In this document: piece by piece, positions 1 through 64,000 of the stretch | How positions within the stretch are numbered: position 1 is the stretch's first letter | Layout of the letters: each line of letters opens with the position of its first letter | NCBI GenBank assembly: GCA_965198095.1 | Contig: OZ240239.1 | Coordinates: forward strand, 1,018,816-1,082,815 | Length of the DNA stretch: 64,000 bases | Source: Candidatus Latescibacterota bacterium | GTDB lineage: Bacteria; Latescibacterota; UBA2968; GCA-2709665 | Direction of reading: 5' to 3' | Position numbers and translations under genes: made by a program | The notes under the pieces: model-generated | Told to the model about the DNA's origin: nothing | Database searches by the model: none | Seen by the model: the letters and a program-made list of their open reading frames with translations, nothing else

Positions 1-116
1 CCATTTCCAGGATGATCTGCCGGATCATATTTTCCGGGTCTTCTGCCCGGTCCAACAGGTCGTTGATGTTGGCTCTGACGATGTCTGCCATCCTTGAAAA
101 GGTGTCTCCGGACATG
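1..116 (-). CDS. pspA: Phage shock protein A / IM30 family, N-terminal part (gene continues beyond window start)
   Basis: Reverse-strand translation from ATG at 114-116 gives MSGDTFSRMADIVRANINDLLDRAEDPENMIRQIILEM, a near-canonical PspA/IM30 N-terminus. Not in the ORF track because fewer than 40 codons lie inside the window. Confidence 0.75.
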
Positions 117-184
117 GGTCGGTCGCTCCTCTGTGTCGAGATACCGTCGTGCGGGACGGGTGGACAGCCTTCGCCCCTCAGGCA

Positions 185-200
185 TTGCAGGATCTGTGCC
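185..200 (-). promoter_or_regulatory. Candidate sigma-54 (-24/-12) promoter upstream of pspA
   Basis: Minus-strand sequence cGGCACagatcCTGCAa has the GG-N10-GC spacing of a -24/-12 element, ~60 nt upstream of the pspA ATG. pspA is sigma-54 dependent in enterobacteria. A single motif match only. Confidence 0.3.
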
Positions 201-490
201 GGGCCGTTCCGGCGTGTTCGAAAACCATGGCAGGCGATGATTCTACCGCACGTTACGCAAAGGAATCCAGGCCGGGTTTCCGGACGCTGCCGGTGAGAGT
301 CGCCGATCCCAAGGTGGGAAGTCCCAACCGGCGTTCCACGGACATCTCCTCACAATATTAATCGACGCGACGCCGCTTGTCATGGGGTTTGTCGGTGCGA
401 AGGCGTCGCGCGACCCTTGCCAGTTCCGCCGCAAATGCTTATTATTTAGGTCCCTTCCCTATCTCCCGATCCTCGCTTTCTCTCATTCGT

Positions 491-1609
491 ATGATCCAGC
501 GTTCGACACTCATCGTCTGCCTCGTGCTCCTCTTGATGCAGATGGCTGCGGGAACGGCAGCAGGACTTTCACTCGTTTACGAAGTCCGCAGGGGGGATTC
601 GCTCTGGTCGATCGCTCGCCGGTTCAAAATGCCGATCGAGGAGATCAAACGGCTGAACGAACTCAAGGGCGACCGGGTCTATCCCGGGCAGATCCTGAAA
701 CTGGGCCGAAGTCCGGATGAGATTGCAGCGCCGAACGGGCCCTACTACTGGCGCAAACCTCGCGTCTCGGAGCAGCAGAGCCGGGGCTACCGGGAGCGAT
801 CGACCCGCAGCCCGCTTGAAGACTACCGGCGCGCTCGCGTACTCCTGAAGGCGTTCGATGCGGAGATTCAGTCGAAACGTTCTCGGGACCGCCGCCGCCG
901 GCTGCCCCTCGATGGCTGGAAGATCGTGCTCGATCCGGGACACGGGGGCATGGACCCGGGCGCCATCGTCTCGAATCGGGCCGGAAACGCGCCGGTCTAC
1001 GTCGTGGAGGACGAGTACGTCTACGACATCGCCCTCCGGATGTATGAGAGATTGGGATCTCTCGGAGCGGATGTGATGCTGACGGTGATCAGTCCGAACC
1101 ACCTGATTCGCGAGAACCTCCAGGCCGTGAGGACCTTCGTTCACGAACAGAACGAAGTGTATAACGACGAACGGATCAACCGGAGGCCTTCGGAGCGGGT
1201 CAGGCCCGGGGGACGCAATCTGACGCAGCGGGTGAGGATCACGAATCGCTTCCTGAAGCGCGCCCGCAAAGGGAGGAGCCTCTTTGTCTCTCTCCACGCG
1301 GACAACAGTCCGCAAAGGCCGAAAGGTCCGCTCGCGATCTACCTGAGCAGAAAGGGAAAAGTGGATCACCGGTCCCGGCGGTTTGCCCAGATCGTCCGGA
1401 AGGCCCTGGAGCAGCCGAACCTTCCGGCCCAGCTAAAGGGCCGGAATCTCGGCGTTCTGCGAAACAACAGGGCACACGCGGAGATCCTGGTGGAAATTCG
1501 CAATGTGCACGACATGGGCGAGGCCTGGGCGCTTCGGTTCCACAAGAACCGCCAAAGGGACGCAGACCGGATCGTGAACGGTATTCTGAGCTACGTGAAA
1601 GGGCGTTGA
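491..1609 (+). CDS. LysM-domain N-acetylmuramoyl-L-alanine amidase (Amidase_3), secreted
   Basis: Signal peptide MIQRSTLIVCLVLLLMQMAAG. LysM motif YEVRRGDSLWSIARRFKMPIEEIKRLNEL. Amidase_3 motifs LDPGHGGMDPGAIV and SLHADN. Start moved to the internal ATG at 491 ahead of the signal peptide. Confidence 0.8.
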   Translation: MIQRSTLIVCLVLLLMQMAAGTAAGLSLVYEVRRGDSLWSIARRFKMPIEEIKRLNELKGDRVYPGQILKLGRSPDEIAAPNGPYYWRKPRVSEQQSRGYRERSTRSPLEDYRRARVLLKAFDAEIQSKRSRDRRRRLPLDGWKIVLDPGHGGMDPGAIVSNRAGNAPVYVVEDEYVYDIALRMYERLGSLGADVMLTVISPNHLIRENLQAVRTFVHEQNEVYNDERINRRPSERVRPGGRNLTQRVRITNRFLKRARKGRSLFVSLHADNSPQRPKGPLAIYLSRKGKVDHRSRRFAQIVRKALEQPNLPAQLKGRNLGVLRNNRAHAEILVEIRNVHDMGEAWALRFHKNRQRDADRIVNGILSYVKGR

Positions 1610-1624
1610 GGGGATTGGCGGCTC

Positions 1625-2095
1625 TCAATCCCCGCTGCCGGGCGACGGCGCCTGGAGCGAGACCGGGTCTCCCACGCGCAACCTGCCCCCCTCGATCACC
1701 CGGCAGGTGACGCCGCCGCGCCAGCCTTCGTCGAGCGCGGCCCTGAGCCCGTCGCGGGCCTCGTCCATGAGGTCGCAGGGTGTGGTCTCTCTATCGACAT
1801 CCAGCAGGACGTCACCCACGCGCAGGACGCTTCCGGCTGTTTCCTCCAGATCGACGCCTTGAACGAGCAGATTCGCCCGGCGCACGGTCCAGGGAACGTG
1901 TGAACCCAGATCGGCGCACGCGAGCTCCCAGGCTTCTCGTGCCACGACGGTCACCTGGCGCGTGGGAAATCGACCCCGATAGTCCCCGTCGATCCCCGAC
2001 TCGCACGTCACGCTGGCCGTCTTCAAGACTTCAATCGGCGCCCCTTTCGCCGAGGCCACGGCGATTTCCAACAAGACGGCGGGATTCTTCAACAC
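1625..2095 (-). CDS. MOSC-domain protein (YiiM/YcbX-like)
   Basis: 156 aa with a MOSC beta-barrel-like sequence (GDYRGRFPTRQVTVV...VQGVDLEE...LRVGDVLLDV...GGRLRVGDPV). Confidence 0.5.
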   Translation of the reverse strand: MLKNPAVLLEIAVASAKGAPIEVLKTASVTCESGIDGDYRGRFPTRQVTVVAREAWELACADLGSHVPWTVRRANLLVQGVDLEETAGSVLRVGDVLLDVDRETTPCDLMDEARDGLRAALDEGWRGGVTCRVIEGGRLRVGDPVSLQAPSPGSGD

Positions 2096-2245
2096 GATAA
2101 CCCCCTCTCACGGTCCACCGGCAGCAAGCTGCCCATGCTGCACGATTCGCTTTTCCGGATCCGACCCACACCTGTCGTCTGCCGCGGGCGGCTCGTCCGC
2201 CCGTGAAGAATTCATCGGTCCAAACGTCTCGTATTCCGTATGGCC

Positions 2246-3361
2246 CTATCTCAGATTTTCGGGATTGAGGCCGTCCAGGGCCTTCGGGAGGAACCGGCCA
2301 TCTTTTCTGATGAGCGTTCCGTCGAAATAGATCTCGCCGCCGCCATAGGGCGGGGTCTGGATCATCACCATGTCCCAGTGTACGCTCGATCGGTTTCCGT
2401 TGTCCGCCTCCTCATAGGCCTGACCGGGCGTGAGATGGAAGGAGCCTGCAATCTTTTCGTCGAAGAGGGTGTCCAACATCGGGACTTGGATGTGGGGGTT
2501 GAACCCAAGGGCGAATTCCCCGACGTATCTCGCGCCGTCATCCGTATCCAGAATGTCGTTGAGCCTTTTCGTGTCGTTCGAACGGGCTTCAACGATCTTT
2601 CCGTGCTCGAACCTGAGATGAATGTCGTTGAACTCGAATCCGTGGTAGAGCGTGGGCGTGTTGAAACGGATCGATCCGTTCACCGACGCCCTAACGGGGG
2701 CCGTAAAGCACTCTCCGTCCGGAACGTTCCTTCGTCCCGCGCAGGGGACCGTCGGGATCCCTTTCGTGCTGAAGCTCAGGTCGGTTCCGTTGCCGAGGAT
2801 GCGGACTTCGTCGATCTGCGCCATCCGATCCTTCAAGGGCGCGATTGCGCCTTCCATCTTTGCATAATCGAGCGTGCAGACGTTGAAATAGAAGTCTTCA
2901 AAGGCTTCCGTACTCATCCTGGCCTGCTGCGCCATGGAAGGGGTGGGCCATCGCAGTACGACCCACTTGGTTCTGGACACACGAAGGTTGAAGTGGACCG
3001 GTTTGAGCCAATGATCTTCGTAGACGCGCACGACTTCGGTTTCGATATCGGACATTTCCGCGATGTTGCGACTGCCCCGGAGCCCGATGTAGGCGTGCAC
3101 GTGTTTCATCCGATACGCTTCGTAGTCGGCGATGCGTTTCGTTCCTTCTTCGTCTCCCGCACGGATCAGCTCCCGCTGGACTCGGGTCGCCTTGCTCGAC
3201 ACCAGAGGGATTCCCTCGGCCCGCCGAACCGCGCGCACGAGGGCGATGATCATCTCTTCCGGAATGTCGAACGTCTCGATCAAGACCGACTCGCCCGGCT
3301 GCACTTGGGTCGAATGACAGACGAGGAGGTCTGCGAGTTTGTCGAGGCGTGGATCGTGCAC
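2246..3361 (-). CDS. Aminopeptidase, peptidase family M29 (AmpS / aminopeptidase T-like)
   Basis: 371 aa. The N-terminus MHDPRLDKLADLLVCHSTQVQPGESVLIETFD is typical of M29 aminopeptidases. The overlapping plus-strand ORF 2240-3451 is antisense and rejected. Confidence 0.75.
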   Translation of the reverse strand: MHDPRLDKLADLLVCHSTQVQPGESVLIETFDIPEEMIIALVRAVRRAEGIPLVSSKATRVQRELIRAGDEEGTKRIADYEAYRMKHVHAYIGLRGSRNIAEMSDIETEVVRVYEDHWLKPVHFNLRVSRTKWVVLRWPTPSMAQQARMSTEAFEDFYFNVCTLDYAKMEGAIAPLKDRMAQIDEVRILGNGTDLSFSTKGIPTVPCAGRRNVPDGECFTAPVRASVNGSIRFNTPTLYHGFEFNDIHLRFEHGKIVEARSNDTKRLNDILDTDDGARYVGEFALGFNPHIQVPMLDTLFDEKIAGSFHLTPGQAYEEADNGNRSSVHWDMVMIQTPPYGGGEIYFDGTLIRKDGRFLPKALDGLNPENLR

Positions 3362-3615
3362 GGCTCAAGGTCCTCCGGGCCCGCGGTTCGGACCGCGTCC
3401 CCCTTGCCGGACGAGATCGGTCGTCGCGGTTGTGGGACGCGCATAACATAGCTGCCCCGATTTGACCGGTCAACCGAAAATCACGGCGTGACGGCCTCGT
3501 CGGAACCGGAACGGCTGCCGGGCCGGCTGCCGGGCGACGGCCCGGGTTGATTTGAACGCAGGCCGGATGTACCGTATATTGATCCGCCCTGGACACCTTA
3601 CCCGTGGAGCCGTTG

Positions 3616-4404
3616 ATGAGATTCAGGCCGTGCATCGATCTCCTGAATGGACGGGTTGCTCAGATCGTGGGGAGCAGCCTTCGTCCGAGCGGCGGGAACG
3701 GGCCTGACAGCAACTTCGAGACGCGGCGCCCGGCCGCCGAATACGCGCGTATGTACCAAGCGGACGGCCTGTTTGGCGGTCACGTGATCATGCTGGGCCC
3801 GGGAAACGAGCCGGCGGCGCTGTCCGCACTTCGCGCCTTCCCGGGGGGCTTGCAGGTGGGCGGAGGAATCACGCCTGAAAACGCGGTCCGGTTCCTGGAT
3901 GCCGGGGCGAGTCACGTCGTCGTCACGTCCTACGTCTTCCAAGAGGGTCTGTTGAACGAAACGAACGTGCGGCGCATGGTCTCCGAGGTGGGTCGCAACC
4001 GACTGGTGTTGGACCTGAGCTGCCGGAGGAGAGGAGAGACCTACGTCGTGGTTACGGAGAGATGGCAGCGCTTTACGAATCTGGAGGTGAACCGTGCGGC
4101 GCTGGAGTCGCTTTCGGCGTCCTGCAGCGAATTCATCGTTCACGGCGTGGACGTGGAAGGGAGGAGGCTGGGAATCGAAGCTGCCCTTGTCGAGAAGCTG
4201 GGCGCGGAGTCGCCGCTGCCCGCGACCTATGCGGGCGGCGCGCGAAGGCTTGAAGACCTGGACCGGGTGGACAGGCTGGGCGGCGGTCGGGTGAATCTGA
4301 CGATCGGAAGCGCGTTGGATATCTTCGGGGGAGACGTCCCGTATCGTGACGTCGTTGCGTGGCAGAGGAGACGGGAGAGCCGTTCCGAACCGGAGCCGGA
4401 GTAA
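3616..4404 (+). CDS. hisA: ProFAR isomerase of the eukaryotic His6 type (HisA)
   Basis: MRFRPCIDLLNGRVAQIVG..., VIMLGPGNE, LQVGGGI, VVVTSYVF, LVLDLSCRR, HGVDVEGRRLGIE, YAGGARRLEDLD and LTIGSALDIFGG align colinearly with yeast His6 rather than bacterial HisA. Confidence 0.8.
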   Translation: MRFRPCIDLLNGRVAQIVGSSLRPSGGNGPDSNFETRRPAAEYARMYQADGLFGGHVIMLGPGNEPAALSALRAFPGGLQVGGGITPENAVRFLDAGASHVVVTSYVFQEGLLNETNVRRMVSEVGRNRLVLDLSCRRRGETYVVVTERWQRFTNLEVNRAALESLSASCSEFIVHGVDVEGRRLGIEAALVEKLGAESPLPATYAGGARRLEDLDRVDRLGGGRVNLTIGSALDIFGGDVPYRDVVAWQRRRESRSEPEPE

Positions 4405-4515
4405 CGGAAAACGAGGACAAGGCGCGCCCGTCGCGCGACAGGTCGGCATCGCGGACTTCAGGGTCGCGCGTTGCGGGGCGTTTCTCGAAGCGATTGGCCG
4501 CCGCCTGGGTGGACG

Positions 4516-5550
4516 ATGAATTTTAGAGACATCGGTGAATTCGGTTTTATCGAGCAGGTTTCCAAGTACGGGCTCGTACGCGAGGAGGGCGTCCTTTGCG
4601 GCATCGGGGACGACTGCGCCGTCTTCTCGATGGGCGCGGGCAGGGCGCTGTTGGTGACCACCGATCTGATCTTGGAGGACGTGCATTTCCGGGCGGGTGC
4701 GTCCGAGCCGGAGGGACTTGGATACAAGCTCCTGGCCGTCAGCCTGTCGGATATCGCAGCGATGGGAGGCACGCCCAGGGATGCGGTCGTTTCGGTTGCG
4801 GTCCCGGAGTCGGCCGACGTTGGCGATGTGGCACGCATCTACGACGGTCTGCACGCGTGCGGCCGCCGGTTTGAAGTGAACATTTCTGGGGGCGACACGA
4901 CCCGCAGCCCGGGGCCGTTGCTTCTGAGCTTGACGTTGATCGGGGAGATGCGCGAGGGCCAAGTCCGATACCGATCCGGGGCCGGGGCGGACGACCTGAT
5001 TTGCGTGTCTGGCACACTCGGCGATTCTGCCGCCGGGCTGGCGCTGGTTCAGGGGCTGGAGGTGGAGATCCCCTCCCGTCACCGCGATACCTTGCTCCAA
5101 CGCCACCACCGTCCGGAGCCTCGGGTCGAGCTCGGCCGGCGGCTCGCAACGTCGGGCGTAGCCACGGCGATGATCGATCTTTCGGATGGCCTGACGTCCG
5201 ACATGGGGCATATTTGCAGACAGAGCGGCGTCGGGGCGGTGATCAGGTCGGACGACCTTCCTCTGTCTCCAGCCTACAGCGCTTTCTGTGGCGCAGCCGG
5301 AGTCGGCGCCCTGCCCAAAGCGCTTGCCGGCGGGGAGGATTACGAGCTTCTGTTCACGGCAAGGCCGGAGGGGGCTGAACGCGTTCGCGCACTGGGGAGG
5401 GAGGAAGGATGCCCTCCGATCTCGGTGATCGGACAAATCTTGGCGGGACCGGAACGCCTCTACCTGGAGGATGCGGACGGAGGACGAACCGCGCTCCAGA
5501 TGACCGGGTTCGATCACTTCAGGGAGAGGGATCCCCCGGAGGAAGGATAG
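4516..5550 (+). CDS. thiL: Thiamine-monophosphate kinase
   Basis: MNFRDIGEFGFIEQV..., LVTTDLILEDVHF, GYKLLAVSLSDIAAMGG and DLSDGL are ThiL/AIR-synthase-related signatures. Start set at the ATG at 4516. Confidence 0.8.
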   Translation: MNFRDIGEFGFIEQVSKYGLVREEGVLCGIGDDCAVFSMGAGRALLVTTDLILEDVHFRAGASEPEGLGYKLLAVSLSDIAAMGGTPRDAVVSVAVPESADVGDVARIYDGLHACGRRFEVNISGGDTTRSPGPLLLSLTLIGEMREGQVRYRSGAGADDLICVSGTLGDSAAGLALVQGLEVEIPSRHRDTLLQRHHRPEPRVELGRRLATSGVATAMIDLSDGLTSDMGHICRQSGVGAVIRSDDLPLSPAYSAFCGAAGVGALPKALAGGEDYELLFTARPEGAERVRALGREEGCPPISVIGQILAGPERLYLEDADGGRTALQMTGFDHFRERDPPEEG

Positions 5551-5639
5551 AAACAGACGCGTTGGGCAGGGTCGCGGAGCGTCGTTCGCGCACCCTCACC
5601 CGTCTCCGTTGACAGGCCCGCGGGATCCATTCAGCCGCG

Positions 5640-6014
5640 CTAGATCTGGTTTGCGGCGAGAATGCGACACCGAAGGGTCTTTTTCCGGGCCTGACGACGC
5701 TTTTGCTCCAGCCGCCTGGCGTTCGCGGTTCTGGAAGGTCTTGTCGAGATGCGGAGTCTTTTGGTGCGGTTCTTGAGGGTGAGCTTTCGCTGGAGACGCT
5801 TGTAGGCCAGCTGCAGGTTTCGTCCCTGAACCCGGTGTTCCGCCGCGACGGCCGTCAGTCCGGATGGGATGTGGACGATCCGGACGGCGCTTTCCACCTT
5901 GTTTCTGTGTTGACCCCCTTTGCCTCCGCGTCTGAAGGGGGTGACCCTGACCTCTCGTTTGATGGCGTCGAGATCGGTTGCGTAGGGCTTCTCCAGCGAC
6001 CGGGTCGAGTCCAC
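5640..6014 (-). CDS. arfB: Peptidyl-tRNA hydrolase ArfB (class-I release-factor GGQ domain with basic C-tail)
   Basis: 124 aa with RRGGKGGQHRNKVESAVRIVHIPSGL and a Lys/Arg-rich C-terminal tail. Confidence 0.7.
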   Translation of the reverse strand: MDSTRSLEKPYATDLDAIKREVRVTPFRRGGKGGQHRNKVESAVRIVHIPSGLTAVAAEHRVQGRNLQLAYKRLQRKLTLKNRTKRLRISTRPSRTANARRLEQKRRQARKKTLRCRILAANQI

Positions 6015-6032
6015 GCTGTCCTCATCGTTCCC

Positions 6033-7253
6033 TTACGCGAGTCCGGCTCGCCTGAGGGCGTCGGCCATGGGCCCGCCGTCCCGCCTGTCGGCCTTCTGCC
6101 CCTGCTTGTGAAACCGCCTGACCTCGCCCGCACTCATCTTCTTTTCCCTTACCTCCTGCGCGGCCTTCATCGACAACGAGATCCGTTTCTGGTCACGGTC
6201 GATCTTGGTGATGCGTGCCTCGACCTCCTGCCCGGCGGAGAGCTTCTCCTTCGCAGGCGTGTTTCCAGGCAACTGGGAAACGTGGACAAGCCCTTCCACG
6301 CCGGGGGAGATCTCCACGAACGCCCCGAACTTCTTGACCGAGACGATGCGCCCGGTGATCACGTCTCCCTCGGAAAGGCGTTCGAGCACCTCCTCCCAAG
6401 GGTCTGGCATCAGCGCCTTTATCGACAGGGAAATTCGTTCGCCCTTTTTCCCCAGGTCTTTCAGGTCGAGGATTTTGACCTGAACCTCCGAGCCTTCGGA
6501 AACGACCTCGTGTGGAGAGCGCACATTCGCGTGGGACAGCTCGGAGATGTGCACGAGACCTTCCACCCCGCCGAGGTCCACGAACGCGCCAAACCGTTCG
6601 AGTCGCGTCACCTTTCCGGTCATCTCCTTTCCCTTTTCCAGCTTCGAGCGAAGCTCCTGGGCTTGCCGGGCGACCTCCTCGTCCAGATGGGCTCGGCGGG
6701 AGAGGACGATATTGCGCCCGCCTCCTCGAAATTCCAGGATTTTGAACGTGAGTCTCTTTCCGACGTAGGATTCGAGCGCTTCGGAAGACCCGGTTTCGAT
6801 CTGTGAGTGGGGACAGAAGGCCCGGCGACCTGCCAGATTCACGACCAACCCGCCCGTGTTGAATTCCGTGACGCGTCCTTCCACCGGAAGGCCTTTTTGA
6901 AAGGCCTTTCTGACCTGACCGATGGTCGAGACGCGCAGACGGAAGGAAAGCAGGATTTCATCCGTCGTTGAAACGACGTAGGCCTCAATCGGATCCCCCG
7001 GGCCATACCGGAGGTCCCCCTCCTTGTCTCTGAGCTCCTCGAGGCGCACGACGGCTTCGCTTCGCCACCCGAAGTCGACGAAGGCGTAGGCGTCGCCGAT
7101 CTCCTTTATCCTGCCGGAGACACGCTGCCCGACGGAGACGTCCTGCACGCCGCCTTTCCCGGAGGTCTCTTCAAATAGGGAAGCGAACGCCGTGCTGGGC
7201 GCGTTCTCGACATATTTCCTGTCCATTTCGTTGACACGATGGGACGGGTCCAT
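6033..7253 (-). CDS. S1 RNA-binding domain protein (four S1 repeats, ribosomal protein S1-like)
   Basis: Repeated S1 motifs (G.V..I...GAFV.L..G..G.LH.S.L) four times. Start trimmed to the internal Met (MDPSHRVNE...). The antisense ORF 5703-6806 is rejected. Confidence 0.7.
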   Translation of the reverse strand: MDPSHRVNEMDRKYVENAPSTAFASLFEETSGKGGVQDVSVGQRVSGRIKEIGDAYAFVDFGWRSEAVVRLEELRDKEGDLRYGPGDPIEAYVVSTTDEILLSFRLRVSTIGQVRKAFQKGLPVEGRVTEFNTGGLVVNLAGRRAFCPHSQIETGSSEALESYVGKRLTFKILEFRGGGRNIVLSRRAHLDEEVARQAQELRSKLEKGKEMTGKVTRLERFGAFVDLGGVEGLVHISELSHANVRSPHEVVSEGSEVQVKILDLKDLGKKGERISLSIKALMPDPWEEVLERLSEGDVITGRIVSVKKFGAFVEISPGVEGLVHVSQLPGNTPAKEKLSAGQEVEARITKIDRDQKRISLSMKAAQEVREKKMSAGEVRRFHKQGQKADRRDGGPMADALRRAGLA

Positions 7254-7937
7254 TCCACGGGCCTCCTTCGACACGGAAACAACGACGGGGCTGAAGCTCA
7301 AATCTATTTCAAGGCGGCAAAAGTGCAACCTCTTTCTTGCGCATCTGTCGGAGGCCCTCTTTCCGGTTTCCGCTTGACTTGGGGTTTGATATCGGCGAAA
7401 TTAACGCGAGTGAAGTCACGGGATCGTGCAGGAAGGAGACCGGAGGGATGATCGGAAGGCGCCGGGGATCTATGGAACTGTTCCGGCGCGGGTTTCTGAT
7501 GGCGGCCGGGTGGGTTGACAGGAGGCCTTGTGGCATCGGAGCTCGGCCGGCGCGCCGCGGCGCATTTGGAGTCTGCGATCCAGGGGGCGCGTAGCAGGTT
7601 CAACGGACACTCGGGCTCGGACGAAGAGCGCGTCGACCTGCCTGAAGAAACAGGGGCCGACTCCGTTCAGCTCCGTTTCAATCGCACGGGTCTCTCCGGA
7701 TCGGATTCCGTTGACAGTTCGACCCGAAGCATTGCCAACCTCTTCAGAGCCACCTCAGTTCGTAACCGGGGTGGCCGTGTTCTTGCATACGGGCAGAATG
7801 AAGAAACAAGCCGTCGGCTTGTAGGAAGGCATTCGCCCTGGCCGGTCACAGCAATCCTGAACAAGGATCCGGGCCTGGTTAAGAAATGCTTCGGGTGAAA
7901 TCGTAACGAATTTCCGGGGACAGAAAGCACAGCTCGA

Positions 7938-9206
7938 ATGAGATGGACGAAGGGTTGCGTCGTCGCCGTTCTCGTATGTGTGAGTTCGGCAGAGGGCTAT
8001 CGGATGCAGACCGATGGGATCGTCTGGATCGCTGAAGGCCCTTTGGCGGCCGATTTCGACCACGACGGACGGGTCGGGTTTGCCGATTTCATTCTGTTCG
8101 TGACCCGTTTTGATACGCAGGCCGGAGAGCCGGAGTTCAGGCAGCAGTTCGACCTTACGAGAGACGGCGTCGTGAATCTAAGCGACTTCCTCTCTTTCAC
8201 CGAGGCATTTGGCAGCAGTCGGGAGAGTCAGCCGTCCCGTCCTGATTACGAGGTCTATGTCGTCGATTTTGGCGGCGACTTTGTGGGTGTCCTGGATTTC
8301 AAGACCCACCTGTTTCAGGATTATCTCGCCTTCCGGAGTCCGTCCGGGATGCAAATTTCACGAGATCGAGCGTCGATCTATGTCGCGGAGGCCTTCGGTC
8401 TTTTCGTGATGAATGCGGAACGGGAGCTCCTGTATTCCGTTCCGTTGGAGTCCGCGGGGCGCGTGCTGCTGAGTCCGGACGAGAAGCTCGTCTATGTCGC
8501 GGAGGCGCTCACTTCTCAGGTGACGATTATCGACACGGAGCGGCGTGCGCCCGTAGATACGATCGGGGTCGGCGCCGCGCCCCAGCAATTGGGCCTGACG
8601 CCCGACGGCAGAAAGCTCTACGTGATGAATGCGCTCAGCTCGGACATCTCGGTGCTGGATCTGGACCGCCGGGAAGAAGCGACGAGAATCGATGTCGGCA
8701 CCCAGCCGGTGGACATGCGTATCACGCCCGACGGTCGGCGAGCCTACGTGCTGAACGGGGAACGCGCGCTCATCTCGGTGCTGGATCTGGTCTCTGACCG
8801 CGTTGTCGGCGCGATTCCGATCGAAGATACCGGGAACGGGGGGCTCGCGTTTTCTCCGGATGGAGAGACGCTCTACGTGAGCTCGGCCGGGAAGCTGCTC
8901 GCCCTGGATGTCGGACGGAATCTGATTTCGAGAAGCCTGGACCTGGGGGGGCAATCGAGCGCGATCGGCATCTCGCCCGACGGCGCCCGTGCCTACGTGG
9001 CATCGCTCGTTTTTCAGAGTGGCGGGAGTGGCGTCACGGTCGTCGACCTCGTGAACTGGAAGGTGATGGGACGCATGCTGGGGTTTGTCTTCCCGAGCCA
9101 GATTGAATTCCGTGCGATCGAGGCCGGGGAAGGCACCTCGCTGCCCGTCGGGAAGGGTGTTCCAGATCCCGATGCAAACCCTGAACTGTCCACCAAACCG
9201 GGGTAG
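7938..9206 (+). CDS. Secreted protein: N-terminal dockerin-like Ca-binding repeat pair plus YVTN-family beta-propeller repeats
   Basis: DFDHDGRVGFADFILFVTRF and DLTRDGVVNLSDFLSFTEAFG are dockerin/EF-hand-like. Repeated 40-residue units LYVMNALSSDISVLDL / AYVLNGERALISVLDL / LYVSSAGKLLALDV match the YVTN propeller repeat. Confidence 0.7.
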   Translation: MRWTKGCVVAVLVCVSSAEGYRMQTDGIVWIAEGPLAADFDHDGRVGFADFILFVTRFDTQAGEPEFRQQFDLTRDGVVNLSDFLSFTEAFGSSRESQPSRPDYEVYVVDFGGDFVGVLDFKTHLFQDYLAFRSPSGMQISRDRASIYVAEAFGLFVMNAERELLYSVPLESAGRVLLSPDEKLVYVAEALTSQVTIIDTERRAPVDTIGVGAAPQQLGLTPDGRKLYVMNALSSDISVLDLDRREEATRIDVGTQPVDMRITPDGRRAYVLNGERALISVLDLVSDRVVGAIPIEDTGNGGLAFSPDGETLYVSSAGKLLALDVGRNLISRSLDLGGQSSAIGISPDGARAYVASLVFQSGGSGVTVVDLVNWKVMGRMLGFVFPSQIEFRAIEAGEGTSLPVGKGVPDPDANPELSTKPG

Positions 9207-9539
9207 CTCCGCTGTCGGCCTGCGCGGCTGGCGGGGCCTATGTCTTCCAGGCCTTTGAGTTCGGTTGTCCACCGGGCCGGTTTCCGCGCTCCTCTCCCGG
9301 GAAGCAAGAGCCCACCCCGGCCTCGAAGTCGTCCGGTTCGTCTGCGGGCCGCAGAAGCGTGACGCCTCCCCGGTGGCTTCCCTCCTCAGTTGTCTCCCTT
9401 TTATATTATTTGATATCTTTGCCTGCGCGTAGGCCATCATCATATCGGGTGGCGTCCTATGGATGCAAAAAGCGTGAGTCTCGGCCTGGTATCGAGCGAA
9501 GGCCGGGTGAACTCCGCGAGGATTTGCGAGGAGGAACTC

Positions 9540-10334
9540 ATGGCACGCATGGCTGTCATCGTTCTGATTCTGGGGGTATGTCTGCCGGAGGCACTCCCGG
9601 CAGGGGTGGTCCTGAAAGCGGGTGAGATCGACAGCGGCAAGGTTCGCGTGGGCGTCTTTGCGGAGGTTGTCTACGGGAAGGGGAAGCGGGATCCGGTCTC
9701 GGGGAAGTGGGAGAAGCTGGTCACGGCAAGAGGATATATCAAGGCCGTGGACGCGGAGGGCTTGACCCTTGGAGGACGTTTTCGGAAGAAGCGAATTGCA
9801 TTTGCGCGTATTCAAACGCTGCTTCTTGCGAAGTCCAGCCGCGAGATGGCCCGGCTCAGAAAGACGACAGATAAGGAGTTGCCTTTTGCGAGCACGGACG
9901 CCGAGAGCTGGTGGTCGGAAGGTCAGTTCATTCGCATCCATCCCCGAGGTATGGAGAAAGGGATCGTCGCCCGGGTTCACCGGGCGACAAGGGACACCCT
10001 GTTCTTCTATAAGAAGCGTATGAGTATCCTGAGACGAGAGAAACGACCCGAGGCCATCGCGCTCACGGATATTTCCAGGCTCGAAGTCTACAAATACCGC
10101 GAGTCCTACGCCAAGGAGGGCGCCATCGTCGGTGCTGCAGCAGGGATCGCAGCGGTACTGGTCGGCCACCAAGAGGCCGTAGTGCCTCACCCGATCCTAC
10201 TTCTCATGCCACCGATTATGGGTCTTATGGGCGGTGCCCTCGCCGGCTCGATGCTCGGTCACGATGTCTGGCAGGTCGTCGATCTGTCGCCATCCACCGT
10301 TGAGCGAAGACGCCGACTGTCGTTCCGATTTTGA
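9540..10334 (+). CDS. Hypothetical exported/membrane-anchored protein
   Basis: Signal peptide MARMAVIVLILGVCLPEALPAGVV and a C-terminal Gly/Ala-rich hydrophobic segment. No recognisable domain. The large antisense ORF 8358-10190 is rejected. Confidence 0.45.
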   Translation: MARMAVIVLILGVCLPEALPAGVVLKAGEIDSGKVRVGVFAEVVYGKGKRDPVSGKWEKLVTARGYIKAVDAEGLTLGGRFRKKRIAFARIQTLLLAKSSREMARLRKTTDKELPFASTDAESWWSEGQFIRIHPRGMEKGIVARVHRATRDTLFFYKKRMSILRREKRPEAIALTDISRLEVYKYRESYAKEGAIVGAAAGIAAVLVGHQEAVVPHPILLLMPPIMGLMGGALAGSMLGHDVWQVVDLSPSTVERRRRLSFRF

Positions 10335-10433
10335 GTGCGTCAGCGCCAATGGTATCTGCGCGCCTACGTTCCCGGCATCTGCCGGCCTCCCACACCTCTG
10401 ATCGGAACGTTGAGACCAGGAAAGGAAGGCATC

Positions 10434-13400
10434 GTGCGACCCTTCGCTATTTTTATTCTGCTGGCGTTCGTGGGTCAGGCATCTGCCGACCCGAATGGCG
10501 AGACGGGTGGGAGCGCGTCGACAGCGGTGATCTCCTCGACCCGCTTTCCGGGGGATTTCGATTGGGACTTCGATGTCGACTTTGCCGATTTTCTGGCCTT
10601 TGTCTCGGTCTTTGGCAAGACGTCTGCAGACGCCGGTTACAATCCCCGTATGGATATGGACGGAAGCGGCGCCATTGATTTTGCCGATTTTGTGACGTTT
10701 GCCGGCGTTTTTGGTCGCACATACACACGGCCGCCGTGGGCGGCGGACCGTGATGCATTGATCGCTTTGTACCATGCGACCGACGGGGATAGCTGGACGG
10801 ACAGGACAAACTGGCTGACCGACACTGATCTTTGGACCTGGTATGGCGTCAGGGTTTCAGACGGTCGGGTCACGCGCTTACAGCTTGATGAGAATAATCT
10901 GAGTGGGTCGATCCCGTCCGAATTGAGCGATCTGTCCAACCTTAGAGGTCTGTGGCTTTACGACAACGCGTTGAGTGGTCCGATCCCGTCCGAATTGAGC
11001 AACCTGTCCAACCTTAGAGGTCTGTCGCTTGGCAACAATGCGTTGAGTGGATCGATCCCGTCCGAACTGGGCAATCTGTCCAACCTTACGAGTCTGTGGC
11101 TTTACGGCAACGCGTTGAGTGGGTCGATCCCGTCCGAACTGGGCAACCTGTCCAACCTTAGGAGTCTACTTCTTAGCGGCAACGAGTTAAGTGGGTCGAT
11201 TCCCTCCGAATTGGGCAACCTGTCCAACCTTACGAGTCTGTCGCTTGGCGCCAACGCGTTGAGTGGTCCGATCCCGTCCGAATTGGGCAACCTGTCCAAC
11301 CTTTTGGATCTGTCGCTTTCCAACAACACATTGAGTGGGTCGATCCCGTCCGAGTTGGGCAACCTGTCCAACCTTGGGAGTCTGTGGCTTCACGTCAATG
11401 CGTTGAGTGGTCCGATCCCCACCGAGTTGGGCAACCTGTCCAACCTTGCGCAGTTGCTTCTTAACGATAATACCTCCTTGACGGGCACACTTCCACAGAG
11501 CCTGACGCGTCTGACAAATCTGAAGACCTTTCATTTTCACAACACGGGGCTCTGTGTGCCGCTCGATGATGCGTTTCAGACGTGGTTAAAGGGTATGGAA
11601 GACGCCAGGGGCTCGACTTGCCCCGGTGGAGGCACATTGTCCACCGACCGCGATGCGTTGGTGGCGCTATACCATGCGACCGACGGGGATAGCTGGACGG
11701 ACAAGACAAATTGGCTGACCGACGCCGATCTTTCGACCTGGCATGGCGTTACGGTTTCAGACGGTCGGGTTACCCGCGTGCAGCTTGATGGGAATAATCT
11801 GAGTGGCACGACTCCTGCGGCGTTGGGCAACCTGTCCAACCTTACGGATCTGCTCCTTAACAATAATACGTCCTTGACAGGTACACTTCCACAGCGCCTG
11901 ACGCGTCTGACAAATCTGAAGCGCCTCTATTTTCACAACACGGGGATTTGTGCGCGGCTTGAAGGCGCGTTTCAGACGTGGTTTCAGGGCATTGAAGACG
12001 CCAGAGGCTCGACTTGCCCTGATCGCGATGCGCTGGTGGCGCTCTACCATGCGACCGACGGCGATAGCTGGACGCACAAGACAAACTGGCTGACCGACAC
12101 CGATCTTTCGACTTGGCATCGCGTCACGGTTTCTGACGGTCGGGTCACACAATTGCTGCTTTACCGGAATAATCTGCGTGGTTCGATTCCGTCCGAACTG
12201 GGCAATTTGTCCAGCCTTACGGACTTGCTTCTTGACGGCAACGCGTTGAGTGGTTCGATTTCGTCCGAACTGGGCAACCTGTCCAGACTTGAGGCCCTGT
12301 GGCTTTCCGACAACGCGTTGAGTGGTCCGATTTCGTCCGAACTGGGCAACCTGTCCAGCCTCCGGGAACTGCGGCTTTCCGGCAACGCGTTGAGTGGTTC
12401 GATTCCGTCTGAACTGGGCAACCTATCCAACCTTCGGAGTCTGAGTCTCGCCGGCAACGCGTTGAATGGTTCGATTCCGTCTGAACTGGGCAACCTGTCC
12501 AACCTTGCGTTTCTGCATCTTCAAGGCAACGCGTTGAGTGGTTCGATTCCGTCTGAACTGGGCAACCTGTCCAACCTTGTGTTTCTGCATCTTCACGGCA
12601 ACGCGTTGAGTGGTTCGATTCCGTCCGAACTGGGCAACCTGCCCAGCCTTAATAGTCTGCTTCTTAACGATAATTTGCACTTGACGGGCACACTTCCACA
12701 CAGTCTGACGCGTCTGACAAATCTGAGGTACTTTCGTTTTCAAAACACGGGGCTTTGTGCGCCGCTCGATCGTGCGTTTCAGACGTGGCTTCATGGCATA
12801 GAAAACACCAATGGCTCAAATTGCTCTGGTGAAGGCACATTGTCCACCGACCGCGATGCGTTGGTCGCGCTGTACAATTCGACCGACGGGGATAGCTGGA
12901 CGGACAGGGCCAACTGGCTGACCGACACCGATCTTTCGACTTGGCGTGGCGTCACGGTTTCCAACGGTCGGGTTACGCGCTTAGGGCTTGATGAGAACAA
13001 TCTGAGTGGTTCGATCCCTCCGGCATTGGGCAACCTCTCCAACCTTGAGGCCCTGCAGCTTGTCGGCAATGCGTTGAGTGGTCCGATCCTGTCCGAACTG
13101 GGTAACCTGTCCATCCTCGAGACCCTGGTGCTTTCCCGAAATGCGTTGAGTGGTCCGATCCCTTCCGAACTGGGCAACCTGTCCTTCCTTAGGTTTCTGC
13201 TTCTTTCGGGCAATGCGTTGAGTGGTCCGATCCCCTCCGAGTTGGGCAACCTGTCCATCCTTAGGATTCTGGAGCTCTCCGCCAACGCGTTGAGTGGTCC
13301 GATCCCCTCTGAACTGGGCAACCTGTCCAACCTTGGGGATCTGTTTCTTGACCACAACGCGTTGAGTGGTCCGATCCCTCCGGCATTGGGCAACCTGTCC

Positions 13401-13667
13401 AACCTCCAACTCCTGTGGCTTGGCAATAATGCGTTGAGTGGTTCGATCCCGTCCGAATTGGGCAACCTGTCCAACCTTGTGCACCTGTTTCTTAACGATA
13501 ATTCGTCCTTGACGGGCCCACTTCCACAGAGCCTGACGGGGCTTAAAAAGCTACAGCACTTTCATTTTCATAACACGGGGCTTTGCGCGCCGCTCGATGG
13601 CGCATTTCAGACGTGGCTTCAGGGCATTGGAGACGCCAATGGCTCAAACTGCGCTTCCTCCGACTGA
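10434..13667 (+). CDS. Large secreted leucine-rich-repeat protein: N-terminal dockerin-like pair followed by four tandem plant-type LRR modules
   Basis: GTG start after GAAAGGAAGG. Signal peptide VRPFAIFILLAFVGQASA. DFDWDFDVDFADFLAFVSVFG and DMDGSGAIDFADFVTFAGVFG are dockerin-like. Each of the four modules starts DRDALVALYHATDGDSWTDKTNWLTD.DLSTWHGVTVSDGRVT.L (an LRRNT-like cap). The cap is followed by 24-residue repeats L.GNNLSGSIPSELGNLSNL and ends LTGTLPQSLTRLTNLK.FHFHNTGLC.PLD.AFQTWL.G.EDA.GS.C. Confidence 0.85.
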   Translation: MRPFAIFILLAFVGQASADPNGETGGSASTAVISSTRFPGDFDWDFDVDFADFLAFVSVFGKTSADAGYNPRMDMDGSGAIDFADFVTFAGVFGRTYTRPPWAADRDALIALYHATDGDSWTDRTNWLTDTDLWTWYGVRVSDGRVTRLQLDENNLSGSIPSELSDLSNLRGLWLYDNALSGPIPSELSNLSNLRGLSLGNNALSGSIPSELGNLSNLTSLWLYGNALSGSIPSELGNLSNLRSLLLSGNELSGSIPSELGNLSNLTSLSLGANALSGPIPSELGNLSNLLDLSLSNNTLSGSIPSELGNLSNLGSLWLHVNALSGPIPTELGNLSNLAQLLLNDNTSLTGTLPQSLTRLTNLKTFHFHNTGLCVPLDDAFQTWLKGMEDARGSTCPGGGTLSTDRDALVALYHATDGDSWTDKTNWLTDADLSTWHGVTVSDGRVTRVQLDGNNLSGTTPAALGNLSNLTDLLLNNNTSLTGTLPQRLTRLTNLKRLYFHNTGICARLEGAFQTWFQGIEDARGSTCPDRDALVALYHATDGDSWTHKTNWLTDTDLSTWHRVTVSDGRVTQLLLYRNNLRGSIPSELGNLSSLTDLLLDGNALSGSISSELGNLSRLEALWLSDNALSGPISSELGNLSSLRELRLSGNALSGSIPSELGNLSNLRSLSLAGNALNGSIPSELGNLSNLAFLHLQGNALSGSIPSELGNLSNLVFLHLHGNALSGSIPSELGNLPSLNSLLLNDNLHLTGTLPHSLTRLTNLRYFRFQNTGLCAPLDRAFQTWLHGIENTNGSNCSGEGTLSTDRDALVALYNSTDGDSWTDRANWLTDTDLSTWRGVTVSNGRVTRLGLDENNLSGSIPPALGNLSNLEALQLVGNALSGPILSELGNLSILETLVLSRNALSGPIPSELGNLSFLRFLLLSGNALSGPIPSELGNLSILRILELSANALSGPIPSELGNLSNLGDLFLDHNALSGPIPPALGNLSNLQLLWLGNNALSGSIPSELGNLSNLVHLFLNDNSSLTGPLPQSLTGLKKLQHFHFHNTGLCAPLDGAFQTWLQGIGDANGSNCASSD
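10745..13660 (+). repeat. Intragenic tandem repeats: 72-bp LRR units nested in four ~0.4-0.9 kb module duplications
   Basis: Near-identical DNA blocks (gggcaacctgtccaacctt...ggcaacgcgttgagtggttcgatcccgtccgaactg) recur dozens of times. Module starts are near 10745, 11646, 12019 and 12853. Confidence 0.8.
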
Positions 13668-14118
13668 CCCGCGCCGTCGCCCATAGGCCGGGTCACGGTC
13701 TCATATATCCTCATCAATAGGGATGAGTTTGGAGATGACCCAGGGTTTGGGGGCTTCGCATTAGCCTTGATTCGAAAAAAACAAGCAATCCACAACTTCG
13801 TAAGGCCGTGAGAAATGTGGAATTACCTCAGCTAAAATGCACTGTTTTTCTGTTCACATCCCGTGAACTAAAGAATGGCCGAATGGTGACGTAAAGACGC
13901 CTTTGTTCTTCTGGACAAATCCCAGAGAACACCGCCGAGATATTTCGAATCAAGGTTAGTGTTTGGGCCACCCATTTTCGGTCTCATGGACGCCGGTGCC
14001 GGCTGATTCCGGGGCTATGTCTGCCGGAGGCGCTCCTCGCAGGGGTGGTCCTGGCTCCCCCCTATCCCGATTCAGTGCCCTGAGCGACGCGACGCACGCG
14101 CTGCGTTTGCCCGCAGTC

Positions 14119-14586
14119 TTACCGGACCGCCTCCAGGATTTCGATCTTGACGAGGGCGACCCCTTCCCGGATCATGTCGAGTTTTTTGGCGGCGCCCAGA
14201 GAGAGGTCGAGAATTCTTCCCTCTATGAATGGACCGCGGTCGTTGATCTTGACGACAACGTGTCGGCCGTTCTCGAGGTGGGTGACTCGAACGACCGTGC
14301 CGAGCGGGAGCTCCCTGTGGGCTGCGGTCAGCCCGTTCATGTCGAAGATTTCTCCGCTCGCGGTGGGACGACCGTGGAACTTGTGGGCGTAATACGAAGA
14401 GAGGCCGATCTGGTGAGCGCCCTTTCTCGAAATGGGCGCCGCGTCGGGTTTGGACGGCGAGCTCTTTCCGTCGTCTCTCGGCTTCGGTGGCGAGGTCCTG
14501 TAGCGCGGTCGAGAGACGCAGGCGGGCAACGTGGCGAGATACAGGATCAAAAGGAGCCACGAAATCTTGGATCGTAAGGCAGTCAA
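14119..14586 (-). CDS. rlpA: Septal ring lytic transglycosylase RlpA-family lipoprotein (DPBB domain)
   Basis: Lipoprotein signal ([13 protein letters not shown]) and a DPBB core [60 protein letters not shown]. Confidence 0.8.
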
Positions 14587-14610
14587 GCGTCCGGGTCCCG
14601 AGGCTAACGT

Positions 14611-15525
14611 TCAGGTCTTGAGGCTTCCCACCAGGTCCTTCAAGGGATTCACGCCCTGACGTTCGCAATAGTCCACGATGCCGTCGACGATGTCGAGCGC
14701 CGCCCACGGATTCAGGAACAGGGCGGTTCCGACCTGAACGGCCGAAGCGCCTACGATCAGGAACTCGATCGCATCTTCCGCGGTCGAGATTCCGCCCATC
14801 CCGATGACCGGCACGGAGACCTGGTCGGCGACCTTCCAGACTTGAGCGAGGGCAATCGGCTTGATGGCCGGTCCGGAGAGCCCCCCGGTCACGTTTTCGA
14901 GCACCGGTCGCCTGGACGCGATGTCCACGGCCATGCCGCGGAGGGTGTTGATCAACGCGATCCCGTCCGCGCCTCCCTCTTCCGCGGCCAGGGCGATTGC
15001 GGCGATATCGGTCACATTCGGCGTGAGTTTGACGATCACCGGGAGTCGCGAGACCGCTTTGACGGCCGCGGTGACATCGTGCGTCGCCTGTTCCCGGCAT
15101 CCAAAACGCATGCCGCCGTCCCTCATGTTCGGCGACGAGACATTGAGCTCGAGGGCGTCCACGCCGGGAAGGTCGTTCAATCGTCGGGCCATCTCGGCGA
15201 ATTCCGTGTTCGATGTGCCTGCGATGCTGACGACCCGGGCCGTATCCAACGCCTCCAGGGGCGGGAGTTTTTCCTCGATGAACCCCTCCAACCCCGGATT
15301 GGGCAGACCGATTGCGTTCAACATCCCGCCGGGTGTCTCCGCCGTCCTTACGGGTGGGTTTCCGGAACGTGGATGGTAGGTGATCGTCTTCGTGACGACG
15401 CCGCCGATTCGACCGAGGTCGAACAGGCCGGCATATTCAGCGGCGTGGCCGAACGTACCCGAGGCGACCATCACGGGGTTCCTGAGCGTGAGTCCGCCGC
15501 CTATGGGTGTGGACAGATCGATCAC
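14611..15525 (-). CDS. pyrD: Dihydroorotate dehydrogenase catalytic subunit (class 1B)
   Basis: VMVASGTFG, GGVVTKTIT, NAIGLPNPG and GMGGISTAEDAIEF. Antisense ORFs 14842-16098 and 14072-15100 are rejected. Confidence 0.9.
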   Translation of the reverse strand: MIDLSTPIGGGLTLRNPVMVASGTFGHAAEYAGLFDLGRIGGVVTKTITYHPRSGNPPVRTAETPGGMLNAIGLPNPGLEGFIEEKLPPLEALDTARVVSIAGTSNTEFAEMARRLNDLPGVDALELNVSSPNMRDGGMRFGCREQATHDVTAAVKAVSRLPVIVKLTPNVTDIAAIALAAEEGGADGIALINTLRGMAVDIASRRPVLENVTGGLSGPAIKPIALAQVWKVADQVSVPVIGMGGISTAEDAIEFLIVGASAVQVGTALFLNPWAALDIVDGIVDYCERQGVNPLKDLVGSLKT

Positions 15526-15529
15526 GGGG

Positions 15530-16312
15530 CTACCAGACCATCTTGTGCGCGTCCACGACCGGTCCCTCCAGACATACCCTGCGAAATCTCAGGTCGTTCC
15601 TCACGGTTTCGCGGTATTCGACGACACATCCCATACAGGCCCCGAACCCGCAGGGCATGTGGTTTTCGAGCGAAGCAAAACAGGGCAGGCCTTGATCGGC
15701 TGCGATCGCTGCCACGCGAGCCATCATCCCGTAGGGTCCGCACGTCAAGACGAGGGCCTTTCCCGGTCGAGCGAACGCAGGGATCAGGTCCGTCACCAGG
15801 CCGTGGTGACCCGCGCTGCCGTCCTCCGTGGCCAGGTGAAGGTCGAGATCGGGCGGAAGCGTTCGGACGGGATCGGGCAGGCGCGCCTTCGAGGCGGCGC
15901 CGAGGAGAAAGATCGCGGAGGATCGCAGCTGCGGGGCGTCCCACGCCAGGAAGGCCAGGGGGACCAGACCGACGCCCCCGGCCACCAGGAGAAGCCGGTC
16001 CGCGGTGGACGGTTCGTATGGGCATCCGAGCGGGCCGATCAGGTCCAGACTGTCCCCCGCGGAGGCTTCCGACATCTGGCGGGTGCCCGGCCCGATGACG
16101 TCGTAGAGGATGTCGATCCAACCCTCCGCGCGGTTGGCCCGCAAGGCGCTGAATGGCCTTCGAAGGTAGGGATGAAGACCCGGGCCGGTCCGGATATGTA
16201 CGAATTGCGCAAGACGACAGCTCCGAGCGATTCGCGGGGTGCGCAGACGCATCAGATAGATATTCTGCGCGACCGGCTCGTTTAAGAGAATCTCTCCATC
16301 TTCTTGAATCAT
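15530..16312 (-). CDS. pyrK: Dihydroorotate dehydrogenase electron-transfer subunit
   Basis: FAD/NAD-binding ferredoxin-reductase fold and a C-terminal Cys cluster MPCGFGACMGCVV. It overlaps the pyrD start by 4 nt. Confidence 0.85.
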   Translation of the reverse strand: MIQEDGEILLNEPVAQNIYLMRLRTPRIARSCRLAQFVHIRTGPGLHPYLRRPFSALRANRAEGWIDILYDVIGPGTRQMSEASAGDSLDLIGPLGCPYEPSTADRLLLVAGGVGLVPLAFLAWDAPQLRSSAIFLLGAASKARLPDPVRTLPPDLDLHLATEDGSAGHHGLVTDLIPAFARPGKALVLTCGPYGMMARVAAIAADQGLPCFASLENHMPCGFGACMGCVVEYRETVRNDLRFRRVCLEGPVVDAHKMVW

Positions 16313-16466
16313 GTCGACGGACTTGAAATGAAAGGCTCACGCTTGCGTCTTACCCTGCAACACCGCCGGAGGAGACCCGATTTCGGTGACGTCCGCGCCA
16401 TCTCTCCGTTCAACCTTCGACCGATCGGCCTGCGGGGCACTGCGGGGTGCGGGGACGCGGGGTCGT

Positions 16467-18176
16467 TCAATCAGCGCTTCGTTCGGCCGCGTCTGAGACC
16501 CCGGCACTGTCGCCGGCGGGCGCTTCCACGTCCAGAAACCCGCCCTTCAATTTTTCGCGTGCCACTTCGGAAAACTCGGACATCGGATATCGATCGATCA
16601 ATCGCTGATATTGGGCTCTGGCCAGATCGGGCGTGTTACGCTCGTTCTCATAGAACCACGCCAGAGCGTAGATGGCCTTCGCCGCATAGAGGGTATTGGG
16701 GAAGTCGGCTGCGATTTGTCTGAAAAGAGCCATCGCCTCTTCCAGCGTCGCCCCGTCCTGCCGCAGCGCCTCTGCCCGATGGAAACGTGCCTGGGCCTCG
16801 GCCTCCTGCGTCCCTTCCTCCAGAATTCGCTTCCGGGCCGAAACCGCGAACGGGCTGGCCGGGTAGCGTTCGACCAGCTGGCCAAAGTAACGACGAGCCG
16901 CGGTGTCGTCTTTCAGCGTGTCGGCGTAGACGAGACCCAGTGCGTACAGGGCCTTGGGAGCGGCGTCGGAGGTGTCGGCCGCCTTCAGAACCCGATCGTA
17001 GACCGCCACGGCGGAGTCGGGTTCCGAGAGCCCGAAGAGGTAGAGCTCGGCCAAATTGAAGGAGGCTTCAATCCCCTTCTTGCCCTTCTTTTGCGAAGCC
17101 TTTTCATATCGTTTCAGATCGGAGAGCAGTTTCTCGCGCATCCGGACCAGCCCGGCGGCCTCCGAACCTGACTTCTCCCTTTTCGCCATCTGAAAGTGCT
17201 CTTTTGCCGAGGCGTGATCCTTCCGGTGCTGAAGCGCGATCAGCCCCATCTCGTAGTATGCGAAAGCGCTGTGTTCCGTGTGGGGCAGGTTCTTCGTGAT
17301 CTGCGCGTATATCCGTTCTGCGGTTTCGAACGCTTCCATGGACGTGTGGACATTTGCCTGCCTTAGACGAACGTCTCCTTCGTAAGACCGAAAGCGTTTG
17401 ATCTTCAGGATCTTCCCGTAGACCTCCAGGGCCTCCTGGAATCTGTGCTGCAACTCCAACGTCCGCCCGAGCCGAAGCCGGGTGAGGTAGTCCGTGCCGA
17501 TATCCGGTCCGGACTTCAAGACCTGCTCGTAGGCTGCCGCTGCCTCGTCGTAACGTTGCTGGTTGAAAGCGGCGTTTCCGATGCCGCTCCAGATTTTTGC
17601 CTTCAGCTTTTTCTCCTTCTCATATTCCGAGAGCAGCTGCTTGTAGGCATCGATCGCGGCCTGGTAGTTCTCCTGGTCGGATTCCAGCTCTGCCAGGGAG
17701 ATGCGTGCCTCCTTGGTAAAATGCCCACCCTCGACATTTCCGATCTCAACAAAGATGTCACGTGCGCCGTCGATTCGGCCCTCGGCGCGGAGGGCCAGGC
17801 CGCGCCAGTAATAGGCCTCTTCGACCAGGTCGCTTTCCGGAAAGTTCTCAGCGAGCTCCTGGAACTTCAACACGGCTTCGTCGTGAATCTCCCGCCAGTA
17901 AAAGGCCTTGCCGATGAGCAGCAGCGCATCGTCTACCCATTTGCTGTCGGGATGCCTGTCCAGCACGATGGAGGCCTTGCGGATGGCGTTCATGTAAAGC
18001 TTCTTGTATGCCTGAGACCTCCGGCTCCTGTCGGAGCGGGTTTCCGTTTCACGACGTTTCCGATCGGCGTCATCGAACTGTTTGCGCGCGTTGTAGAACG
18101 TGTTGAAGTAGACGCATCCGGAAAGGAAGGTCAGCGCGGCCAAAGGCCATAGTCTTCGAAGGGCGTTCATCCGCAC
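16467..18176 (-). CDS. Tetratricopeptide-repeat lipoprotein
   Basis: Lipoprotein signal MRMNALRRLWPLAALTFLSGC, followed by many TPR-like helical repeats. Confidence 0.7.
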   Translation of the reverse strand: MRMNALRRLWPLAALTFLSGCVYFNTFYNARKQFDDADRKRRETETRSDRSRRSQAYKKLYMNAIRKASIVLDRHPDSKWVDDALLLIGKAFYWREIHDEAVLKFQELAENFPESDLVEEAYYWRGLALRAEGRIDGARDIFVEIGNVEGGHFTKEARISLAELESDQENYQAAIDAYKQLLSEYEKEKKLKAKIWSGIGNAAFNQQRYDEAAAAYEQVLKSGPDIGTDYLTRLRLGRTLELQHRFQEALEVYGKILKIKRFRSYEGDVRLRQANVHTSMEAFETAERIYAQITKNLPHTEHSAFAYYEMGLIALQHRKDHASAKEHFQMAKREKSGSEAAGLVRMREKLLSDLKRYEKASQKKGKKGIEASFNLAELYLFGLSEPDSAVAVYDRVLKAADTSDAAPKALYALGLVYADTLKDDTAARRYFGQLVERYPASPFAVSARKRILEEGTQEAEAQARFHRAEALRQDGATLEEAMALFRQIAADFPNTLYAAKAIYALAWFYENERNTPDLARAQYQRLIDRYPMSEFSEVAREKLKGGFLDVEAPAGDSAGVSDAAERSAD

Positions 18177-19996
18177 CGCGCGGCCTTTCCTTGATGGAAT
18201 TCCTGAAGCGTGCGGACACGGATGGATTCGTCCTTCTTCTGAGATTCGATTCCGGCGACGGCTGCGGCGGCCCCGGCGAGCGTGGTCGTGTAGGGGATGC
18301 CGTACTGGAGGGCAGCCCGTCGAATCTGGAGGTCGTAAGCCTGGGACTTTTCGCCGGCGGGCGTGTTGACCATGAGGTCGATCCTCTTGTTCTTTATGGC
18401 GTCCACGACGTGGGGCCGCCCCTCCTGTATTTTGAAGGTACGTTCGGCGGGGATCCCCCGGGCCGCCAGGAACGACTGGGTGCCCTGCGTCGACAGGATC
18501 CGGAAACCGAGCGCCACGAGGCGCCGGGCCACGGGCAGCACGGCGGCCTTGTCCCGATCGTTCACGCTTACGAAGACGGTTCCCTCACAGGGCAATCGCA
18601 CGCCCGCGCCGAGCTGGGCCTTGTGAAAGCTGAGCCCAAAGTCGGTGTCGATCCCCATGACCTCGCCGGTGGATTTCATTTCCGGGCCAAGAAGCGTATC
18701 TACGCCCGGGAACTTGATGAAGGGCAGGACCGCCTCCTTGACGGCGATGTGATCGATGACGATGTCGTCAGGAATCTCTTGCTCTTTGAGCGTCCTTCCG
18801 ACCACCGCCCGCGCCGCGACCTTGCCCAGCGGGATGCCGATCGCCTTGCTGACGAAGGGAACGGTGCGGGAAGCCCTGGGGTTGACCTCCAGGACGTAGA
18901 CCTCCTCATTCTGAATCGCGTATTGTACGTTGATCAGACCGACCACCTGAAGGGCGCGCGCCAGGGCCCGCGTATGTCTTTTGAGCTCGTCGAGGTTGTC
19001 ATCCGAAATCCTGTATGGGGGCAGCACGCACGCGCTGTCTCCGGAGTGGATGCCGGCGCTCTCGATATGTTGCATGATTCCGCCGATGATGACGGCAGAC
19101 CGATCGCTCACGGCATCGACGTCGAACTCGTGGGCGTCTTCCAGGAAGCGGTCGATGAGAACGGGATGCTCGGGCGACGTCCGAATCGCTTCTTCCATGT
19201 AGCTCAGGAGCGCCTCCGTCTCGTAGACGATGACCATGGCGCGACCTCCCAGGACATAGGAGGGGCGCACCAGCACCGGATAGCCGATCGATTCCGCGAC
19301 GGCGACGGCCTCGTCCGTGCTCGTTGCCGTGCCGTTTTCGGGCTGTCGGAGGCCAAGTTCATCGATGAGGTTGCCGAACCGCTCCCGGTCCTCCGCGAGA
19401 TCGATGCTTTCCGGAGAGGTGCCCAGGATCTTCAGTCCGGCCCGCTCCAGATCGTGGGCGAGATTCAACGGCGTCTGTCCACCGAACTGAACGATGGCCC
19501 CGTCGGGCGCTTCCGCATCCGCGATGTTGAGGACATCTTCCGCGGTCACGGGCTCGAAGTAGAGTTTGTCGGACGTATCGTAGTCCGTGCTGACGGTCTC
19601 GGGGTTGGAATTGACCATGATGGTCTCGAAACCGTCCTCTCTCAGCGCGAAAGAGGCGTGAACGCAGCAATAGTCGAACTCGATCCCCTGTCCGATGCGG
19701 TTTGGGCCGCTGCCCAGGATCATGATCTTCTTCCGTTTGGACCGAACCACTTCGGTTTCGGTCTCGTAGGTCGAAAAATGGTAGGGCGTGTAGGCCTCGA
19801 ATTCAGCCGCGCAGGTATCCACCGTCTTAAACGTGGCAACGACGCCGAGTTCTTTCCTGAGTGCCCTCACCGTCCATTCGTCGGTTTGCCACAGATGGGC
19901 AAGCTGCCGGTCGCTGAAGCCGGATTGCTTGGCCTTGAGCAGGATCTCCCGGCCGATTCCGGCTCTCAGGTCATTCAGGGCGCGGGTTCTTTTCAT
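18167..19996 (-). CDS. carB: Carbamoyl-phosphate synthase large subunit, C-terminal segment (end of the oligomerisation domain, second ATP-grasp, MGS-like domain)
   Basis: LNDLRAGIGREILLKAKQSGFSDRQLAHL...FKTVDTCAAEF...IMILGSGPNRIGQGIEFDYCCVH continues CarB colinearly from about E. coli residue 485. The track start at 20014 is a TTG codon, so the ATG at 19994-19996 is also a possible start. Confidence 0.85.
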   Translation of the reverse strand: MKRTRALNDLRAGIGREILLKAKQSGFSDRQLAHLWQTDEWTVRALRKELGVVATFKTVDTCAAEFEAYTPYHFSTYETETEVVRSKRKKIMILGSGPNRIGQGIEFDYCCVHASFALREDGFETIMVNSNPETVSTDYDTSDKLYFEPVTAEDVLNIADAEAPDGAIVQFGGQTPLNLAHDLERAGLKILGTSPESIDLAEDRERFGNLIDELGLRQPENGTATSTDEAVAVAESIGYPVLVRPSYVLGGRAMVIVYETEALLSYMEEAIRTSPEHPVLIDRFLEDAHEFDVDAVSDRSAVIIGGIMQHIESAGIHSGDSACVLPPYRISDDNLDELKRHTRALARALQVVGLINVQYAIQNEEVYVLEVNPRASRTVPFVSKAIGIPLGKVAARAVVGRTLKEQEIPDDIVIDHIAVKEAVLPFIKFPGVDTLLGPEMKSTGEVMGIDTDFGLSFHKAQLGAGVRLPCEGTVFVSVNDRDKAAVLPVARRLVALGFRILSTQGTQSFLAARGIPAERTFKIQEGRPHVVDAIKNKRIDLMVNTPAGEKSQAYDLQIRRAALQYGIPYTTTLAGAAAAVAGIESQKKDESIRVRTLQEFHQGKAARCG

Positions 19997-20121
19997 GTTG
20001 GAAGCGCGGACCAAAGCCGATCCCGTCAGGCGTGGGTTCCTTCATCTTCGAACGGCAGGAGACAACCGGAAGGGGCGGCAGCCCGTCGGCTTCTGCTGCT
20101 GAGCGGCCCGCTGTCCGTGGA

Positions 20122-21573
20122 TCATCCGTTCATTAATCCTGCGAGTTCTCTTTCGATCTCGATGATTTCTCGAATGTTTTCCAAAAACCAGGGATCGATA
20201 CGCGTGAGTCTGCTGATCTCCGAAGTGGGCCACCCCATCACGTAGGCGGACCGTATGTAGAACAGGCGCTCGGAACTCGGCATCCTGAGCTGCCCTCTCA
20301 ACTCGGCCGGATCCAGCTGCGTGACGTCCGGGTCTTTGCCGTCCGCTCCAAATCCGGCGCGCCCGATCTCGAGCGACCGGAGGCCCTTTTGCAGAGCCTC
20401 CTTGAAGGTCCGGCCGATGGCCATGGTTTCTCCAACCGACTTCATTTGTGTGCCGAGAAGGTTGTCGGCCTGCGGAAACTTCTCGAACGTCCAACGGGGG
20501 ATCTTGACGACGCAATAATCGATCGTCGGTTCGAAGGAGGCCGGGGTCTCGCGCGTGATGTCGTTTCGGATCTCGTCCAGGGTGTAGCCCACCGCGAGCT
20601 TGGCCGCGATCTTGGCAATCGGAAAACCCGTGGCCTTGGAGGCCAGGGCAGAGCTCCGGGAGACGCGGGGGTTCATCTCGATGATGACCATACGTCCCGT
20701 CTCAGGCTCTATGGCAAACTGGATGTTGGATCCTCCGGTTTCGACACCGATCTCCCGGATCACGTCCATGGCTGCATCCCGCATCCGCTGATACTCCTTG
20801 TCCGTCAGCGTCTGTGCCGGGGCCACGGTGACGGAGTCGCCGGTGTGGATGCCCATCGGGTCGAAGTTTTCTATGGAGCAGATGATGACGACGTTGTCGT
20901 TCAGGTCGCGCATGACCTCGAGCTCGAATTCCTTCCAACCCAGGACCGACTCTTCTATGAGGATCTCGCTGGTGGGCGAGAGGTCGAGTCCTTGTGCGGC
21001 GACGCTCTCGAACGTCTCGGCGTCGTAGGCCGTGCCCGCTCCCGTGCCGCCGAGCGTGTAGGAAGGACGGATGATCGCCGGAAAACCGATGTCTGCCACG
21101 ACCCTGGTGGCCTCTTCCAGCGTGTGCGCAAACCCCCCCCTCGGCAGGTCGAGGCCGATACGCGCCATGGCCTTCTGAAACCGTTCCCGGTTTTCCGCCT
21201 TCTCTATTGCTTCTGAATTTGCGCCAATCAGTTCGACGTTGAACTGTTGCAGCACGCCCTGGCGATGGAGGTCCATCGCCACGTTCAGGCCGGTCTGTCC
21301 GCCCACCGTAGGGAGCAGGGCGTCGGGCCGCTCACGCTCGATCACGGCGGCACAGACTTCGGCCGTCACCGGTTCCACGTAGGTGCGATCGGCCATCTCC
21401 GGATCGGTCATGATCGTGGCTGGATTGCTGTTGACCAGGACCAGGACGTAGCCCTCTTCTTTCAGGGCTTTACACGCCTGTGTCCCGGAATAGTCGAACT
21501 CGCAGGCCTGACCGATGACGATCGGGCCCGAGCCGATGAGCATGACCTTTTCTATGTCGAGGCGTTTTGGCAC
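20122..21573 (-). CDS. carB: Carbamoyl-phosphate synthase large subunit, N-terminal segment (first ATP-grasp plus start of the oligomerisation domain)
   Basis: [42 protein letters not shown]...; ends ...[25 protein letters not shown] inside the oligomerisation domain. Confidence 0.85.
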
Positions 21574-21696
21574 GTGTGGCCTCGATCTTGCGACGACGGA
21601 ACGGCGTCGCCGGTCGCTACGCGATAAAAAAAAGTCCTGCGACCCTCTGGGCTGACCGCAGGCGAAAGGTGAAAGACAGGCTGTAGGGGTTCCCGG

Positions 21697-22215
21697 TCAT
21701 ATGTTCTGCAGGAGGACAAGGTAGACGAGCAGGAGCACGAGAAGCAGGGTGGAGACGTAGCAAGTTCTGAGGAGGAGAACCTTGAGCCGGCTTCGGGACT
21801 CGATTTTGACGGGGAGTTCCGAGCGCAATTCCCTTTTGGACCCTTCGGGAAACCGCTCCTGTTCGATGAGGCGTTCCAGTTTCGGATCGCAGTCTCTCAT
21901 CGTCCGCAGGATCAATCGTTTGTTTCGCGCCACTCTTCGCGCAAACCGCTGGCGAGACGACTTCACCGTGCCTTCTACGGCCGGGGGTCGATCTTCTTCA
22001 TCTTCCCTGCGCTCCTCGATCAACCCGAGCGTCCTGGCCCGGGCCAGTTTCTCCGCCAGAACCCGCATCTGTTTTCGATCGTGGATGTTATTGTGAATCA
22101 CCCGGCCGCATATCTCGACAAAGCGGTCCAGGTCGGCACTGATCTCACTCTCGCTCAGCCCGAGGAGGTAGGACTCCTCGATCATTTCATCTATGCTTTC
22201 GCGGATGTCAGGCAT
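21697..22215 (-). CDS. Hypothetical protein with a C-terminal transmembrane helix
   Basis: 172 aa with a charged N-terminal region and a hydrophobic C-terminus LLLRTCYVSTLLLVLLLVYLVLL. No recognisable domain. Confidence 0.4.
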   Translation of the reverse strand: MPDIRESIDEMIEESYLLGLSESEISADLDRFVEICGRVIHNNIHDRKQMRVLAEKLARARTLGLIEERREDEEDRPPAVEGTVKSSRQRFARRVARNKRLILRTMRDCDPKLERLIEQERFPEGSKRELRSELPVKIESRSRLKVLLLRTCYVSTLLLVLLLVYLVLLQNI

Positions 22216-22236
22216 TCATCCGTTTCCAAGGCGCTG

Positions 22237-23841
22237 TCAGTTTGAAACAAACCGCACGTAACGGTTCCTGTCCTCCCCGTTTCGAAGCTGCTGCTCGGCT
22301 CGGGGGAGGAATTCGAGGATATCGCCCGCAATCATGCCTGTCTGCCCGACCTTCCCGGCCGCCAGGTCTCCCGCGAGACCGTGCAGATAGACGCCGAGAC
22401 AGGCCGCTCGTTCCGCCGGCAAGCCCTGGCCGATGAGGGCGGCGATGACGCCGGTCAAGACGTCCCCGGACCCGCCGGTGGCCATCCCGGCGTTTCCGCT
22501 CGCGTTGACGAACGTGTCGCCTTTGGGCGTTGCCACAACGGAAGGGGCCCCTTTGAGGACGACGGTCACCCCGGTGGATGACGCCAGGTCTCCGGCGGCC
22601 CCGATCGGGTCCGCGAGGACCTTTGAAATCTCCATTCCGGTCAGCCGACTGAACTCGCCGGGGTGCGGCGTGATGACCGCCGGCGGGGTCAGGGTTCTGA
22701 GATGACCGGGGTCTCCGGCCAGGGCGTTCAGGGCGTCTGCGTCCAGAACGGTCGGGATCTTCGCGTGTCGGACCAGACGTCTGACGAGCTCGACCGTTTC
22801 GCGTTGCGTTCCAAGACCGGGACCCAGAGCCAGGGCGTCCGCGCCCTCGAGGAGGGATTCGATCGCGCCCCGTGCGCGCAACGCCAGACACCTCGCCTTT
22901 CGGACTTCCGGGAGGGGGCGCGTCATCGCTTCCGAGAGCTTGACTTCCAGGATGTCGTTGAGGCTCTCGGGCGCGCCCACGGTGACGAGGCCGGCGCCGG
23001 ACTTGAGCGCGGCCGTCGCGGCAAGCGTCGGAGCGCCGGTGAGACCGACGGAGCCACCGACGATGACGACGCGACCACAGTCGCCCTTGTGTGCATCCGG
23101 CGCCCGCGTCGGGAGAAACTCCGAGGCGAGCCCACCTTCGAGAAGAAAGGTGTTGACGTCTTCAGCCCCCACCGCCGACGGCGGGAGACCGATGTCTACA
23201 AGGTAAAGCCGCTTCGAAAGGCCTCGACCGGGATGGAAGAACTGTCCACGTTTCGGGAGCCCGAACGTGACCGTGCAGGCGGCCTGAACACAAGCACCCT
23301 CTGCGTGACCCGTGTCGGCGTCGAGTCCCGACGGGACGTCCACGGCGACGATCGGACAGTCTGCCCGACCGAGTCGCTCGATGAGGCTTGCAATCAGGCC
23401 TCTGGCGCGTCCCCGTATACCCGTTCCAAGGAGCGCATCGACAACGGCGTGGCCGTTCGAGAGCGCCTGCTCGACGCGCGGCAGGTCGGCCTTCTCACGC
23501 ACTTCGAAGATTTGGACGCCGCAATCTCTCGCGCGGTCCAGATGGATGCGGGCATCCCCACCGATCTCGTCCGCCGAGGCCACGAGGAAGACGAGAGGGC
23601 ACGCGCCCGCTTCGAACGCGAGGCGCGCCACGACGAACCCATCTCCTCCGTTGTTCCCCTTGCCGCAGAGGAGGATCAGCTTCTTGTTCCGGAGATCTCC
23701 GACGAGGGCCGCGACCACGCGGGCAACACCGCGGCCCGCTGCCTCCATCAACGCTTTTCCGGGAATGCCGGCTTCAATGGCCCTCTTGTCGATCTGGGCC
23801 ATCTGCACGGAAGTAACCAGCTTGGTGTGGGCCGACCGCAC
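22237..23841 (-). CDS. nnr: Bifunctional NAD(P)H-hydrate repair enzyme (NAD(P)HX epimerase / ADP-dependent dehydratase)
   Basis: YjeF-N domain (LLCGKGNNGGDGFVVARL) plus YjeF-C carbohydrate-kinase domain (GGSGDVLTG). The antisense ORF 22663-23943 is rejected. Confidence 0.85.
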   Translation of the reverse strand: MRSAHTKLVTSVQMAQIDKRAIEAGIPGKALMEAAGRGVARVVAALVGDLRNKKLILLCGKGNNGGDGFVVARLAFEAGACPLVFLVASADEIGGDARIHLDRARDCGVQIFEVREKADLPRVEQALSNGHAVVDALLGTGIRGRARGLIASLIERLGRADCPIVAVDVPSGLDADTGHAEGACVQAACTVTFGLPKRGQFFHPGRGLSKRLYLVDIGLPPSAVGAEDVNTFLLEGGLASEFLPTRAPDAHKGDCGRVVIVGGSVGLTGAPTLAATAALKSGAGLVTVGAPESLNDILEVKLSEAMTRPLPEVRKARCLALRARGAIESLLEGADALALGPGLGTQRETVELVRRLVRHAKIPTVLDADALNALAGDPGHLRTLTPPAVITPHPGEFSRLTGMEISKVLADPIGAAGDLASSTGVTVVLKGAPSVVATPKGDTFVNASGNAGMATGGSGDVLTGVIAALIGQGLPAERAACLGVYLHGLAGDLAAGKVGQTGMIAGDILEFLPRAEQQLRNGEDRNRYVRFVSN

Positions 23842-23843
23842 GT

Positions 23844-24227
23844 TCAGACCCCGGGCTGGGGTGTCTCTGCGATAACGACAGCGATGGCCTGGGAATCGGT
23901 GTGTGTCAGGCTCACAAGGAAGCGGCGCCCCGCAGCCAGCTGACGCGATCGACCGTGGAGGACCATCCGGGGCGCGGAGCCCGGCCTACGCGTCACTTCG
24001 AGATCCACCCACCTCACCCCTCGCTTCCAGCCCGTGCCCAAGGCCTTCATTGCGGCCTCCTTGGCGGCGAATCTGGCGGCCAGAGAGGCGTCATTTTGGC
24101 CGTGCGCAAAACAGTAAGCAAGCTCTGCGGGCGTATAAACCCGCCTCAAGAACCGATCTCCCCAGCGCGTGACCGCCGCCCGGACGCGATCAATTTCTAC
24201 AAGGTCTATGCCGATGGCGCTGATCAC
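23844..24227 (-). CDS. acpS: Holo-[acyl-carrier-protein] synthase
   Basis: MISAIGIDLVEIDRV..FAAKEAAMKALG. It overlaps the nnr start by 4 nt, so the two are likely an operon. Confidence 0.85.
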   Translation of the reverse strand: MISAIGIDLVEIDRVRAAVTRWGDRFLRRVYTPAELAYCFAHGQNDASLAARFAAKEAAMKALGTGWKRGVRWVDLEVTRRPGSAPRMVLHGRSRQLAAGRRFLVSLTHTDSQAIAVVIAETPQPGV

Positions 24228-24369
24228 CTGGAGGCCTGTCCGAATCGGTTCTGAACTGGACTAAAAATACGGGAATCGATCTGTCAAAGCAACCGTTTTT
24301 TGGGGGATAAAACGGCCTCAAAAGGCCCGAAATCAGGCGGCTTGCGCCTCTCTCGACGCCACAATTTCC

Positions 24370-24399
24370 TTGACACAAACAGCCCCGCTTCCGTAGTAT
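24370..24399 (+). promoter_or_regulatory. Sigma-70-like promoter for tRNA-Ser
   Basis: TTGACA (24370-24375), an 18-nt spacer, then TAGTAT (24394-24399), about 40 nt upstream of the tRNA. Confidence 0.35.
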
Positions 24400-24439
24400 T
24401 TTTTGACTGTCTGCATTTTCTCCTTTAATTCCGAGGACC

Positions 24440-24527
24440 GGTGGGGTGTCCGAGCGGTCGAAGGAGACGGTCTTGAAAACCGTTGACCCTCACGGGTCCG
24501 TGGGTTCGAATCCCACCCCCACCGCCA
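24440..24527 (+). tRNA. tRNA-Ser (anticodon TGA), CCA encoded
   Basis: GGTGGGGTGTCCGAGCGG...CTTGAAAAC...long variable arm...GGGTTCGAATCCCACCCCCACCGCCA. The 7-bp acceptor stem pairs. Confidence 0.85.
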
Positions 24528-24600
24528 GATTCTCCCCGTCATTCCCGGTTTGGTCTTGATTTTGCCCATGCGATTGTTTAAGCTTTTTCTTCGCGATTCC

Positions 24601-24694
<94 letters not shown>

Positions 24695-25190
24695 TTATTT
24701 GTATAAATCTTGAGTCACGTCCGAAAAAGGTGTTATAGGTCATCATAAGGATTCAGCATCATGGGCGGTCAACGTATCTGAGGTTTTGCGGCTGAGTCGG
24801 TAGATTGCGTCTTCAGGCGGTCCGTCGATACCTGGACTCTCCTCTCGAGGCCCTCCCGCTGGCGCGGGTCCAGGATATATAAGGTCTGGGAGGCTATGAT
24901 GAGCAAATATTGGCAGGTAGCGGCGGGATCAAGTGGGAGAGATTACTCGAGAGAATTTCTTAAATTCGGAATCGCCTTTGTTGGGGGTGAAAGACATGGG
25001 AGATATTGTTATACTGAATATGTTTTGACCCCTGTCAAGGGCTCCGATGCCTGCGGGCGGTTGAATGATGCCCAGGTGGATCCGGGTGCCTGCCCTCCCT
25101 GACGTCTGCTTATCAGGCCTTTACGACGCGTCGCCCGCGTTCGGTGCCTGTGGTCTTGTTCTGGGGGACGTGGGAGAATGGGCCGATTGA

Positions 25191-25421
25191 TTGGAGAAAA
25201 GTATGAGTGTTGAGTTCATCAGCATCGTAGCGGTGGGAGTAGCCTTGGCCGGGGTGATCCTGGCCAGCAGTCGCGGGGTGCGGCAGGACATGCGGCGTCT
25301 GGATGAGAGGATCGGCGGGCTGGAGTCCCAGATTGGCGAACTGCGCGAGCGCATGGCGCATCTTGAAGGATTGCTTGAAGGATTGCGGGAGGCTGTCACC
25401 GGACGGGCCAGGGCCAGCTAA
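25191..25421 (+). CDS. Small hypothetical membrane protein with a coiled-coil tail
   Basis: 76 aa, with a TM helix ISIVAVGVALAGVILA followed by a heptad-like RLDERIGGLESQIGELRERMAHLEGLLEGL. Coding status is uncertain. Confidence 0.3.
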   Translation: MEKSMSVEFISIVAVGVALAGVILASSRGVRQDMRRLDERIGGLESQIGELRERMAHLEGLLEGLREAVTGRARAS

Positions 25422-25658
25422 GGCCGCCCTTGGCGAGGCGTCGGCGCTCCAGACAACCAACATTGAAAGCCATTTGGAGCCATGAAGCGTAAACGAGACG
25501 GATTGGTTTCCATTCGGGGATGCTCTCTCTGATCCGGGCGGGCCGGTGAAGGCGATCCGCGAAGCCTTCCCATGCGCTTCACCTGCTTCGACCAAGTGAA
25601 CCAGGGGCCGGAAGTCACAAACTATCTGCAACATCTCCGCCAATTTTCGATCGACGCC

Positions 25659-27113
25659 ATGTCAGATCCCGTGCTCAGGCTTGCGCCGTCCCCGACGGGT
25701 GGATTCCACGCCGGGAATGCCCGTACGGCAGTCTTCAACGATCTTTACGCGCGCCGCTACGGAGGCCGTCTGCTGCTTCGCGTCGAAGACACGGACCGGG
25801 ACCGCTTTACGAGAGATTCGCTGGCGACGATCCTGGAGGGGCTGGCGTGGCTCGGGATCGCCTTCGACGGCGACCCGGTCTTTCAGACGGGAAACGCGGA
25901 GGCGCACCGTCGCGCAGCGGAATCGCTTCTGAAGCAGGGCAGGGCCTACAGGTGCTACTGCACGCCCGACGCGCTCGAGGCGAAGCGCAAGCAGGCCATT
26001 TCGGAGAGGCGTCACGTCAAATACGACGGGACGTGCCGAGATCTGTCACCGGAAGTGCGGGGCGAAAAGGAACGGCGCGGCATCCCCTGCGTCGTGCGAT
26101 TTAACGTCCGGGAGGGGGAGACGGCGTGGAACGACGCCATCCGAGGGCCTTCTGTCTGGGCGAACGGGCAGATCGGAGACTTCGTCATCCTTCGCGCGGA
26201 CGGGTCGGCGACCTATCAGCTCGCCGTCGTGGTGGACGACCACGATATGGGGGTCACGCTCGCCCTGAGGGGGGCGGATCACCTGTCGAACACGCCCAAG
26301 CAGATCATGCTGTTCCAGGCGCTCGGTTGGACGATCCCGGATTATGCGCACACGACGCTCATCCTGGGGCCCGACGGCAAAAAGCTGAGCAAGCGCCACG
26401 GCGACACGACCGTTCTGGAATACCGCGAGCGGGGGCTGTTGCCGGTTGCGCTTTACAACTTCCTCGCGCTGCTGGGATGGGCCCCGGAGGAAGCCGGACG
26501 GGAGGTGTTCGAGCGAGAGGCGCTGGTGGAGGCGTTTTCGATCGAGGGGATGCTCAGGAAGGACGCGGTGTTCGACGAGAGGAAACTGGATTGGCTGCAA
26601 GGCGAGCACATCCGCGCGAAATCGGCGTCGGAGCTGGCCGACGCCGCGGCGAAGGTCTGGATCGAAGCGGGGTGGATGGACGAAGCAGAGGCGGAAGATC
26701 GCGAGGCGGAGCTGGCTCGCATCTGCGCCTTGCTGCGGGAGCGCATCCGGACCTACGGCGACTTCCTGGCCTTCGGCTATTTTTTCAAAGACCCTGAAGC
26801 GTTCGAAGAGAAGGCGAGAAAGAGACACTGGAAAGCGGACACCCCGGTTCGAATCGAGGCGCTCGTTTCCAGGCTCGAGGCGCTGGAGCGGTTTACGGAG
26901 GGAGAGGTTGAACGGGTGACGCGGACCCTGGCCGGGGAACTCGGGATCTCTCCGGCCCGGCTGATCCACCCTGCGCGGCTCGCCCTGTGCGGCGTCGGGT
27001 TCGGGCCCGGATTGTTCGAGTTGATGGAGGTGCTCGGCCAGGAGACCTGCATCAGACGCCTGCACAACGGGATGGCGTTGCTGGGCCGGGAGACGCCCGT
27101 CTCGGCGGAATGA
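25659..27113 (+). CDS. gltX: Glutamyl-tRNA synthetase
   Basis: Class-I HIGH motif (PSPTGGFHAGNART) and a KMSKS-like KLSKRHG. GluRS-like layout. The antisense ORF 26046-27065 is rejected. Confidence 0.9.
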   Translation: MSDPVLRLAPSPTGGFHAGNARTAVFNDLYARRYGGRLLLRVEDTDRDRFTRDSLATILEGLAWLGIAFDGDPVFQTGNAEAHRRAAESLLKQGRAYRCYCTPDALEAKRKQAISERRHVKYDGTCRDLSPEVRGEKERRGIPCVVRFNVREGETAWNDAIRGPSVWANGQIGDFVILRADGSATYQLAVVVDDHDMGVTLALRGADHLSNTPKQIMLFQALGWTIPDYAHTTLILGPDGKKLSKRHGDTTVLEYRERGLLPVALYNFLALLGWAPEEAGREVFEREALVEAFSIEGMLRKDAVFDERKLDWLQGEHIRAKSASELADAAAKVWIEAGWMDEAEAEDREAELARICALLRERIRTYGDFLAFGYFFKDPEAFEEKARKRHWKADTPVRIEALVSRLEALERFTEGEVERVTRTLAGELGISPARLIHPARLALCGVGFGPGLFELMEVLGQETCIRRLHNGMALLGRETPVSAE

Positions 27114-27121
27114 GATTGCAC

Positions 27122-27195
27122 TGCCCCCTCGTCTAATGGCAAGACATGCGGCTCTGGACCGTAGAATCGGGGTTCGAATCCCTGGGGGGCAGCCA
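27122..27195 (+). tRNA. tRNA-Gln (anticodon CTG), CCA encoded
   Basis: TGCCCCC...anticodon loop CTCTGGA...CGGGGTTCGAATCCCTGGGGGGCAGCCA. Acceptor and T stems pair. Confidence 0.8.
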
Positions 27196-27296
27196 TCAAA
27201 CAGCGCTCCTGTCTCCGAAAGCAGGGGCGCTCACATTTTGAACGGCGTTGAATTCCGGATCGGAGAGGCCCGTTTGGAGGTTGAGGAACAGGACGC

Positions 27297-29000
27297 ATGC
27301 CAGCGCGCGACGTAAAAGTCCGTCCGGAGGAGGCGGCATCCGATTTCATCCGCGACGCGATCCGTGAGGACCTTCGAACGGGTCGTTGCGATGGCGTGAT
27401 GACGCGGTTTCCGCCCGAGCCGAACGGATATCTGCACATCGGTCACGCCAAGCCGATCTGCTTGAACTTCTGGATTGCCGAGGAGTTCGGCGGGGTCTGC
27501 AACCTCCGCTTCGACGACACGAACCCCCTCAAGGAGGAAGAGGAATACGTCGATGCCATTATGAAAGACATCCGGTGGCTCGGGTTCGACTGGGGCGGTC
27601 ATCTCTACTTCGCGTCGGACTACTTTGAGCAGCTTCACGCGTTTGCGGCCACACTGATCGAAGCGGGAAAGGCCTTTGTATGCGACCTCGGTCCCGAGGA
27701 GGTCCGGGACTACCGGGGCACCCTGACCCGGCCCGGGCGCGAGAGTCCGTTTCGCAGCCGGTCGGTGGAGGAGAACCTGGATCTGTTCGCTCGGATGCGG
27801 GCCGGGGAGTGTCCGGACGGGTCGCGTACGCTCCGGGCCAAGATCGACATGGCATCGCCCAACATGAACATGCGGGATCCGGTGATGTACCGAATTATCC
27901 GCGCCTCTCACCATCGTACGGGGGATCGGTGGCGCATCTATCCCATGTACGACTTCGCTCACGGACAGTCGGATTCCATCGAGGGTGTGACGCATTCACT
28001 CTGTTCGGGAGAGTATGAGGATCATCGCCCCCTGTATGACTGGTTCATAAGGGAGTTGAAGATCTTTCCCTCCCGGCAGATCGAGTTTCCCAAGCTGTTC
28101 CTCACCTATACGATGGTGAGCAAGCGGCGGCTGCGGCGTTTGGTAGACGAAGGATACGTGATGGGCTGGGACGATCCGCGGATGGCAACGCTGGCCGGGA
28201 TGCGCCGGAGAGGGGTGCCGCCCGAAGCGATCCGAACCTTCGTGCGACGCGTCGGGATGACCAAACGGGATACGACGGCTGAGATCGAGCTGTTGGAGCA
28301 CCACATCCGCGAATCCTTGAATTTCAGCGCGTCCCGCGTGATGGGGGTGATCGATCCGCTGCGCGTCGTGATCGAAAACTACCCGGAGGGGAAAAGCGAG
28401 GAGATCGAGGCGATCAACAACCCGGAAGATCCCTCCGCCGGCACGCGCAAGGTCCCCTTCTCGCGGGTTCTCTACATCGAGCGCGATGATTTCATGGAAG
28501 ACCCGCCGCGGAGGTTTTACCGACTCGCGCCCGGGCGGGAGGTCCGCCTCCGCTATGCCTATCTCATTACGTGCAGGGAGGCGGTACACGACGAGAACGG
28601 CGAGGTGGTGGCGCTCAAATGTACGTATGACCCGGAGACGCGGGGCGGAGACGCACCCGACGGACGGAAGGTGAAGGCGACCCTGCACTGGGTGTCCGCC
28701 GAGCACGCGGCAAAGGTGGAAGTGAGGCTTTACGACCGGCTGTTCCGCGTGGAGAATCCGATGGAGACGCCCGAGGGCGGTGACTGGATCGACAACCTGA
28801 ATCCGGATTCCCTCGAGGTCCGTTCGGACTGCTACGTGGAGCCGAGCGTCAAAGGGGCGGCGCCGGGCTATCGGTGCCAGTTCGAGCGGCTCGGCTACTT
28901 CTGTGTCGATTCCGATTCGTCGGAAGACGGCCTGGTGTTCAACCGGACCGTCACGCTTCGGGATGCGTGGGCAAGGATGGCAAAGCGGAGAAAAGGTTAG
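27297..29000 (+). CDS. glnS: Glutaminyl-tRNA synthetase
   Basis: [29 protein letters not shown] (HIGH) and VMSKR (KMSKS), with a GlnRS-type anticodon-binding C-terminal domain. The antisense ORF 27996-29051 is rejected. Confidence 0.9.
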
Positions 29001-29022
29001 CCTGAATAATTCATAACCTGAA

Positions 29023-29730
29023 TCATTCATAAAAAAGGTTAGGAAAGTCACTCGTACTCACCTTTTCTTGCCGCCCAAGAAAAGGTGACAAAAGAAGGGC
29101 GCCTGCCTGCCGCGCCCAACGCGGCGCAGGCAGGCCCCTCAAACGCCGGGGAGGCTCGGGCCGTGGCGACTCAGCCTCACTGGAAACGACCGGCGCCGCG
29201 AAAGGAATGAACTCCTCCCCCCGCCTGATGCCCACTGCGGGACCCGCCCCCACACCGCGAATTTCCATTCGCCCCCACATCCGCCCCCGCACCTGACCCC
29301 GTCCCACAGAGGGCCCCCTAACCCCTGGGGAGGAGAAACGCGGAAGCAGTTGGAGAGCCACAACGCCACGGCCGCGATGACATCTGGCCCGAATCACTCC
29401 TGAAATCTGCAAAATCTGCGTAAATACCGGGCCTTCCCGCGCCCTTCGATACACCCGAGAGACCGTTCGCCTATGATGAGCTGAGCATCTCGCTGATTGG
29501 GCACTCAGGGACACGGGGGCTTCTCTACTTGCCGCAACTCCTGCGACTCGCTCTTCGAAACCGGCCCCGTTCGTGTCGAGTGCCCGCCTGGGGGCAGGAG
29601 GGTGTCAACGATATAGTTAGGAAAGTCACTCATACTCACCTTTTCTTTGCTCGCTAAGGAGAGCACGATACGGCTGACACGATACACCCCTGTCATACGC
29701 GGAAATGATGTCAACGATTTACCGCTCCCG
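29023..29730. repeat. Mosaic intergenic repeat, copy A (BIME-like; sub-motifs X, Y, T plus a 35-bp direct repeat)
   Basis: Segment X (29130-29440) and segment Y (29441-29625) recur at 61141-61440 and 60990-61140. Y also recurs at 55424-55600. The tail T (29661-29730) recurs inverted at 60770-60836. ggttaggaaagtcactc.tactcaccttttctt occurs at both 29036 and 29626. Confidence 0.7.
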
Positions 29731-29858
29731 GTCATATCTCGCGATTCGCGTCGCTCGCAGACATGGGCGGGTGAACTTCCGTGATCTTTCGGCGTTTGCT
29801 CAGAGCTTCGGGAACCACGTGATTCGGTAACGCCAGACGTTGAGAAATGTAATCGGCC

Positions 29859-29885
29859 CCGGGACATCCCGTCCCGGGGCCGATC
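29859..29885. terminator. Perfect 11-bp-stem hairpin downstream of vapC
   Basis: GGCCCCGGGAC-atcc-cGTCCCGGGGCC. It lies between the repeat and the convergent 3' end of vapC. Confidence 0.4.
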
Positions 29886-29905
29886 TCTTCAGCATTTCCT
29901 TTGCG

Positions 29906-30325
29906 TTACAACCTCATGATTTTTAGGAATTCCCCGGCGTTGTAGACTGCGATTCGGGCGGACTTATAGTCTTTTTTGTTTCGCGTGATGAGGAATTTCA
30001 ATCTGCCTTCGATCGCGGCGTGGTATTGTAGCGCATCTTCAAAGTCCGTGAAGTCGGATTCCAATGCGTTTTCGACCGTTCTTTGGGTCACGGGAAGGAT
30101 CGTAAGCAGGTGTTTCAGGTCGGAGAGAATACGCAAGGCATCACGGTTCGACTTCAGTTTGCGCAAGATATAGTAGAGGTTGGCGAACGTAACCGCCGTG
30201 ACAAAACCCTCAATTTCCCGGACCTCCATGCGAGAGAAAAACCTTTGGGCATCGGCAGCGTGCGGTTCGCGCCGTGCCAACAGGTCCAATAGGATGTCGG
30301 TATCGATCAGTGCCCGATGTTTCAC
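29906..30325 (-). CDS. vapC: PIN-domain ribonuclease toxin
   Basis: 139 aa with a PIN acidic quartet context (LIDTDILLDLL ... ITRNKKDY). It overlaps the upstream antitoxin gene by 4 nt. Confidence 0.8.
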   Translation of the reverse strand: MKHRALIDTDILLDLLARREPHAADAQRFFSRMEVREIEGFVTAVTFANLYYILRKLKSNRDALRILSDLKHLLTILPVTQRTVENALESDFTDFEDALQYHAAIEGRLKFLITRNKKDYKSARIAVYNAGEFLKIMRL

Positions 30326-30573
30326 TCGTGCTTTCTGAGCAAGTAGCCTGTGATGGCTTCTTTTTCGTCCAGGTCCGGAATCGCACGCAACACGCCCGAC
30401 AACCGATTCACACGAGGCGTGATTTCGTCATCCGCGTCCTTTTTCTCACCGGTGACAATGGCTCGAAGCAAGTTCTCGATCAGTCTTGAGAGGCTTTGGT
30501 TCTGCTGCCTGGCATATCTCTTGGCTTTGTCGATGACTTCCTTTTCCAGCTTCAGCGTCAGCTTTGCGTCCAT
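30322..30573 (-). CDS. vapB: Type II antitoxin partner of VapC (VapB-like)
   Basis: 83 aa, KLEKEVIDKAKRYARQQNQSLSRLIENLL. Genes of this small-antitoxin family precede PIN toxin genes. Confidence 0.6.
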   Translation of the reverse strand: MDAKLTLKLEKEVIDKAKRYARQQNQSLSRLIENLLRAIVTGEKKDADDEITPRVNRLSGVLRAIPDLDEKEAITGYLLRKHE

Positions 30574-30756
30574 TCGAAGCCTCCGTCAATGAGTTGAATG
30601 ATACGTATAAATATAATACACCAATACGTATTGCTCAACCCGAAAAACGAAATCAAAAAAAGCGCTTTGGGTCGCAATAAGGGGAACCCGGAAGGGGGAT
30701 GTCCCGGGGCCGCTCTTTTCGGCAGGCATCGCGTCGCGAACCGGCGGATCTGTTGC

Positions 30757-31875
30757 TCAAGCCGGATGGGCGGACGAGATCAGGTATTCGATCGGTGTAT
30801 GGCGCGTGACGCAGAAGGCGCGGTTGGCGGTGATCATCAGACTGTCCCCTTTTCGCGCGGGGTAGGAATCCCCACCGGCACGCACTTCGGCTTCGCCCTC
30901 CAGGACCGAGAGGCAGGCGACGCCGGCATACGCGGCATGTTCGGTCCGGGTTTCGGACGGGCAGAATCGCTCGAGACGGAAATGCTCGGACTCGACGAGC
31001 ATCGCCGCCTCCTCCTCGGCTCCCGGGAGTCGACGCCAGGGCGTCGGCGTGCGGGCCTCCCCGCGAAAGTCGATGACATCGAGGGCCTGCTCGACGTGAA
31101 GCGGTCTCGGTTTTCCGTCCGTACCGGGCCGGTCGTAGTCGTAGATGCGGAAGGTGAGGTCGCTGGACTGCTGGACTTCGTAGACGATCACCCCCCTGCC
31201 GAGGGCGTGGACCGTGCCGGGCGGCATGAAGACGACGTCTCCTGCAGCGACGTCAAAGGTCCTGACGACCTCCTCTACGCGACGCGCGTCGATCGCCTCT
31301 CGAAACGCCTGCCTGCTCACGTGCTCCTCGAGGCCGTAGACGATCCGGCCACCGTCGGAGTGGAGGACGTACCAGGCCTCCATCTTTCCGAAGCGACCGA
31401 GACCCTCGTCTCTCGCGTAGCGATCGCCGGGGTGAACCTGTATGGAGAGGTTGTCGCAGGCATCCAGGAACTTGACGAGCAGGGGGAATTCGCCGCGATA
31501 TCGGTCGCAGACGGCCTCGCCGAGGAGCTCGCGTCCGTGCTCGGCCGTCAGACGCCCGAGGTCCCATCCGCCAAACGGCCCCTCCGACACGACGGACGCC
31601 GCGCCTTCGCAGGCGGACAGTTCCCAGGATTCGCCAATCGACTTGTCGGGCGGGAGCGCCTTGTTCAGATGCCTCTCGAGTCCGCGACCCCCCCAGATCA
31701 CTTCTCGGTAACAGGGCCGCAGGGGGAACAGATCGGGCAATGGCACGTTCGGACCGAATGAGGGAAGCTTGATGAACGGGACGCCAACGGGCAAAGATCC
31801 AAGATAGCTTGCGTCAACGCTGTTGTCAACGGATGGCGGGGGCTGTTTCCGCTTGATCCGGAACAGGTTACGCAT
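30757..31875 (-). CDS. manA: Mannose-6-phosphate isomerase, class I (cupin)
   Basis: EVIWGGRGL, GESWELS, LLVKFLDACDNLSIQVHPGD, YVL and IYDYDR are type-I PMI signatures. Start trimmed to the internal Met at 31875. The antisense ORF 30598-31761 is rejected. Confidence 0.7.
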   Translation of the reverse strand: MRNLFRIKRKQPPPSVDNSVDASYLGSLPVGVPFIKLPSFGPNVPLPDLFPLRPCYREVIWGGRGLERHLNKALPPDKSIGESWELSACEGAASVVSEGPFGGWDLGRLTAEHGRELLGEAVCDRYRGEFPLLVKFLDACDNLSIQVHPGDRYARDEGLGRFGKMEAWYVLHSDGGRIVYGLEEHVSRQAFREAIDARRVEEVVRTFDVAAGDVVFMPPGTVHALGRGVIVYEVQQSSDLTFRIYDYDRPGTDGKPRPLHVEQALDVIDFRGEARTPTPWRRLPGAEEEAAMLVESEHFRLERFCPSETRTEHAAYAGVACLSVLEGEAEVRAGGDSYPARKGDSLMITANRAFCVTRHTPIEYLISSAHPA

Positions 31876-31931
31876 TACGTTAAGGAAATTGGCAAACCGA
31901 TCCAAAGGCCTGTTTCCCGAATGAGGCGCCC

Positions 31932-32819
31932 ATGATTTATGGAGAAGGGGACTATCGCTACGAAGAGGTGGAAGACTGGGCGAAGCTGCCCGAGGGATGG
32001 ACGTTTTCGCAAGTGTCGGACACGGCGATCGATTCAATGGGGCGGATCTATGCCTTCACGCGCGGGACGCACCCGATTATCGTTTTCGACAAGGCGGGGA
32101 ATTTCATTACGTCCTGGGGCTACGGGGCGTTCGGCGAGTCTCCGAACCTGGTGAGTCAGTCGCACGGGATCTTCATCGGTCCGGACGACGAGGTCTACCT
32201 GACCGATTCCTGGCAGCACGTCGTTCGACGCTACACGCGCCTGGGCGAGATGGAACGGGAATGGGGAAGACGGGGGATATCCGGGGTGACGTTTGGTCAG
32301 GTCGAGTACAACATGCCGACGGGCGTGGCGATCGGCCCGGACGGCTCGATCTACGTGTCGGATGGCTACGGCAACCGCTGCGTGCACAAATACTCGAAAG
32401 AGGGCAAGCGTTTGAAGACGTGGGGGGAAGTGGGCGGCGGTCCGGGGCAGTTCGCCGTGGTGCACAACTTGGGATGCACGAAAGACGGTCGCGTGCTGGT
32501 GTGCGATCGGGAGAACAACCGGGTTCAGATCTTCGATCCGGACGGGGTCTTCATCGAGGCGTGGGCGGGTCTGGATATGCCGGGGGATGTCTGCATCGTG
32601 GACGACCGGGTCTACATGGTCGAGCAGGGTGGACACGGCCGCGCCAGTGTCTGGACGTTGGACGGCGAACGGCTCAGCTGGTTCAAGGGGTCCGAAGGGG
32701 GCGTACTGCAGAAACCGCACGGCGTGTGCGTGGACGATGAAGGCAGCATCTACGTGGCGGAGATCTCCGACGAGACCGGGTGCGGTCAGCGGCTTCAGAA
32801 ATTCGCGCGAGTCAGATAG
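31932..32819 (+). CDS. NHL-repeat beta-propeller protein
   Basis: Six NHL-like blades (P.GVAIGPDGSIYVSD..N.RV..F). No signal peptide. Confidence 0.65.
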   Translation: MIYGEGDYRYEEVEDWAKLPEGWTFSQVSDTAIDSMGRIYAFTRGTHPIIVFDKAGNFITSWGYGAFGESPNLVSQSHGIFIGPDDEVYLTDSWQHVVRRYTRLGEMEREWGRRGISGVTFGQVEYNMPTGVAIGPDGSIYVSDGYGNRCVHKYSKEGKRLKTWGEVGGGPGQFAVVHNLGCTKDGRVLVCDRENNRVQIFDPDGVFIEAWAGLDMPGDVCIVDDRVYMVEQGGHGRASVWTLDGERLSWFKGSEGGVLQKPHGVCVDDEGSIYVAEISDETGCGQRLQKFARVR

Positions 32820-32829
32820 GGAGATCGAT

Positions 32830-33960
32830 ATGCAAGCTGAACTTCCGGTGCTGGAAATTTCGGGGCGCCCGAAAGCGCGGGGACGTGCCCACGGAGAGGC
32901 CTTTCGGGACGAGATCCAGACGCTGGTCGCGGCCTATTTCAACGAGCTGGAAGAGGGCGCCAGGCACTACGACCTCAAGCCGCTGCCGAAGCGACGCGTG
33001 CTCGAGATCAGTCAGGCGTTTGCCGGTCCCACCGAGGCGCACTCACCCGACCTTTTCGATGAGGCAAGGGGGATCGCCGAGGGTTCGGACACGCCGTTCG
33101 AGGAAATCCTGGCGCTGAATGCCTTTCTGGAGACCCGGGATTACACCTCCTCGGCGTTCGCGGAAGCGGGCTGCACGAGTCTGATGGTGCCGGGCGACCG
33201 CAACGGGAACGGCGCGACGATCGGCCAGAATTACGACCTCCCCTCCATCTTCGCGCCCGCGACGATCTTGCTGAGGATCACCGATTCCGAGGGGCCTGAC
33301 GCGATCGTCTTCACGCTGACCGGGATGGTGGGCTGCGCCGGCCTCAACAGCGCGGGGATCGGGGTGGTGATCAACAATCTGATTCCGGCCGACGCCGGAC
33401 CGGGCGTGATCTATCCTTTTGTCACTCGGCGGATCCTGGCGAGTGAAACGATCGGCGAGGCGATGGACGTCATCCTCTCGCATCCCCGGGCGTCCGGTCT
33501 GAACTACGTGATCTGCGATCCGAACGGAGAGATCTACGACTTCGAAACGACCGCGAGGGACTACGAGGTGTTCTGCCCGTTCGACGGACCGATCGCCCAC
33601 GCCAATCACTATCTGAGCGACCGGTTCAAGCCACTGGAACGCCGTGCACGGGATCAGCTCAGCAACAGCATCCTCCGGTGGGGTCGCGCGACCCGGCTTT
33701 TGCGCGCTGTCCGGCGGCCGACCGCTGGGACGCTTCGCAAGATCCTTGCAGATCACGTGAACCGTCCCATCGCGATCTGTCGTCACAATCAGGTGGTGCA
33801 CGGCGCGGGGTGTGGGCAGACGATCTGCGGCATCGTGCTGGAGCCCCCGGCGCGGCGGATCTGGATCGCGCGCGGTCCGGTCTGCGAAAACGAATGGACG
33901 GCTCACGGCATTCGTGAGAGGGTTGCCGCAGTCGAAGCGCCTCGGTTTGCTGCATCCTGA
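32830..33960 (+). CDS. Peptidase C45 / acyl-CoA:6-aminopenicillanic-acid acyltransferase-family Ntn hydrolase
   Basis: An autoproteolytic Gly-Cys site in EAGCTSLMV, and NGATIGQNYDLP. Start at the ATG at 32830. Confidence 0.6.
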   Translation: MQAELPVLEISGRPKARGRAHGEAFRDEIQTLVAAYFNELEEGARHYDLKPLPKRRVLEISQAFAGPTEAHSPDLFDEARGIAEGSDTPFEEILALNAFLETRDYTSSAFAEAGCTSLMVPGDRNGNGATIGQNYDLPSIFAPATILLRITDSEGPDAIVFTLTGMVGCAGLNSAGIGVVINNLIPADAGPGVIYPFVTRRILASETIGEAMDVILSHPRASGLNYVICDPNGEIYDFETTARDYEVFCPFDGPIAHANHYLSDRFKPLERRARDQLSNSILRWGRATRLLRAVRRPTAGTLRKILADHVNRPIAICRHNQVVHGAGCGQTICGIVLEPPARRIWIARGPVCENEWTAHGIRERVAAVEAPRFAAS

Positions 33961-34024
33961 GGGCGTGAAGCGTCGAGCGTCGGGTGTCGGGAATCCACGG
34001 TCACAAGAGGCTTCAGAGCTGCGC

Positions 34025-34852
34025 ATGAAGGGATACGCAAATCCAGACCTGCTTTGGAGCGCGGACGACCTGCACGCCCGGCTGGAGGATCCCGCCCTCT
34101 GTCTCGTGGATACGCGGCCGACCCACGAATATGTCGCCGGTCATATTCTGGGCGCGCTTCACCTGGACCTCTATGGATTCAGCCTGAACGACACGAGCGA
34201 AACGGCGTTCAGTGCCTTCATGTGGACGTGTGGGTATCTCCTGGGAAGCCGGGGGATCGGATCGGACAAGAGGATCGTGTTTTATGAGAACGATTCGGGC
34301 ATGCGGGCCGCGCGGGGCTTCTGGATCTGCGAGTACCTGGGACACGAAGATGTGCACGTGCTCGACGGCGGCCTGGCCGCCTGGAAGGCGAGGGGATATC
34401 CGCTGACCACGGCGTGTCCGGTGCCGGAGCGGTCTCTGTTTGAGGCCAGACCGGCGCCCGAACGGCAGATCGGCGCGGAAGAACTGAGAGACGGTTTGGG
34501 GAAAGAGGGTTTTGCCGTGCTCGACACGCGAAGTGATGACGAGTATTACGGCAGGATCGCGCGGGCAGCGCGGGCAGGCGCGATACCGGGGGCCGTGCAC
34601 GTGGAGTATCTCGGAAACCTGGATGAAGAGGGGGCGTTCAAGCCGGCAGACGAGCTGAGGCAGATGTATGAGGAAGCAGGCGTCGGACCGGAACAGGAGA
34701 TCGCGTGTTACTGCCAGGGAGGCTACCGGTCCGCACACGCCTACCTGGCGCTTCGTCTGCTGGGATATCCCCGGGCGCGAAACTATATCGGGTCCTGGAA
34801 GGAGTGGGGAGACCGCGCGGACCTGCCGATCGAAATACCTGAAGAGAAGTAG
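34025..34852 (+). CDS. Tandem-rhodanese thiosulfate/3-mercaptopyruvate sulfurtransferase
   Basis: Two rhodanese domains, with the active-site loop CYCQGGYRSAH in the second. The antisense ORF 33043-34026 is rejected. Confidence 0.8.
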   Translation: MKGYANPDLLWSADDLHARLEDPALCLVDTRPTHEYVAGHILGALHLDLYGFSLNDTSETAFSAFMWTCGYLLGSRGIGSDKRIVFYENDSGMRAARGFWICEYLGHEDVHVLDGGLAAWKARGYPLTTACPVPERSLFEARPAPERQIGAEELRDGLGKEGFAVLDTRSDDEYYGRIARAARAGAIPGAVHVEYLGNLDEEGAFKPADELRQMYEEAGVGPEQEIACYCQGGYRSAHAYLALRLLGYPRARNYIGSWKEWGDRADLPIEIPEEK

Positions 34853-34941
34853 ATCCGGTTACGAGCTTCGGGCTGCGAGTTGAAAGCATTCGTGACGGGT
34901 CGGACACGAAGGAGAAACCGGGCGGTGAACGGGAAGGCGTC

Positions 34942-35739
34942 GTGACGTTTCAAGAGATCTTGCAGCATATTGAGATCGATGGCTGGTGTGTCGTCGAAGG
35001 GGTCATTCCCGAGGCGCAAATCGGGCCGATCCGCCAGGAGATCGAGGCGGTCACGGCAGCGCAGGGCGTGAGCCGGACCTATCAGGGCGTGGTGAGCGCG
35101 AACAACATCCTGGGCGTCTTGCCCGCCTTCGTGTCTCACGTTGCAGACCCGCGCGTGCTGGGTGTGGCGGAGCATTGGTTCGGACCGTTCGTGAGAATCT
35201 CTTTCACGACCACCTTGATCACACATCCGGGCAACGACCGGGGCCGCTGGCACGCGGACTGGCCCTACAATCAGGAAAGGCCGGGTCGCATTCCGGCGCC
35301 TTATCCGGACTTTCCCGTTCAGCTCTCCTCCCTCTGGATGATCTCCGATTTTACGGAGGAAAACGGCGGCACGTGGATCGTACCGGGGAGCCACCGGGCC
35401 TCCAACAATCCAACGGGCGATATGGGCATCCCTCTGTTCGAGCCCTACCGGACGGAGATGACCGCGACAGGGCCGGCCGGCAGCGTGATGCTGTTCGACA
35501 GTCGGCTCTGGCACGCGACCGCGACGAATCGAAGCGCCGGTCCGCGCGTGGCCATGGTCGTGCGATATATCCCCTGGTGGTTCAACGCGGAGATCCTTGT
35601 GCCGGGATCGGATGAACGCCGGCGAATGGTGGACAAGTCGGGCCGGCCGGAGAACGAGATGCCCGCGTTGACGCCGGAGGTGTATGAAGGGCTGCCGGAC
35701 GGCGTGAAGCCGCTCTATCGGCATTTGGTCAGGCGATGA
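34942..35739 (+). CDS. Phytanoyl-CoA dioxygenase (PhyH) family Fe(II)/2-oxoglutarate oxygenase
   Basis: The HxD...H facial-triad context (WHADWPYN ... RLWHATATN) fits the PhyH fold. Confidence 0.65.
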   Translation: MTFQEILQHIEIDGWCVVEGVIPEAQIGPIRQEIEAVTAAQGVSRTYQGVVSANNILGVLPAFVSHVADPRVLGVAEHWFGPFVRISFTTTLITHPGNDRGRWHADWPYNQERPGRIPAPYPDFPVQLSSLWMISDFTEENGGTWIVPGSHRASNNPTGDMGIPLFEPYRTEMTATGPAGSVMLFDSRLWHATATNRSAGPRVAMVVRYIPWWFNAEILVPGSDERRRMVDKSGRPENEMPALTPEVYEGLPDGVKPLYRHLVRR

Positions 35740-36038
35740 AGGGCCGTAAGCCCAGCGACCCGGTCCCCAAAGGCCGTTGTTCGGCCCGCTTCCGTCGTGG
35801 CTGGCAAACTCGGCCCCGCCCCGGAGGTCGCTGAGAAAAGACCCGAACAGAGCGCATTTTCTGTTTTTTCTGAATCTCCCTTGCTTAAATCTTGATTTTT
35901 TAGTATCTTACTTTTCTAAGATCGTTCTTCTCACATTCGCCTCTGAAGATTTCCTGCGCTACTTCTCGGGATTCGGGCCTGTTTTGAATGCCTCCCAAGA
36001 CCATCGCCGTTGATCTCGGGCCGTCAAGACAGGCATCC

Positions 36039-37283
36039 ATGAATCCGAACCCCTTCGAGAAACTTTCACTATGCAGACCCCTTCTCCGAGCCCTGTCGGA
36101 AGAAGGCTACGAGAAGCCGACCGACATTCAGCGAGAGACGATTCCAAAAGTTCTGGCCGGGAATGACCTTCTTGCCACGGCCCAAACGGGCACAGGCAAG
36201 ACCGCGGCGTTCGCCCTGCCGATTCTGCAGAGGCTGGATGAGCGACGGACGGGGGGTGCGCGGTTCATCCGCGTTCTGGTCTTGACGCCAACGCGCGAGC
36301 TTGCGCTCCAGGTCGCCTCGAGTTTCCGCAGCTATGGCCGCCACCTCAAGTCACGTGCGGCGGTCATCCTGGGCGGCGTGCCCGCGTCTCCGCAGATCAA
36401 GGCGCTCAAAAAGAACCCCGATATTGTCGTGGCGACGCCCGGGCGCCTGTTGGATCTGTTCGGTCAGGGGTATGTCCGTCTCGATCGCGTCGAAACGCTG
36501 GTTCTGGACGAGGCCGATCGTATGCTGGACATGGGATTCGTGGACGACGTTCGCAGGATTGTGTCCAAACTGCCCTACGATCGTCAGACGTTGTTCTTCT
36601 CCGCCACGCTTTCCTGGGAGATTGCCGAACTCGCCTCAGACATGCTGAGAAACCCTTCCGAAGTGGCGGTCACGCCCGCTGCGTCGGTGTCCGGAAGCAT
36701 CGCGCAGAAGGTCTTCTTCGTTCAGCAAATGCACAAACGGGACCTTCTAGCCGACATTCTGAAAGGCGAGAACGTCGAGAGAGCTCTGGTGTTCACCCGC
36801 ACAAAACACCGCGCCAACCGGATTTCGCGGCAGCTTTCGAGAGAAGGCATTTCCGCCGATACGATCCATTCGAACAAGAGCCAGGGCCAGCGCCAGCGCG
36901 CGCTTTCGGCGTTCCATCGAGGCAGGATCAAGGTCCTCGTCGGCACGGACGTGGTCGCCCGGGGGATCGACGTCGAGGGGATTTCGCACGTGATCAATTA
37001 CGAGCTGCCGGAGAACCCGAAAAGCTATGTGCATCGAATCGGGAGGACGGCACGGGCTGACGCGATCGGCACCGCTCTCTCGTTCTGTGCCGCAGAAGAA
37101 GTCGCGCTGCTCAGGGAGATCGAGAAGTTGACGAAGTGCGAGATCACACCCGACGAAGACCACGCGTTTCACTGCGCCACGACGGCCGAGCTCCGCGACC
37201 GGGATCTGGCGAGATCCCAGCCGCGCCAGAAAGGCCCTCCGTTCGGTCGGAGAAGACGCTTGATCAAACCGCGCGCGCGCTAA
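36039..37283 (+). CDS. rhlE: DEAD-box ATP-dependent RNA helicase
   Basis: Q-motif, AQTGTGKT (motif I), DEAD (LVLDEADRMLDMGF), SAT and HRIGRTAR. A basic C-tail. About 300 nt of AT-rich leader lies upstream. Confidence 0.85.
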   Translation: MNPNPFEKLSLCRPLLRALSEEGYEKPTDIQRETIPKVLAGNDLLATAQTGTGKTAAFALPILQRLDERRTGGARFIRVLVLTPTRELALQVASSFRSYGRHLKSRAAVILGGVPASPQIKALKKNPDIVVATPGRLLDLFGQGYVRLDRVETLVLDEADRMLDMGFVDDVRRIVSKLPYDRQTLFFSATLSWEIAELASDMLRNPSEVAVTPAASVSGSIAQKVFFVQQMHKRDLLADILKGENVERALVFTRTKHRANRISRQLSREGISADTIHSNKSQGQRQRALSAFHRGRIKVLVGTDVVARGIDVEGISHVINYELPENPKSYVHRIGRTARADAIGTALSFCAAEEVALLREIEKLTKCEITPDEDHAFHCATTAELRDRDLARSQPRQKGPPFGRRRRLIKPRAR

Positions 37284-37410
37284 AGTCAGGTGGTGGACTC
37301 GGCGACATCCCCCAGTTGCCGGTCACCATGCGCTGCGGCCGCTTCACGTACTGGACGATGACCGGGTCGTCCAGGATCTTCCCGGACGCACCGGCCCCAT
37401 GCCCGGCCCG

Positions 37411-38145
37411 CTACCAGGGCAGCTTCGAGCTCCGTCCCAGCCGGGCCAGCGCCTCCTCCATCGCTCCCTTGACCACGCCGAACACCTGCACGTACTCCGT
37501 GAAGTCGTCCCACATGTGCTTGCCGGCCGCCTCGACCTTGGCCCTGGCACGGGCGAACTGCTCGGCCACCCGCGGATCGGCGTGGCCGCCGGGAAGGCCC
37601 AGCGACTGCGCCATGTCCTCCGGTCCGCCGCCGAAGAAGCCGATCCCGTCCACCCGCAGGATCTCATCGAGGTTGTCGACCGCCGTGACGCTCTCGATCT
37701 GCGGGACGACCAGCGTGTTCCGGTTCGCCGCCTCGAACAGGCCGGCGCGCTCAGGACCGTCCTGACGGAGCGCCATCGGGCGGCTGGTCGAGCTGCGCAG
37801 GCCGAGCGGCGCGAAGAAGGTGTACTTCACCAGCGCCTCCGCCCCCTCCCGCGTCTCCAGGTTGGGCACCACGATCACCTGCACGCCCCGATCCAGGTAG
37901 GACAGGATCGTCGACTCGGCACCGTCCTGGATGCGCATCGAGGTGGTCATGCCAAACCCCTCGGCGATGCGGCAGATCGTGCCTGCCTGCCGCGGAGTGA
38001 CAGGCGCGTGCTGGCTGTCCAGGCTGACGAAGTCCAGGCCCATGCGCCCGGCCAGCTCGGCCAGCTCCTCCGAGGGCTCGTTCATCGACAGCCCGAGCGC
38101 CTTTTCGCCCCGGGCCTTCCGCCATAGGATCCGGTTCTCGACCAT
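37411..38145 (-). CDS. HpcH/HpaI-family aldolase (2-keto-3-deoxy-acid aldolase)
   Basis: TIM-barrel HpcH signatures (LGLSMNEPS...DFVSLDSQHAP...VVPQIES). Antisense ORFs 37399-38127 and 37136-37765 are rejected. Confidence 0.7.
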   Translation of the reverse strand: MVENRILWRKARGEKALGLSMNEPSEELAELAGRMGLDFVSLDSQHAPVTPRQAGTICRIAEGFGMTTSMRIQDGAESTILSYLDRGVQVIVVPNLETREGAEALVKYTFFAPLGLRSSTSRPMALRQDGPERAGLFEAANRNTLVVPQIESVTAVDNLDEILRVDGIGFFGGGPEDMAQSLGLPGGHADPRVAEQFARARAKVEAAGKHMWDDFTEYVQVFGVVKGAMEEALARLGRSSKLPW

Positions 38146-38300
38146 GACTGTCTTCCTGTCTCCGGGGGTGATGATGGTGGCCGCGCCGGCCGCCGGAGCC
38201 GCGAGCCAAGGCACCGCCGGGCTTCGTGCCGGCTCCGCGTCGGATCTATTGAGGCATTGAAGACCGGGACACGGCGTGTCCGTCCTTCAGGCGTGGGAAT

Positions 38301-39296
38301 CTACTCCCGCGCCTTTTCGTTTCCGGCGATCTCCTTCAGCATGACCGGCCAGGCCTCGGCCGCGAAGAATCGGTGTCCGCCGTTTCCGACGACGAGGTGA
38401 CAGCGGTCCGCTGCGCCGGCGGCGGCGTAGATCCTTTTCAGGTGGCGAAAGGCCCGGCGGGTGCCGGCAATCGGGAAGATGGGGTCCGTCTCTCCGGCGA
38501 CGATCACGACCGGCCTTGGAGCGAAGAGGCCCATGACGTCGGCCATCTCGGCATGCTTGAGGAGGCCGGGGACGTAGTTGTCCATGCAGTGGTAGATCGA
38601 CATGATCGAGTCCTGGAAGGTGCAGAAGTAGCAGGACGGCATGGCGTAGCGAATTCTCGGGAGGAGCGCTGCGGCAAAGAGGCTCGTCGTTCCGCCGCCG
38701 GACTCGCCCATCACGCCGATGCGTCGCGTGTCGGCATCGCCCCGCGATTTCAGGTAATCGATTCCCCGATCCACGTCGAACACGCGCTCGCCGACGAGGG
38801 TACGGCCGAGCATCAGCGCGTGCATGGTCGCGTCGTGACAGCCATGCGGGCCGATCTGTTTCTGGACCTGCTCTCGCCGCTCCCCAAAGGCGCGCTGCTC
38901 GATGCAAAGCGCCGCGATGCCCCGCTTCATGCAGCCGAGTCCGAAGTCCCGATCGGGCGGGACGGCCATCGACCTCGCGTTGTCGTCGCGTTCTACCGCG
39001 ATCGAGTTGTGCATGCCCGTGGAGTGCCCCTGCACGCAAATGAAGAAGGTGTAGGGCGGCTCGGCGCCCCTGGGGATACAGACGAAGGCGGGCAGATCGG
39101 CGTAGGGCTCGCTCCTGAACACGATCTTTTCGATCGTGCCGAACGGATGCTCTCGCGTCCACAGCCTGCGGACGTTGAGCGGGACGCGCTCCCTGGGCGT
39201 GTCGCCGACAAGCTGTCGGAGCTTTCGGCGGAGTCTGCGCTGCCAGGTCTTGACGTCTCCGCCGGCGTAGGCCAGGACCTGCCCTGTCTCGTTCAT
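38301..39296 (-). CDS. Alpha/beta-hydrolase (acetylxylan-esterase / dienelactone-hydrolase-like)
   Basis: The nucleophile elbow GESGGG and an overall prolyl-oligopeptidase/AXE-like order. Start trimmed to MNETGQV. Confidence 0.55.
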   Translation of the reverse strand: MNETGQVLAYAGGDVKTWQRRLRRKLRQLVGDTPRERVPLNVRRLWTREHPFGTIEKIVFRSEPYADLPAFVCIPRGAEPPYTFFICVQGHSTGMHNSIAVERDDNARSMAVPPDRDFGLGCMKRGIAALCIEQRAFGERREQVQKQIGPHGCHDATMHALMLGRTLVGERVFDVDRGIDYLKSRGDADTRRIGVMGESGGGTTSLFAAALLPRIRYAMPSCYFCTFQDSIMSIYHCMDNYVPGLLKHAEMADVMGLFAPRPVVIVAGETDPIFPIAGTRRAFRHLKRIYAAAGAADRCHLVVGNGGHRFFAAEAWPVMLKEIAGNEKARE

Positions 39297-39396
39297 CACG
39301 TGACGGTGGTGCACGGATGGCGAGAGATGGACTGGCTTTGGCATACCGGTCGTCGAAGGGGTGGACGGATGGGGAGAGATGCCCGCCGGGACGTCT

Positions 39397-40485
39397 CTAC
39401 GGCGGACTCCAGACCTCTTTCAAGAGCCGGATCCAGTTTCCGGAGAGGATGTTTCGGACATCTTCGTCGGCGTATCCCCTGCGTTCGAAGATCGCTCTGA
39501 ACTTTTGGAGGTCTTGACTCGTGTTGAAGTCGCGCGGGGCCTGTTCGGTGCCGAAACCGGCGTCCACGTCGGTGCCGAGTCCGGCGTGGCGGGCGTTGCC
39601 CGCGACCTCGCAGACGTGGTCGATGTGATCGGCAACCGTCTCGAGGGTCGCTCTGGTTGTTTGTTTATACGGTGCGGTCGTGTGTTGCCACTCCGTGTCC
39701 AACATCCAGGCATCGAATGCGGAACCGATCACGCCCCCTCTTTCGATCACGGCCCTCAGCATGTCGTCGCTGAGCTGGCGCTGGTCGGGCACGAGGGCGC
39801 GGCAGTTGCAGTGGGAGGCGACCACGGGTCCGTCATAGACGTCGAGGAGCTCCCAGAAAGATTGGTCGGTCAGGTGGGTGAGATCGACGATGATGCCGAG
39901 TTCGCTGAAGGCGTCCAGGAGCGGCTTGGCGGGCGGGAGCAGGCCCCCCTCCGTGCCGCTGCCGTGGGCATAGCTGGTGACGCCGTAGTGAGAGAGGCTG
40001 GCGATGCGGAGTCCCGTGTCGTACCACTCCCGGACGTGATCGGGATCCAGGATCGGGTCGCATCCTTCGAGCGCGAGGACGAGGCCGATCGGCGTATCGG
40101 GCGCGGGGGCCTCCCAGCCGGCGACGACGTCATCCAGGTCCTGCGCGGACCGGACGATTCGGATCACGCCTTCTCTTTCCATGGCGTGGTAGTAGGCGGC
40201 GTGGCCGTAGGCGATGCCGTAACACTGCGCCTGGGTGTAGCACCCGATTCGGGTCCAGTTGTCTTTCGGGGCCAACCGGGCGGTCGCGGTCGCGATGACG
40301 AGCCCGACGTGGCCCTTGTGGAGCTCGTGGAATGTGGTCGTGCTGCTCCCGTAGGTCTCCATGACCTTCGGCGTGTCGTGGGTGCGCACGGTTGTCGCCG
40401 GCTGGGTGAGGTCGCGGTTGGCGTGCAGCGCGGTGAAGGCGAGGTCGAGATGACCGTCGGCGATGAGGATGGGGTTTTCAGTCAA
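39397..40485 (-). CDS. Membrane (renal-type) dipeptidase, peptidase family M19 - paralog 1
   Basis: ADGHLDLAF, a DLTHL-type metal site, ASHCNCRAL and GTDVDAGFG. ~75% identical to paralog 2. Confidence 0.85.
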   Translation of the reverse strand: MTENPILIADGHLDLAFTALHANRDLTQPATTVRTHDTPKVMETYGSSTTTFHELHKGHVGLVIATATARLAPKDNWTRIGCYTQAQCYGIAYGHAAYYHAMEREGVIRIVRSAQDLDDVVAGWEAPAPDTPIGLVLALEGCDPILDPDHVREWYDTGLRIASLSHYGVTSYAHGSGTEGGLLPPAKPLLDAFSELGIIVDLTHLTDQSFWELLDVYDGPVVASHCNCRALVPDQRQLSDDMLRAVIERGGVIGSAFDAWMLDTEWQHTTAPYKQTTRATLETVADHIDHVCEVAGNARHAGLGTDVDAGFGTEQAPRDFNTSQDLQKFRAIFERRGYADEDVRNILSGNWIRLLKEVWSPP

Positions 40486-40568
40486 GGGTCGCGTCTCCCC
40501 GATGCCTGGGCTGAAGGGTGTGTTCCTCGAAGATTGGATATGGACTGTTCGACGCTCTTCCTCAGCGG

Positions 40569-41669
40569 CTACGTGCTGCCTTCCTTCTCGCTCCAGGCGG
40601 CCTTCAAGAGCCGGATCCAGTTCCCCGACAGGATGTTCCCGACTTCTTCGTGCGAGTAGCCTCTGCGCGCGAAGATTTCCGCGAATTTCCGGAGATCCGC
40701 GATCGTGTTGAGGTCGCGCGGGGACTGCTCCGTGCCGTAGCCGCCGTCCAGGTCGGTTCCGATGGCGGCGTGGCGCGCGTTGCCGGCGAGGTCGCAGACG
40801 TGGTCGACGTGATCGGCGACCGTCTGGAGGGTCGCGTTCGTGATCTGTTCATAAGCCGGTCGCTCGTGGCCCCACTCCGGGTCCAGCATCCAGACGTCGA
40901 ACGCGGCACCGATCACGCCGCCCCGTTCGATGATCGACTTGATCATGTCGTCGCTGAGCTGGCGCTGGTTGGGGACGAGGGCGCGGCAGTTGCTGTGGGA
41001 GGCGAGCACGGGGCCGTCGTAGACGTCCAGGAGCTCCCAGTGAGACGGGTCGCTGAGGTGGGTGAGGTCGACGATGATGCCGGCCTCCCGGAAGGCGTCC
41101 AGGAGGGGCCTGGCCGTGGGCAGCAGGCCGCCCTCCGTACCGGTGCCGTGGGCGTAGCGGCTCACGCCGTAGTGTGTCAGGCCGGCCACGCGCACGCCCA
41201 GGTCGTACCACTCCCGAACCTGTTCGGGATCCCGAATGCCGTCGCAGCCTTCAAAGGCCAGCACCAGGCCGATCGGGGTGTCCGGGGCCGGATCTTCCCA
41301 GCTCGCGACGACCCGATCCAGGTCCTGAGCCGAGCGGACGATCCGGATCACGCCTTCCCGCTCCATCGCTTGATAGTAGGCGATGTGGCCCCTGACGACG
41401 CCGTAGCACTGGGTCTGGTCGTACATGCCGAGCCCGGTCCAGTTGTCCTTGGGCCCGACCTTGGCTGTCGCGGTCCCGAAGACGAGCCCGACGTGTCCCT
41501 TTCTGAGCTCGTGGAAACTGACCGTGCAGCTTCCGAAGGTCCGCATCACCGCCGGCGCATCGTGCGTGCGGATCGTGGCCGCCGGAACCGTGAGGTCGCG
41601 GTTGACCTGAAGGGCGCTGAAGGCGAGGTCGAGATGGCTGTCGGCGATCAGCGCGGGTCTGTCAGGCAT
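40569..41669 (-). CDS. Membrane dipeptidase M19 - paralog 2
   Basis: Colinear with paralog 1 (IADSHLDLAF...ASHSNCRAL...GTDLDGGYG). The start codon lies ~20 bp from tandem-repeat block 1. Confidence 0.85.
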   Translation of the reverse strand: MPDRPALIADSHLDLAFSALQVNRDLTVPAATIRTHDAPAVMRTFGSCTVSFHELRKGHVGLVFGTATAKVGPKDNWTGLGMYDQTQCYGVVRGHIAYYQAMEREGVIRIVRSAQDLDRVVASWEDPAPDTPIGLVLAFEGCDGIRDPEQVREWYDLGVRVAGLTHYGVSRYAHGTGTEGGLLPTARPLLDAFREAGIIVDLTHLSDPSHWELLDVYDGPVLASHSNCRALVPNQRQLSDDMIKSIIERGGVIGAAFDVWMLDPEWGHERPAYEQITNATLQTVADHVDHVCDLAGNARHAAIGTDLDGGYGTEQSPRDLNTIADLRKFAEIFARRGYSHEEVGNILSGNWIRLLKAAWSEKEGST

Positions 41670-41689
41670 AAGACCCTCGTTTCAAGAAA

Positions 41690-42500
41690 GGTGTAGGAGC
41701 CAACTCCGTTGGCGAAGCAAAAAGATTGCGGATTTGTTTTGCACTCATCCAATGGCCACTCATAGGGTCGGTAGAGGCGCACACCGCGATCAGATGGTTC
41801 GCCGTCGGGAGCCTGTCCTGAGCAAGCGTCAGCGAGTCGAAGGGACGGCTCCTACCGGATTATTGGGCCTATTGGATTCACCGATGTCATAACGTCCCAT
41901 ATCCGGTAGGAGCCAACTCCTGTTGGCGAAGCAAAAGATGGCGACTTGCTTTGCGCCGATCCAATAAGCCAACTCCGTTGGCGAAGCAAAAGATGGCGAC
42001 TTGCTTTGCGCCGATCCAATGGCCACCCATAGGGTCGGTAGAGGCGTACACCGCGATCAGATGGTTCGCCGTCGGGAGCCTGTCCTGAGCAAGCGTCAGC
42101 GAGTCGAAGGGACGGCTCCTACCGGATTATTGGGCCCAATGGATTCACCGATGTCATAACGTCCCATATCCGGTAGGAGCCAACTCCTGTTGGCGAAGCA
42201 AAAGATGGCGACTTGCTTTGCGCCGATCCAATAAGCCAACTCCGTTGGCGAAGCCGAAGATGGCGATTTGTTTTGCACCAGTCCAATGGCCACTCATGGT
42301 CGGTAGAGGCGTACACCGCGATCAGATGGTTCGCCGTCGGGAGCCTGTCCTGAGCAAGCGTCAGCGAGTCGAAGGGACGGCTCCTACCGGATTGTTGGGC
42401 CTAATGGATTCACCGATGTCATAACGTCCCATATCCGGTAGGAGCCAACTCCTGTTGGCGAAGCAATAGATGGCGATTTGTTTTGCGCCGATCCGATGGC
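41690..42500. repeat. Composite tandem repeat block 1 (three units of S ~55 bp plus L ~155 bp)
   Basis: The S unit is gagccaactcc(t)gttggcgaagc.aaagatggcga.ttg.tttgc.c.gatccaat. The L unit is ggccac.catagggtcggtagaggcg.acaccgcgatcagatggttcgccgtcgggagcctgtcctgagcaagcgtcagcgagtcgaagggacggctcctaccggattattgggcc.a.tggattcaccgatgtcataacgtcccatatccggtag. The block fills the whole interval between the paralog-3 stop and the paralog-2 start. Confidence 0.85.
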
Positions 42501-42502
42501 CA

Positions 42503-43627
42503 TCACTGCCACGCCTCCCTGAACAGCCGAACCGTGTTGCCGTGGGCGATCTTCGCGACGTCCTCCTCGCCATATCCCCGTTGACGCAGGATGTCCAGGA
42601 ACTTCTGCAGGTCGGCGATGGTGTCCATGTCGGTGGGCGCGTACTCTCGCCCGAACCCGCCGTCCAGGTCGGACCCGATGGCCACGTGATCGGCGTTTCC
42701 CGCGAGCTGGCAGATGTGATCGACGTGGTCCACGACGGCGTTCATGGGTCGCGTGGAAGCGGGCGGAACGCGGTCCGAGTCGATCCACGCCGGGTTGAGA
42801 AACCTTTCGACGAAGACGACGCCGATCACGCCGCCACGCTCGCAGAGTGTCTTGATCACGTCGTCACTCAAGAGGCGCTGAATCGGAACGAGGGCGCGGC
42901 AGTTGCAGTGGCTGGCGTGGATCGGTCCGTCCCAGCGGTCCAGGATCTGACGGAGGGCCAAGTCGGCGGCGTGGGTGACGTCCAGAACGATTCCGGCGGC
43001 GCGCAGCGCGTCCATCAGCGGAAATGCGGGGGGATAGAGCCCTCCGACGGTGCGCGTTCCGTGGCCGTAGGTGTTGGCCCCGTAGTGGGTGAGGGAGACG
43101 GCGCGGAGCCCGGCTTCCCACCAGTCTTCCACATTTTCCAGACCGAGGATCGGGTCGGCGCTCTCCATCGTGAGGATGAGGCCGATGGGCGTCTCAGGCG
43201 TCGGATGCGCCCACTCCGCGACAGAGGCATCCAGGTCCGCCACCGACTTGATGAACCGGATCTGCCCGTCTCGTTCCAGGGCGCGGTAGTAGGCCAAGTG
43301 GCCCATGGCCCGCGCGTATGCCGCGGCCTGCGTGCGGTCCGTATTGCCCGACGTCGGACCCGGCTCCTGCACCCGCGCCATGATCGTCCCGAGCGCGATG
43401 CCGACGTGTCCCTTCCGCATGTCGGGAAACGAGACCGTGGCGATGCCTTTGCCGACGTCGGCCCACGGATCGTGGCGGACCAGGACGGCTTCCGGGTCGG
43501 CGGTGGGCCCGAGGAGGAAACCGTCTTCCCGCTCGCGAAGGGTATCGACCGACTGGGTGAGATCGCGGCGGTGAAAGAGGGCGTTGTGCGCCAGGTCGAG
43601 GTGGCCGTCTATGATGAGGGTAGACAT
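42503..43627 (-). CDS. Membrane dipeptidase M19 - paralog 3
   Basis: IIDGHLDLAHN...ASHCNCRAL...GSDLDGGFG. More diverged from paralogs 1 and 2, and close to paralog 4. Confidence 0.85.
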   Translation of the reverse strand: MSTLIIDGHLDLAHNALFHRRDLTQSVDTLREREDGFLLGPTADPEAVLVRHDPWADVGKGIATVSFPDMRKGHVGIALGTIMARVQEPGPTSGNTDRTQAAAYARAMGHLAYYRALERDGQIRFIKSVADLDASVAEWAHPTPETPIGLILTMESADPILGLENVEDWWEAGLRAVSLTHYGANTYGHGTRTVGGLYPPAFPLMDALRAAGIVLDVTHAADLALRQILDRWDGPIHASHCNCRALVPIQRLLSDDVIKTLCERGGVIGVVFVERFLNPAWIDSDRVPPASTRPMNAVVDHVDHICQLAGNADHVAIGSDLDGGFGREYAPTDMDTIADLQKFLDILRQRGYGEEDVAKIAHGNTVRLFREAWQ

Positions 43628-43844
43628 AAAGCCGCCGGGAACGGGTACCGGGGACCCAAAACACGGGTACCGGGTACAGAAAGGCCGTTGTTCGTCGCTT
43701 GTCGTTCCGTCGTTCGCAGAAGTTGGATCACGAGACTACACGAAGCGCACGAAAAAATTGACAATGAATGTCGAACCGCGGAATACCGAATGTGGTGACA
43801 GCTGGACCACAGGCCACAGATTCCTTGTATCACAACCCCAACTC

Positions 43845-44875
43845 ACGCCCCATATCCGGTAGGAGCCAACTCCGTTGGCGAAGCCGAAGATGGCCGTATA
43901 TTATGCCGCCTAGCCAATGGCCAACTCCTGTTGGCGAAGCAAGAGATAGCGATTTGTTTTGCGCCAGTCCAATGGCCACTCATAGGGTCAGTAGAGGCGT
44001 ACACCGCGATCAGATGGTTCGCCGTCGGGAGCCTGTCCTGAGCAAGCGTCAGCGAGTCGAAGGGACGGCTCCTACCGGATTATTGGGCCCAATGGATTCA
44101 CCGATGTCATAACGTCCCATATCCGGTAGGAGCCAACTCCGTTGGCGAAGCCGAAGATGGCGATTTGTTTTGCACTCATCCAATGGCCAACTCCGTTGGC
44201 GAAGCCGAAGATGGCCGTATATTATGCCGCCTAGCCAATGGCCACTCATAGGGTCAGCAGAGGCGCACACCGCGATCAGATGGTTCGCCGTCGGGAGCCT
44301 GTCCTGAGCAAGCGTCAGCGAGTCGAAGGGACGGCTCCTACCGGATTGTTGGGCCTAATGGATTCACCGATGTCATAACGTCCCAAATCCGGTAGGAGCC
44401 AACTCCGTTGGCGAAGCCGAAGATGGCCGTATATTATGCCGCCTAGCCAATGGCCAACTCCTGTTGGCGAAGCAAGAGATAGCGATTTGTTTTGCGCCAG
44501 TCCAATGGCCACTCATAGGGTCGGTAGAGGCGCACACCGCGATCAGATGGTTCGCCGTCGGGAGCCTGTCCTGAGCAAGCGTCAGCGAGTCGAAGGGACG
44601 GCTCCTACCGGATTATTGGGCCTAATGGATTCACCGATGTCATAACGTCCCAAATCCGGTAGGAGCCAACTCCGTTGGCGAAGCCGAAGATAGCGATTTG
44701 TTTTGCACTCATCCAATGGCCACTCATAGGGTCGATAGAGGCGTACACCGCGATCAGATGGTTCGCCGTCGGGAGCCTGTCCTGAGCAAGCGTCAGCGAG
44801 TCGAAGGGACGGCTCATACCGGATTGTTGGGCCTATTGGATTCACCGATGCCATCGTGATGCGAGGCAGAAAACC
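43845..44875. repeat. Composite tandem repeat block 2 (four L units interleaved with two S variants)
   Basis: Same S and L families as block 1. One S variant carries the AT-rich insert ccgtatattatgccgcctagcc. The block runs from ~220 bp upstream of paralog 3 to the stop codon of paralog 4. Confidence 0.85.
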
Positions 44876-44884
44876 TCGGATGAA

Positions 44885-46006
44885 TCACTGCCACGCATTC
44901 CTGAACAGGCGCAGCGTGTTGCCGTGGGCGATCTTGGCCACGTCTTCCTCACCGTATCCACGCCGTCTCAGGACGTCCAGGAAGTTCTGCAGGTCGGCGA
45001 TGGTGTCCAGGTCGCAGGGGGACTTCTCGCGTCCGAACCCGCCGTCCAGATCGGACCCGATGGCGACGTGATCGGCATTTCCGGTGAGCTGACAGATGTG
45101 GTCGACGTGCTCGACGATGGCGCTCATCGGTCGGGTGAGGCCGGGCGCGGGTCCGAACATGTGCACATTCGGGTTGACGAACGTTTCGGCGAAGACCATG
45201 CCGATCACGGCGTCGCGCTCGCAGAGCGCCTTGATCATTTCATCCGTCAACAGCCGCTGGACCGGGACGAGGGCGCGGCAGTTGCAGTGGCTGGCGTGGA
45301 CCGGTCCGTCCCAGTATTCCAGCAGCTGCCAGAAGACGAGGTCGGAGGCGTGGGTCACGTCCAGCAGGACGCCCGCGTCGCGCAGGGCGTCCAGGAGCGG
45401 GTATGCGGGGGTATAGAGTCCGCCTTCGGTGCCCGTGCCGTGGCCGTAGGTGTTGGCCCCGAAATGGGTGAGCGAGACGGATCGGAGCCCGGCTTTCCAC
45501 CAGTCTTCCACATTTTCCGGCCCGAGGATCGGGTCGGCCCCTTCCATGGTGAGGATCAGGCCGACCGGCGTCTCAGGCGTCGGATGCTCCCACTCGGCAA
45601 CAGAGGCATCGAGATCTTCCGCGGATTTGATGAACCGGACTTCGCCCTCCCGCTCCAGGGCCTGGTAGTAGGCCAGATGGGAAATCCCCTGCGCGTGGGC
45701 GACGGCCTGTGTTCGCACGGAGTTGTGGCTGTCCGGACCGGGCAGCTGGATGCGGGACATGATCGTAATCAGCCCGATGCCGACGTGCCCCCTTCGCATG
45801 TCGGGGAGAGAGACCGTGGGAACGCCGTGCTCCTTGTCTTTCCAAGCGTCTTCCTTGACGAGGACCGCTTCCGGATCGGCGGAGGGGCCGCGCAGGAGGA
45901 CGTCTTCCCGTTCGCGGAGGACCCTTGCAGGCTGCCTCTGGTCGCGGCGATTGAAGAGGCCGTTGAAAGCCAGGTCGAGGTGGCCGTCTATGATGAGGGT
46001 AGACAT
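44885..46006 (-). CDS. Membrane dipeptidase M19 - paralog 4
   Basis: IIDGHLDLAFN...ASHCNCRAL...GSDLDGGFG. The long antisense ORFs 39361-46279 (plus strand) are rejected. Confidence 0.85.
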   Translation of the reverse strand: MSTLIIDGHLDLAFNGLFNRRDQRQPARVLREREDVLLRGPSADPEAVLVKEDAWKDKEHGVPTVSLPDMRRGHVGIGLITIMSRIQLPGPDSHNSVRTQAVAHAQGISHLAYYQALEREGEVRFIKSAEDLDASVAEWEHPTPETPVGLILTMEGADPILGPENVEDWWKAGLRSVSLTHFGANTYGHGTGTEGGLYTPAYPLLDALRDAGVLLDVTHASDLVFWQLLEYWDGPVHASHCNCRALVPVQRLLTDEMIKALCERDAVIGMVFAETFVNPNVHMFGPAPGLTRPMSAIVEHVDHICQLTGNADHVAIGSDLDGGFGREKSPCDLDTIADLQNFLDVLRRRGYGEEDVAKIAHGNTLRLFRNAWQ

Positions 46007-46124
46007 AGAGCCGTTGGCAGCGGGTACCGGGGCACCAGAACACGGGTACCGGGTACCGAAAGGCCGTTGTCCGTCGCTTGTCGTTCCGTCATTCGCAAAA
46101 GTTGCATCACAAGCCTATCTCACA

Positions 46125-46435
46125 CCCCGCATCCGGTAGGAGCCAACTCCTGTTGGCGAAGCAATAGGTGGCGACGTGGGGTGCGCCGATCCAATGGCCG
46201 TCTCCCTGTTGGCGAAGCAATAGGTGGCGACGTGGGGTGCGCCGATCCAATGGCCGTCTCCCTGTTGGCGAAGCAATAGGTGGCGACGTGGGGTGCGCCG
46301 ATCCAATGGCCGTCTCCCGACGGCGACGCAATAGGTGGCGACGTGGGGTGCGCCGATCCAATGGCCGTCTCCCGACGGCGACGCAAAAGATGGCGATTTG
46401 TTTTGCACCGATCCGATGGCGCCGGTTTTGGTGGT
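46125..46435. repeat. Tandem repeat block 3 (about five ~58-bp S-like units)
   Basis: ctgttggcgaagcaataggtggcgacgtggggtgcgccgatccaatggccgtctcc repeats three times, followed by two diverged copies. It starts with the same atccggtaggagccaactcc junction as blocks 1 and 2. Confidence 0.8.
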
Positions 46436-46718
46436 ACCGACCCCTCGATACGATCCCCCGCGCCGCGGCCCGCAGCCGCTGCTCGGGATCACCTAGGGAT
46501 GCGGTAGACATGCTCTTCGTGGAGCAGGTTCCCAGCTTCAGGAGGTGCTAAGCTAATACGCCGCATCTGTGATCGCAAGGGCGAAAGAGACCGCTTTTCT
46601 GCCCAAATTTCGTTGACAGGTCTCGCAAAGTCGCTTACTTTTTCGCCGGGGCCGGGGTCAACGTTCCACGAGATCCTGATCTCGGCACTTCTGTATCCAG
46701 TCCAGCGCCTGCGGTTGG

Positions 46719-46795
46719 TCGGGGCGTGGCTCAGTCCGGTAGAGCACCTGCTTTGGGAGCAGGGGGTCGTGGGTTCAAATCCCGCCGCCCCGACC
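46719..46795 (+). tRNA. tRNA-Pro (anticodon TGG), CCA encoded
   Basis: CGGGGCGTGGCTCAGTCCGGTAGAGCACCTGCTTTGGGAGCAGGGGGTCGTGGGTTCAAATCCCGCCGCCCCGACCA. The minus ORF 46489-47166 across it is rejected. Confidence 0.85.
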
Positions 46796-47180
46796 AAAAG
46801 AAACGGCACCCACAAGAACCCTTGACGGTCTTTAGGAACCTGCTTATCGTAATCTCGACACAGATCCGCGCACCGCTCGTTATTCTTCACACGAAAGGGG
46901 GATGCGAAATGAACCTCATTTATCTGATCGCGGCGTCCCCGGGTGGTTTTATGTAGACTCTGATTCACAGGGTCAAACGATTCAGGCTTTGATTCATGCC
47001 AAAGGCAGAGTTGGAGGTCGTCCGAGGGGGCGGCCTCCTTTCTTTTTGCTTCGAGCCAAGGATGCGCAGCATCCCGTCGATTCCGCTCGGGCAGGCGCAA
47101 TGTTCCTTGGGCGGTGGGACCCCGTCCAAATCGCCGGTTTGACCCCAGGTCGGGGCGCCACCGCAAACAAGCAAGAGGGA

Positions 47181-47957
47181 ATGTTTATGAATTTCGATCT
47201 TGAGGCTTCAGAATTCCAACGCGCCTGGCTCCAGCGTGCTTTGGGAGCGTTTCACGAAGATGGATGGTTCACTGACATCCTGTATCGCGCCAAAGGTGGC
47301 AAGGAGGCCAATGTTTACTGCTGCAGGGCGAGCCCGGAGACAGGTTACGAATTCGTCGCCGCGAAGGTATACCGGCACCGTAGACTTCGATCCATGAAAA
47401 ATTACGCCGTGTACCGGGAGGGCCGGCATGTCACAAGCGATAGGCGTGAACTCCGGGCCTTGAAGAAGAAGACAAGGATAGGCAAAGCTGTTGAAGATGG
47501 CGCCTGGATAAGACACGAGTACGATACGATGACGCGACTTTACGATATGGGGGCAAGTGTGCCCGAACCTCTGGCAAGAGGCAGCACTGCGCTTTTGATG
47601 GAATATATAGGAGACGAACACGGAGCGGCGCCCCTTTTTCACGAGGTTGCCCTCAAAGAAGACCAGGCCCAGGACTTTTTCGACCGCTTGATGTACAACG
47701 TTGAGATCTTTCTGGCCCGCGACCTGGTACACGGAGACCTGTCAGCTTATAATGTCCTCTATTGGGATGACGATTTCAGGATCATTGACTTCCCTCAGGC
47801 AGTCGATCCGGTATTGAATCCCAACGCCCTCTCCCTGTTGGCACGTGATGTCGAGCGGCTATGCCAGTATTTCTCTCGGTACGGCGTGGAGGCCAACTAC
47901 GTTGATCTTGCAGCAGATCTGTGGGAGAGATTTAGTCGAAGGGAGCTCGCCGTGTGA
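47181..47957 (+). CDS. RIO-type serine protein kinase
   Basis: GKEANVY (the ATP-binding loop), the catalytic loop LVHGDLSAYNVLY and the metal-binding IIDFPQAVD are all RIO1-family signatures. An RBS AAGAGGGA precedes the ATG at 47181. Confidence 0.7.
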   Translation: MFMNFDLEASEFQRAWLQRALGAFHEDGWFTDILYRAKGGKEANVYCCRASPETGYEFVAAKVYRHRRLRSMKNYAVYREGRHVTSDRRELRALKKKTRIGKAVEDGAWIRHEYDTMTRLYDMGASVPEPLARGSTALLMEYIGDEHGAAPLFHEVALKEDQAQDFFDRLMYNVEIFLARDLVHGDLSAYNVLYWDDDFRIIDFPQAVDPVLNPNALSLLARDVERLCQYFSRYGVEANYVDLAADLWERFSRRELAV

Positions 47958-48630
47958 GGCAAAGCAGACAAGAGCAGCGGGCGACCCATCGCGCCGGGAG
48001 GCGGGTGGCTGAACGTCACCGCAGGCGCAGACAATCGCGGTCTCGATGGCGGCCCCGGCCCCCGAGGGCTATCCGAGGCTCACCCTCGCCGGGCTTTTGG
48101 CCCGTGCGAATCACACTTCGAGGTCCATTCCGTAAGCCGTACACGCGTCGGCGAGACGGCCGCGACCGACTTCCTTGCCTGCGTTGTTGGCGCTCCGCCT
48201 GCGCGAGCCACCGAGGGACGGCGCCTCGGATCCTGCGCTCGTCGATCATTCGAGAGAAACCCGGACTTGAAAGGCGCTGATATATATAAAAATTATACCT
48301 TTTCTATACATATTTTTTAACACAAATTGTATGGAACGTTTCCGGGCACCGCAGGACGCGGAGCCTTGGCGTGGAATCAGGGCATGGTTTCGTGTAACGT
48401 TATCTCGTCACTGATGACCACTCCGGACTTCCCGCGTCCCGAGACCGGAATTGCTTCCAGCGCTCCTTTTCACGCCGTAGATCCAGGTCCGAGAAGAACC
48501 GCGGAAAGTAGGCTTCGGCAGGATGGCCGATCCCAATGGCTCGCATCTTGAATTCCACAGCCGAGTTGGGTATACTTCTGTACTTCTCGCCTATCGTCAA
48601 CAATGTTAAGTCACGCAATGGAGGTTTGAA

Positions 48631-48969
48631 GTGGCGAAGAATGAGTATAAATACGGCCGATCTAAAGAGCTGAAGGTTGCTCAGTCTCTGAGGAACCGAG
48701 GTGCCAACGTTAAGACATCTAAAGGTAGCAAGGGTGCAGCGGATCTGACTGCAAAGTTTCCAAGCGGAACCAAGTGGCAGGTGCAAGTCAAATCGACACG
48801 GTCGGGCAACGCGGCCTCCCCTTCTGCCAAGGACACGGGCAGGCTCAAGCAGAGCGCTACAAAGAGGAAGGCAACTGCAGTGATAGCCAAAGTAAGTCCT
48901 AAAGGCGTAGAGTATGAATCTGCCCGGACCGGAAGATCGTTGACCCCGCCGAAATCCCGTAAGAAGTGA
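48631..48969 (+). CDS. Small PD-(D/E)xK nuclease-fold protein, Holliday-junction-resolvase (Hjc)-like
   Basis: 112 aa. KYGRSKELKVAQSLRNRGANVKTSKGSKGAADLTAKFPSGTKWQVQVKS follows the Hjc order G..E...L...G..V.R...SG...DL.A......IEVKS. GTG start with a GGAGG RBS. Local GC is ~50% against ~65% elsewhere. An AT-rich stretch at 48265-48330 lies upstream. Confidence 0.5.
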   Translation: MAKNEYKYGRSKELKVAQSLRNRGANVKTSKGSKGAADLTAKFPSGTKWQVQVKSTRSGNAASPSAKDTGRLKQSATKRKATAVIAKVSPKGVEYESARTGRSLTPPKSRKK

Positions 48970-49382
48970 GCCGCTCCGAATTCGAAGACGAACTGCTGCT
49001 GAAAGCTAAAGTCATCGCTGACCTGATGGAGCAGGGCGCTACTGAGGTAACCATCGTAGGCACTGACATCAGCGTCACCCGTGAGGACTACCAGCAGATT
49101 ACGGCCTCCCCACCTGGCCAGGTCGTGAATATAAACATCAGTGCCGAAGCGAATATACATATAAACCAGCTTGATGAAGCCCTGAATGAACTCCGTTCTT
49201 CGAAGGGTCTAACGAAGGCAAAAAAGAGCGAACTTGATAAGCAAGGGCGGGCGCTACGTAAAGAGCTGACAAAAGGGGAACCGAATAGAACGAATGTTAG
49301 GAAAGTATTGGTTTGGGCCTTGGAAAATAGTTGGGAAGCCTTCAAGAAACTTGCGCCAATAGTACTTGAGAAGATGGGGTAG
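48966..49382 (+). CDS. Hypothetical protein co-transcribed with the Hjc-like nuclease
   Basis: 138 aa. Its start overlaps the upstream stop by 4 nt. No recognisable domain. It shares the same lower GC. Confidence 0.45.
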   Translation: MSRSEFEDELLLKAKVIADLMEQGATEVTIVGTDISVTREDYQQITASPPGQVVNINISAEANIHINQLDEALNELRSSKGLTKAKKSELDKQGRALRKELTKGEPNRTNVRKVLVWALENSWEAFKKLAPIVLEKMG

Positions 49383-49536
49383 AGATTTTTTCCGTAGTCG
49401 TCGTTGAACCGCAAGGCATTCTTAATGTTATGCCCACTCTTGGCCCCGTGGAGCAGGTTGGGCGAAGGGGTGAATGCGCCTGGCGGGAGTTTGGCGCCCG
49501 AGCGGCCGTGAGGCGATTTGGGTGCAACCTCAGTCG

Positions 49537-50439
49537 CTAGGTGCGACCAGGCGTATCGGGTGTGAGCTCCCGTGCCTTGCGGAGCCTCAGCGTTTCGAGG
49601 ACCACCACACAGACGATGATCAGACCGCCTATGATCTCCCCCTGGGTCGGAACCTCTGAAAGGAACACCAGGGCAAACAGGATTCCGTAGATCACCTCGA
49701 CAACGATGGTCAATCCCACGGTCTTCCCCGAAAGGTGTCGTTGGCTGTCGACCAGCAACATTCTTCCCAGTCCAGTGGCGAACAGTCCCAGGAGCAGAAG
49801 GTAGACGATATCGCGCGGGCTTGGCAGGTGAGCGAAATTCCCGCCGAGGATCATGAACGGGAGAAGAATCAGACCGACCAGGCCGATCTCGTAGGCTGAG
49901 ATGTCCCAGCTGTTGTATCTGCCGACGAGGAATTTCTTCCGCGTCAGAATGATCAATGGGATCGTCACGCCCGCCGAGATTCCGAGAATGACACCTTGAA
50001 ATTTCGTATTGGAGAGGCTGACTTCCGGGGTGATGAAAAAGATCCCGATGAGCACCAGGATTGCGCTGCCGACATCCGGAAGTCTGATTCTGCCCCCGAA
50101 GTAGAAGCGCTCCAGAAAAACCATCAGGATCGGATATGTGTAGATCGTGATGACGGCGATGGCAACGGTGGAGACCTGGACCGACTTGAAGAAAAGGATC
50201 GACTGGAGCGATATGAAGACCGCAATGGCCAGAAAGGTAAGCAGGTCTTTCCTGCTTCTTATCGTCGAGTGTCCTTCCAGGCGTCTTCCGACAAGAAACA
50301 AGAGCAGTGTCGCGGCGGCGGCCCGCCAGAACGTGATGGGCAGCGGACCCGGAGAGAGCGCTTTGCCGAGCGGCCCGACGAAGCCGAACATCAACGTGGC
50401 CACATTGAGTTGCACAAGCGCTCGGGTCCGGCCTGTCAT
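49537..50439 (-). CDS. DMT-superfamily (EamA-like) transporter
   Basis: Ten predicted TM helices arranged as two EamA repeats. Confidence 0.75.
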   Translation of the reverse strand: MTGRTRALVQLNVATLMFGFVGPLGKALSPGPLPITFWRAAAATLLLFLVGRRLEGHSTIRSRKDLLTFLAIAVFISLQSILFFKSVQVSTVAIAVITIYTYPILMVFLERFYFGGRIRLPDVGSAILVLIGIFFITPEVSLSNTKFQGVILGISAGVTIPLIILTRKKFLVGRYNSWDISAYEIGLVGLILLPFMILGGNFAHLPSPRDIVYLLLLGLFATGLGRMLLVDSQRHLSGKTVGLTIVVEVIYGILFALVFLSEVPTQGEIIGGLIIVCVVVLETLRLRKARELTPDTPGRT

Positions 50440-50523
50440 CGGTCAGTGAAACCACTTATAGGTGTTTGCCGAACGCGGCGCGGGCGACGCAGCGTGGGTC
50501 AGCTGTTCGCAGACGCGCAAGTT

Positions 50524-50811
50524 TCACACCGCCCTGCGAAGTTTGCCCACTCCGGACTTGGGCTGAGTCCTGGCGAGATCGTGCAGGGACTGGAGGTTGA
50601 GCCAGAACTCGGGACTGGTGTCGAGGGCCTGTGCGAAAAGCCACGCGGTCTCCGGCGTTACGCCGCGTTTCCCACGAGCGATCTCATTGATGCGTTGCGT
50701 GGGCACACCGAGGTGCCTGGCGAGGGCCACCTGCGTGACGCCGAGCGGATCCAGAAACTCCCTCTGAAGTATCTCGCCAGGATGTGCGGGAATTCGATTT
50801 TCGGGCAGCAT
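50524..50811 (-). CDS. higA: HigA-family (XRE HTH) antitoxin, orphan
   Basis: IPAHPGEILQREFLDPLGVTQVALARHLGVPTQRINEIARGKRGVTPETAWLFAQAL is a typical HigA HTH. No HigB/RelE-like ORF sits upstream. Confidence 0.65.
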   Translation of the reverse strand: MLPENRIPAHPGEILQREFLDPLGVTQVALARHLGVPTQRINEIARGKRGVTPETAWLFAQALDTSPEFWLNLQSLHDLARTQPKSGVGKLRRAV

Positions 50812-51085
50812 AGTGCGTTCTCCAGAAAGGTCGATGGTCATCAGTGAAGCGAACATCGTGGGCCACACCGGAGGACCACCGAAATACGATTCTCCATTGA
50901 TCGTTGACTCGGATGCCGTGGAACCCACGTAAATCTCCCCGCAGTGCCTGCAGGCGATTGCCGGGAGGCGATCTTAGGCTGAATCATTCATGAATCGTCA
51001 CGGTTAGCTGCTTGATTCGCGAGTCAATCAACTCCACCCCGGCACAGTGGCTTGTCGAGCGGTTGAGGAAGGGTGTGTGAAGGTG

Positions 51086-51107
51086 GGGCAGACATTCCTG
51101 TCTGCCC
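51086..51107. repeat. REP-like palindrome downstream of the RAYT gene
   Basis: GGGCAGACA-ttcc-TGTCTGCCC (9-bp perfect stem), extendable to GTGAAGG..CCTTCAC. Confidence 0.6.
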
Positions 51108-51108
51108 T

Positions 51109-51799
51109 TCACATTGTCCTTTTCCCGGAATCCGGAATGCAGACAGAAGAAAGGCGTGCGCCGCCTTTATAGAGCCAATACGCGTCGTTGCGCAGTCCGT
51201 CTTTTGTGGGGTTTTCCGTGATGTAGCGGATGAAGCGCCAATACTGCTTTTCGCTACGCACGATGTGATCATAGGATTCGTCAAGCCAGAACGTCCCGGT
51301 GACGCCTGTGAGTTTGTTGATTTCTCGGGCAAAGGCGCCTTTTATGCCCTGCAGAATCCGCGAAAGGTTGTGGCCTCCCAGGGGTTCCATGAGGAGGTGA
51401 ACATGCGTGGGCATGATGACGGCTGCGTGAAGCCGGTGTCTTTCGCCGTCGAAACGCAAAAGACAGTTCTTGACCGCTTCACGGGCATCTATGTGCGCCA
51501 GGGCACGGGAACCAGAGCCGGCATTGAGCCAGGATTCGATCTTTTCATCGAAACGTCGGTTGTACTCTTTCCACTCGGCGTCTGTCCACGGTTCGGGGTG
51601 GCGCTTGTGCCACAGCTTACGCGCTTCCTGGAAGGTCCCGGGGGATCGCGTCAGCGAGGCGAAAGGTGATCCAATAGATCGCACCGTCTTTATTCCAGTG
51701 GGGGAGACGGCGGCGAGTCGTAGCGTGCCCGGACACAGGATGCAAAGGTTCCGGTTTGAGGGTGATGAGCAGACAGGAATGTCTGCTCCACATTTCCAA
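51109..51799 (-). mobile_element. REP-associated tyrosine transposase (RAYT, IS200/IS605-like TnpA_REP), interrupted by a frameshift
   Basis: The N-fragment (51617-51799) reads RRRLPHWNKDGAIYWITFRLADAIP. The C-fragment (51109-51684) has the HuH motif HVHLLMEP and the catalytic Tyr region YWRFIRYITENP. The two frames overlap at the run ccccgggacc. Confidence 0.65.
51767..51788. repeat. REP-like palindrome at the 5' end of the RAYT gene, inverted relative to the downstream copy
   Basis: GAGCAGACA-ggaa-TGTCTGCTC. The loop is the reverse complement of the ttcc loop of the copy at 51086-51107. Confidence 0.6.
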
Positions 51800-52083
51800 C
51801 CTTTGGTTCGACGTATCGCTTGCTAACCGACACGCATATAGATTTCGAGCATTACGTCCTCCGTCTTATACGCCGTGTCATCAACTGTTATACCCATAGG
51901 CGCTTCTCGTGCTCTTCGCGATGATAACGACGACCTCGCGTCCACGGTTTTGACGCTTTTGTGCAACAAAGGACCCGTTAGGCCGGTGCCACCCAACAGA
52001 AGGACTCGCATTTCCGCTGATGGTCCCTTCCAATTCGCATCGAGAAGGGTCGGCTAACCCCAGCTTCCGTCTTTTCTTCTATG

Positions 52084-52430
52084 GATGAAAACAGCGTTCC
52101 CGGCCGGGTCCGAAATCATCGCGACGTGGCAGGCAGAGAGCTCGTTTGGCCCCCACTCGACGTTCACGCCCTTCGCCTTCAACTCGGCGAGTGCATGCTC
52201 GAAGTCATCCACGGCGAGAGCGACCGCGCTTCCACCTTTGCCGCCGGAAGGGGCGCCCCGTCATAGATTCCGAACAGAACGAGCGTTGTGGGAGGAATGT
52301 CGAACTCAGCCCAGTTCCAATCAGGTTTGTAAAGGTTGAGCCTCAGCCCAAGCGTATCCTGATAGAACTCGACGGCCATTTCCAAGTTGTCGACGTAGCT
52401 GACAAGAAAATCGGCGCCGCGGACGTTCAT
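52084..52430 (-). pseudogene. VOC/glyoxalase-family protein with a frameshift in a G/C homopolymer run
   Basis: The N-part (52179-52430) reads ...VDNLEMAVEFYQDTLGLRL...LVLFGIYDGAP. The C-part, in another frame, reads SGGKGGSAVALAVDDFEHALAELKAKGVNVEWGPNELSACHVAMISDPAGNAVFIH. The shift is at ggggcgcccc (~52255). Confidence 0.5.
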
Positions 52431-53275
52431 GGTCCTGTCACCCCCGGTCTTGAACGTGAACCCTCGCCTGATCGTTGCTCGAGATGGGCGATCAGCCCTC
52501 TGAGCGTCGATTGGCAAAGAAGACACCTGTATGGGAAATGTCCCGTCCGGCGAAATCGGGAAGCGTTTGCTTCATTGAAGGCGTCGCTACGATCGCGAAA
52601 TTGCCCCCACCACTTCGAATGATTGTCGAAGGCCACGCCCGTCGCGCTCGTCCGCCACGCCCGTGGAAACAGCTCCAGAAAAACATCGAGGGAATTCAAC
52701 CACGACGCACATCGGGCCCAATTGGAACGGGTCTCAAATCGTTTGATCAGTCGGAGCAATGACGCGGCCAGGGCGGTCGTGTCATCGAACGGCGACTCCG
52801 GTGCGACGACGTTCGCAAAGTGCAGTGCAAGGGTGGCTCCGATTGCGTTTCGCTCCACCCAGAAACAGCCCGAATGAAGGGCGTCCGCCTCACCCTCCCA
52901 GACGCACCCGTGGTGGCGGGCCCCGAGCCGGGAGCGATCTCGGCAACCGCAAAAGCCGGGCAAATAGGCAGACTCGCGTTTCACTCTTTCGTTGACTTCG
53001 GACGCTATGACCGAAAAAGAGGCCTGTTCCCAACCCTCGGCGTCATCGTGTCTACGGAACAGCGCTCGCAACTCCCCGACAACCGCGAACCATTCCGGCG
53101 GCGCCAGGCAGGCTTCGGGCGACCCGAAGTACCAATGAAGGCGGACCCGTTGGTTGATGGCCTCGTCGAACGCCACGCCTTCGTGAGTGACGAGGTGCCA
53201 TACGTACCACAGCTTCAGCCGTGCCAGTTTCGGGTGGTAGTCGTCCGCGGGGGCGTTTGTTGGACGTCGGCGCAT
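52427..53275 (-). CDS. Hypothetical Cys-containing protein
   Basis: 282 aa with no confident domain (contains FCGCRD and CLLCQ). Its stop overlaps the VOC start by 4 nt. Confidence 0.4.
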   Translation of the reverse strand: MRRRPTNAPADDYHPKLARLKLWYVWHLVTHEGVAFDEAINQRVRLHWYFGSPEACLAPPEWFAVVGELRALFRRHDDAEGWEQASFSVIASEVNERVKRESAYLPGFCGCRDRSRLGARHHGCVWEGEADALHSGCFWVERNAIGATLALHFANVVAPESPFDDTTALAASLLRLIKRFETRSNWARCASWLNSLDVFLELFPRAWRTSATGVAFDNHSKWWGQFRDRSDAFNEANASRFRRTGHFPYRCLLCQSTLRGLIAHLEQRSGEGSRSRPGVTGP

Positions 53276-53355
53276 TTTTTATATTGACAATGTATATACG
53301 TCACCGCAGGTTCGAGTCATGGACACAGGGGTCCGGCTTCACGAGAGGAAGAGCT

Positions 53356-53646
53356 ATGAAGCGCGATGAGTTGAAGATGCGACTCACCAGGAATCGGCCG
53401 ATGATCCCTGTGAGCATTCGCATGCCGGAGGACGTCATTGAAGATCTCAAGCGAATCGCCCCTCAATTGGGATTCTCCGGATACCAGCCGCTCATGCGAG
53501 TCTACACAGGCCAAGGTCTCCGTCAGGATCTTGCGCGACTGCAAGATCACCCTGAACTCGACCGATTCGTCGAAAGTCTGCAGAACCACGGTGTAGACGC
53601 GAAAACGATCGAACAGGCCATGGCCGATGTGAAGCAGCCTACCTGA
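53356..53646 (+). CDS. BrnA/CopG-like ribbon-helix-helix antitoxin, orphan
   Basis: MIPVSIRMPEDVIEDLKRIAPQLGFSGYQPLMRVY matches the BrnA antitoxin pattern. An RBS GAGAGGAAGAG precedes the ATG. No BrnT-like toxin ORF sits upstream. Confidence 0.5.
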   Translation: MKRDELKMRLTRNRPMIPVSIRMPEDVIEDLKRIAPQLGFSGYQPLMRVYTGQGLRQDLARLQDHPELDRFVESLQNHGVDAKTIEQAMADVKQPT

Positions 53647-54235
53647 CTTCCGAGACCCGAATCTCTCCCGACTTCGGACGCTCGTCTGCCGCCGCAATAT
53701 CGCCGTGAGGCGCACCCAGGACGTGGTATCCTCCATCCACCTGAAGCACCTCCCCGGTGACGCCACTCGAAAGGTCGCTCAGGAGGAAGAGCGCAGCCTT
53801 CCCGACTTCCTCCTGACTCACGTTTCTGCGCAGGGGCGCGTTCTCTGCGTAGGCGTGATGAAATCCTCCGAATCCCTTCACACCTCGGGCGGACGCCGTG
53901 CTGATCGGTCCGGCTGAAATGGCGTTCACCCTGATGTTTCCGGGCCCCAATTCGAAAGCCAGCTGCCTGACGGCGTGCTCGAGCGCGGCCTTCGCGGTTC
54001 CCATGACGTTGTAGTGGGAGAACACCCTCTGCGAGGCCAGGAAGGTCAGCGTGAGGATCGATCCACCCTCAACCATCGATGCGGAGGCAGATCGACTCAT
54101 CTTCAGAAAAGAAAACATGCTGACATCGAGCGCCGTCCGAAAAGCCACGCGGGATGTGTCGCCGAACCGGCCTCGCAACGCTTCGGGGGGCGCAAAGGCG
54201 ATCGAGTGATAACCCCCACGCGCAACCATCATCAA
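53639..54235 (-). pseudogene. fabI: Enoyl-ACP reductase FabI, C-terminal ~190 aa only (N-terminal Rossmann part absent)
   Basis: YNVMGTAKAALEHAVRQLAFELGPGNIRVNAISAGPI...LRRNVSQEEVGKAALFLLSDLSSGVTGEVLQVDGGYH is colinear with FabI residues ~85-260. Only ~100 bp lie upstream before the next gene. Confidence 0.55.
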
Positions 54236-54340
54236 TTTACTGTATCAGGGTCTTCGTGAATAATTCACCTATGAATCATAGGTGTGTCTATGCGATGATC
54301 GTGTGCTGTCAACGACCGCGCTGGCCTATACACAGGCCGG

Positions 54341-55297
54341 TCATTTCCACCGGGATTTCAAATCCGCCTCGATCTCCGGCCAGGGGACGTGCAGTTTTGC
54401 CGCTCCGACCATCAAGGCATACACAACGCCGCTGAATTCCTCCGGGACTCCCGCCTCCTGGGTCAGCGCCCTCACAAACTCGGCCGATTCCTCACCCACC
54501 TTCTTGCAGATCTCGTTTTTGTCCCCCAAAAGCTTTGACGTAGACGAGCCTGTCGGGGCTTTGGCGACGGCAGCAATCCGGCGGTACTCCTCCTCCCACG
54601 GATTGAGTATTTTCCGCCCGATCAATGAGATGTCGCTGAACCGCACGACTTCGGCCACTTTCAGGCCTGCTCTGGACATTGCGCTATCGGGTGATTCGTC
54701 TCCCCGATACACGACCTCGATACACCAGTCGTGGGTGCCTTCCGCGACCGTATGCTCAGTGTCACCCGTGTATGCAACGACGCTGAATTGAAGATCTCCG
54801 GATCGGAATCGTTGCGACAGGTACTGACGCGACGACCGTTCATACTTCTTGTTTACGGCAATGGACACCGTCAGGGGCGCATCTGGCATCTGCCCTTCGC
54901 GATTCAACAGACAGAGGGCGGGCCGATTGAACTGAGCACTTGGATCGAACCAGTCATAGGTATTGAGGACCCCAAGCGGAGCGCTGCCCGCGCCCAACAT
55001 GTACTCGTCGAACAGGTCGTCTCCGGTTAGACCGTACGCCACTTCGCCACGTTGGATGCAATCATCCACGCGTTGGGGCACATCCTCTCCCCGGGCTGAC
55101 ACGATGTCAAGGAGCCCCTCGCTCTGGTCGGTCCGATCGAACTTGCCTGTGTCGCGGACGCCGATTTCCCTGAGCAGACCGTTCACATACTCATTCAGAC
55201 CCCTGTTCTTCGGAATGTAGAGTTTCGCCCTCGGCTCAGGCACGAATAGACCGATAGCCTCTCGAAACACGTTCTTCTCCTCTATAGTGATTTCCAT
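54341..55297 (-). CDS. Putative fusion of HisG-like ATP phosphoribosyltransferase (N) with HisE/MazG-like phosphoribosyl-ATP pyrophosphohydrolase (C)
   Basis: N-terminal: KLYIPKNRGL...LLDIVSARGEDVPQRVDDCIQRGEVAYGLTGDDLFDEY resembles the HisG N-terminus. C-terminal: KKVGEESAEFVRALTQEAGVPEEFSGVVYALMVGAA resembles HisE. The start is uncertain (Met at 55297, 55315 or 55339). Confidence 0.4.
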   Translation of the reverse strand: MEITIEEKNVFREAIGLFVPEPRAKLYIPKNRGLNEYVNGLLREIGVRDTGKFDRTDQSEGLLDIVSARGEDVPQRVDDCIQRGEVAYGLTGDDLFDEYMLGAGSAPLGVLNTYDWFDPSAQFNRPALCLLNREGQMPDAPLTVSIAVNKKYERSSRQYLSQRFRSGDLQFSVVAYTGDTEHTVAEGTHDWCIEVVYRGDESPDSAMSRAGLKVAEVVRFSDISLIGRKILNPWEEEYRRIAAVAKAPTGSSTSKLLGDKNEICKKVGEESAEFVRALTQEAGVPEEFSGVVYALMVGAAKLHVPWPEIEADLKSRWK

Positions 55298-55423
55298 CTC
55301 ATTGAGGCGTTGCATTGATTCGACTTCCTGCCTTTCCATCCGTATCGTGCTCTCGTTGGTCGCCCCGTTCGTGTCGACTGCCCGGGCCCAGAGGCGAGGG
55401 GTGTATCGAGAGACGCGGTTCAC

Positions 55424-55600
55424 CTGACAGGCTTTCCCGCGCCCTTCGATACACCCGCGAGACCATTGGGTTATGATCGGCTGAACATCTCGCTGATTGG
55501 GCACTCAGGGACGCGGGGTCTTTGCACTTGTCGCAACTCCTGCGACTCTCTCTTCGAACCCGGACGCCTTCGTGACCGCCGGCGAGGCAGAGCCGGACTC
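55424..55600. repeat. Mosaic repeat copy C (segment Y only, right arm degenerate)
   Basis: gcgcccttcgatacacccgcgagacc...gctgaacatctcgctgattgggcactcagggacgcggggtctttgcacttgtcgcaactcctgcgactctctcttcgaa matches Y of copies A and B. Confidence 0.65.
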
Positions 55601-56420
55601 ACCTCGACAGCGCGGCAGCCGCCTGACCCTTCAATTCCTCGATCATCGCCTCACGCTCCGCTCGGCTGGGGTAGTCCGGGTCGTCCCGGTAATCCTGCAC
55701 CTCGATGAGCTTCCCGCGGTATTCCGTTTCATACAGCATCCGGACGGCGTCGAACAGACCCCGAGATTCCATCAGCCGAATCCTGGCGTCGCCGATCGGA
55801 CCCATGCGCACGGTGCCCGCCTCCAGCATCGGCGGGTCCACCTTGTCGCGCTCTTCCACCTTCAGGAACTCCGCCCGCTGCGCGTTGGCACCCTCCACGG
55901 CGTTGTAAGCGGCCACCTGGGCCGTGTGGATGCTCGTGTTGTTGTCATTGCCGCACCCGATCATCATGATATAGCCATCCAGCGCCGCCAACGCGTTGAG
56001 AATGCCGGCCACGTGGTGCGCGCCGATGGCGGAACTTTCGCTCAGCCGAATCAATCCGACCGCCAGCCGCCCCTTGGCCGCCCACGGATGACGAGGCGGA
56101 TGGGCGCCCCTCAGCACGTCCGGCCGGCGCCAGAACGTGTCGGGGATGAGGCCGATGTTTTTTCGGACCGGCGTCGTCCCGGGGTCGTAGCCCGCCCTGT
56201 TCGACGATCGGACGTCCGTGTGGGACGGCATGAGCAGTGTCCCGGTCTCGCCCACCGTTTCCAACAGCGCATCGATCACCGCGCCGGCTCCGCCTTCCAC
56301 GTGGCCGAGACTGCTCAAAGATGCGTGCACCATCACCACGTCGCCCTGTTTCAAACCCAGCGATCGCAACCCCCGAACGACCAGAGCCTTGTCGACATTC
56401 GATTTCTTTGGTTCGGACAT
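55599..56420 (-). CDS. AAC(3)-family aminoglycoside N-acetyltransferase homolog
   Basis: LGLKQGDVVMVHASLSSLGHVEGGAGAVIDALLETVGETGTLLMP is the hallmark N-terminus of the Antibiotic_NAT family. Start trimmed to MSEPKK. Confidence 0.7.
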   Translation of the reverse strand: MSEPKKSNVDKALVVRGLRSLGLKQGDVVMVHASLSSLGHVEGGAGAVIDALLETVGETGTLLMPSHTDVRSSNRAGYDPGTTPVRKNIGLIPDTFWRRPDVLRGAHPPRHPWAAKGRLAVGLIRLSESSAIGAHHVAGILNALAALDGYIMMIGCGNDNNTSIHTAQVAAYNAVEGANAQRAEFLKVEERDKVDPPMLEAGTVRMGPIGDARIRLMESRGLFDAVRMLYETEYRGKLIEVQDYRDDPDYPSRAEREAMIEELKGQAAAALSR

Positions 56421-56499
56421 GATGACGAACCTCCCTTCGGCTCCCGTGGGCCCAGGGAGACCGAGGATCCCCGAACGACGACTCACGAAATCTTCAGAT

Positions 56500-59328
56500 C
56501 TAACGGATTTGAAGCGTGAACAGCCTGGCCTTTTCGAGGGCGAGTCTGAATTTCAGGACGCGGCCGGAGTGTTCGGAGAGTCGGCGGCCGCTCCAAGACG
56601 GTTTGTGGTCAACCTCGTCTCCGAAGAACGGATCGGAGTCCTCGAGCGTGTATCCCCTGACGGGCGTGCCGTCCTCGTCCTGAAGCTCCACGCGAATCCG
56701 CCCGCCCGATTCGACCTGGGCGTTGACGAGGAGATCGGTGCCGTCAAACCGGATCGGGTGGGTGGTGAGCTCACCGGCAACGTCCAGCGGCGCCGCGTAG
56801 GCCAGTCGTCCGGGTCGGATGCGGGTAAACATGGGAAAAGAGCAGTTGGACATTCCGTGTCGCCACAGGTTTTCCCAGCTGACGAAGAAGGGCGTCTCGC
56901 TGTAGTGGGGGAACCGGGCCTGGAACGCTGCCAGTGTCGGATACCGGGTCGCCGTGGTGTGATTGTGGTGGGCGTTTCTGGCCTCGTTTCGGAGCAGCCA
57001 GACGTCATTGCCTTCATCGTCCTTGGCGGGCAGATAACTCCGTGACTGGAAGTACATGATATAGGGGAAATCGCTGTTCTCCTCGCCGGGCTTCACCAGC
57101 GGGGCCCGGCGATGGGTGAAGCGGTGCCAGTGAAGGAGGTCCCGCGACCACATGAGCTCCGGGTACTGAATGAGGTGATCGGTCGGATAGCTCCTGAGCT
57201 CGGCGACGTAGACTTCGCCGCTGTCGACGGCAACGCCCGCGGTCGCGGTCGTGCTGAGCACGGAGCGCCCTTGCTCGGCGGCCGGCAGGTCGACGATCAT
57301 CCCCATGTTGTAGAACTGCATCCCCAGGGGGTCGAACTCATCGGTGCCCACGCAGAACCGTTTATGGAAATGGATTCCGTCGTCGGTCCAGATGACCGCG
57401 AGGTGGCGGAGCGGCCCCTGGTGGTTGTCCCACGGCATGCACTGAGGCGGGTACGGCGGAGAGTTCGGACGGTAGTACCAGAAGACGGTCGACTTGTCCC
57501 GGAGCTCCACTTGATGGCGAATGGTCTCGCTGCTGTGCATCAGGTCCATTCCGGGCCCGAGATGGATGAGGGGTCTGTTGCTCAGGAACTGGTATTCGTT
57601 GTCCCCTTTGTAGACCATCGGATAGTAGCTTTCCGCTACCGGCCTGAATCCCAGCGTCTCCCTGGAGGCCTCGAAGTCGTCCGGCCAGGCAAAATCGACC
57701 TTCGGGTTGTGGCCGCCCGCGATGAAGCCCATGAAGACCCTGTCCATGTCCACCGGCCCGTCCCTCTCGGGATCGTAGACACCGAACCTGTAGTTCGACG
57801 TGTTCACGCCGAGCGTCATGGCCGAGGTGACGTCTTTCGGAGGTTCCGTCCGGGTCAGATCCTCGAACGTTCCCAGGATGTTGTTGGCCTTCGAGCCGTG
57901 GAACTCAACCCTTCCCAATTCCGGTTTCTCCCAGTGGATCCCGTCTTTCGAAGTGGCCAGGCAGACGTAATGAGGGCGCTGCAGGTCTTCCGGGTAGAGC
58001 TCGAAGACCTGGGCCGCGGATTCGTCGATCCCTTCGGGAGGGGGGAGGCGGCCGCCCGGCAGCACACCGGGAACGGCGAGCATCAGATGATCCGTGTTGC
58101 GCTCCGCCTCCGGCCTCGGGTCGTTGAGGATGGCATAGCCGTGATCGAACGGCGTCCCGTCGTAGTCGAACTCCTTGACCGATGTTCCGGCGTCGAGCAA
58201 CCTTCGAAGGAGCTTTCCGTATCCGGTGCCGAGCGGATCTGTCTTTTCACCGGAGGCTGACGTCCGGCGTAGGGTGATCGGGAGTGCTTCATCGCCCTGA
58301 ATCCAGTCTCCGGACGGCGCTTCGGAACCGGTTTCGTCCTCGCTGCTTGCGAGATCATCCGCCAGGACGTGCCATCCAAAGGCCTTGCGAAAGGCGTGGG
58401 GGCGGTACATGGCTCGTTCGAAGCCGTATTCCATCTTGAACAGGCCTTCCGATTCATCGAACGCCGTCGACGTCGTCCACATCATCTCGAACTCCCAGGG
58501 TTTGTCCTTGACGATCGCGGGCCCGTTTTGGCCAGGATCGTAGCTCATCGGCCAGAAATCGATCCCTTCGGACGCCTCGAACAGCCAGTCGTCGACCATG
58601 TATTGGAGGGACTGTCCCAACCGGAGCGGCGGCTCGGGTTGCACATCGGGCCCGATGACTTCCTTCCAGAATTTGCGGACCATGCAGGGTCCGAACGGCC
58701 GGCCGTCCTCCAGGAGCCGGATGCGGATCCAGTACTCGCCGCGGTCCCAGCCGGCGTGGTTGAACGTGAGGGTCTGACGCGCTTCGGTCAGGTCCAGGTC
58801 GACCGGCTCCACGAGGGATTCCGACCCCTTCCGTTCCGTCACGTCGATGCGGACCCGGCACGCAGGGACCCGCTCCGTCTTGAGCCGGATCGTGAGCGGG
58901 ATTTCATCGTAGTCGACGCAGACCGGCCTGAGGGGTGCGCATTCGATAAAACCGGGTGGAAAGTCGTGCCGAAGCCGTCCCTTTCCACTGTTGGCGTAGA
59001 ACGCATCCTGATCCAGGTCGGCGGACTCGGTGACGATGGATGATCCGTCGTTCAGGATCGAAACTTCAAAGGTCGTGACCCCCATCTCGTAGTGCAGGGA
59101 GGATGCGCGTCCCTCGATCTGTTCCCAGGCACCGTCATCCATCAACGGGTACCGCATCCTCACTTCGGCGCGTTTTCCGTCGACCTGAAGGTCGCCGTCC
59201 ATCTCCAACGCGTACCCGCTGGGCTGCGTGACCTTCACTCTGGCGGAGAGCTTTCCCCAGTGACGTGGATCACCCGGCAGCTGGAGCTTGAGGACCTGCG
59301 TCGTGTAGTCTGCCTGAATCACCTGCAT
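56500..59328 (-). CDS. Large (942 aa) hypothetical protein with glycoside-hydrolase-like beta-propeller blades and a C-terminal beta-sandwich
   Basis: Blade-like motifs CLATSKDGIHWEKPELG and AVIWTDDGIHFHK. A GH32/GH43-type C-terminal tail GGRIRVELQDEDGTPVRGYTLEDSDPFFGDEVDHKPSW...LSEHSGRVLKFRLALEKARLFTLQI. Antisense ORFs 56218-58260 are rejected. Confidence 0.4.
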   Translation of the reverse strand: MQVIQADYTTQVLKLQLPGDPRHWGKLSARVKVTQPSGYALEMDGDLQVDGKRAEVRMRYPLMDDGAWEQIEGRASSLHYEMGVTTFEVSILNDGSSIVTESADLDQDAFYANSGKGRLRHDFPPGFIECAPLRPVCVDYDEIPLTIRLKTERVPACRVRIDVTERKGSESLVEPVDLDLTEARQTLTFNHAGWDRGEYWIRIRLLEDGRPFGPCMVRKFWKEVIGPDVQPEPPLRLGQSLQYMVDDWLFEASEGIDFWPMSYDPGQNGPAIVKDKPWEFEMMWTTSTAFDESEGLFKMEYGFERAMYRPHAFRKAFGWHVLADDLASSEDETGSEAPSGDWIQGDEALPITLRRTSASGEKTDPLGTGYGKLLRRLLDAGTSVKEFDYDGTPFDHGYAILNDPRPEAERNTDHLMLAVPGVLPGGRLPPPEGIDESAAQVFELYPEDLQRPHYVCLATSKDGIHWEKPELGRVEFHGSKANNILGTFEDLTRTEPPKDVTSAMTLGVNTSNYRFGVYDPERDGPVDMDRVFMGFIAGGHNPKVDFAWPDDFEASRETLGFRPVAESYYPMVYKGDNEYQFLSNRPLIHLGPGMDLMHSSETIRHQVELRDKSTVFWYYRPNSPPYPPQCMPWDNHQGPLRHLAVIWTDDGIHFHKRFCVGTDEFDPLGMQFYNMGMIVDLPAAEQGRSVLSTTATAGVAVDSGEVYVAELRSYPTDHLIQYPELMWSRDLLHWHRFTHRRAPLVKPGEENSDFPYIMYFQSRSYLPAKDDEGNDVWLLRNEARNAHHNHTTATRYPTLAAFQARFPHYSETPFFVSWENLWRHGMSNCSFPMFTRIRPGRLAYAAPLDVAGELTTHPIRFDGTDLLVNAQVESGGRIRVELQDEDGTPVRGYTLEDSDPFFGDEVDHKPSWSGRRLSEHSGRVLKFRLALEKARLFTLQIR

Positions 59329-59435
59329 TTGGATCCTCCCGTACGTGTGCGGTGCGGTTCATCCGACGTTCCCCATATCAAGTTCATAAAGGCTTCCATA
59401 GTGGCGCCCAACGATCGTGCTGCCGTGATCGAGCC

Positions 59436-60254
59436 TCAATCATTCGGCCTTTGCCCCACGTAGAGGATGTGTCTGGACGAAGCCACCATGCTTTTTTCTG
59501 CACTGATTTCGAATAGCAGATCCAACCAAAGGTCTCTTTGTCTCCCTTCAAGTGCGTTGTAGCTCTCGTCGTCCGCGGAGATCGCCGGCTCGATACCTGC
59601 AATCCTGAGGGTGCGGAATCCCGCACGCTCGTGCAGGGGGGCGATCTCGTCCAGCCGGACAAAATAGCCTCGGAAGCCACCCCTCGGAGCATCAGCCGGG
59701 CGGTGGCCGTGTCTGACCAGCGACCGAACCTCTTCCCGGTTCTCGATCCACGAAGGGTCTTTCTTGATGAGGTTCCCAAAATTACCGAATCTGGAAACCA
59801 GGGCAGAGAAGATCACTCCCCCCGGTTTCAGGCAGGCATAGGCTGATCGCAGGGCTGCCGTACGGTCGGTTTCAAGCACGAGATGGTACAGAGGACCCAT
59901 AAGGAGAGCCACCTCGAACTTGCCACGCGGAATCCCGTCCAGCTTGCGCGCGTCGCCGGTCCGGAAATCAATCTGATCAGAAAGGTCAAGCGTTTTCGCC
60001 TTCGCCCTGCATCGGGTCACGCACTCGTCGGCAAGGTCAACAGCCGTGATCCGGTAGCCTCGCGCTGCCAGAGGAAAGGTGTAAGACCCCGTGCCGAAAC
60101 CAACCTCGAGGAGCCTGCCGTGAGGCGGCAGGTACAGATTCAAGTAGCGCCAGATGATATCGGCTTCGAGTTGGTGGTACTCCAACCTGTTTGCCTCCGC
60201 GTCCCAGACGGCGTTGTAAAACTCGCGTATGTCTGTCAGGTCGTCCATGGTCAT
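59436..60254 (-). CDS. Class I SAM-dependent methyltransferase
   Basis: LEVGFGTGSYTFPLAARGYRITAVDLADECV (motif I). Confidence 0.7.
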   Translation of the reverse strand: MTMDDLTDIREFYNAVWDAEANRLEYHQLEADIIWRYLNLYLPPHGRLLEVGFGTGSYTFPLAARGYRITAVDLADECVTRCRAKAKTLDLSDQIDFRTGDARKLDGIPRGKFEVALLMGPLYHLVLETDRTAALRSAYACLKPGGVIFSALVSRFGNFGNLIKKDPSWIENREEVRSLVRHGHRPADAPRGGFRGYFVRLDEIAPLHERAGFRTLRIAGIEPAISADDESYNALEGRQRDLWLDLLFEISAEKSMVASSRHILYVGQRPND

Positions 60255-60302
60255 GCCATCCGCGCCGCAGCCAGGGCACGGTGTTCGCCTCTTGCAGCCG
60301 CC

Positions 60303-60713
60303 TTACCGACGAATCGTGGATTGACCCTGACGGGTCTTTTGGCCAGGCGGCACGTTGGCGTAGAAGTTCACGATGTTTCCGTCCGGGTCCCGAAACCAGA
60401 CGGACCGGCGGCCCCACGTCTGAGTCGTCGGAGGTTTGACGACAGGCACCTGCATGGCCTGGAGCCGGCCGTAGTGCCGATCTACGTCGTCCACTTCAAA
60501 CTCGATCGTATAGCCGCCACGCCCCGCGCCCTGCAGGCTCCCGGCTGCCATGTTCTCCATACCCTTCTCATGGAATATCGAGAGCGCTGCGCCTTCCGTG
60601 CCAAGGCTTACGAATGCCGTGTCTTCTGTTCCCTCGACGCCGAGGATTTGCTCATAGAAATCCGCCAACCGTCGAACGTCGGGCGATACGATACAGATTC
60701 CATTGAAGCGCAT
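60303..60713 (-). CDS. VOC/glyoxalase-family protein
   Basis: 136 aa with a VOC fold (IVSPDVRRLADFYEQILGV ... VWFRDPDGNIVNFY). Confidence 0.65.
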   Translation of the reverse strand: MRFNGICIVSPDVRRLADFYEQILGVEGTEDTAFVSLGTEGAALSIFHEKGMENMAAGSLQGAGRGGYTIEFEVDDVDRHYGRLQAMQVPVVKPPTTQTWGRRSVWFRDPDGNIVNFYANVPPGQKTRQGQSTIRR

Positions 60714-60769
60714 ACGGTCCCTCCGCTCAAGCCGGGCGGCGCTCGGTCGATCTCGTCACTTCATACCGG

Positions 60770-61440
60770 GAGCGGTAAATCGTTGACATCATTTCCGCGT
60801 ATGACAGGGGCGTATCGTGTCAACCGTATCGTGCGCTCCCTGGTCACTCCGGTGTGGCACCGGCAGCTTGCTGCCGGTGGGAAATGACGAGCGAATTTTG
60901 TCATACTTGGAGCAATGAATTTTTCACGGGCGGGCGAGCCGCCCGTGGCACACGCGATTAAGACCTTGTGTATTGTCGATTCGGTGATGATCAGCTGAGC
61001 ATCTCGCTCATCGGGCACTCAGGGACACGGGGCTTCTCCACTTGTCGCAATTCCTGCGACTCTCACTTCTCACTTCAAACCCGGCCCCGTTCGTGTCGAG
61101 TGCCCGAGCCTGGGGGTAGGGTGTCAACGATATCGTCAGGCAGGCCCCTCAAACGCCGGGGGGGCTCGGGCCGTGGCGACTCAGCCTCACTGGAAAGTAT
61201 TGGCGCCGCGAAAGGAATGAACTCCTCCCCCCGCCTTATGCCCGCTGCGGGACCCGCCCCCACGCCGCGAATTTCCATTCGCCCCCACATCCGCCCCCGC
61301 ACCTGACCCCGTCCCACAGAGGGCCCGGACCCCTGGGGAGAAGAAACGCCAAAGCAGCTAGGGAGCCGAAACGCCACGGCCGCGATGACATCTGGCCCGA
61401 ATCACTCGTGAAATCTGAACAATCTGCGTAAATACTGGGC
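60770..61440. repeat. Mosaic repeat copy B (T inverted, then Y, then X)
   Basis: 60770-60836 is the reverse complement of 29661-29730. 60990-61140 matches Y. 61141-61440 matches X, including ggccgtggcgactcagcctcactggaaa...gaatttccattcgcccccacatccgcccccgcacctgaccccgtcccacagagggcc. Confidence 0.7.
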
Positions 61441-61536
61441 TTTCCAGTTTTTTGCACCAGGACAAAGTTTTTTTACTCAAATTGGATCACTGATTGTTCT
61501 TCATAAAATGATGGAAATTTTCAGCAAATATTCAGG

Positions 61537-61965
61537 TTAATAACTCATATCGCTCTGACGGGCTTCCTTGTTTATGACCAGGCAACCCGCCATGATGTCG
61601 TGCAGCCCCTGTTTTCTCTTCGTGAATGCGACCATGAGAAAGCCGATGAAAATGATCAGTGCAGAGACAAACTTGCTGAAATGTCGTCCCGAAGCCTTCC
61701 CGAAGCCGATGCGAGTTCCATCGAGGTCGGTGACCTTTATCCCAAGCGCCATTTTGCCCGGTGTCGCCTGCTTGTTCGATGACTCGAAAGATGCAAAATA
61801 GATCCAGCCGACCAATAAGCTTACGACGACCGCAAGGGGCTCCAATTCTGCTTCGGCGCCATGAGGGCGTCCAAGAATGAAGCCCGCCATCATGCCGATG
61901 GCAGTGGTGATCAGACTATCGATCAGTGCCGCCGCCACTCTTTTCCAAAACCCCGCGTACGTCAT
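61537..61965 (-). CDS. RDD-family membrane protein
   Basis: The RDD motif context (GFWKRVAAALIDSLI...GLHDIMAGCLVI) and three TM segments. Confidence 0.65.
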   Translation of the reverse strand: MTYAGFWKRVAAALIDSLITTAIGMMAGFILGRPHGAEAELEPLAVVVSLLVGWIYFASFESSNKQATPGKMALGIKVTDLDGTRIGFGKASGRHFSKFVSALIIFIGFLMVAFTKRKQGLHDIMAGCLVINKEARQSDMSY

Positions 61966-62098
61966 GATGTCCCTCCCTTGTCGGGCGTGGTGTCCTTTCC
62001 TGTGTTTTTTGACAGTATGCCGATTTGGGAACCCCGCGATGCGGCGCAAACCGCGCCGTCGAGCCAAGGCGATGACTCAGCGTCGTCTTGTCTGGTCG

Positions 62099-62551
62099 CT
62101 ATCTTGTCGAGCGGCTGCCTTCCCGCTCGGACTTGGGCTTCAGAAAATGCGGGTTGATGACGAATTCGTACTTCAGACCATCCGGGTCGAAGAAGAACGT
62201 CGCATAATATCCCTCAGCGTACTCGGGGCAGTCGCAGGGTGGGTCCTCCACGACGCAATGGCCCTGCTTCTCCAACGGAACCAGGACCTCTCGGTAGAAG
62301 CGATCCACGTCGTCCCGGCTCGAGGCGCAGAAGGCCACGTGATCGTGGTGTCCGACGGCGCCCCGCACGTGGGGCACGTCCGCGTCTCTCTCATCCACCT
62401 GCCAGATGCTGATTTCGTGCGGCGTGTCCAGGTCCCGCCTGCCCCAATCCTGATGTTGCGCGTCCTCTCCGCCCAATTCGTAACCGAGATGCCGAAACAT
62501 CGCCGTGTAGAACGGAGCTGAGCGCGCCATGTTCGAGACGACAATGTTCAT
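62099..62551 (-). CDS. VOC-family protein (glyoxalase/bleomycin-resistance/dioxygenase fold)
   Basis: MNIVVSNMARSAPFYTAMFRHLGYEL ... FFFDPDGLKYEFV. Confidence 0.6.
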   Translation of the reverse strand: MNIVVSNMARSAPFYTAMFRHLGYELGGEDAQHQDWGRRDLDTPHEISIWQVDERDADVPHVRGAVGHHDHVAFCASSRDDVDRFYREVLVPLEKQGHCVVEDPPCDCPEYAEGYYATFFFDPDGLKYEFVINPHFLKPKSEREGSRSTR

Positions 62552-62665
62552 GTGATGAAGGAGTCCCCGATGTGAGCTCATTGGCGCTTCTCTCTGACAG
62601 GTTGCGGATCCACGGCGGCCTGAATCCCGGAACGTCCTGTTTCGCTCGCGATTGCCCGTATATCC

Positions 62666-63394
62666 TCACGCCTTCATTTTTTTTGCTCGAACACAAAGAA
62701 ACCAAGGATGTCGTGACAATCGTTCATAAAACGCGGGATACTGTTCCTTGCATGCTTCAGCAGGGCGGGGCTCGATCATCTTTTCGACAAGAAAACCCGC
62801 GGGGTGTAAAGGCAGGATCATCTCACTCAGGGGACGATTAAAAAACTGCACCTTGACTTTGGGCGTTCCGAAACTGCCCCATACGTCTTCGACCAGCTCT
62901 GTCTCAAAATACTTGCCCTGTTCCAATACCGAGGGGTTGAAGGGATGGTGCGTGGAAAACACCAAATGTCCCGATTCCCGGAGAATGCGGTAGATTTCCC
63001 TGAAGACGGCTCCCCAATCTTCAATGTAGTGTAGCGTGAGAGAGCAGACGACGCAGTCGAATGATTCATCCTCCAGAAAGTCGAGCGGTTGACTCAGATC
63101 CGCTTCGTAGACATCTGCGGACGTGCCCAGCCTCTCCTTCGCGATTTCCACCATCTTCGGCGTCACGTCGATGGCCGTAACGTTGGCTCCACCGGCCGCC
63201 AAAAGCTCAGCATACCAACCCGGACCGCATCCGGCGTCAAGCACGTCCCTGCCCTTCACGTCCGGAAGCAACGACAGCATAGCGGGCCGTTCGCAGTGCA
63301 CGTTATGGGGTTTGGAGTCTACGGCCGCGGCATAGCGTTCCGCCCAGCTCTCATAGGATTTTCGTCCGATCGGTCTATCATCTTTCGTATTCAT
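62666..63394 (-). CDS. Class I SAM-dependent methyltransferase
   Basis: VLDAGCGPGWYAELLAAGGANVTAIDVTPKMV (motif I). Confidence 0.7.
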   Translation of the reverse strand: MNTKDDRPIGRKSYESWAERYAAAVDSKPHNVHCERPAMLSLLPDVKGRDVLDAGCGPGWYAELLAAGGANVTAIDVTPKMVEIAKERLGTSADVYEADLSQPLDFLEDESFDCVVCSLTLHYIEDWGAVFREIYRILRESGHLVFSTHHPFNPSVLEQGKYFETELVEDVWGSFGTPKVKVQFFNRPLSEMILPLHPAGFLVEKMIEPRPAEACKEQYPAFYERLSRHPWFLCVRAKKMKA

Positions 63395-63490
63395 CTCAGT
63401 CTCTCCGTGCGCGCCCTATCCTACCCGGTCGCTTGCGCGTAACGTTTCGCCGGTTTGCGAACCCCGGGTTTTTGCCGGACACGAACAGGT

Positions 63491-64000
63491 TTATTGCGAT
63501 CTATGCTCTTCGAGCCAACCGGTCGCAAAGTCCACGACGTCCCGTTGCGGCATGAGCTGGCAGTCTGCAAGACCCACCCGGCCGCGGCGGACGGCCTTTC
63601 CCGCGTCCGATCGCAGAAAGTCCTCACCGATGCGATCGAAATCCGAGCTGTCCAGGTTGATGTCTTCAAAGGAGGTCCATCTCCTCGCACCCGACGTAGA
63701 GACCGGCGCGCCCTCCCGGACGGCGCGTTTGGCCGGGAAAGTCGCACGATATTCCGCAAGGTGCATGGACGTATTGCGTGCATGACGCACACCGAGAAGA
63801 AGAACAAAACCGTGCAAATCGTAGATTCTGGCGAGCGGCGAATGCTTGCCCAGGGCAAAGTCCAATGAATGATCGCTTATGATGCGCGACGCTCGAGGCC
63901 CGCGCGCACAAAACGAGTAGTGCGGATGTGCGCTGCGGAGAACGCCTCTCTGCTTGCGGAATGTCTCTGCGATCATACCCATGGAACGCGTGGGCGTAAG
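63491..64000 (-). CDS. AAC(3)-family N-acetyltransferase homolog, C-terminal part (gene continues past the window end)
   Basis: RSAHPHYSFCARGPRASRIISDHSLDFALGKHSPLARIYDLHGFVLLLGVRHARNTSMHLAEYRA is colinear with the AAC(3) central/C-terminal region. No start lies inside the window. Confidence 0.6.
   Translation of the reverse strand, partial: LTPTRSMGMIAETFRKQRGVLRSAHPHYSFCARGPRASRIISDHSLDFALGKHSPLARIYDLHGFVLLLGVRHARNTSMHLAEYRATFPAKRAVREGAPVSTSGARRWTSFEDINLDSSDFDRIGEDFLRSDAGKAVRRGRVGLADCQLMPQRDVVDFATGWLEEHRSQ

Follow-up and report, generated by a model that had tools for sequence, protein, structure and literature searches.

Tandem intergenic arrays in a dipeptidase gene cluster of a Latescibacterota bacterium resemble clustered GTAG-tagged REPs

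Classical REPs occur as hundreds of dispersed copies, and the GTAG-tagged kind, like the REPIN, is regarded as a miniature, non-autonomous element that HUH/Y1 transposases process. The BIMEs of Escherichia coli are built from pairs of REPs (types y, z1 and z2) in alternating orientation, together with linker motifs, and are often arranged in tandem. Mycobacterial MIRUs are intercistronic VNTRs in which tandem units of 40–100 bp occupy operon spacers in strain-variable number; they are not GTAG-tagged hairpins, and they typically hold short open reading frames (ORFs) that extend over the stop and start codons on either side.

A GTAG-tagged REP is defined as a palindrome of 20–50 nt that follows a GTAG tag and has a stem of 6–13 bp and a short loop; in families GTAG-1 and GTAG-2 two nucleotides separate the tag from the stem, and stems often vary in a complementary way (PMC3733652, PMC8266576). 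REP dimers may be head-to-head, tail-to-tail or head-to-tail, with spacers of 20–100 nt, and the one published exception to dispersal is GTAG-23 of Thermomicrobium roseum, which is clustered at few loci (PMC3733652). In Pseudomonas fluorescens SBW25, REPINs have been described in tandem clusters of more than 700 bp and REPs in tandem arrays of 12 copies (PMC3116915).

Here we describe three intergenic arrays in a 64-kb stretch of the genome of a Candidatus Latescibacterota bacterium (the window). We think it probable, on the strength of their sequence, that these arrays are clusters of a putatively new GTAG-tagged REP family in a BIME- or REPIN-type tandem arrangement; 24 GTAG families have been published. 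They are best read as an already known kind of repeat, neither a new system nor a new mechanism.

Anatomy of the arrays

The arrays are interleaved with four tandem genes for Peptidase_M19 (membrane dipeptidase) paralogues, whose proteins are 46–73% identical to one another.

39397–46006, minus strand: M19 cluster of four tandem paralogues, M19_1 (39397–40485), M19_2 (40569–41669), M19_3 (42503–43627) and M19_4 (44885–46006), all on the minus strand
41690–42500, plus strand: array 1, between M19_2 and M19_3; unit series S-L-S-S-L-S-S-L-S
43845–44854, plus strand: array 2, between M19_3 and M19_4; four L and eight S units
46130–46420, plus strand: array 3, upstream of M19_4; a tRNA-Pro lies 300 nt further on

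All REP copies are extragenic and lie in the spacers of these co-oriented genes. Array 1 stops 2 nt short of the M19_3 stop codon, and no array occupies the 83-nt M19_1–M19_2 spacer. Tandem Repeats Finder reported periods of 55 and 267 nt, and splitting the arrays at their unit boundaries gave S units of 54–56 nt and L-specific portions of 155–157 nt. An S unit runs from a palindrome through GAAGC or GACGC and a second hairpin near GATGGCGA to a final CCAATG; this second hairpin is little conserved and differs between S subtypes. The last L unit of array 2 is truncated within a 40-nt linker, and array 3 consists of one tagged REP followed by four untagged S units of 55–56 nt, the stems of which include GCCGTC/GACGGC and the hybrid GCCGTC/GTTGGC. 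A period of 55 nt is not divisible by three, and array 1 lacks a long ORF across its length. Named homologues of the GlnRS, M19 and RAYT proteins, at 50–73% identity, come from Gemmatimonadota, Chloroflexota, Planctomycetota, Verrucomicrobiota and Kiritimatiellota.

The original prediction had described array 1 as a series of S and L units, with a 14-bp inverted repeat at the end of each L unit and a palindrome, GCCAAC-N3-4-GTTGGC, at the start of each S unit. We found the inverted repeat exactly where it had been placed, with 42114–42127 pairing with 42168–42181. The 14-nt arm GGCTCCTACCGGAT or its complement has 15 matches at up to two mismatches, compared with 0.53 expected by chance, and all of them are inside the three arrays; they form seven arm pairs, six of which are complete and perfect with a spacing of 40 nt (or 38 nt with 15-bp arms). 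The palindromes were likewise confirmed: the window has 14 copies of GCCAAC-N3-5-GTTGGC where 0.01 would be expected, every one of them on the plus strand and within an array. The units have the sequence that was given for them, but S and L are not independent modules, and the description covered only the first of the three arrays.

The elements that make up the units are as follows.

42173–42194, plus strand: forward REP (example), with GTAG tag, GA, stem GCCAAC, loop TCCT and stem GTTGGC; further tagged copies (GTAG-GA-stem) on the plus strand start at 41693, 41906, 42438, 43859, 44126, 44392, 44659 and 46136
42068–42122, minus strand: inverted REP (iREP) in an L unit (example), GTAG-GA-GCCGTC-[loop with 33-nt insert]-GACGGC; further copies of the same layout on the minus strand at 41801, 42333, 44021, 44287, 44554 and 44765
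42079–42111, plus strand: the 33-nt insert of the iREP loop, CCTGTCCTGAGCAAGCGTCAGCGAGTCGAAGGG (example), present in seven of seven L units of the window
42114–42181, no strand assigned: predicted hairpin (example), with 14-bp arms, a 40-nt linker and heads ATCCG-GTAG-GAGCC; further copies with the same arms at 41847, 42379, 44067, 44333 and 44600
41968–42021, plus strand: untagged S unit (example), with CCAATR instead of GTAGGA 5' of the palindrome and a tail, GAAGCAAAAGATGGCGACTTGCTTTGCGCC, that forms a weaker, poorly conserved second hairpin

On the plus strand the basic element reads ATCCG-GTAG-GA-GCCAAC-TCC(T)-GTTGGC-GAAGC, and its palindrome has a perfect 6-bp stem and a loop of 3–4 nt. 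The inverted partner, which forms the 3' part of every L unit, lies on the minus strand, reads GTAG-GA-GCCGTC-TCCC-GACGGC-GAACC and carries the 33-nt loop insert in this genome; the iREP of sister strain L008, which is free of the insert, reads ATCCG-GTAG-GA-GCCGTC-TCCC-GACGGC-GAACC. GTAG plus GA precedes nine forward palindromes and seven inverted ones in the window, and at each L-to-S junction ATCCG-GTAG-GA lies directly 5' of the palindrome. The tag is not universal in the arrays, because nine other S-head palindromes (about half) carry CCAATG in its place.

The 3' arm of the hairpin overlaps the 5' arm of the S palindrome (GGAGCC/GCCAAC), and the two are parts of one element. Judged from its flanks, the 14-bp hairpin therefore consists of two inverted heads, ATCCGGTAGGAGCC, that face each other across the 40-nt linker. 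In REP terms this hairpin is the tail-to-tail (GTAG-inside) junction of a REP dimer, with the S palindrome forming the body of the right-hand copy. A forward REP, one or two 55-nt S tails and an iREP together constitute a head-to-head (GTAG-outside) doublet. Doublets are joined through the constant 40-nt linker at six tail-to-tail junctions, and the 267-nt period corresponds to one head-to-head heterodimer plus linker. In both the window and L008, the arms of the doublet are complementary across ATCCGGTAGGAGCC plus most of the next 17 nt.

Folding and differences between strains

Folding agreed with the predicted stem-loop. The 68-nt hairpin folded as DNA with a z score of about -4.4 relative to shuffles on either strand, and the 270-nt unit folded as RNA with z scores of -4.96 on the plus strand and -1.97 on the minus strand. 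Compensatory variation, which the original prediction had named as a test of its hairpins, was found in the short palindrome (AAC/GTT versus GTC/GAC) but not in the 14-bp stem. Across six strains, 65 copies of the short stem were fully paired as AAC/GTT and 27 as GTC/GAC, the other four being hybrids (92 of 96 copies paired). By formal count, both sides had changed in two of the six pairs, 93.6% of cells were paired compared with 8–55% when the partner was slid, and the covariation score was matched by 4 of 500 shuffles. This is modest evidence, because it reflects one linked pair of stem alleles rather than many independent events. The 14-bp stem was invariant in 21 of 21 copies from the six strains and hence shows no covariation, and the 37-nt core of its loop varied at five positions.

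The better fold of the plus strand is consistent with another explanation, namely that the arrays encode structured RNAs (antisense or small RNAs from the plus strand, or intercistronic regulators on the sense strand) and that their likeness to REPs is secondary. Sigma-70-like motifs, TTGGCG-16/18-TATATT/TATTAT, are present on the plus strand of three S units, and one hybrid stem retains a G–U pair on that strand. However, the promoter-like motif matches at 9 of 12 positions and is confined to one S subtype, no terminators were found, and the S subtypes do not share a conserved second hairpin. Strains also differ freely in the units that their arrays contain, which is awkward for a defined RNA gene. 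A search of Rfam 15 at permissive thresholds returned nothing relevant up to E = 5 in 41600–46700; tRNAs alone reached the gathering score, and a known RNA family was rejected on that basis. We leave the RNA-gene explanation a small probability, because the plus strand does fold better and weak sigma-70-like motifs do occur in one S subtype.

We found arrays in the same three spacers in five independent sister-strain assemblies, and because all five share this architecture the arrays are not assembly artefacts. Their lengths differed widely between strains with M19 proteins of 98% identity or more.

Array 1: 283–805 bp across strains
Array 2: 238–1010 bp across strains
Array 3: 73–280 bp across strains

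Unit subtypes were shuffled between strains, and chimeric units were present. The 33-nt insert was mostly fixed or absent by genome: none of the L units in L008, L022/L023 or L024 carried it, and those in L025 were mixed. JGI metagenome contigs of this organism are 1–2 kb long and end inside the arrays, which short-read metagenomes thus fail to assemble. In a relative (L009), which has the same four paralogues and an M19 orthologue with 85% identity, the spacers are short and contain nothing of the repeat. The paralogues share only 46–73% identity, so the arrays are much younger than the gene duplications; the three spacers do not derive from a recent duplication, and the repeat therefore had to spread between them. 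We infer that this spread took in all three spacers and that the arrays are now in concerted evolution, through slippage or unequal recombination. Their current behaviour is that of a satellite or VNTR, with strain-variable copy number, copies homogenised within each genome and a single locus. The original prediction had favoured a structured, recombination-type element over a simple satellite; the GTAG-REP anatomy supports it in this, whereas the present behaviour of the arrays does not.

A tandem satellite (VNTR) specific to this locus is one possible explanation for this behaviour; it would have arisen from duplicated intergenic sequence of the M19 cluster and been homogenised by unequal crossing-over and gene conversion. 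On this account no transposase ever played a part, and the tag and palindromes are there incidentally or as a result of template switching. All strains examined have their arrays in three adjacent spacers only, and this fits such a satellite, as do strong differences in copy number between strains, the fixation of variants genome by genome and the invariant 14-bp stem. It is harder to reconcile with the GTAG-N2-stem layout, which is present on both strands with a compensated stem, and with spacers that are unrelated by recent gene duplication, so that spread between them was needed. The evidence from outside the cluster, presented below, bears on the same choice.

In L008, a DUF772 insertion sequence (IS) interrupts an array at CTAA in the 40-nt linker. 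The original prediction had likened the units to integron attC sites or to IS termini or MITEs, and there is some ground for either comparison: IS copies lie in or beside the arrays of sister strains, the genes between the arrays are co-oriented like cassettes, and GCCAAC/GTTGGC superficially resembles the attC cores RYYYAAC/GTTRRRY, which bracket an imperfect palindrome of 57–141 nt. Similar to attC sites, the arrays are imperfect palindromes downstream of co-oriented genes. However, no RYYYAAC...GTTRRRY pair 45–150 nt apart was present on either strand of 41600–46500, no ORF scanned contained an integrase domain, and the sites are tandem over up to 1 kb instead of one per cassette; an attC identity was rejected on these three counts. 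Identity with the termini or MITEs of a resident IS was rejected as well, since the ends of the DUF772 element (CAGTCCGTTGAAAAA.../...TTTTTCAACGGGCTG) are unrelated to the array arms and this element had merely inserted into the linker. Neither identity now seems credible beyond the slightest chance.

Copies beyond the cluster and the neighbouring RAYT gene

We looked for the array REP outside the M19 cluster and found no copy in the rest of the 64-kb window, in the 20.8 kb of L029, which come from another part of a sister genome, or in the sequence flanking five sister loci. This sample amounts to about 90–100 kb, in which zero copies are compatible with up to roughly 140 loci per 4.2 Mb. An exact-pattern scan with the S head of 185,579 species genomes gave six matches, all of them chance matches of 20–25 nt and mostly in coding sequence; the same scan of JGI metagenomes gave twelve, of which one alone (L018) extended past the pattern, and a scan of viral contigs gave none. 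In a literature search, 15–16-mers of the array REP were unmatched, and 9-mers appeared only in papers that their titles and abstracts mark as unrelated.

The one extended match, L018, is an unrelated metagenome contig with a GC content of 47% and a housekeeping gene context, with genes for UvrA, a rhomboid protein, an LPG-synthase-like protein and an amidase. It carries GGTAGGAGCCAACTCCTGTTGGCGAA...GGAGACGGCTCCTACC, an isolated inverted doublet of 85 nt between convergent genes, which folds as DNA at -28.3 kcal/mol (z -8.4). As in REPINs, its two inverted REPs are able to form one long hairpin, and so are the doublet arms in the window and L008. A second, single copy lies 900 nt away at the end of a neighbouring gene, and the doublet adjoins another GTAG-tagged doublet of different sequence. 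Judged on sequence, this pattern is classic REP or REPIN behaviour. Doublets are seen here only in tandem at one locus, with one isolated doublet in a different organism.

The absence of copies in the roughly 100 kb sampled is a further point in favour of a satellite, as is the failure to find a cognate RAYT (REP-associated tyrosine transposase) among the copies examined. By contrast, the recurrence of the same tag, stem and loop, and of the same inverted-doublet ends, in isolation, at another GC content and in another gene context is difficult to square with a satellite born in the M19 spacers. We therefore regard the satellite as unlikely, although it is the most serious of the alternatives to clustered GTAG-tagged REPs.

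A RAYT gene is present in the window, 4.7 kb from array 3.

51083–51791, minus strand: REPtron-like unit, a RAYT gene between inverted hairpins (51083–51107 and 51768–51791)
51109–51740, minus strand: RAYT gene with an 11-nt frameshifting deletion

This gene has matches to Pfam Y1_Tnp and NCBIfam NF047646 (E 4e-18) as well as to the TnpArep structure of E. coli (PDB 4ER8), and its homologues carry the JGI name RayT. The flanking hairpin, recovered by a hairpin search, is GTGG-[G/A]GCAGACA-TTCC-TGTCTGC[C/T]. In the window copy and in L024, L027, L028 and L029, the RAYT gene is flanked by this GCAGACA hairpin and not by the array REP, with which the hairpin has in common only a GGTRG-AGC head and a TCC-type loop. 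The orthologues in L027 and L028 are intact, and L028 also holds a RAYT-less miniature of the GCAGACA unit. L029, the second copy elsewhere in a sister genome, shares the 11-nt deletion with the window gene, relative to the intact genes. Among the RAYT copies examined, we found no intact cognate flanked by the array REP. A RAYT lineage is thus present in this genome, which speaks for the REP identification, but the window gene is not the cognate of the array REP.

Comparison with described repeats and a possible mechanism

Clustered GTAG-tagged REPs, the identification that we favour, have close counterparts among described repeats. The arrays consist of palindromic stem-loops with a 5' GTAG tag at extragenic sites, in head-to-head and tail-to-tail dimers and in tandem clusters; dispersed high copy number and a RAYT flanked by the same REP, both known from GTAG-tagged REPs, were not seen in our sample. 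The tag, spacer dinucleotide, stem length and short loop fit the GTAG superfamily of Di Nocera et al. 2013 (PMC3733652), in particular GTAG-1/2 and T. roseum GTAG-23, and so do the complementary stem variants, the two kinds of dimer and the long-loop variants. Location also agrees with what is reported for REPs: the copies are extragenic, between unidirectional genes and abutting a stop codon, and those of L018 lie at 3' ends or between convergent genes.

Similar to E. coli BIMEs, the arrays pair a GTAG-tagged palindrome with an inverted copy of different stem and loop to give a heterodimer, have constant linkers and repeat REP–iREP pairs in tandem, extragenically, between genes of the same direction. 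Unlike BIMEs, they have a short, perfect stem of 6 bp with no bulge, which resembles the group-3 or Pseudomonas type, they are interleaved with untagged 55-nt S units and they extend to 1 kb. They are also limited to one gene cluster as far as sampled, rather than spread over hundreds of sites, and a cognate RAYT was not found. The REPIN clusters and GI–GIII arrays of SBW25 are likewise near-identical inverted doublets with flanks, in tandem over more than 700 bp, and some lie near RAYT genes (PMC3116915), as array 3 does. In SBW25, however, the REPIN population is large and dispersed, with only a minority of it in clusters, and the RAYT next to a cluster is flanked by the same type of REP (PMC3116915); here no dispersed population was seen in the sample, and the adjacent RAYT is frameshifted and has a different REP. 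Tandem spacer units in strain-variable number are also a feature of MIRUs, but no ORF that overlaps the flanking codons was seen in the arrays.

The most likely history has three steps. A HUH/Y1 transposase of the RAYT type, with the hairpin of the single-stranded REP and the GTAG tag as its substrate, may have delivered the founding copies. The arrays would then have lengthened, shortened and become homogeneous as unequal recombination, or slippage during replication, took place between units of 55 nt and of about 267 nt and from one of the three neighbouring spacers to another. Finally, an effect in cis is likely, with stable stem-loops in the M19 intercistronic transcript and in the DNA; it might take the form of mRNA 3'-end protection, partial termination or processing. 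The arrays may also serve as hot spots of recombination and IS insertion.

A more far-reaching proposal is that these are orphan REPIN clusters, given that the RAYT genes seen here are frameshifted, and that they are kept and expanded solely in dipeptidase spacers, where copy number could adjust the stability of intercistronic mRNA, set the level of antisense transcription or promote recombination between the paralogues. In this proposal, the head in L018 would mean that a REP family had passed between distant lineages while its transposase had not. We consider it improbable, and offer it as speculation.

If the arrays are indeed clustered GTAG-tagged REPs, they would add a REP/BIME-type family for an uncultured soil lineage with long-read assemblies. 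They would also present REPs in an extreme state, as kilobase-scale, strain-variable tandem clusters at one locus beside decayed RAYT genes. The locus would then be a natural case in which to follow the fate of REPs after loss of their transposase, and one of repeat arrays that break short-read assemblies.

Flanks of the dipeptidase genes

Two of the Peptidase_M19 (membrane dipeptidase) paralogues have a direct repeat, GGGTACCGGG...CACGGGTACCGGGTAC, directly 5′ of their start codons, and this repeat is retained in the array-free relative (L009). It is a candidate operator or 5′-UTR element for the dipeptidase genes. Following two M19 stop codons, the same relative carries an element of about 55 nt, GCGGCGCTGATGAGGWTCCTATCYCCGCGCGCCGTGTATCGAGAGATCGGGACAA, which differs from the array repeats and had no match in an Rfam search. 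A tRNA gene lies 300 nt past array 3, and a homologous tRNA likewise adjoins the M19 cluster in L009. Within the arrays, a subtype of the S unit (the 54–56-nt building block) containing GCCGTATATTATGCC has sigma-70-like −35/−10 matches at 9 of 12 positions, which run antisense to the M19 genes.

Features at the M19 genes
Window 43640-43680 and 46020-46060; L009 9950-10000 and 11230-11260: direct repeat GGGTACCGGG...CACGGGTACCGGGTAC
L009 9745-9800 and 11135-11190: GCGGCGCTGATGAGGWTCCTATCYCCGCGCGCCGTGTATCGAGAGATCGGGACAA element, sequence given for the minus strand
Window 46720-46796: tRNA-Pro(TGG)
Window 43874-43910, 44195-44231 and 44407-44443, plus strand: S-unit subtype with GCCGTATATTATGCC

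Insertion sequences at the arrays

The sister-strain contigs L008 and L022 have insertion sequences of the DUF772 family both within the arrays and next to them. Of these, one entered at CTAA, within the 40-nt linker of an array, and three stand in tandem adjoining the M19 cluster of L022. The arrays seem to be hot spots for insertion and rearrangement.

DUF772-family insertion sequences
L008 7496-8830
L008 3242-4768
L022 1827-6983

Other repeats in the window

A second dispersed repeat family, G-rich and unrelated to that of the arrays, occurs in three places in the window, with 82–96% identity over 75–311 nt; the ORFs that overlap it had no match in Pfam. Separately, the 72-bp repeats of a 1110-aa ORF are coding and bear no relation to the arrays; judged from their sequence, they may be read as leucine-rich-repeat-like. 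Because the nearest named homologues of GlnRS, M19 and RAYT reach only 50–73% identity and are scattered across several phyla, we regard the lineage as uncultured.

Further repeats (window)
29127-29437 and 61137-61445: G-rich pair
29430-29575 and 55430-55574: G-rich pair
29473-29635 and 60987-61154: G-rich pair
29658-29732 and 60765-60839: G-rich pair, inverted
10900-13500: 72-bp (24-codon) tandem repeats within the ORF at 10335-13667

The RAYT unit and its miniature

The window also contains a REPtron-like unit, in which a gene for a REP-associated tyrosine transposase (RAYT) lies between inverted hairpins. Comparison with the intact orthologues in contigs L027 and L028 revealed an 11-nt frameshifting deletion in the window RAYT, and a second copy from elsewhere in the sister genome (L029) carries the identical deletion. 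Since the genomic contexts of the unit differ among L027, L028 and L029 and each genome has at least two copies, its behaviour is closer to that of a mobile IS200-type unit than to that of a domesticated, single-copy RAYT. In L028 the intact RAYT is followed directly, on its downstream side, by a miniature that has lost the ORF and retained both terminal GCAGACA hairpins; this miniature is a MITE/REPIN-like derivative of the RAYT unit.

RAYT-related units
Window 51083-51791, minus strand: RAYT gene between inverted GTGG-GCAGACA-TTCC hairpins
L028 10715-10900: RAYT-less miniature, about 185 nt

Follow-up and report, generated by a model that had tools for sequence, protein, structure and literature searches.

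Composition and gene content of the segment

The question raised by this locus is whether a pair of small overlapping genes at positions 48265−49430 of the window (the whole 64,000-nt stretch of DNA that was analysed) constitutes a toxin-antitoxin or anti-phage module, as an earlier note had suggested, or serves some other role. That note had described a ~50% GC two-gene segment here, and its extent and content were confirmed, with a measured GC of 50.1% compared to a window mean of 60.7%. The surroundings had been put at ~65% GC. This value was exceeded in the 300 bp directly upstream (68.7%), but not reached in the window as a whole, nor in the neighbouring RIO1 (53.9%) and EamA (56.9%) genes. 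The very AT-rich start at 48265−48330 was verified at 22.7% GC. The GC3 of the cassette was 0.55−0.57 compared to a median of 0.735 for the long ORFs of the window, and by both GC and GC3 the cassette looks foreign, as had been proposed. The main features were as follows:

48281−48330, no strand assigned: AT-rich stretch of 14% GC; both strands carry promoter-like hexamers; varies between strains
48631−48969, plus strand: ORF-A, predicted Hjc-fold PD-(D/E)xK mini-nuclease, 112 aa, GTG start
48966−49382, plus strand: ORF-B, 138 aa, GTG start

The cassette lies between genes for a RIO1 kinase and an EamA transporter, the latter following ORF-B on the opposite strand. This setting is no obvious defence island, which counts against a conflict module. 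Both are considered real genes rather than chance ORFs because homologues of each exist (175 for ORF-A and 73 cluster representatives for ORF-B). Two minus-strand ORFs lying over the cassette, 48400−48786 and 48681−49160, were treated as shadow ORFs of the conserved genes on the plus strand; a family search with the first found no match. No terminator-like site was found at the cassette. The Rfam search returned only the tRNA, beyond one sub-threshold match to the DnaX frameshift element inside ORF-B, which at 20.7 bits against a threshold of 35 was taken as chance.

ORF-A is predicted to combine an Hjc fold with an Mrr-type active site

ORF-A encodes a protein with a pI of 11.0 and a basic, lysine/arginine-rich C-terminal tail. 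Its start codon fits homologues beginning MAKNQYKYG. The Hjc/restriction-endonuclease motif order read earlier from the sequence was found in place, with E13 in a predicted helix (residues 3−22), GSKGAADL at residues 32−39 and QVKS at 52−55. In Foldseek searches with the AF2 model (pLDDT 82.7), the best matches were the Hjc structures 1gef, 2eo0 and 2wcw, with TM-scores of 0.58−0.70 and E-values of 1.7e-4 to 5e-4 (0.63−0.70 and about 2e-4 for 1gef and 2wcw), and the ORF-A family profile matched Pyrococcus furiosus Hjc (1gef) in the PDB at E = 0.0016. The model confidently predicts an Hjc-type PD-(D/E)xK fold, in agreement with the nuclease fold that had been expected.

The profile alignment placed E13, D38, Q52 and K54 of ORF-A on E9, D33, E46 and K48 of Hjc, and all four residues were invariant among 121 ORF-A family sequences. 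Since the second acidic position is occupied by an invariant Gln (Q52), the predicted active site is of the Mrr-type PD-QxK and not of the classical Hjc type. Mrr-cat uses PD-QxK for catalysis, and so does MspJI, which cuts DNA in vitro (PMC12707154, PMC11037411). A parallel with the SD...QxK site of HinP1I was set aside, and the documented Mrr/MspJI site was used instead. ORF-A would therefore be a natural example of an Hjc fold with an Mrr-type PD-QxK site.

Like ORF-A, archaeal Hjc (1gef, 2wcw; PF01870) is a stand-alone nuclease of about 110−125 aa, and the two share the fold, the GRL motif and three of the aligned catalytic positions (E13, D38 and K54). Hjc is dimeric and cleaves four-way junctions in a Mg-dependent manner. 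In contrast to Hjc, however, ORF-A lacks the complete E...D...E-x-K tetrad, carries the lysine/arginine-rich tail and has a dedicated downstream partner gene; its patchy occurrence in Bacteria, Archaea and giant viruses is also unlike that of a lineage-wide housekeeping gene. With Mrr-cat and MspJI, which are type IV restriction enzymes, ORF-A shares the D...QxK site (D38 and Q52-V53-K54), but it consists of the bare catalytic core plus the basic tail, because 112 aa leaves no room for an N-terminal modification reader such as a winged-helix or SRA domain.

The database searches with ORF-A gave a sub-threshold match to Pfam PF18154 (21.4 bits, cutoff 26.1; E = 2.6e-4) and a weak match to PADLOC PDLC02430 (pPIWI_RE_REase; E = 4e-4). 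In Pfam, PF01870 (Hjc) was not matched even at E ≤ 10, nor was PF04471 (Mrr_cat), and the PHROGs, NCBIfam and single-sequence PDB searches returned insignificant matches only. The 175 homologues were 63−79% identical, some being annotated at source as ‘Mrr’ or ‘HJR/Mrr/RecB family’.

ORF-B comprises an adaptor and a swappable C-terminal domain

ORF-B is near-neutral (pI 5.9) and overlaps ORF-A by 4 nt (GTGA), which fits the translational coupling that had been expected. Two parts of the protein were distinguished:

48966−49106, plus strand: N-terminal adaptor, aa 1−47; helix, beta-hairpin and short helix in the AF2 model; the conserved part of the family
49149−49379, plus strand: C-terminal helical module, aa 62−138, with an amphipathic tail at its end

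A word-indexed search had returned only ORF-B itself. This orphan status was an artefact, as the genes 3′ of ORF-A homologues, together with the full HMMER profile search that gave the 73 cluster representatives, revealed a family; the window ORF-B shared 41% identity with the partner from an Opitutales MAG. The whole ORF-B model (pLDDT 64) gave nothing below E = 1 in the fold search, and structural matches to ATP-cone/NrdR, at a probability of 0.1−0.2, were disregarded as weak. ORF-B, described earlier as a partner of unknown fold, is not an orphan. Its alignments place it in a family that evolves quickly and combines a conserved N-terminal adaptor of ~45 aa with a swappable C-terminal domain.

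The helical module of the window copy was the commonest alternative C-terminal domain (type 1 cluster, 40 unique partners) and was also found on proteins of 185−273 aa with unrelated N-termini. It was modelled at pLDDT 70−82 across four helices and ends in the motif ELxKxxP...W-A-L-x-x-(S/F/G)-W/F...APIVL. A maximum 19-residue hydropathy of 0.66 indicated that the window copy of the module is not a transmembrane helix. It had no Pfam match. Nor did it have a fold match or recognisable catalytic residues in the alignment, which counts against a conflict module. The partner C-termini elsewhere included pP_pnuc_1 (70−71 bits), HEPN_Swt1 (31.7 bits, cutoff 27.5), a weak match to DUF4062/TIR_2, and transmembrane tails with a hydropathy of 2.5−2.75. 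At one syntenic site, type 1 and type 2 partners swap for each other. One 251-aa protein (P0200) was considered as a nuclease-partner fusion and rejected, its nuclease part lacking helix 1 and its upstream frame being broken by stops.

Pairing of the two genes

In the 106 loci with enough sequence downstream of ORF-A, an adaptor-bearing partner lay directly 3′ of it in 80−82 (~77%), with gaps of −17 to +20 nt. The translationally coupled 138-aa partner described earlier therefore forms part of a conserved pairing. The remaining 24−26 loci (~23%) carried ORF-A alone, so the partner is dispensable, which counts against a conflict module and weakens the toxin-antitoxin half of the original suggestion.

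In a type II toxin-antitoxin system, ORF-A would be a toxic nuclease neutralised by the N-terminal domain of ORF-B. The small, overlapping genes would suit such a system, as would the basic first product and near-neutral second, the mobile and patchy nature of the module, and the TA-type genes nearby (an HTH_3 gene at 50524−50928 in the window and SocA/Panacea elsewhere). However, besides the solitary ORF-A genes, the nuclease gene comes first, the would-be antitoxin bears effector domains (HEPN, pP_pnuc_1 and transmembrane helices), and no TA family was matched in Pfam, NCBIfam or PADLOC. This interpretation was considered very unlikely.

Distribution and sequence conservation

ORF-A loci numbered only 31 among 185,579 species genomes. 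Their bacterial spread covered Verrucomicrobiota, Desulfobacterales, Chloroflexota, CPR, Zixibacteria and Planctomycetota, and their archaeal spread Methanosarcinales, Aenigmarchaeota and Nitrososphaerales. Homologues were also present in giant viruses, and tblastn against isolate phages and plasmids gave no match. The dN values were 0.17−0.36 for ORF-A and 0.42−0.72 for ORF-B, with dS saturated. ORF-A is under strong, long-term purifying selection. It is also unusually conserved for a defence gene, which counts against a conflict module. The two-gene module is judged to be real, horizontally spread and foreign-looking in composition.

Neighbourhoods and the ribonucleotide reductase link

ORF-A was located directly behind a ribonucleotide reductase (RNR) gene in 30 of 128 loci. 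A set place next to an essential, conserved gene was seen in these loci, always beside RNR, and not for the window copy. Behind class II RNR genes, the gap to ORF-A was 16−21 nt in 11 of the 16 measurable loci; in two Methanosarcinales loci, the preceding gene was NrdD. This tight link to RNR operons in other lineages was not anticipated in the earlier note. Other core-genome placements included a site between nuoF and nuoG and another inside an ABC transporter operon. The core-genome neighbourhoods of many copies count against a conflict module. In non-RNR loci, the raw listing of neighbours contained GmrSD, HsdR, AbiV-HEPN, DNA methylases, OLD-family ATPase-TOPRIM, SIR2, SocA/Panacea, integrases and IrrE-HTH pairs. 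The proposed check for co-occurrence with defence islands therefore gave a divided answer, with defence or mobilome neighbours in many non-RNR loci and core-genome neighbourhoods in many others. That ORF-A recurs behind RNR genes of both class II and class III, with a codon composition there that is strongly foreign, offers a concrete test of whether immune or selfish nucleases exploit nrd regulation or target nrd loci.

One explanation for these placements is a selfish, homing-type endonuclease cassette, in which ORF-A would cut a conserved target in or beside essential operons, repair would copy the cassette in, and the partner would be an accessory or passenger. In T4-like phages, genes for free-standing homing endonucleases lie clustered around nrd genes, and some homing enzymes are of the PD-(D/E)xK type. 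As in those phages, a small nuclease gene lies at a fixed, short distance from an RNR gene and differs from its neighbours in composition: in RNR-adjacent loci, the GC3 of the cassette was 0.24−0.38, far below that of the adjoining RNR genes (0.48−0.74). The copies wedged between nuoF and nuoG or within the ABC transporter operon agree with homing, as do the loose correlation of ORF-A and RNR identities (Spearman 0.29) and a truncated ORF-A remnant at the same RNR-adjacent site in one locus (L029). ORF-A, however, resides in cellular chromosomes under strong, long-term purifying selection. Nor do homing endonucleases come with a conserved partner like this one, whose dedicated adaptor is shared among HEPN, TIR-like, transmembrane and predicted-nuclease domains. 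No target DNA is common to the RNR genes of class II and class III, and isolate phages and plasmids gave no matches. The window copy was not beside a conserved operon, and no convincing terminal repeats or target duplications were found around it. A search for an empty site, in which the EamA protein was compared with metagenome contigs, yielded no relatives, and no cassette-free allele or cleavage target was found. On balance, homing was considered unlikely.

The RNR link could also be that of a chromosomal DNA-metabolism factor, with ORF-A a structure-specific nuclease co-expressed with RNR under NrdR/replication-stress control and ORF-B its regulator. ORF-A would then process stalled forks or damage. 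The gene order ftsZ-nrdR-RNR-A-B-NYN was kept across RNR divergence of 62−91% identity, and ORF-A evolves about as slowly as RNR (mean identity 0.71 compared to 0.79). In addition, the two RNR classes to which ORF-A is linked are unrelated to each other and span two domains of life, ORF-A shares homology with a true Holliday junction resolvase, and in some loci IrrE-like and LexA-like regulators lie close by. Such a factor would not be expected from the extremely patchy distribution, from a GC3 that is strongly foreign even within nrd operons, or from the many copies without an RNR connection, including that of the window. The partner C-termini, moreover, are of kinds typical of suicide or defence effectors, and they are exchanged at one site. 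A housekeeping role of this kind was accordingly regarded as improbable.

Proposed function and comparison with known systems

The explanation preferred for the segment, at roughly even odds, is that it was acquired horizontally and is one copy of an unnamed conflict module, of the defence or abortive-infection type, built from a nuclease and an adaptor-effector protein. In its favour are the predicted nuclease site of ORF-A, the conserved pairing, the modular effector, the faster evolution of ORF-B than of ORF-A, the horizontal spread and the defence-type neighbours in non-RNR loci. The evidence for defence is circumstantial. Like Hjc, ORF-A is inferred to act as a small oligomer that would bind, and probably cut, a particular DNA feature. 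This feature may be modified DNA or an intermediate that is branched or arises in replication or recombination. ORF-B would be produced by translational coupling, and its ~45-aa adaptor would dock onto ORF-A. The C-terminal domain would then be the output, here a helical amphipathic module and in relatives a HEPN RNase, a predicted pPIWI-associated nuclease, a TIR-like domain or transmembrane helices. Engagement of the DNA ligand by ORF-A may release or assemble the partner effector, so that the invader or the cell is stopped. Direct observations in this scheme are the gene structure, the modelled fold with its active-site residues, the conserved pairing, the modular partner, the patchy distribution, the foreign composition and the neighbourhoods. 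Its inferred parts are that A touches B, which DNA is bound, which way the signal runs and whether phages are affected.

The scan of PADLOC-DB v2.0.0 matched no system, with nothing for ORF-B at E ≤ 10 and only the weak pPIWI_RE_REase match for ORF-A, consistent with the earlier failure to recognise a named one; this counts against a conflict module. The pPIWI-RE system is a strict three-gene operon of REase, DinG helicase and pPIWI-RE (Burroughs et al. 2013, PMC3702460). The cassette resembles it in the sub-threshold match of ORF-A to the PF18154 REase, in a partner class bearing PF18165 (pP_pnuc_1), a domain defined by prokaryotic PIWI association, and in having the nuclease gene first and a patchy, HGT-like distribution. 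It differs in that ORF-A has no helical or Zn-ribbon N-terminus and that no DinG helicase or PIWI gene was found beside the cassette in the window or the inspected loci.

A parallel in design may be seen in the short pAgo/APAZ-effector systems and in Lamassu (LmuB with variable LmuA), where a conserved nucleic-acid-recognising core works with a protein whose conserved docking domain is fused to interchangeable effectors. The same logic, with TIR, nuclease and transmembrane effectors, is suggested for ORF-A and ORF-B. The components are unrelated, however, the core being a 112-aa nuclease and not an Argonaute or SMC protein, and the adaptor measuring only ~45 aa.

A more specific proposal, put forward tentatively and with some doubt, is that the pair represents the first known member of a widespread, unnamed immune or abortive module, in which the ultra-conserved mini-nuclease would sense aberrant or foreign DNA and the 45-aa adaptor would drive interchangeable effectors, wired into RNR operons in Dehalococcoidia and Methanosarcinales. 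If so, this wiring would make expression of the module depend on dNTP or replication stress, and nucleotide supply would be linked to immunity in a way not described before. If it is a defence system, the pair would add a nuclease core that is very compact (112 aa), a new adaptor domain of 45 aa coupling that core to interchangeable effectors, and a new helical module, acting as effector or scaffold, which is found with other N-terminal domains too. The source lineages, namely sediment Chloroflexota, CPR bacteria, and DPANN and methanogen-related archaea, have scarcely been sampled experimentally.

Upstream sequence and strain variation

Of the sister-strain contigs, L007 and L008 carried the AT-rich stretch; L006 lacked it and had an APH-family kinase gene in its place, yet still kept the cassette. 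DNA similarity to other cassette-bearing loci began no earlier than about 48617. The AT-rich stretch therefore lies outside the conserved module. Two putative expression signals were located closer to ORF-A:

48548−48576, plus strand: sigma-70-like promoter candidate, TTGAAT-17-TATACT, from a consensus scan (9/12 matches)
48619−48623, plus strand: Shine-Dalgarno GGAGG, read from the sequence, 7 nt ahead of the ORF-A start codon (GTG)

The candidate promoter lies ~55 nt 5′ of ORF-A, within a block (48417−48630) that was 94−100% conserved among four strains.

Gene content and composition of the cassette

The segment 48265-49430 had a GC content of 50.1%, against a window average of 60.7%, and its 5' 66 bp were 22.7% GC (14% in the core, 48281-48330). 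A low-GC cassette with an AT-rich start, as the earlier note had described, was therefore present. The 65% GC given there for the surroundings was only roughly right, because the flanks were uneven: 68.7% in the upstream 300 bp, 53.9% in the RIO1 kinase gene farther upstream and 56.9% in the downstream EamA gene. The following features were located:

48548-48576, candidate sigma-70-like site
48631-48969, + strand, ORF-A, putative mini-nuclease; GTG start with GGAGG seven bases 5'; 112 aa, pI 11.0
48966-49382, + strand, ORF-B, partner; GTG start overlapping the ORF-A stop in GTGA; 138 aa, pI 5.9

The gene order was M19 peptidase, tandem repeats, tRNA-Pro, RIO1, ORF-A, ORF-B, EamA, HTH_3 and IS200-like Y1 transposase. 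Scans of the cassette surroundings detected neither terminal repeats nor a terminator, and no RNA family. A sub-threshold match to the Rfam DnaX frameshifting element inside ORF-B (49201-49263; 20.7 bits against 35, E=0.3) is probably due to chance.

ORF-A is a predicted Hjc-fold nuclease

A database search returned 175 homologues of ORF-A (108-125 aa, 63-79% identity), which were unnamed or loosely annotated as "Holliday junction resolvase" or "HJR/Mrr/RecB". The sole Pfam match, to pPIWI_RE_REase (PF18154), was sub-threshold (21.4 bits; cutoff 26.1), PADLOC likewise gave only a weak match to this family, and PHROGs and NCBIfam yielded nothing useful. Residues E13, S33, D38, W49, Q52, V53, K54, L72 and T82 were invariant in 121 family sequences; A1, G9, G24, V27, S30, R57, R71, K73, V84, A86 and S97 were additionally invariant in a 40-sequence alignment.

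The AlphaFold model built from that alignment (pLDDT 82.7) found its best PDB matches in Hjc structures (1gef, 2eo0 and 2wcw; TM 0.58-0.70). The family profile matched the P. furiosus Hjc sequence (E=0.0016), aligning E13, D38, Q52 and K54 with E9, D33, E46 and K48, respectively. Since the structures matched and the catalytic positions aligned, the Hjc-like fold first proposed for this protein was correct. The second acidic position, E46 in Hjc, is however occupied by the invariant Q52 in ORF-A. The resulting PD-QxK site is common to ORF-A, the Mrr catalytic domain and MspJI; it is catalytic in the latter two, and MspJI cuts DNA in vitro (PMC12707154, PMC11037411). The Gln is therefore no evidence of inactivation. 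ORF-A matched neither the Hjc nor the Mrr_cat Pfam model; the most fitting description is a small family of its own in the superfamily, predicted to combine an Hjc fold with an Mrr-type active site.

ORF-B joins a conserved adaptor to a swappable C-terminus

An initial search returned ORF-B alone, as if an orphan; this was rejected when the genes downstream of ORF-A homologues revealed its family. These genes shared an N-terminal motif beginning K-V-I-x-D-L-x-x-x-G-A-x-E-V, within a conserved domain of ~45 aa (the adaptor). ORF-B was 41% identical to one full-length relative from an Opitutales MAG, and a profile search run free of word indexing gave 73 cluster representatives, mostly of 137-150 aa. 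The ORF-B model was weak (pLDDT 64), with a helix, hairpin and helix leading through a disordered linker to four helices, and matched no solved structure. The partner belongs to a modular family. In the window copy the C-terminal tail was amphipathic with no transmembrane helix (maximum hydropathy 0.66).

Pairing was counted in the 106 close loci whose downstream sequence spanned 200 nt or more, out of 128 loci from genomes and metagenomes. An adaptor-bearing partner immediately followed ORF-A in 80-82 of the 106, with gaps of -17 to +20 nt, most commonly -4 and +7. The C-terminal domains behind the adaptor fell into several classes.

Table. C-terminal classes of the partner (L-numbers denote loci).
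Class; sequences or loci; evidence
Window's helical module (type 1); 40 unique sequences; no Pfam match
Type 2, about 187 aa; 18 unique sequences; no Pfam match
pP_pnuc_1 (PF18165); e.g. L044, L068; 70-71 bits
Swt1-like HEPN; L111; 31.7 bits, above cutoff
DUF4062/TIR_2-like; L116; weak match
Single transmembrane helix; L002; hydropathy
Multi-pass membrane domain; L018; hydropathy
Short forms; L004, L012; length only

The window-type helical module also occurred on 185-273-aa proteins with unrelated N-termini. The gene for one of these, of 273 aa (locus L129, 171-992), lay two genes upstream of that for a caspase-like Peptidase_C14 protein of 583 aa (1592-3343).

The earlier note had suggested a toxin-antitoxin or anti-phage module. 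A toxin-antitoxin pair is disfavoured, because roughly one locus in four had ORF-A alone and the supposed antitoxin bears effector-type tails. In the favoured reading, a conserved DNA-recognising nuclease core would be coupled via the short adaptor to interchangeable effector domains; for such a module we infer physical contact between ORF-A and ORF-B, a DNA ligand and possibly protection. Short pAgo/APAZ-effector and Lamassu systems follow a similar logic, although their components are unrelated.

Distribution and genomic neighbourhoods

A search of 185,579 species genomes located only 31 loci, every one in a MAG; they belonged to Opitutales, Desulfobacterales, Dehalococcoidales, Saccharibacteria, Zixibacteria, Planctomycetota, Methanosarcinales and Aenigmarchaeota. 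The pair was also present in a Nealsonbacteria genome. Nitrososphaerales MAGs (L025-L039) carried a more distant subfamily of ~140 aa (34-40% identity), also with QVK; its synteny was conserved, the upstream neighbour being an oppositely oriented gene of 300 aa and the downstream one a gene of ~715 aa. Two giant-virus MAG contigs encoded ORF-A relatives (L040, 5956-6309; L041, 3885-4211; 40-49% identity) in which the E, D and QVK residues were all kept, and a Hyperionvirus protein, likewise a relative, was the best viral structural match (TM 0.73). Searches of isolate phages and plasmids gave no relatives. Between lineages synonymous sites were saturated, and dN was 0.17-0.36 for ORF-A versus 0.42-0.72 for ORF-B.

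A ribonucleotide reductase (RNR) gene was present in 30 of the 128 loci, and in 28 of these it was the same-strand gene directly 5' of ORF-A or ran off the contig end just upstream. L128 had only a 34-residue RNR-like match, which overlapped the ORF-A call; L020 carried its RNR gene ~1.6 kb downstream. The RNR was class II in Dehalococcoidia-type contigs. Of the 16 loci there with a measurable stop-to-start gap, 11 had one of 16-21 nt; contigs with ORF-A at this distance behind class II RNR include L011, L015, L074, L079, L090, L113 and L124. In two Methanosarcinales MAGs (L016, L017) ORF-A instead followed NrdD, a class III enzyme. The synteny was ftsZ, nrdR, RNR, ORF-A, partner and NYN-domain gene, with type 1 and type 2 partners interchanging at the same site. 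No RNR gene was near the window copy.

This linkage is an unexpected feature of the module. If ORF-A were a factor for replication or repair under shared regulation with RNR, this would account for the synteny but not for the patchiness, composition or effectors. The third-codon-position GC of the cassette at RNR loci was 0.24-0.38, versus 0.46-0.74 in the adjacent RNR genes, and pairwise identities of ORF-A and RNR correlated only moderately (Pearson 0.50, Spearman 0.29). A homing-type selfish nuclease is a rival that accounts for the odd composition and the fixed position behind RNR, yet leaves the partner unexplained. A mixture is possible, such as a defence module settled in nrd operons for regulation.

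Non-RNR loci often had neighbours from the defence or mobile gene pool, namely GmrSD, HsdR of type I, AbiV-HEPN alongside a UvrD helicase, and DNA methylases, together with DpdA, OLD-type ATPase-TOPRIM, SIR2, SocA/Panacea, integrases and IrrE-HTH pairs, whereas other copies lay inside plainly housekeeping operons (the nuoF-nuoG interval, an ABC transporter operon). A conflict module is the best-supported reading of the pair, because the partner joins a conserved docking domain to HEPN, TIR-like, predicted-nuclease or membrane tails and evolves much faster, the distribution is patchy and cross-domain, the composition is foreign and defence or mobilome neighbours are frequent. For each of Hjc, Mrr, pPIWI-RE, toxin-antitoxin and PADLOC systems a defining feature was looked for and proved absent, so the module is filed under none of them. 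The interpretation in the earlier note was borne out in part and made more specific: as first proposed, the pair matches no named system tested, and a conflict system of nuclease plus modular effector is best supported.

Variable DNA around the cassette

The cassette was kept between RIO1 and EamA in three sister-strain contigs (L006, L007 and L008; 96-98% nucleotide identity), and the sequence upstream of it differed among strains. In L006, a 1.1-kb segment with a minus-strand APH-family kinase gene replaced 293 bp of the window (48124-48417), including the AT-rich stretch, and an 80-bp piece present in L006 and L008 was missing from the window and L007 at 48533. DNA similarity of the window to other loci began at about 48617 and was confined to the coding region. 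The AT-rich stretch is therefore no part of the module.

A 1.8-kb insertion in L006 (3846-5655), missing from the window (47194-47204), encoded a DUF772 transposase and had the tRNA-Pro region on one side and RIO1 on the other. Downstream, the HTH_3 (HigA-like) gene at 50524-50928 had no obvious toxin partner, and the adjoining ~1-kb Y1_Tnp-bearing block (50975-51968) was swapped in L007 and L008 for other DNA with HTH genes. A minus-strand gene at 55599-56486 matched aminoglycoside 3-N-acetyltransferase (Antibiotic_NAT, E=2.6e-37). Two tandem-repeat arrays flanked the M19 peptidase gene just 5' of tRNA-Pro: one at 43845-44854 (267-bp period, 3.2 copies, with a 55-bp sub-repeat bearing the palindrome GCCAAC..GTTGGC) and one at 46149-46396 (56-bp period, 4.5 copies, 96% matches). 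Their copy number varied among sister strains. In view of the IS200-like Y1 transposase gene at 51109-51684, the arrays may represent REP-like elements.

Follow-up and report, generated by a model that had tools for sequence, protein, structure and literature searches.

A frameshifted RAYT-like transposase gene between two inverted REP hairpins in a Latescibacterota genome

The locus and its pair of hairpins

The window, the 64,000-nucleotide stretch of Candidatus Latescibacterota contig OZ240239.1 that has been analysed here, carries a RAYT gene on the minus strand that is split into two overlapping ORFs and has a hairpin at each end. The features of the locus, in window coordinates, are the following.

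50976–51822, minus strand: the whole REP-RAYT-REP unit, ~845 bp, each end uncertain by ~8 nt
50976–51082, minus strand: 3′ tail beyond the REP, ~107 nt, with the palindrome ATTCATGAAT and a degenerate ATTCGCGAAT; conserved in six copies
51083–51107, plus strand: 3′-side REP; foot GTGG 51083–51086, stem 51086–51094, loop TTCC 51095–51098, stem 51099–51107
51109–51684, minus strand: ORF 2, 191 aa, with the HUH motif and the Tyr
51109–51636, minus strand: C-terminal body in the +1 frame; HVH at 51397–51405, candidate catalytic Tyr at 51223–51225, stop at 51109–51111
51125–51138, minus strand: 7-nt tandem duplication, CCGGAAT twice on the plus strand; the last residues become IPDSGKRTM
51617–51799, minus strand: ORF 1, 60 aa, RRLPHW...IYWITFRLAD
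51617–51736, minus strand: N-terminal fragment; GTG start at 51736, beta-strand 1 (IYWITFR), out-of-frame tail, TAA at 51617–51619
51635–51636, minus strand: junction of an 11-nt deletion, placed by DNA alignment; the intact copy L001 has aaacgccgcac here, between AC microhomologies
51767–51791, minus strand: 5′-side REP; hairpin 51767–51788 (GGAA loop on the plus strand), foot GTGG, which reads CCAC at 51788–51791 on the plus strand
51792–51822, minus strand: 5′ leader outside the REP, ~31 nt, AAGCGATACGTCGAACCAAAGGTTGGAAAT in gene orientation; common to all copies in different contexts

Two matches to GCAGACA-N4-TGTCTGC are present in the 64-kb window, one at 51088–51105 (loop TTCC) and one at 51769–51786 (loop GGAA), with a chance expectation of 0 in 100 shuffles of the window. 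Allowing up to two mismatches adds a single chance-level match in the window, at position 22328. The left 22-mer, GGGCAGACAttccTGTCTGCCC (51086–51107), and the right 22-mer, GAGCAGACAggaaTGTCTGCTC (51767–51788), differ by one compensatory change, from G:C to A:T, at stem position 2. Each folds into a hairpin with a perfect 9-bp stem and short bulged outer extensions, and as single-stranded DNA both hairpins score z = -2.8 to -4.9 against shuffled sequences. Once the flanks are included, the two make up an inverted repeat of 33 nt, 88% complementary, with 649 nt between its arms.

The left hairpin ends 1 nt from the RAYT stop codon (51109–51111), and the right hairpin lies 31 nt upstream of GTG 51736, the codon that aligns to the start of the intact orthologues. 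The initial annotation was correct in placing the hairpins at the two ends of the gene and in describing them as mutually inverted: their loops read TTCC and GGAA, and their GTGG feet face outward, away from the gene, on opposite strands. The same annotation called the arrangement a classic REP-RAYT-REP. Inverted REPs do bracket the RAYT gene, but the word "classic" is overstated, as free-standing REPs are absent both from the 64-kb window and from the ~40 kb of closely related sequence that was examined elsewhere (L202, L203). It also needs qualifying because the gene is not single-copy and the unit recurs with fixed ends at several sites. In a promoter/terminator scan of the locus, neither REP qualifies as an intrinsic terminator, both being without a T run, and no promoter-like site was seen. 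There is no Rfam match within 50400–52400, and no occurrence of the hairpin 16-mer was found in the literature searched.

A RAYT-like protein and a dispersed hairpin family

The N-terminal fragment translates as VSGHATTRRRLPHWNKDGAIYWITFRLADAIPRDLPGSA, followed by the stop, and aligns with the N-termini of the intact orthologues. A tblastn search with the repaired protein covers 51636–51112 at 99% identity. Pfam Y1_Tnp matches the repaired protein at 24.5 bits, a narrow pass over its cut-off of 23, and is the sole curated profile that passes. The top family is NCBIfam NF047646 (REP_Tyr_transpos) with 69.8 bits and E = 2e-19, which is below its cut-off of 80 and aligns only to residues 98–183, in the C-terminal half, while NCBIfam NF033573 (transpos_IS200) fails with 18.1 bits against a cut-off of 55. 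The best sequence match in the PDB is 4ER8, E. coli TnpA_REP bound to REP (E = 7e-4). The HVH of the window protein corresponds to the HMH of 4ER8, and the Tyr of RFIRYITENP aligns to residue 115 of 4er8_A; Y115 is the catalytic Tyr of TnpA_REP (PMC8266576). Neither the HUH motif nor the Tyr varies in two alignments, one of 16 homologues and one of 51.

The intact orthologue P0003, which is 85% identical, was modelled with AlphaFold at a pLDDT of 86.7. In a fold search with this model, the best PDB structure is again 4ER8, followed by the TnpAs of ISDra2, Sulfolobus, IS200 and IS608. The model contains a two-helix insertion of ~55 residues after beta-strand 1, which is lacking in the solved RAYT. 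The match to Y1 HUH profiles that the initial annotation had anticipated is thus found in Y1_Tnp, with REP_Tyr_transpos as the top family and 4ER8 as the best structure. Together, these comparisons identify the window gene as a predicted RAYT/TnpA_REP-like Y1 HUH transposase. Several homologues are titled "REP element-mobilizing transposase RayT" by JGI.

The hairpin has been found well beyond the window. The 18-mer GCAGACAGGAATGTCTGC was scanned in one genome per species, and at least 120 stretches of 8 kb matched. The listed matches include genomes with the identical 18-mer that are named for Planctomycetota, Verrucomicrobiota, Latescibacterota, Hydrogenedentota, Lentisphaerae, Acidobacteriota, Chloroflexota, Gemmatimonadota and others, a few of these MAG phylum assignments possibly being binning errors. 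A RAYT homologue is encoded in five of the 120 listed stretches and the other 115 are without one. Doublets, that is, pairs of neighbouring hairpins, are present in 50 of the 120, with a median spacing of 40 nt. The tags face outward in 43 of 51 neighbouring pairs from the listed stretches, which is the orientation seen around the window gene.

Orienting 146 free-standing copies by the loop reveals conservation in one flank only. If each copy is read on its TTCC strand, a foot of the form G-T-[G 0.66 / A 0.31]-G stands before the stem, with a per-position conservation of 0.66–0.97. A similar foot precedes the 149 RAYT-adjacent hairpins, with G at the first position in 148 and T at the second in 146; the third position is G in 91 and A in 58, the last two foot positions are mainly purines, and AAG is frequent before the tag. 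Such a GT[AG]G foot is the defining mark of canonical REPs (PMC6006769, PMC3733652), and GTGG variants are known from Opitutus terrae (PMC3733652). The stem also varies with pairing kept. Stem pair 8, which was not part of the selection criterion, is paired in 99% of the 149 RAYT-flanking copies and alternates between C:G (85) and G:C (56). Pairs 3 and 7 vary between G:C and A:T in copies that had been selected for pairing at these positions.

Homologues of the gene keep similar company. Among 55 metagenome loci with homologues, nearly all of those at or above 45% identity have hairpins of the CAG[AG]CA type on both sides, frequently as doublets or tandem arrays, while homologues below ~45% identity have other hairpins. 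In all, ~50 homologues in metagenomes have REPs on either side, as singlets, doublets or arrays. Inverted hairpins around the gene were also seen in L001, L202–L205 and L160, and free copies with the same extended foot are present in Latescibacterota chromosomes (L116, L054, L022, L080). Judged by their sequence, the two window hairpins are inverted REPs. Their dispersal is seen in other genomes; in the window's own genome it is a possibility, the 64 kb and the ~40 kb of related sequence having no free-standing copy.

The closest described systems are the REPtrons and RAYTs of E. coli, Stenotrophomonas and Marinomonas (groups 2 and 3; PMC3333891, PMC3479197, PMC8266576, PMC5581495). The likeness covers the Y1 HUH fold with its HUH motif and the Tyr aligned to Y115 of 4ER8, a gene bracketed by inverted REPs with a 5′ foot of the GT[AG]G type, and the occurrence of the same REP in many genomes as free-standing copies and as inverted doublets (REPINs). 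On the other hand, the window protein is only weakly similar (E = 7e-4 to 4ER8, and below the NCBIfam cut-off), its clade has the two-helix insertion of ~55 residues after beta-strand 1, and the window foot is GTGG rather than GTAG. RAYTs occur at about one copy per replicon with few near-identical duplicates (PMC5581495), and REPtrons are, by description, not mobile as a whole (PMC6006769). Here, by contrast, two or more closely related copies are present per genome, the window copy is a pseudogene, and the complete unit is found at different sites with the same fixed ends.

The hairpin itself resembles the GTAG-tagged REP superfamily, which includes the GTGG-tagged GTAG-20 of Opitutus terrae and repeats of Rhodopirellula baltica (PMC3733652). 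The shared traits are an unpaired 5′ tetranucleotide tag, a perfect stem of 8–9 bp, a 4-nt loop, frequent inverted dimers and an association with a tyrosine transposase. The superfamily is defined by a stem of 5–13 bp, a loop of 2–20 nt and an unpaired GTAG-like end tag, with inverted dimers being common (PMC3733652); the hairpins studied here have stems of 8–9 bp, loops of 4 nt, a GTRG tag, and dimers in 50 of the 120 listed stretches. The superfamily occurs in PVC-type phyla (PMC3733652), whereas the host here belongs to Latescibacterota, which is not PVC, and the comparison is one of descriptions, not of consensus sequences. The host is an FCB-group bacterium, and the named organisms closest to it by GlnS (73–74% identity) are Latescibacterota chromosomes and MAGs labelled Gemmatimonadota.

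The unit as a whole and its likeness to insertion sequences

The conserved block extends beyond the gene and its hairpins. BLAST blocks against L001, L202 and L203 all stop at window positions 50979 and 51821/51822, and the flanks beyond are unrelated. In each case, the unit is a single block (87% identical to the window copy in L001, 93% in L202 and 94% in L203) among unrelated neighbouring genes. The same ends have been found in at least six genomic contexts: the window, L001, L202, L203, a mini-copy in L209 that keeps both ends and both REPs around a 411-nt internal deletion, and L093, a Latescibacterota chromosome, where a 3′ fragment ends at the same terminus as the window unit. The ~107-nt tail is conserved even in the more distant L093 and L205. 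Across six copies, this tail displays sequence conservation only, with no pair covariation, and it has no Rfam match.

The unit is repeated within genomes. The window's contig probably has at least two copies (P0001 and P0124), and the sister genome has two (L202 and L204). A 5.5-Mb relative (L205) has two intact copies in tandem and, in addition, an array with a 146-nt period that consists of the 3′ end of the gene plus the REP. L202, L203 and the L209 mini-copy have 76–149 nt of additional upstream sequence in common, so that the evidence they give for the 5′ end is partly dependent. We rejected the view that this upstream extension belongs to the element, since a shorter 5′ end is common to the window, L001 and L205; 35 nt of the extension match another repeat, at window positions 29099–29134. 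The extension more likely represents carried flank.

The window site is polymorphic for the whole unit. Three related assemblies (L209, L210, L212) lack the unit at the window site and carry there an unrelated 2-kb module, with a weak AAA-like 219-aa ORF, a 93-aa ORF and an 86-aa HTH protein, the breakpoints of which coincide with the ends of the unit. The homology of L209 and L210 with the window resumes at 50975 and ~51816. Since the three assemblies without the unit hold the 2-kb module, they represent a replacement, and a clean empty site was not found.

The first 6–8 nt of the leader (AAGCGA..) are also present at the unoccupied L209 site, as is AAGCGAAC, and the flanks outside AAGCGATAC differ in every independent context. 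Short similarities were noted at the junctions, AAGCGAAC against AAGCGATAC at one end and TGATTCA at the other. In the contexts that were compared, neither a conserved short target beside the unit ends nor a target duplication was seen. Around the unit lie an HTH_3 (HigA-like) gene, an EamA transporter, a glyoxalase-fold gene and a 282-aa protein without a family match.

These properties invite comparison with the IS200/IS605 family (IS608, ISDra2), which has the same enzyme superfamily and fold, subterminal hairpins, and multi-copy units with defined ends, without classical terminal inverted repeats and without an obvious target duplication. The unit could then be an ordinary IS200/IS605 insertion sequence, a transposon that is or once was autonomous, its hairpins serving as recognition structures for the left and right ends, with no dispersal of REPs. 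Such an element would account for the fixed ends in several contexts, the two or more copies per genome, the deletion derivative that keeps its ends and the presence/absence polymorphism. The lack of a free REP in the ~100 kb of this lineage that has been examined would also be expected, and Y1_Tnp is the only curated profile to pass its cut-off.

The hairpins, however, argue against an ordinary insertion sequence. The ends of IS608 and ISDra2 carry like-oriented hairpins on one strand (PMC8266576), and these are imperfect, whereas the window hairpins are perfect palindromes and mutually inverted (REP and iREP). They have the GT[AG]G foot typical of REPs, and in other genomes hairpins of this type are numerous without the gene, being overwhelmingly free-standing or in doublets (115 of the 120 listed stretches are without a RAYT). 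The protein points in the same direction: the IS200 model gives 18.1 bits, far below its cut-off of 55, the RAYT model gives 69.8 bits, and the best fold match of the P0003 model is 4ER8. There is also no TnpB partner and no conserved short target beside the unit ends. We therefore regard an ordinary insertion sequence as an unlikely description of the unit.

A further comparison is offered by the class 3 TnpA_Y1 of Planctomycetes and Acidobacteria, which is intermediate between IS and REPtron (PMC6006769). The likeness is that IS-like features (several closely related copies) are combined with REPtron-like ones (flanking hairpins, possibly abundant). Class 3 is set apart by description, having a CnGA foot, weak structure and a Y----Q signature, where the unit studied here has GT[AG]G and perfect stems.

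The locus is very probably a decayed copy of a REPtron, a RAYT gene between two inverted REP hairpins. As a locus it is new, but it belongs to a well-known kind, the REP-flanked RAYT, and is here dead; the apparently IS-like behaviour of the whole unit is the only aspect that goes beyond the ordinary.

The broken reading frame and the proposed history of the unit

The initial annotation had the reading frame split at a run at about 51617–51684, and the break does lie there, at 51635–51636. Intact orthologues are 208–209 aa long and read IPRDKRRAFQEARKLW. In the DNA alignment, the window, L202 and L203 are without 11 columns that are found in the intact L001. The same deletion junction is present at the syntenic locus L204 of the sister genome, which is 97.8% identical over 5.7 kb and has the same 191-aa ORF, and the same locus in a third assembly, L211, has the same 11-nt deletion. 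So do L202, L203 and the L209 mini-copy, which lie at other loci. The lesion is thus old, being common to the orthologous locus in two other assemblies and to copies at three other loci.

Further damage has been found at the 3′ end of the gene. The 7-nt tandem duplication at 51125–51138 adds seven columns that are filled in the window row alone when it is aligned with L001, L202 and L203, and the sister assembly (L204; P0128) encodes the same altered C-terminus as the window copy. The original TGA stop has been lost in the window copy, L202 and L203 alike. L202 has, in addition, an extra A (+1) and substitutions at residues that are otherwise invariant. Nei-Gojobori estimates over 172 codons give dN/dS values of 0.39–0.61 among the deletion-bearing copies and 0.22–0.27 in comparisons with the intact L001. 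The values of 0.39–0.61 indicate that constraint is relaxed, although the counts are too small to call the copies neutral; they may remain under some constraint or have undergone gene conversion by intact copies.

The RAYT gene at 51109–51736 is a pseudogene. It cannot encode a working enzyme because the 11-nt deletion parts beta-strand 1 from the remaining fold and the 7-nt duplication rewrites the C-terminus.

The split gene could nevertheless be expressed, either as two complementing fragments or, if ribosomes shift by +1 in a programmed manner or transcription slips at CCC-CGG-G, as a single protein. A CCC followed by CGG could in principle permit +1 re-pairing, as judged by inspection of the sequence. 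The deletion allele has also been kept in several copies, in which the long C-terminal ORF is still open, and dN/dS is below 1. Against this stands the observation that every intact relative has four extra residues (DKRR-type) and needs no shift. The run is altered in L203 (C4G4), and L202 carries a second frameshift and changes at invariant residues. In the P0003 model, the deletion takes out the start of the first helix after beta-strand 1, and no known frameshift signal is present in the sequence. Expression of the split gene is for these reasons very improbable.

A sequencing or assembly indel in a gene that is really intact is next to inconceivable: the break does adjoin a C5/G3 run, a typical error site, but 11 nt and not one are missing relative to the intact orthologues, and the same junction recurs in the syntenic L204 and L211 and, at other loci, in L202, L203 and the L209 mini-copy. 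The loss of 11 nt likewise rules out that the C5/G3 run slipped by a single base. The initial annotation had left open whether the gene was dead or the break a sequencing indel; the first of these stands, the deletion being common to independent assemblies and to copies at other loci, and the second is abandoned.

For the decayed REPtron, the behaviour of an intact enzyme can be proposed by analogy. The REP takes the form of 5′-GTGG, a stem of 8–9 bp (GGCAGACA), the TTCC loop and the returning stem (TGTCTGCC), with feet outward, and the geometry of the locus is that of a REPIN-like doublet of the same hairpin in which the gene replaces the spacer. As in the TnpA_REP systems of E. coli, Stenotrophomonas and Marinomonas (PMC8266576, PMC3479197), the intact enzyme would bind the folded REP on single-stranded DNA, and the GT[AG]G foot would serve it as a guide. 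The HUH-bound metal and the Tyr would then cut and rejoin the DNA next to the hairpin through a Tyr-5′-phosphate link, and such cutting and rejoining would spread REPs and REPINs. In Marinomonas, changing GTAG to GTGG moved the cutting to CC, on which basis CC is guessed as the cleavage site for the REP type of the window.

The unit, the dead allele included, may have been copied as a block to new sites, presumably in trans by an intact paralogue that would act on the outward-facing REPs of the dead unit. A fixed 3′ end and variable 5′ extensions would fit a flexible choice of the upstream cleavage site. We put forward, tentatively and as the less probable case, that the REP-RAYT-REP unit is itself transposable here, as a REPIN with a transposase gene for a spacer. 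It would be copied as a block with a fixed 3′ end and a variable 5′ read-in (0, ~80 or ~149 nt), and both the frameshifted, non-autonomous allele and the 411-nt deletion derivative would still be propagated in trans. If true, the unit would represent a still living link between insertion sequences of the IS200 type and RAYTs that have become domesticated as single copies. A unit with fixed ends that is multi-copy and polymorphic bears in any case on the relation of RAYTs to IS200-like ancestors.

The RAYT clade with the RRLPHW N-terminus and the helical insertion, and the hairpin GTGG-GGCAGACA-TTCC, are found in genomes named for many little-studied phyla, and the identical 18-mer core provides a ready handle for annotating REPs and REPINs in MAGs. 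At the present locus, the 60- and 191-aa ORFs are best annotated together as one RAYT pseudogene, along with its REPs, and the frameshift is not an assembly error to be "corrected". The hairpins also give rise to spurious ORFs in MAGs, with peptides of the GQTGMSAP- and GQTFLSA-type.

REP core across phyla and distant RAYT homologues

A scan of genome contigs found the identical 18-mer REP core, GCAGACAGGAATGTCTGC, in at least 120 stretches of 8 kb (L002-L121) from MAGs named for more than 10 phyla, and the GTRG foot is likewise kept with the core in these stretches. Since REPs are usually described as lineage-specific, the identity of the 18-mer across phyla is notable. Some of the phylum labels of these MAGs may be the result of binning errors. 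At least nine stretches with the 18-mer come from a single Planctomycetaceae MAG, MFD01112.bin.1.69, and most of them carry doublets ~40 nt apart.

RAYT homologues ~36% identical to the window protein have been identified in L026 (4122-4784), L084, and L112, and are flanked by the CAGACA-TTCC-TGTCTG core. The flanking REP copies in L084 and L112 are both in the same orientation, and L026 has a REP doublet inside the region aligned to the RAYT gene.

Tandem and shortened RAYT units and the unit tail

In L205, a relative with intact RAYT copies, and also in L206, a tandem pair of intact RAYT genes (L205 8948-11300) encodes proteins of 208 and 209 aa. The pair is followed by an array with a period of 146 nt, in which each repeat consists of the last ~75 nt of the gene and a GGAA hairpin, and the conserved tail of the RAYT unit is present only after the last unit. 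A shortened unit has been found in L209, a related assembly:

L209 19-442: shortened RAYT unit that keeps its two termini and two REPs and carries the 11-nt deletion seen in the window copy.

Missing from the gene body of this copy are 411 nt (equivalent to window 51158-51568). The copy is located ~5 kb from the polymorphic site and is a MITE-like derivative of the RAYT unit.

In the conserved tail (window 50976-51082) there are two palindromes of 10 nt that follow the pattern ATTC-NN-GAAT. The first, ATTCATGAAT, is intact in the window; the second, ATTCGCGAAT, is intact in other RAYT unit copies and mutated to ACTCGCGAAT in the window. The tail also contains a GGTGG, for which the CCACC that follows the REP is a possible pairing partner; no covariation was found in the tail. 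Directly outside the 5' end of the unit, GCTAACCGACACG (window 51822-51855) is an inverted near-copy of the tail-internal GCTAACCGTGACG (reverse complement of 50996-51008). This segment may be a remnant of the tail of another RAYT unit, and no sequence of this type was seen beside the copies in L001, L202, L203, and L209.

Alternative module and other repeats

At the site of the RAYT unit, three related assemblies carry a different module:

L209 7358-9387 (also L210 and L212): 2-kb module in place of the RAYT unit, at the site equivalent to window 50976-51815.

It contains ORFs of 219 aa (with weak AAA/AbiEii-like matches) and 93 aa and also encodes an HTH_3 protein of 86 aa, and its edges share 7-8 nt with the RAYT unit ends (AAGCGAAC and TGATTCA).

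A second repeat family of ~400 nt is present in the window:

29018-29647: copy of the ~400-nt repeat
61144-61529: copy of the ~400-nt repeat
55413-55563: copy of the ~400-nt repeat
13762-13968: copy of the ~400-nt repeat

The copies are 85-92% identical and the family also occurs in L204 (the syntenic locus of a sister genome), L209, and L210. One L209 copy ends in AATTATTCAGACTAG, resembling the RAYT unit 3' end AATGATTCAGGTTAG. Upstream of the RAYT unit in L202, 35 nt match window 29099-29134.

Elsewhere in the window, L204 18025-19734 aligns at many staggered positions within 41700-46300 (70-93% identity), a pattern that indicates internal repetition of this region, in units ~270 nt long. 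L204 also contains a ~1.8-kb insertion (15431-17240) encoding a DUF772 (IS5-type) transposase, whereas the window is uninterrupted there (47194-47204); this difference is a strain-level IS polymorphism.

Follow-up and report, generated by a model that had tools for sequence, protein, structure and literature searches.

The gene and its neighbourhood

The window, by which we mean the whole 64-kb stretch of DNA that was analysed, carries on its minus strand an intact gene that joins an ATP phosphoribosyltransferase (HisG) core to a phosphoribosyl-ATP pyrophosphohydrolase (HisE) domain in a single polypeptide, here called HisGE (Table 1). The gene lies in an open reading frame that runs from 55504 to 54341. 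The homologues are nearly all 309 aa long and begin with M[FY]RE.IG, the equivalent of which in the window is VFREAIG, read from the GTG codon at 55270-55268. Because the N-termini of the homologues align there, and because a GAGGAG sequence lies 6 nt before it, we place the start at this codon, 69 nt inside the ATG at 55339 from which the preliminary description had begun the gene. All of the motifs quoted in that description are found in the translation of the window.

Table 1. Coordinates of the HisGE gene and its features in the window
Feature	Coordinates	Strand	Remarks
HisG-HisE fusion gene	54341..55270	-	309 codons and a stop, read from GTG; agrees with the family in length and N-terminus
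Shine-Dalgarno-like GAGGAG	55277..55282	-	6 nt 5' of the GTG; read off the sequence, putative function
HisG-like catalytic core, residues 1-222	54605..55270	-	two alpha/beta domains, no HisG_C
HisE (PRA-PH, MazG-like all-alpha) domain, residues 223-309	54341..54604	-	
RGEDVP, residues 60-65	55076..55093	-	aligns with canonical RxxDIP of C. jejuni HisG
YGLTGDDLFDE signature	55004..55036	-	aligns with canonical G-I-x-G-x-[DN]-x-L-x-E
Variant PRPP-binding loop EVVYRGDESPDSAM	54677..54718	-	canonical form D-L-V-S-[ST]-G-x-T-L; from alignments
GEESAE, first HisE metal-binding motif	54479..54496	-	equivalents of MtHISN2 Glu214 and Glu217
EEFSGVVY, second HisE motif	54419..54442	-	Glu234- and Tyr240-equivalents kept; Asp237-equivalent is Gly

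No his genes were seen in the neighbourhood of HisGE and no HisZ within the 64-kb window, where the sole other his-related gene is a weak His_biosynth (HisA/HisF-family) ORF on the plus strand (3604-4404, 89.7 bits). It is followed by an AIRS/AIRS_C ORF (4471-5550, plus strand), and this pair, 50 kb from HisGE, is not a standard his operon. Searched with Rfam at gathering thresholds, the window yields only four tRNAs and no T-box or leader RNA upstream of HisGE.

The surroundings of the gene belong to a variable region. Immediately 3' of HisGE is a gene for a FabI-like enoyl-ACP reductase (53639-54235, minus strand) that is 5'-truncated and covers only positions 76-236 of adh_short_C2. In a contig of 99% identity (L001), a further 3.4 kb is found at this place (11047-14428 of L001), holding small ORFs, DUF433, DUF4932 and the beginning of an adh_short gene of 284 aa; therefore, a deletion in the window has cut the FabI-like gene. 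A second indel of the same region is seen at 62650-62655, where the window lacks about 1.5 kb present in L001 (658-2172, with a NUDIX hydrolase and a PNP_UDP_1 nucleoside phosphorylase). Two genes 5' of HisGE is a 942-aa ORF (56500-59328, minus strand) with no Pfam or PADLOC match; its DNA is conserved in L001, which has a called gene of 942 aa at the matching position. A dispersed intergenic repeat occurs at 29010-29740, 60760-61540 and 55430-55574, two of the copies sharing about 310 bp at about 92% identity. The third, a piece of 146 bp (86% identity), lies in the 328-bp spacer just 5' of HisGE, with the hairpin GTCGCAACTCCTGCGAC within it. L001 holds further copies of this repeat, for which a MITE, a REP-like element or a regulatory element are the candidates. 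Elsewhere in the window we observed a 1110-aa leucine-rich-repeat protein (10335-13667, plus strand; DNA period 72 nt) of eukaryote-like repeat type, a RIO1-type kinase (46902-47957, plus strand) and, at 39400-46300, tandem paralogous ORFs with 78-90% DNA identity and no Pfam match.

Domain composition and fold

The window protein exceeds the gathering scores of two Pfam families, HisG (PF01634; 27.2 bits against 25.5) and PRA-PH (PF01503, MazG-like; 27.7 bits against 21.3). No further Pfam family is found up to E=10, and HisG_C (PF08029) in particular gives no match at E<=10. The NCBIfam equivalog models are not reached, with scores of 26.3 for TIGR00070 (HisG; cut-off 75.75) and of 38.3 for TIGR03188 (HisE), just under its cut-off of 42.7; HisGE is therefore divergent and no standard orthologue. 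NCBIfam has no model for the HisG-HisE architecture. A single-sequence phmmer search against PDB sequences returned only noise, and detection there needed a family profile, built from 21 members. With this profile, the HisE structure 1yvw is matched at E=6e-13, together with plant HISN2 and HisIE, and the HisG structure 4yb5 at E=3.6e-8 over profile positions 15-253, which is nearly the whole core. An AlphaFold2 model based on a 57-member family alignment has a mean pLDDT of 90.5, and the best 50 Foldseek matches of this model in the PDB are all ATP phosphoribosyltransferases. In the model, the HisG part adopts the two-domain type-II binding-protein-like fold and stands nearer to HisG than to other members of that fold, and the C-terminal part adopts an all-alpha fold nearer to HisE than to generic MazG. 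The preliminary description had proposed, from landmarks judged by eye, an N-terminal HisG and a C-terminal HisE/MazG domain; the profile matches and the predicted structure bear out both halves of this proposal, and with them the fusion.

Conserved motifs and metal ligands

Residue conservation was counted over 101 family sequences. In the RGEDVP motif, R is kept in 99 and D in 97 of the 101, and the Arg is probably equivalent, as judged from the alignment, to the leaving-group arginine of HisG, which is Arg56 in the short-form enzyme (HisGS) of Psychrobacter arcticus (PMC9734150). The Y, both G and the three D of YGLTGDDLFDE are invariant (101/101). The motifs of the HisG part that are kept throughout the family also comprise PKN.GL, NTYDW.D, N.KY, Y.GDTE, D.C.E.VY.G and RFSDI.LIG, the arginine motif having the family form RGED[VI]P; the conserved catalytic features include K21, R60, D63, the glutamate of GDTE and D..C.E.VY.G. 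The loop that binds phosphoribosyl pyrophosphate (PRPP) departs from this conservatism: in the window copy it reads E-V-V-Y-R-G-D-ESPDS-A-M, in which the acidic residue is retained, as is the Gly, and the pattern of Ser and Thr is altered. Members of the bacterial clade share the 5-residue insertion, in which two Ser are invariant, whereas the loop of the archaeal family members keeps G-G-x-[TS].

In the HisE part, the two glutamates of GEESAE are found in 99 (E284) and 98 (E287) of the 101 family members, in the numbering of the 332-aa reading. The window copy has three of the four acidic ligands of the E-x-x-E ... E-x-x-D pattern and keeps the equivalents of Thr197, Lys210 and Tyr240 of MtHISN2; at the equivalent of Asp237 it has Gly (codon 54428-54430). 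Asp237 of MtHISN2 ligates a metal site that the authors of that structure hold to be catalytically relevant, and the ligand roles of the Glu residues are taken from the same study (PMC8102479). Among the family sequences, 56 have D at this position and 43 have G. The Poribacteria copies are of the Asp type, and the copies from the window, from Latescibacterota, from Opitutales and from the bacterial-clade member P0068 are of the Gly type.

The HisGE family

Among 5.8 billion proteins, a word-indexed search found 122 relatives, nearly all of about 309 aa with both Pfam domains. When 1.84 billion cluster representatives were searched exhaustively with phmmer, 147 matched at E<=1e-3, 40 of them at E<=1e-30 or better. 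Because the matches are so few and because the standalone ones score weakly against Pfam HisG (57 bits for P0166), ordinary HisG does not appear to be reached by this search. HisGE is a small, rare and deeply divergent lineage of HisG. The window protein is 79-87% identical to more than 40 protein clusters, and sequences of the family are named in the databases either "hypothetical protein" or "phosphoribosyl-ATP diphosphatase".

The divergent HisG core also occurs on its own, at about 200 aa, and in other fusions among metagenomic proteins: with HisI (P0118, P0196, P0211), with HisI and HisE (P0188) and, in two proteins of about 760 aa (P0162, P0171), with a class-I/II aminotransferase (HisC-like) and a HAD phosphatase. 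These HisG-HisI, HisG-HisI-HisE and HisG-HisC-HAD fusions also seem to be undescribed, and they are in effect Rosetta-stone links of the divergent core to the histidine pathway.

Genomic context of the relatives

The family is mostly found in DPANN archaea. Its distant members (34-50% identity to the window protein) come from Woesearchaeota, Nanoarchaeota and other archaeal metagenome-assembled genomes (MAGs), and in 14 of 21 distinct loci of this kind a his gene or hisS is directly adjacent (hisI, hisA/F, hisB, hisD or hisS). HisGE is followed by HisI (L036, L061), by histidinol dehydrogenase, HisD (L037), by IGPD (L059), by HisRS (L038), by IGPD and HisRS (L041) or by HisD and HisRS (L062); it stands between HisI and HisRS in L055, and HisI, IGPD, HisD or HisRS are found beside it in L060 and others. 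In a Woesearchaeota genome (L005, GCA_047602755.1), HisGE stands between a His_biosynth+PRA-CH gene and IGPD. The former (8926-9999) encodes a 357-aa fusion of HisA/F and HisI, which makes for a very compact DPANN his cluster. A full-length HisRS with its anticodon-binding domain was observed directly 3' of HisGE in ten archaeal loci (L008, L038, L041, L055, L057, L062, L063, L064, L067, L068). HisZ, the usual partner of short-form HisG, is an inactive paralogue of HisRS that activates HisGS, and because of this kinship the adjacency of HisRS and HisGE may go beyond co-regulation.

Most copies of the bacterial clade (59-99% identity) are standalone among unrelated genes, with no his gene near. 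In P0068 (61% identical, Gly type), however, HisGE is followed by MetRS, by a 134-aa HisI without a HisE domain and by PRPP synthetase, and the same order of MetRS, HisI and PRPP synthetase is found in L051/L052 with a 230-aa HisG-only version of the gene. All-against-all clustering of the flanking ORFs revealed no partner gene shared across the bacterial contexts, and synteny is confined to lineages. The bacterial neighbourhoods include an AAC(3)-like acetyltransferase, methyltransferases, PhyH dioxygenases and an alcohol dehydrogenase (ADH). A place in a defence system was considered and rejected, as neither HisGE nor four neighbouring ORFs have a PADLOC match, and so was a place on a mobile element, tblastn having found no match in plasmid or phage collections.

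Selection and horizontal transfer

In a rough neighbour-joining tree of the HisG core with midpoint rooting, the bacterial clade is monophyletic, a single crown group nested in a grade of archaeal sequences, most of them fused. Forms with HisG alone are dispersed through the bacterial clade, a pattern that points to HisE having been lost secondarily. Two such genes look intact (L031, 10001-10687, and L032, 10001-10684; 227-228 aa), and since these and L051/L052 are without the HisE domain, it is dispensable in some hosts. A further degraded version, in L034 (10011-10767), matches as two separate pieces, some 168 bp of the middle of the gene being absent. Between the window copy and eight other copies of the bacterial clade, dN/dS ranges from 0.05 to 0.12 in the HisG part and from 0.03 to 0.08 in the HisE part, values for which dS is saturated; for the HisE part of two Gly-type copies (L014 and L017) it is 0.07. 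Both domains are thus under strong purifying selection.

The distribution of the bacterial copies carries signs of horizontal transfer. In data with one genome per species, copies about 80% identical to that of the window (80-83% in Poribacteria and Latescibacterota) also occur in MAGs labelled Gemmatimonadota and Chloroflexota, and a copy in an Opitutales MAG is 67% identical. The bacterial copies lie in at least eight unrelated genomic contexts, with a GC content of the flanks from 0.46 to 0.60; in the Opitutales locus (L030) the gene has 0.54 and its flanks 0.46. The ribosomal protein S1 of the window has, among the 120 matches listed, its best matches at 99% (on a contig of 803,759 bp) and 74%, and then at no more than 58% to proteins of Gemmatimonadota/Latescibacteria MAGs. 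Because HisGE is far more conserved than S1 and is patchily distributed, horizontal transfer is the best explanation, and the window bacterium likely acquired HisGE in this way. The transfers were not recent, since dS between the lineages is saturated (>=1).

To read transfer across phyla from the MAG labels alone would be partly unsafe: 17 mutually syntenic loci (among L013-L033) bear three phylum labels, Latescibacterota, Gemmatimonadota and Chloroflexi, which indicates inconsistent MAG taxonomy or mis-binning. With the labels partly unreliable, the argument for transfer rests on the distinct contexts, the contrast in GC content and the comparison with S1. We take many names of the bins (SB066x, IRC4, PNGco) to denote sponge metagenomes. 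A distribution restricted to sponges was rejected, because the syntenic relatives L046-L048 (61% identity, JGI metagenome contigs) bear no sponge-MAG label.

Proposed function and alternatives

We consider it probable that the gene encodes a bifunctional enzyme of the histidine pathway, which belongs to an old, mostly archaeal (DPANN) fusion lineage and to a bacterial sub-clade of it that has spread horizontally. The N-terminal part would act as a short-form ATP phosphoribosyltransferase, converting ATP and PRPP to phosphoribosyl-ATP (PR-ATP) and PPi, and the C-terminal part as a phosphoribosyl-ATP pyrophosphohydrolase, converting PR-ATP to PR-AMP and PPi. HisG catalyses a reversible reaction in which the release of product is limiting, and the hydrolysis by HisE is irreversible (PMC10242683). 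A HisE tethered to HisG would clear PR-ATP at its source and fix the two activities at a 1:1 ratio, and PR-ATP may pass between them by proximity channelling, as was demonstrated for HisIE (PMC10242683). The HisE bundle is dimeric in the solved structures of HisE and HISN2 (PMC8102479). In HisGE this four-helix bundle would stand where long-form HisG has its histidine-sensing HisG_C, and because of this replacement feedback control is probably different or absent. The bacterial sub-clade, for its part, would have arisen within the archaeal fusion lineage and spread over several phyla, many of its carriers being sponge-symbiont lineages.

Several observations run counter to the bifunctional reading. 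The window copy and most other copies of the bacterial clade have no his gene nearby, both equivalog scores are below their cut-offs, and the PRPP loop combines its 5-residue insertion with the loss of the canonical S/T-G-x-T. The Gly in place of Asp237 affects HisE in the window and in 43 of the 101 family members, some members of the bacterial clade are without HisE altogether, and an accessory gene is suggested by how patchily the family is distributed and how much its context varies.

The main alternative, which we regard as unlikely, accepts an active HisG and takes the Gly-type HisE to be catalytically dead, kept to dimerise or activate HisG in the manner of HisZ, with step 2 left to a separate HisE or HisIE. 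It accounts for the replacement of a metal ligand by Gly and for the alternation of Asp and Gly between close relatives, such as the Poribacteria copies and those of the window, Latescibacterota and Opitutales, which suggests that this ligand is not strictly required. The HisE-less derivatives within the bacterial clade fit it as well, and so does a HisE domain that is nonetheless under strong purifying selection (dN/dS about 0.05) and must, on that account, have some role; short-form HisG, moreover, normally requires a partner protein (PMC9734150). Yet in the Gly-type copies the remaining three acidic ligands, like the Thr, Lys and Tyr of the substrate site, are near-invariant, as would not be expected of a scaffold, and the Gly-type gene of P0068 lies two genes from a HisI that has no HisE domain of its own.

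Sponges are animals unable to make histidine, and a more speculative form of this idea, decidedly unlikely in our estimation, builds on that fact. The bacterial clade would be a horizontally spread accessory ATP phosphoribosyltransferase, free of histidine feedback for want of both HisG_C and HisZ, with the Gly-type HisE as a HisZ-like non-catalytic activator or dimeriser, and sponge symbionts would keep the gene to overproduce histidine or a compound derived from it.

We find it improbable that the bacterial protein has left histidine synthesis for another role, in which it would be a phosphoribosyltransferase-pyrophosphatase for some other nucleotide or base, contribute to a secondary metabolite or a modified nucleotide, and spread between symbionts as an accessory gene. 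A standalone gene in variable neighbourhoods with tailoring-type enzymes, a PRPP loop changed by a clade-specific insertion and a patchy distribution shaped by transfer would all suit such a role. However, no neighbour is kept across the contexts, the sole conserved bacterial context holds hisI and prs, the residues shared with the archaeal members embedded in his operons are near-invariant, and there are no matches among defence-system models, plasmids or phages. Lastly, the fallback of the preliminary description, some other domain of the periplasmic-binding fold followed by a generic MazG-type NTP pyrophosphatase, is ruled out by the family profile and by the AlphaFold2 and Foldseek results, and we hold it, or a decaying pseudogene, to be highly improbable, since the marginal single-sequence profile scores and the lack of a single-sequence PDB match are outweighed by the dN/dS values and the structure superposition, which refute both.

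Comparison with known systems and implications

The HisG part of the bifunctional enzyme proposed here is about 20% identical to the short-form HisGS enzymes that work with HisZ (Psychrobacter arcticus, Lactococcus lactis, Thermotoga maritima). Its PRPP loop has E-V-V-Y-R-G and an insertion in contrast to the D-L-V-S-T-G-x-T-L of HisGS, and it has a C-terminal HisE and no HisZ in view nearby. In long-form HisG (E. coli, M. tuberculosis, C. jejuni) the C-terminal extension is the ACT-like, histidine-binding HisG_C, whereas in the window protein it is a HisE helical bundle. The predicted all-alpha fold of this bundle is that of the HisE group, which takes in monofunctional HisE (B. cereus 1yvw, M. 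tuberculosis 3c90) and the HisE half of HisIE or of plant HISN2; it superposes at 1.1 A over 86 residues, and the K-K-x-G-E-E-x-x-E and E...Y motifs are conserved in it. Known HisE proteins are free or fused to HisI, while that of the window is fused to HisG and has Gly for the Asp of E-x-x-D.

The committed and allosterically controlled step of histidine synthesis is the one encoded by hisG. Fusions in this pathway that join consecutive or related steps in one polypeptide are known from hisIE, hisNB, hisHF/HIS7 and HIS4; the HisG-HisE fusion likewise joins steps 1 and 2, and it differs from them in replacing the regulatory module of the committed step. The fusions of his genes named in reviews are hisD, hisNB, hisHF/HIS7, hisIE and HIS4, and none with hisG (PMC1963479, PMC10138114, PMC8305728). 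In the full-text literature we found no published hisG fusion, the only matches being the hisEG operon of C. glutamicum and the label of an E. coli HisG point mutant. The order HisG-HisE, of which the preliminary description was aware of no account, is thus undescribed in these sources: the parts of HisGE are ordinary, and its architecture is not.

Reconstructions of DPANN or sponge-symbiont metabolism that rely on equivalogs would score hisG as missing and hisE as present in genomes with this gene. The fusion also raises biochemical questions: whether a short-form HisG can work without HisZ when it is tethered to HisE, how flux is controlled without a histidine-binding module, and whether PR-ATP is channelled. 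The high identity of HisGE across bacterial phyla points to selection for the gene in shared habitats, and a natural HisG-HisE fusion, together with its relatives, extends the histidine pathway as a model for evolution by gene fusion.
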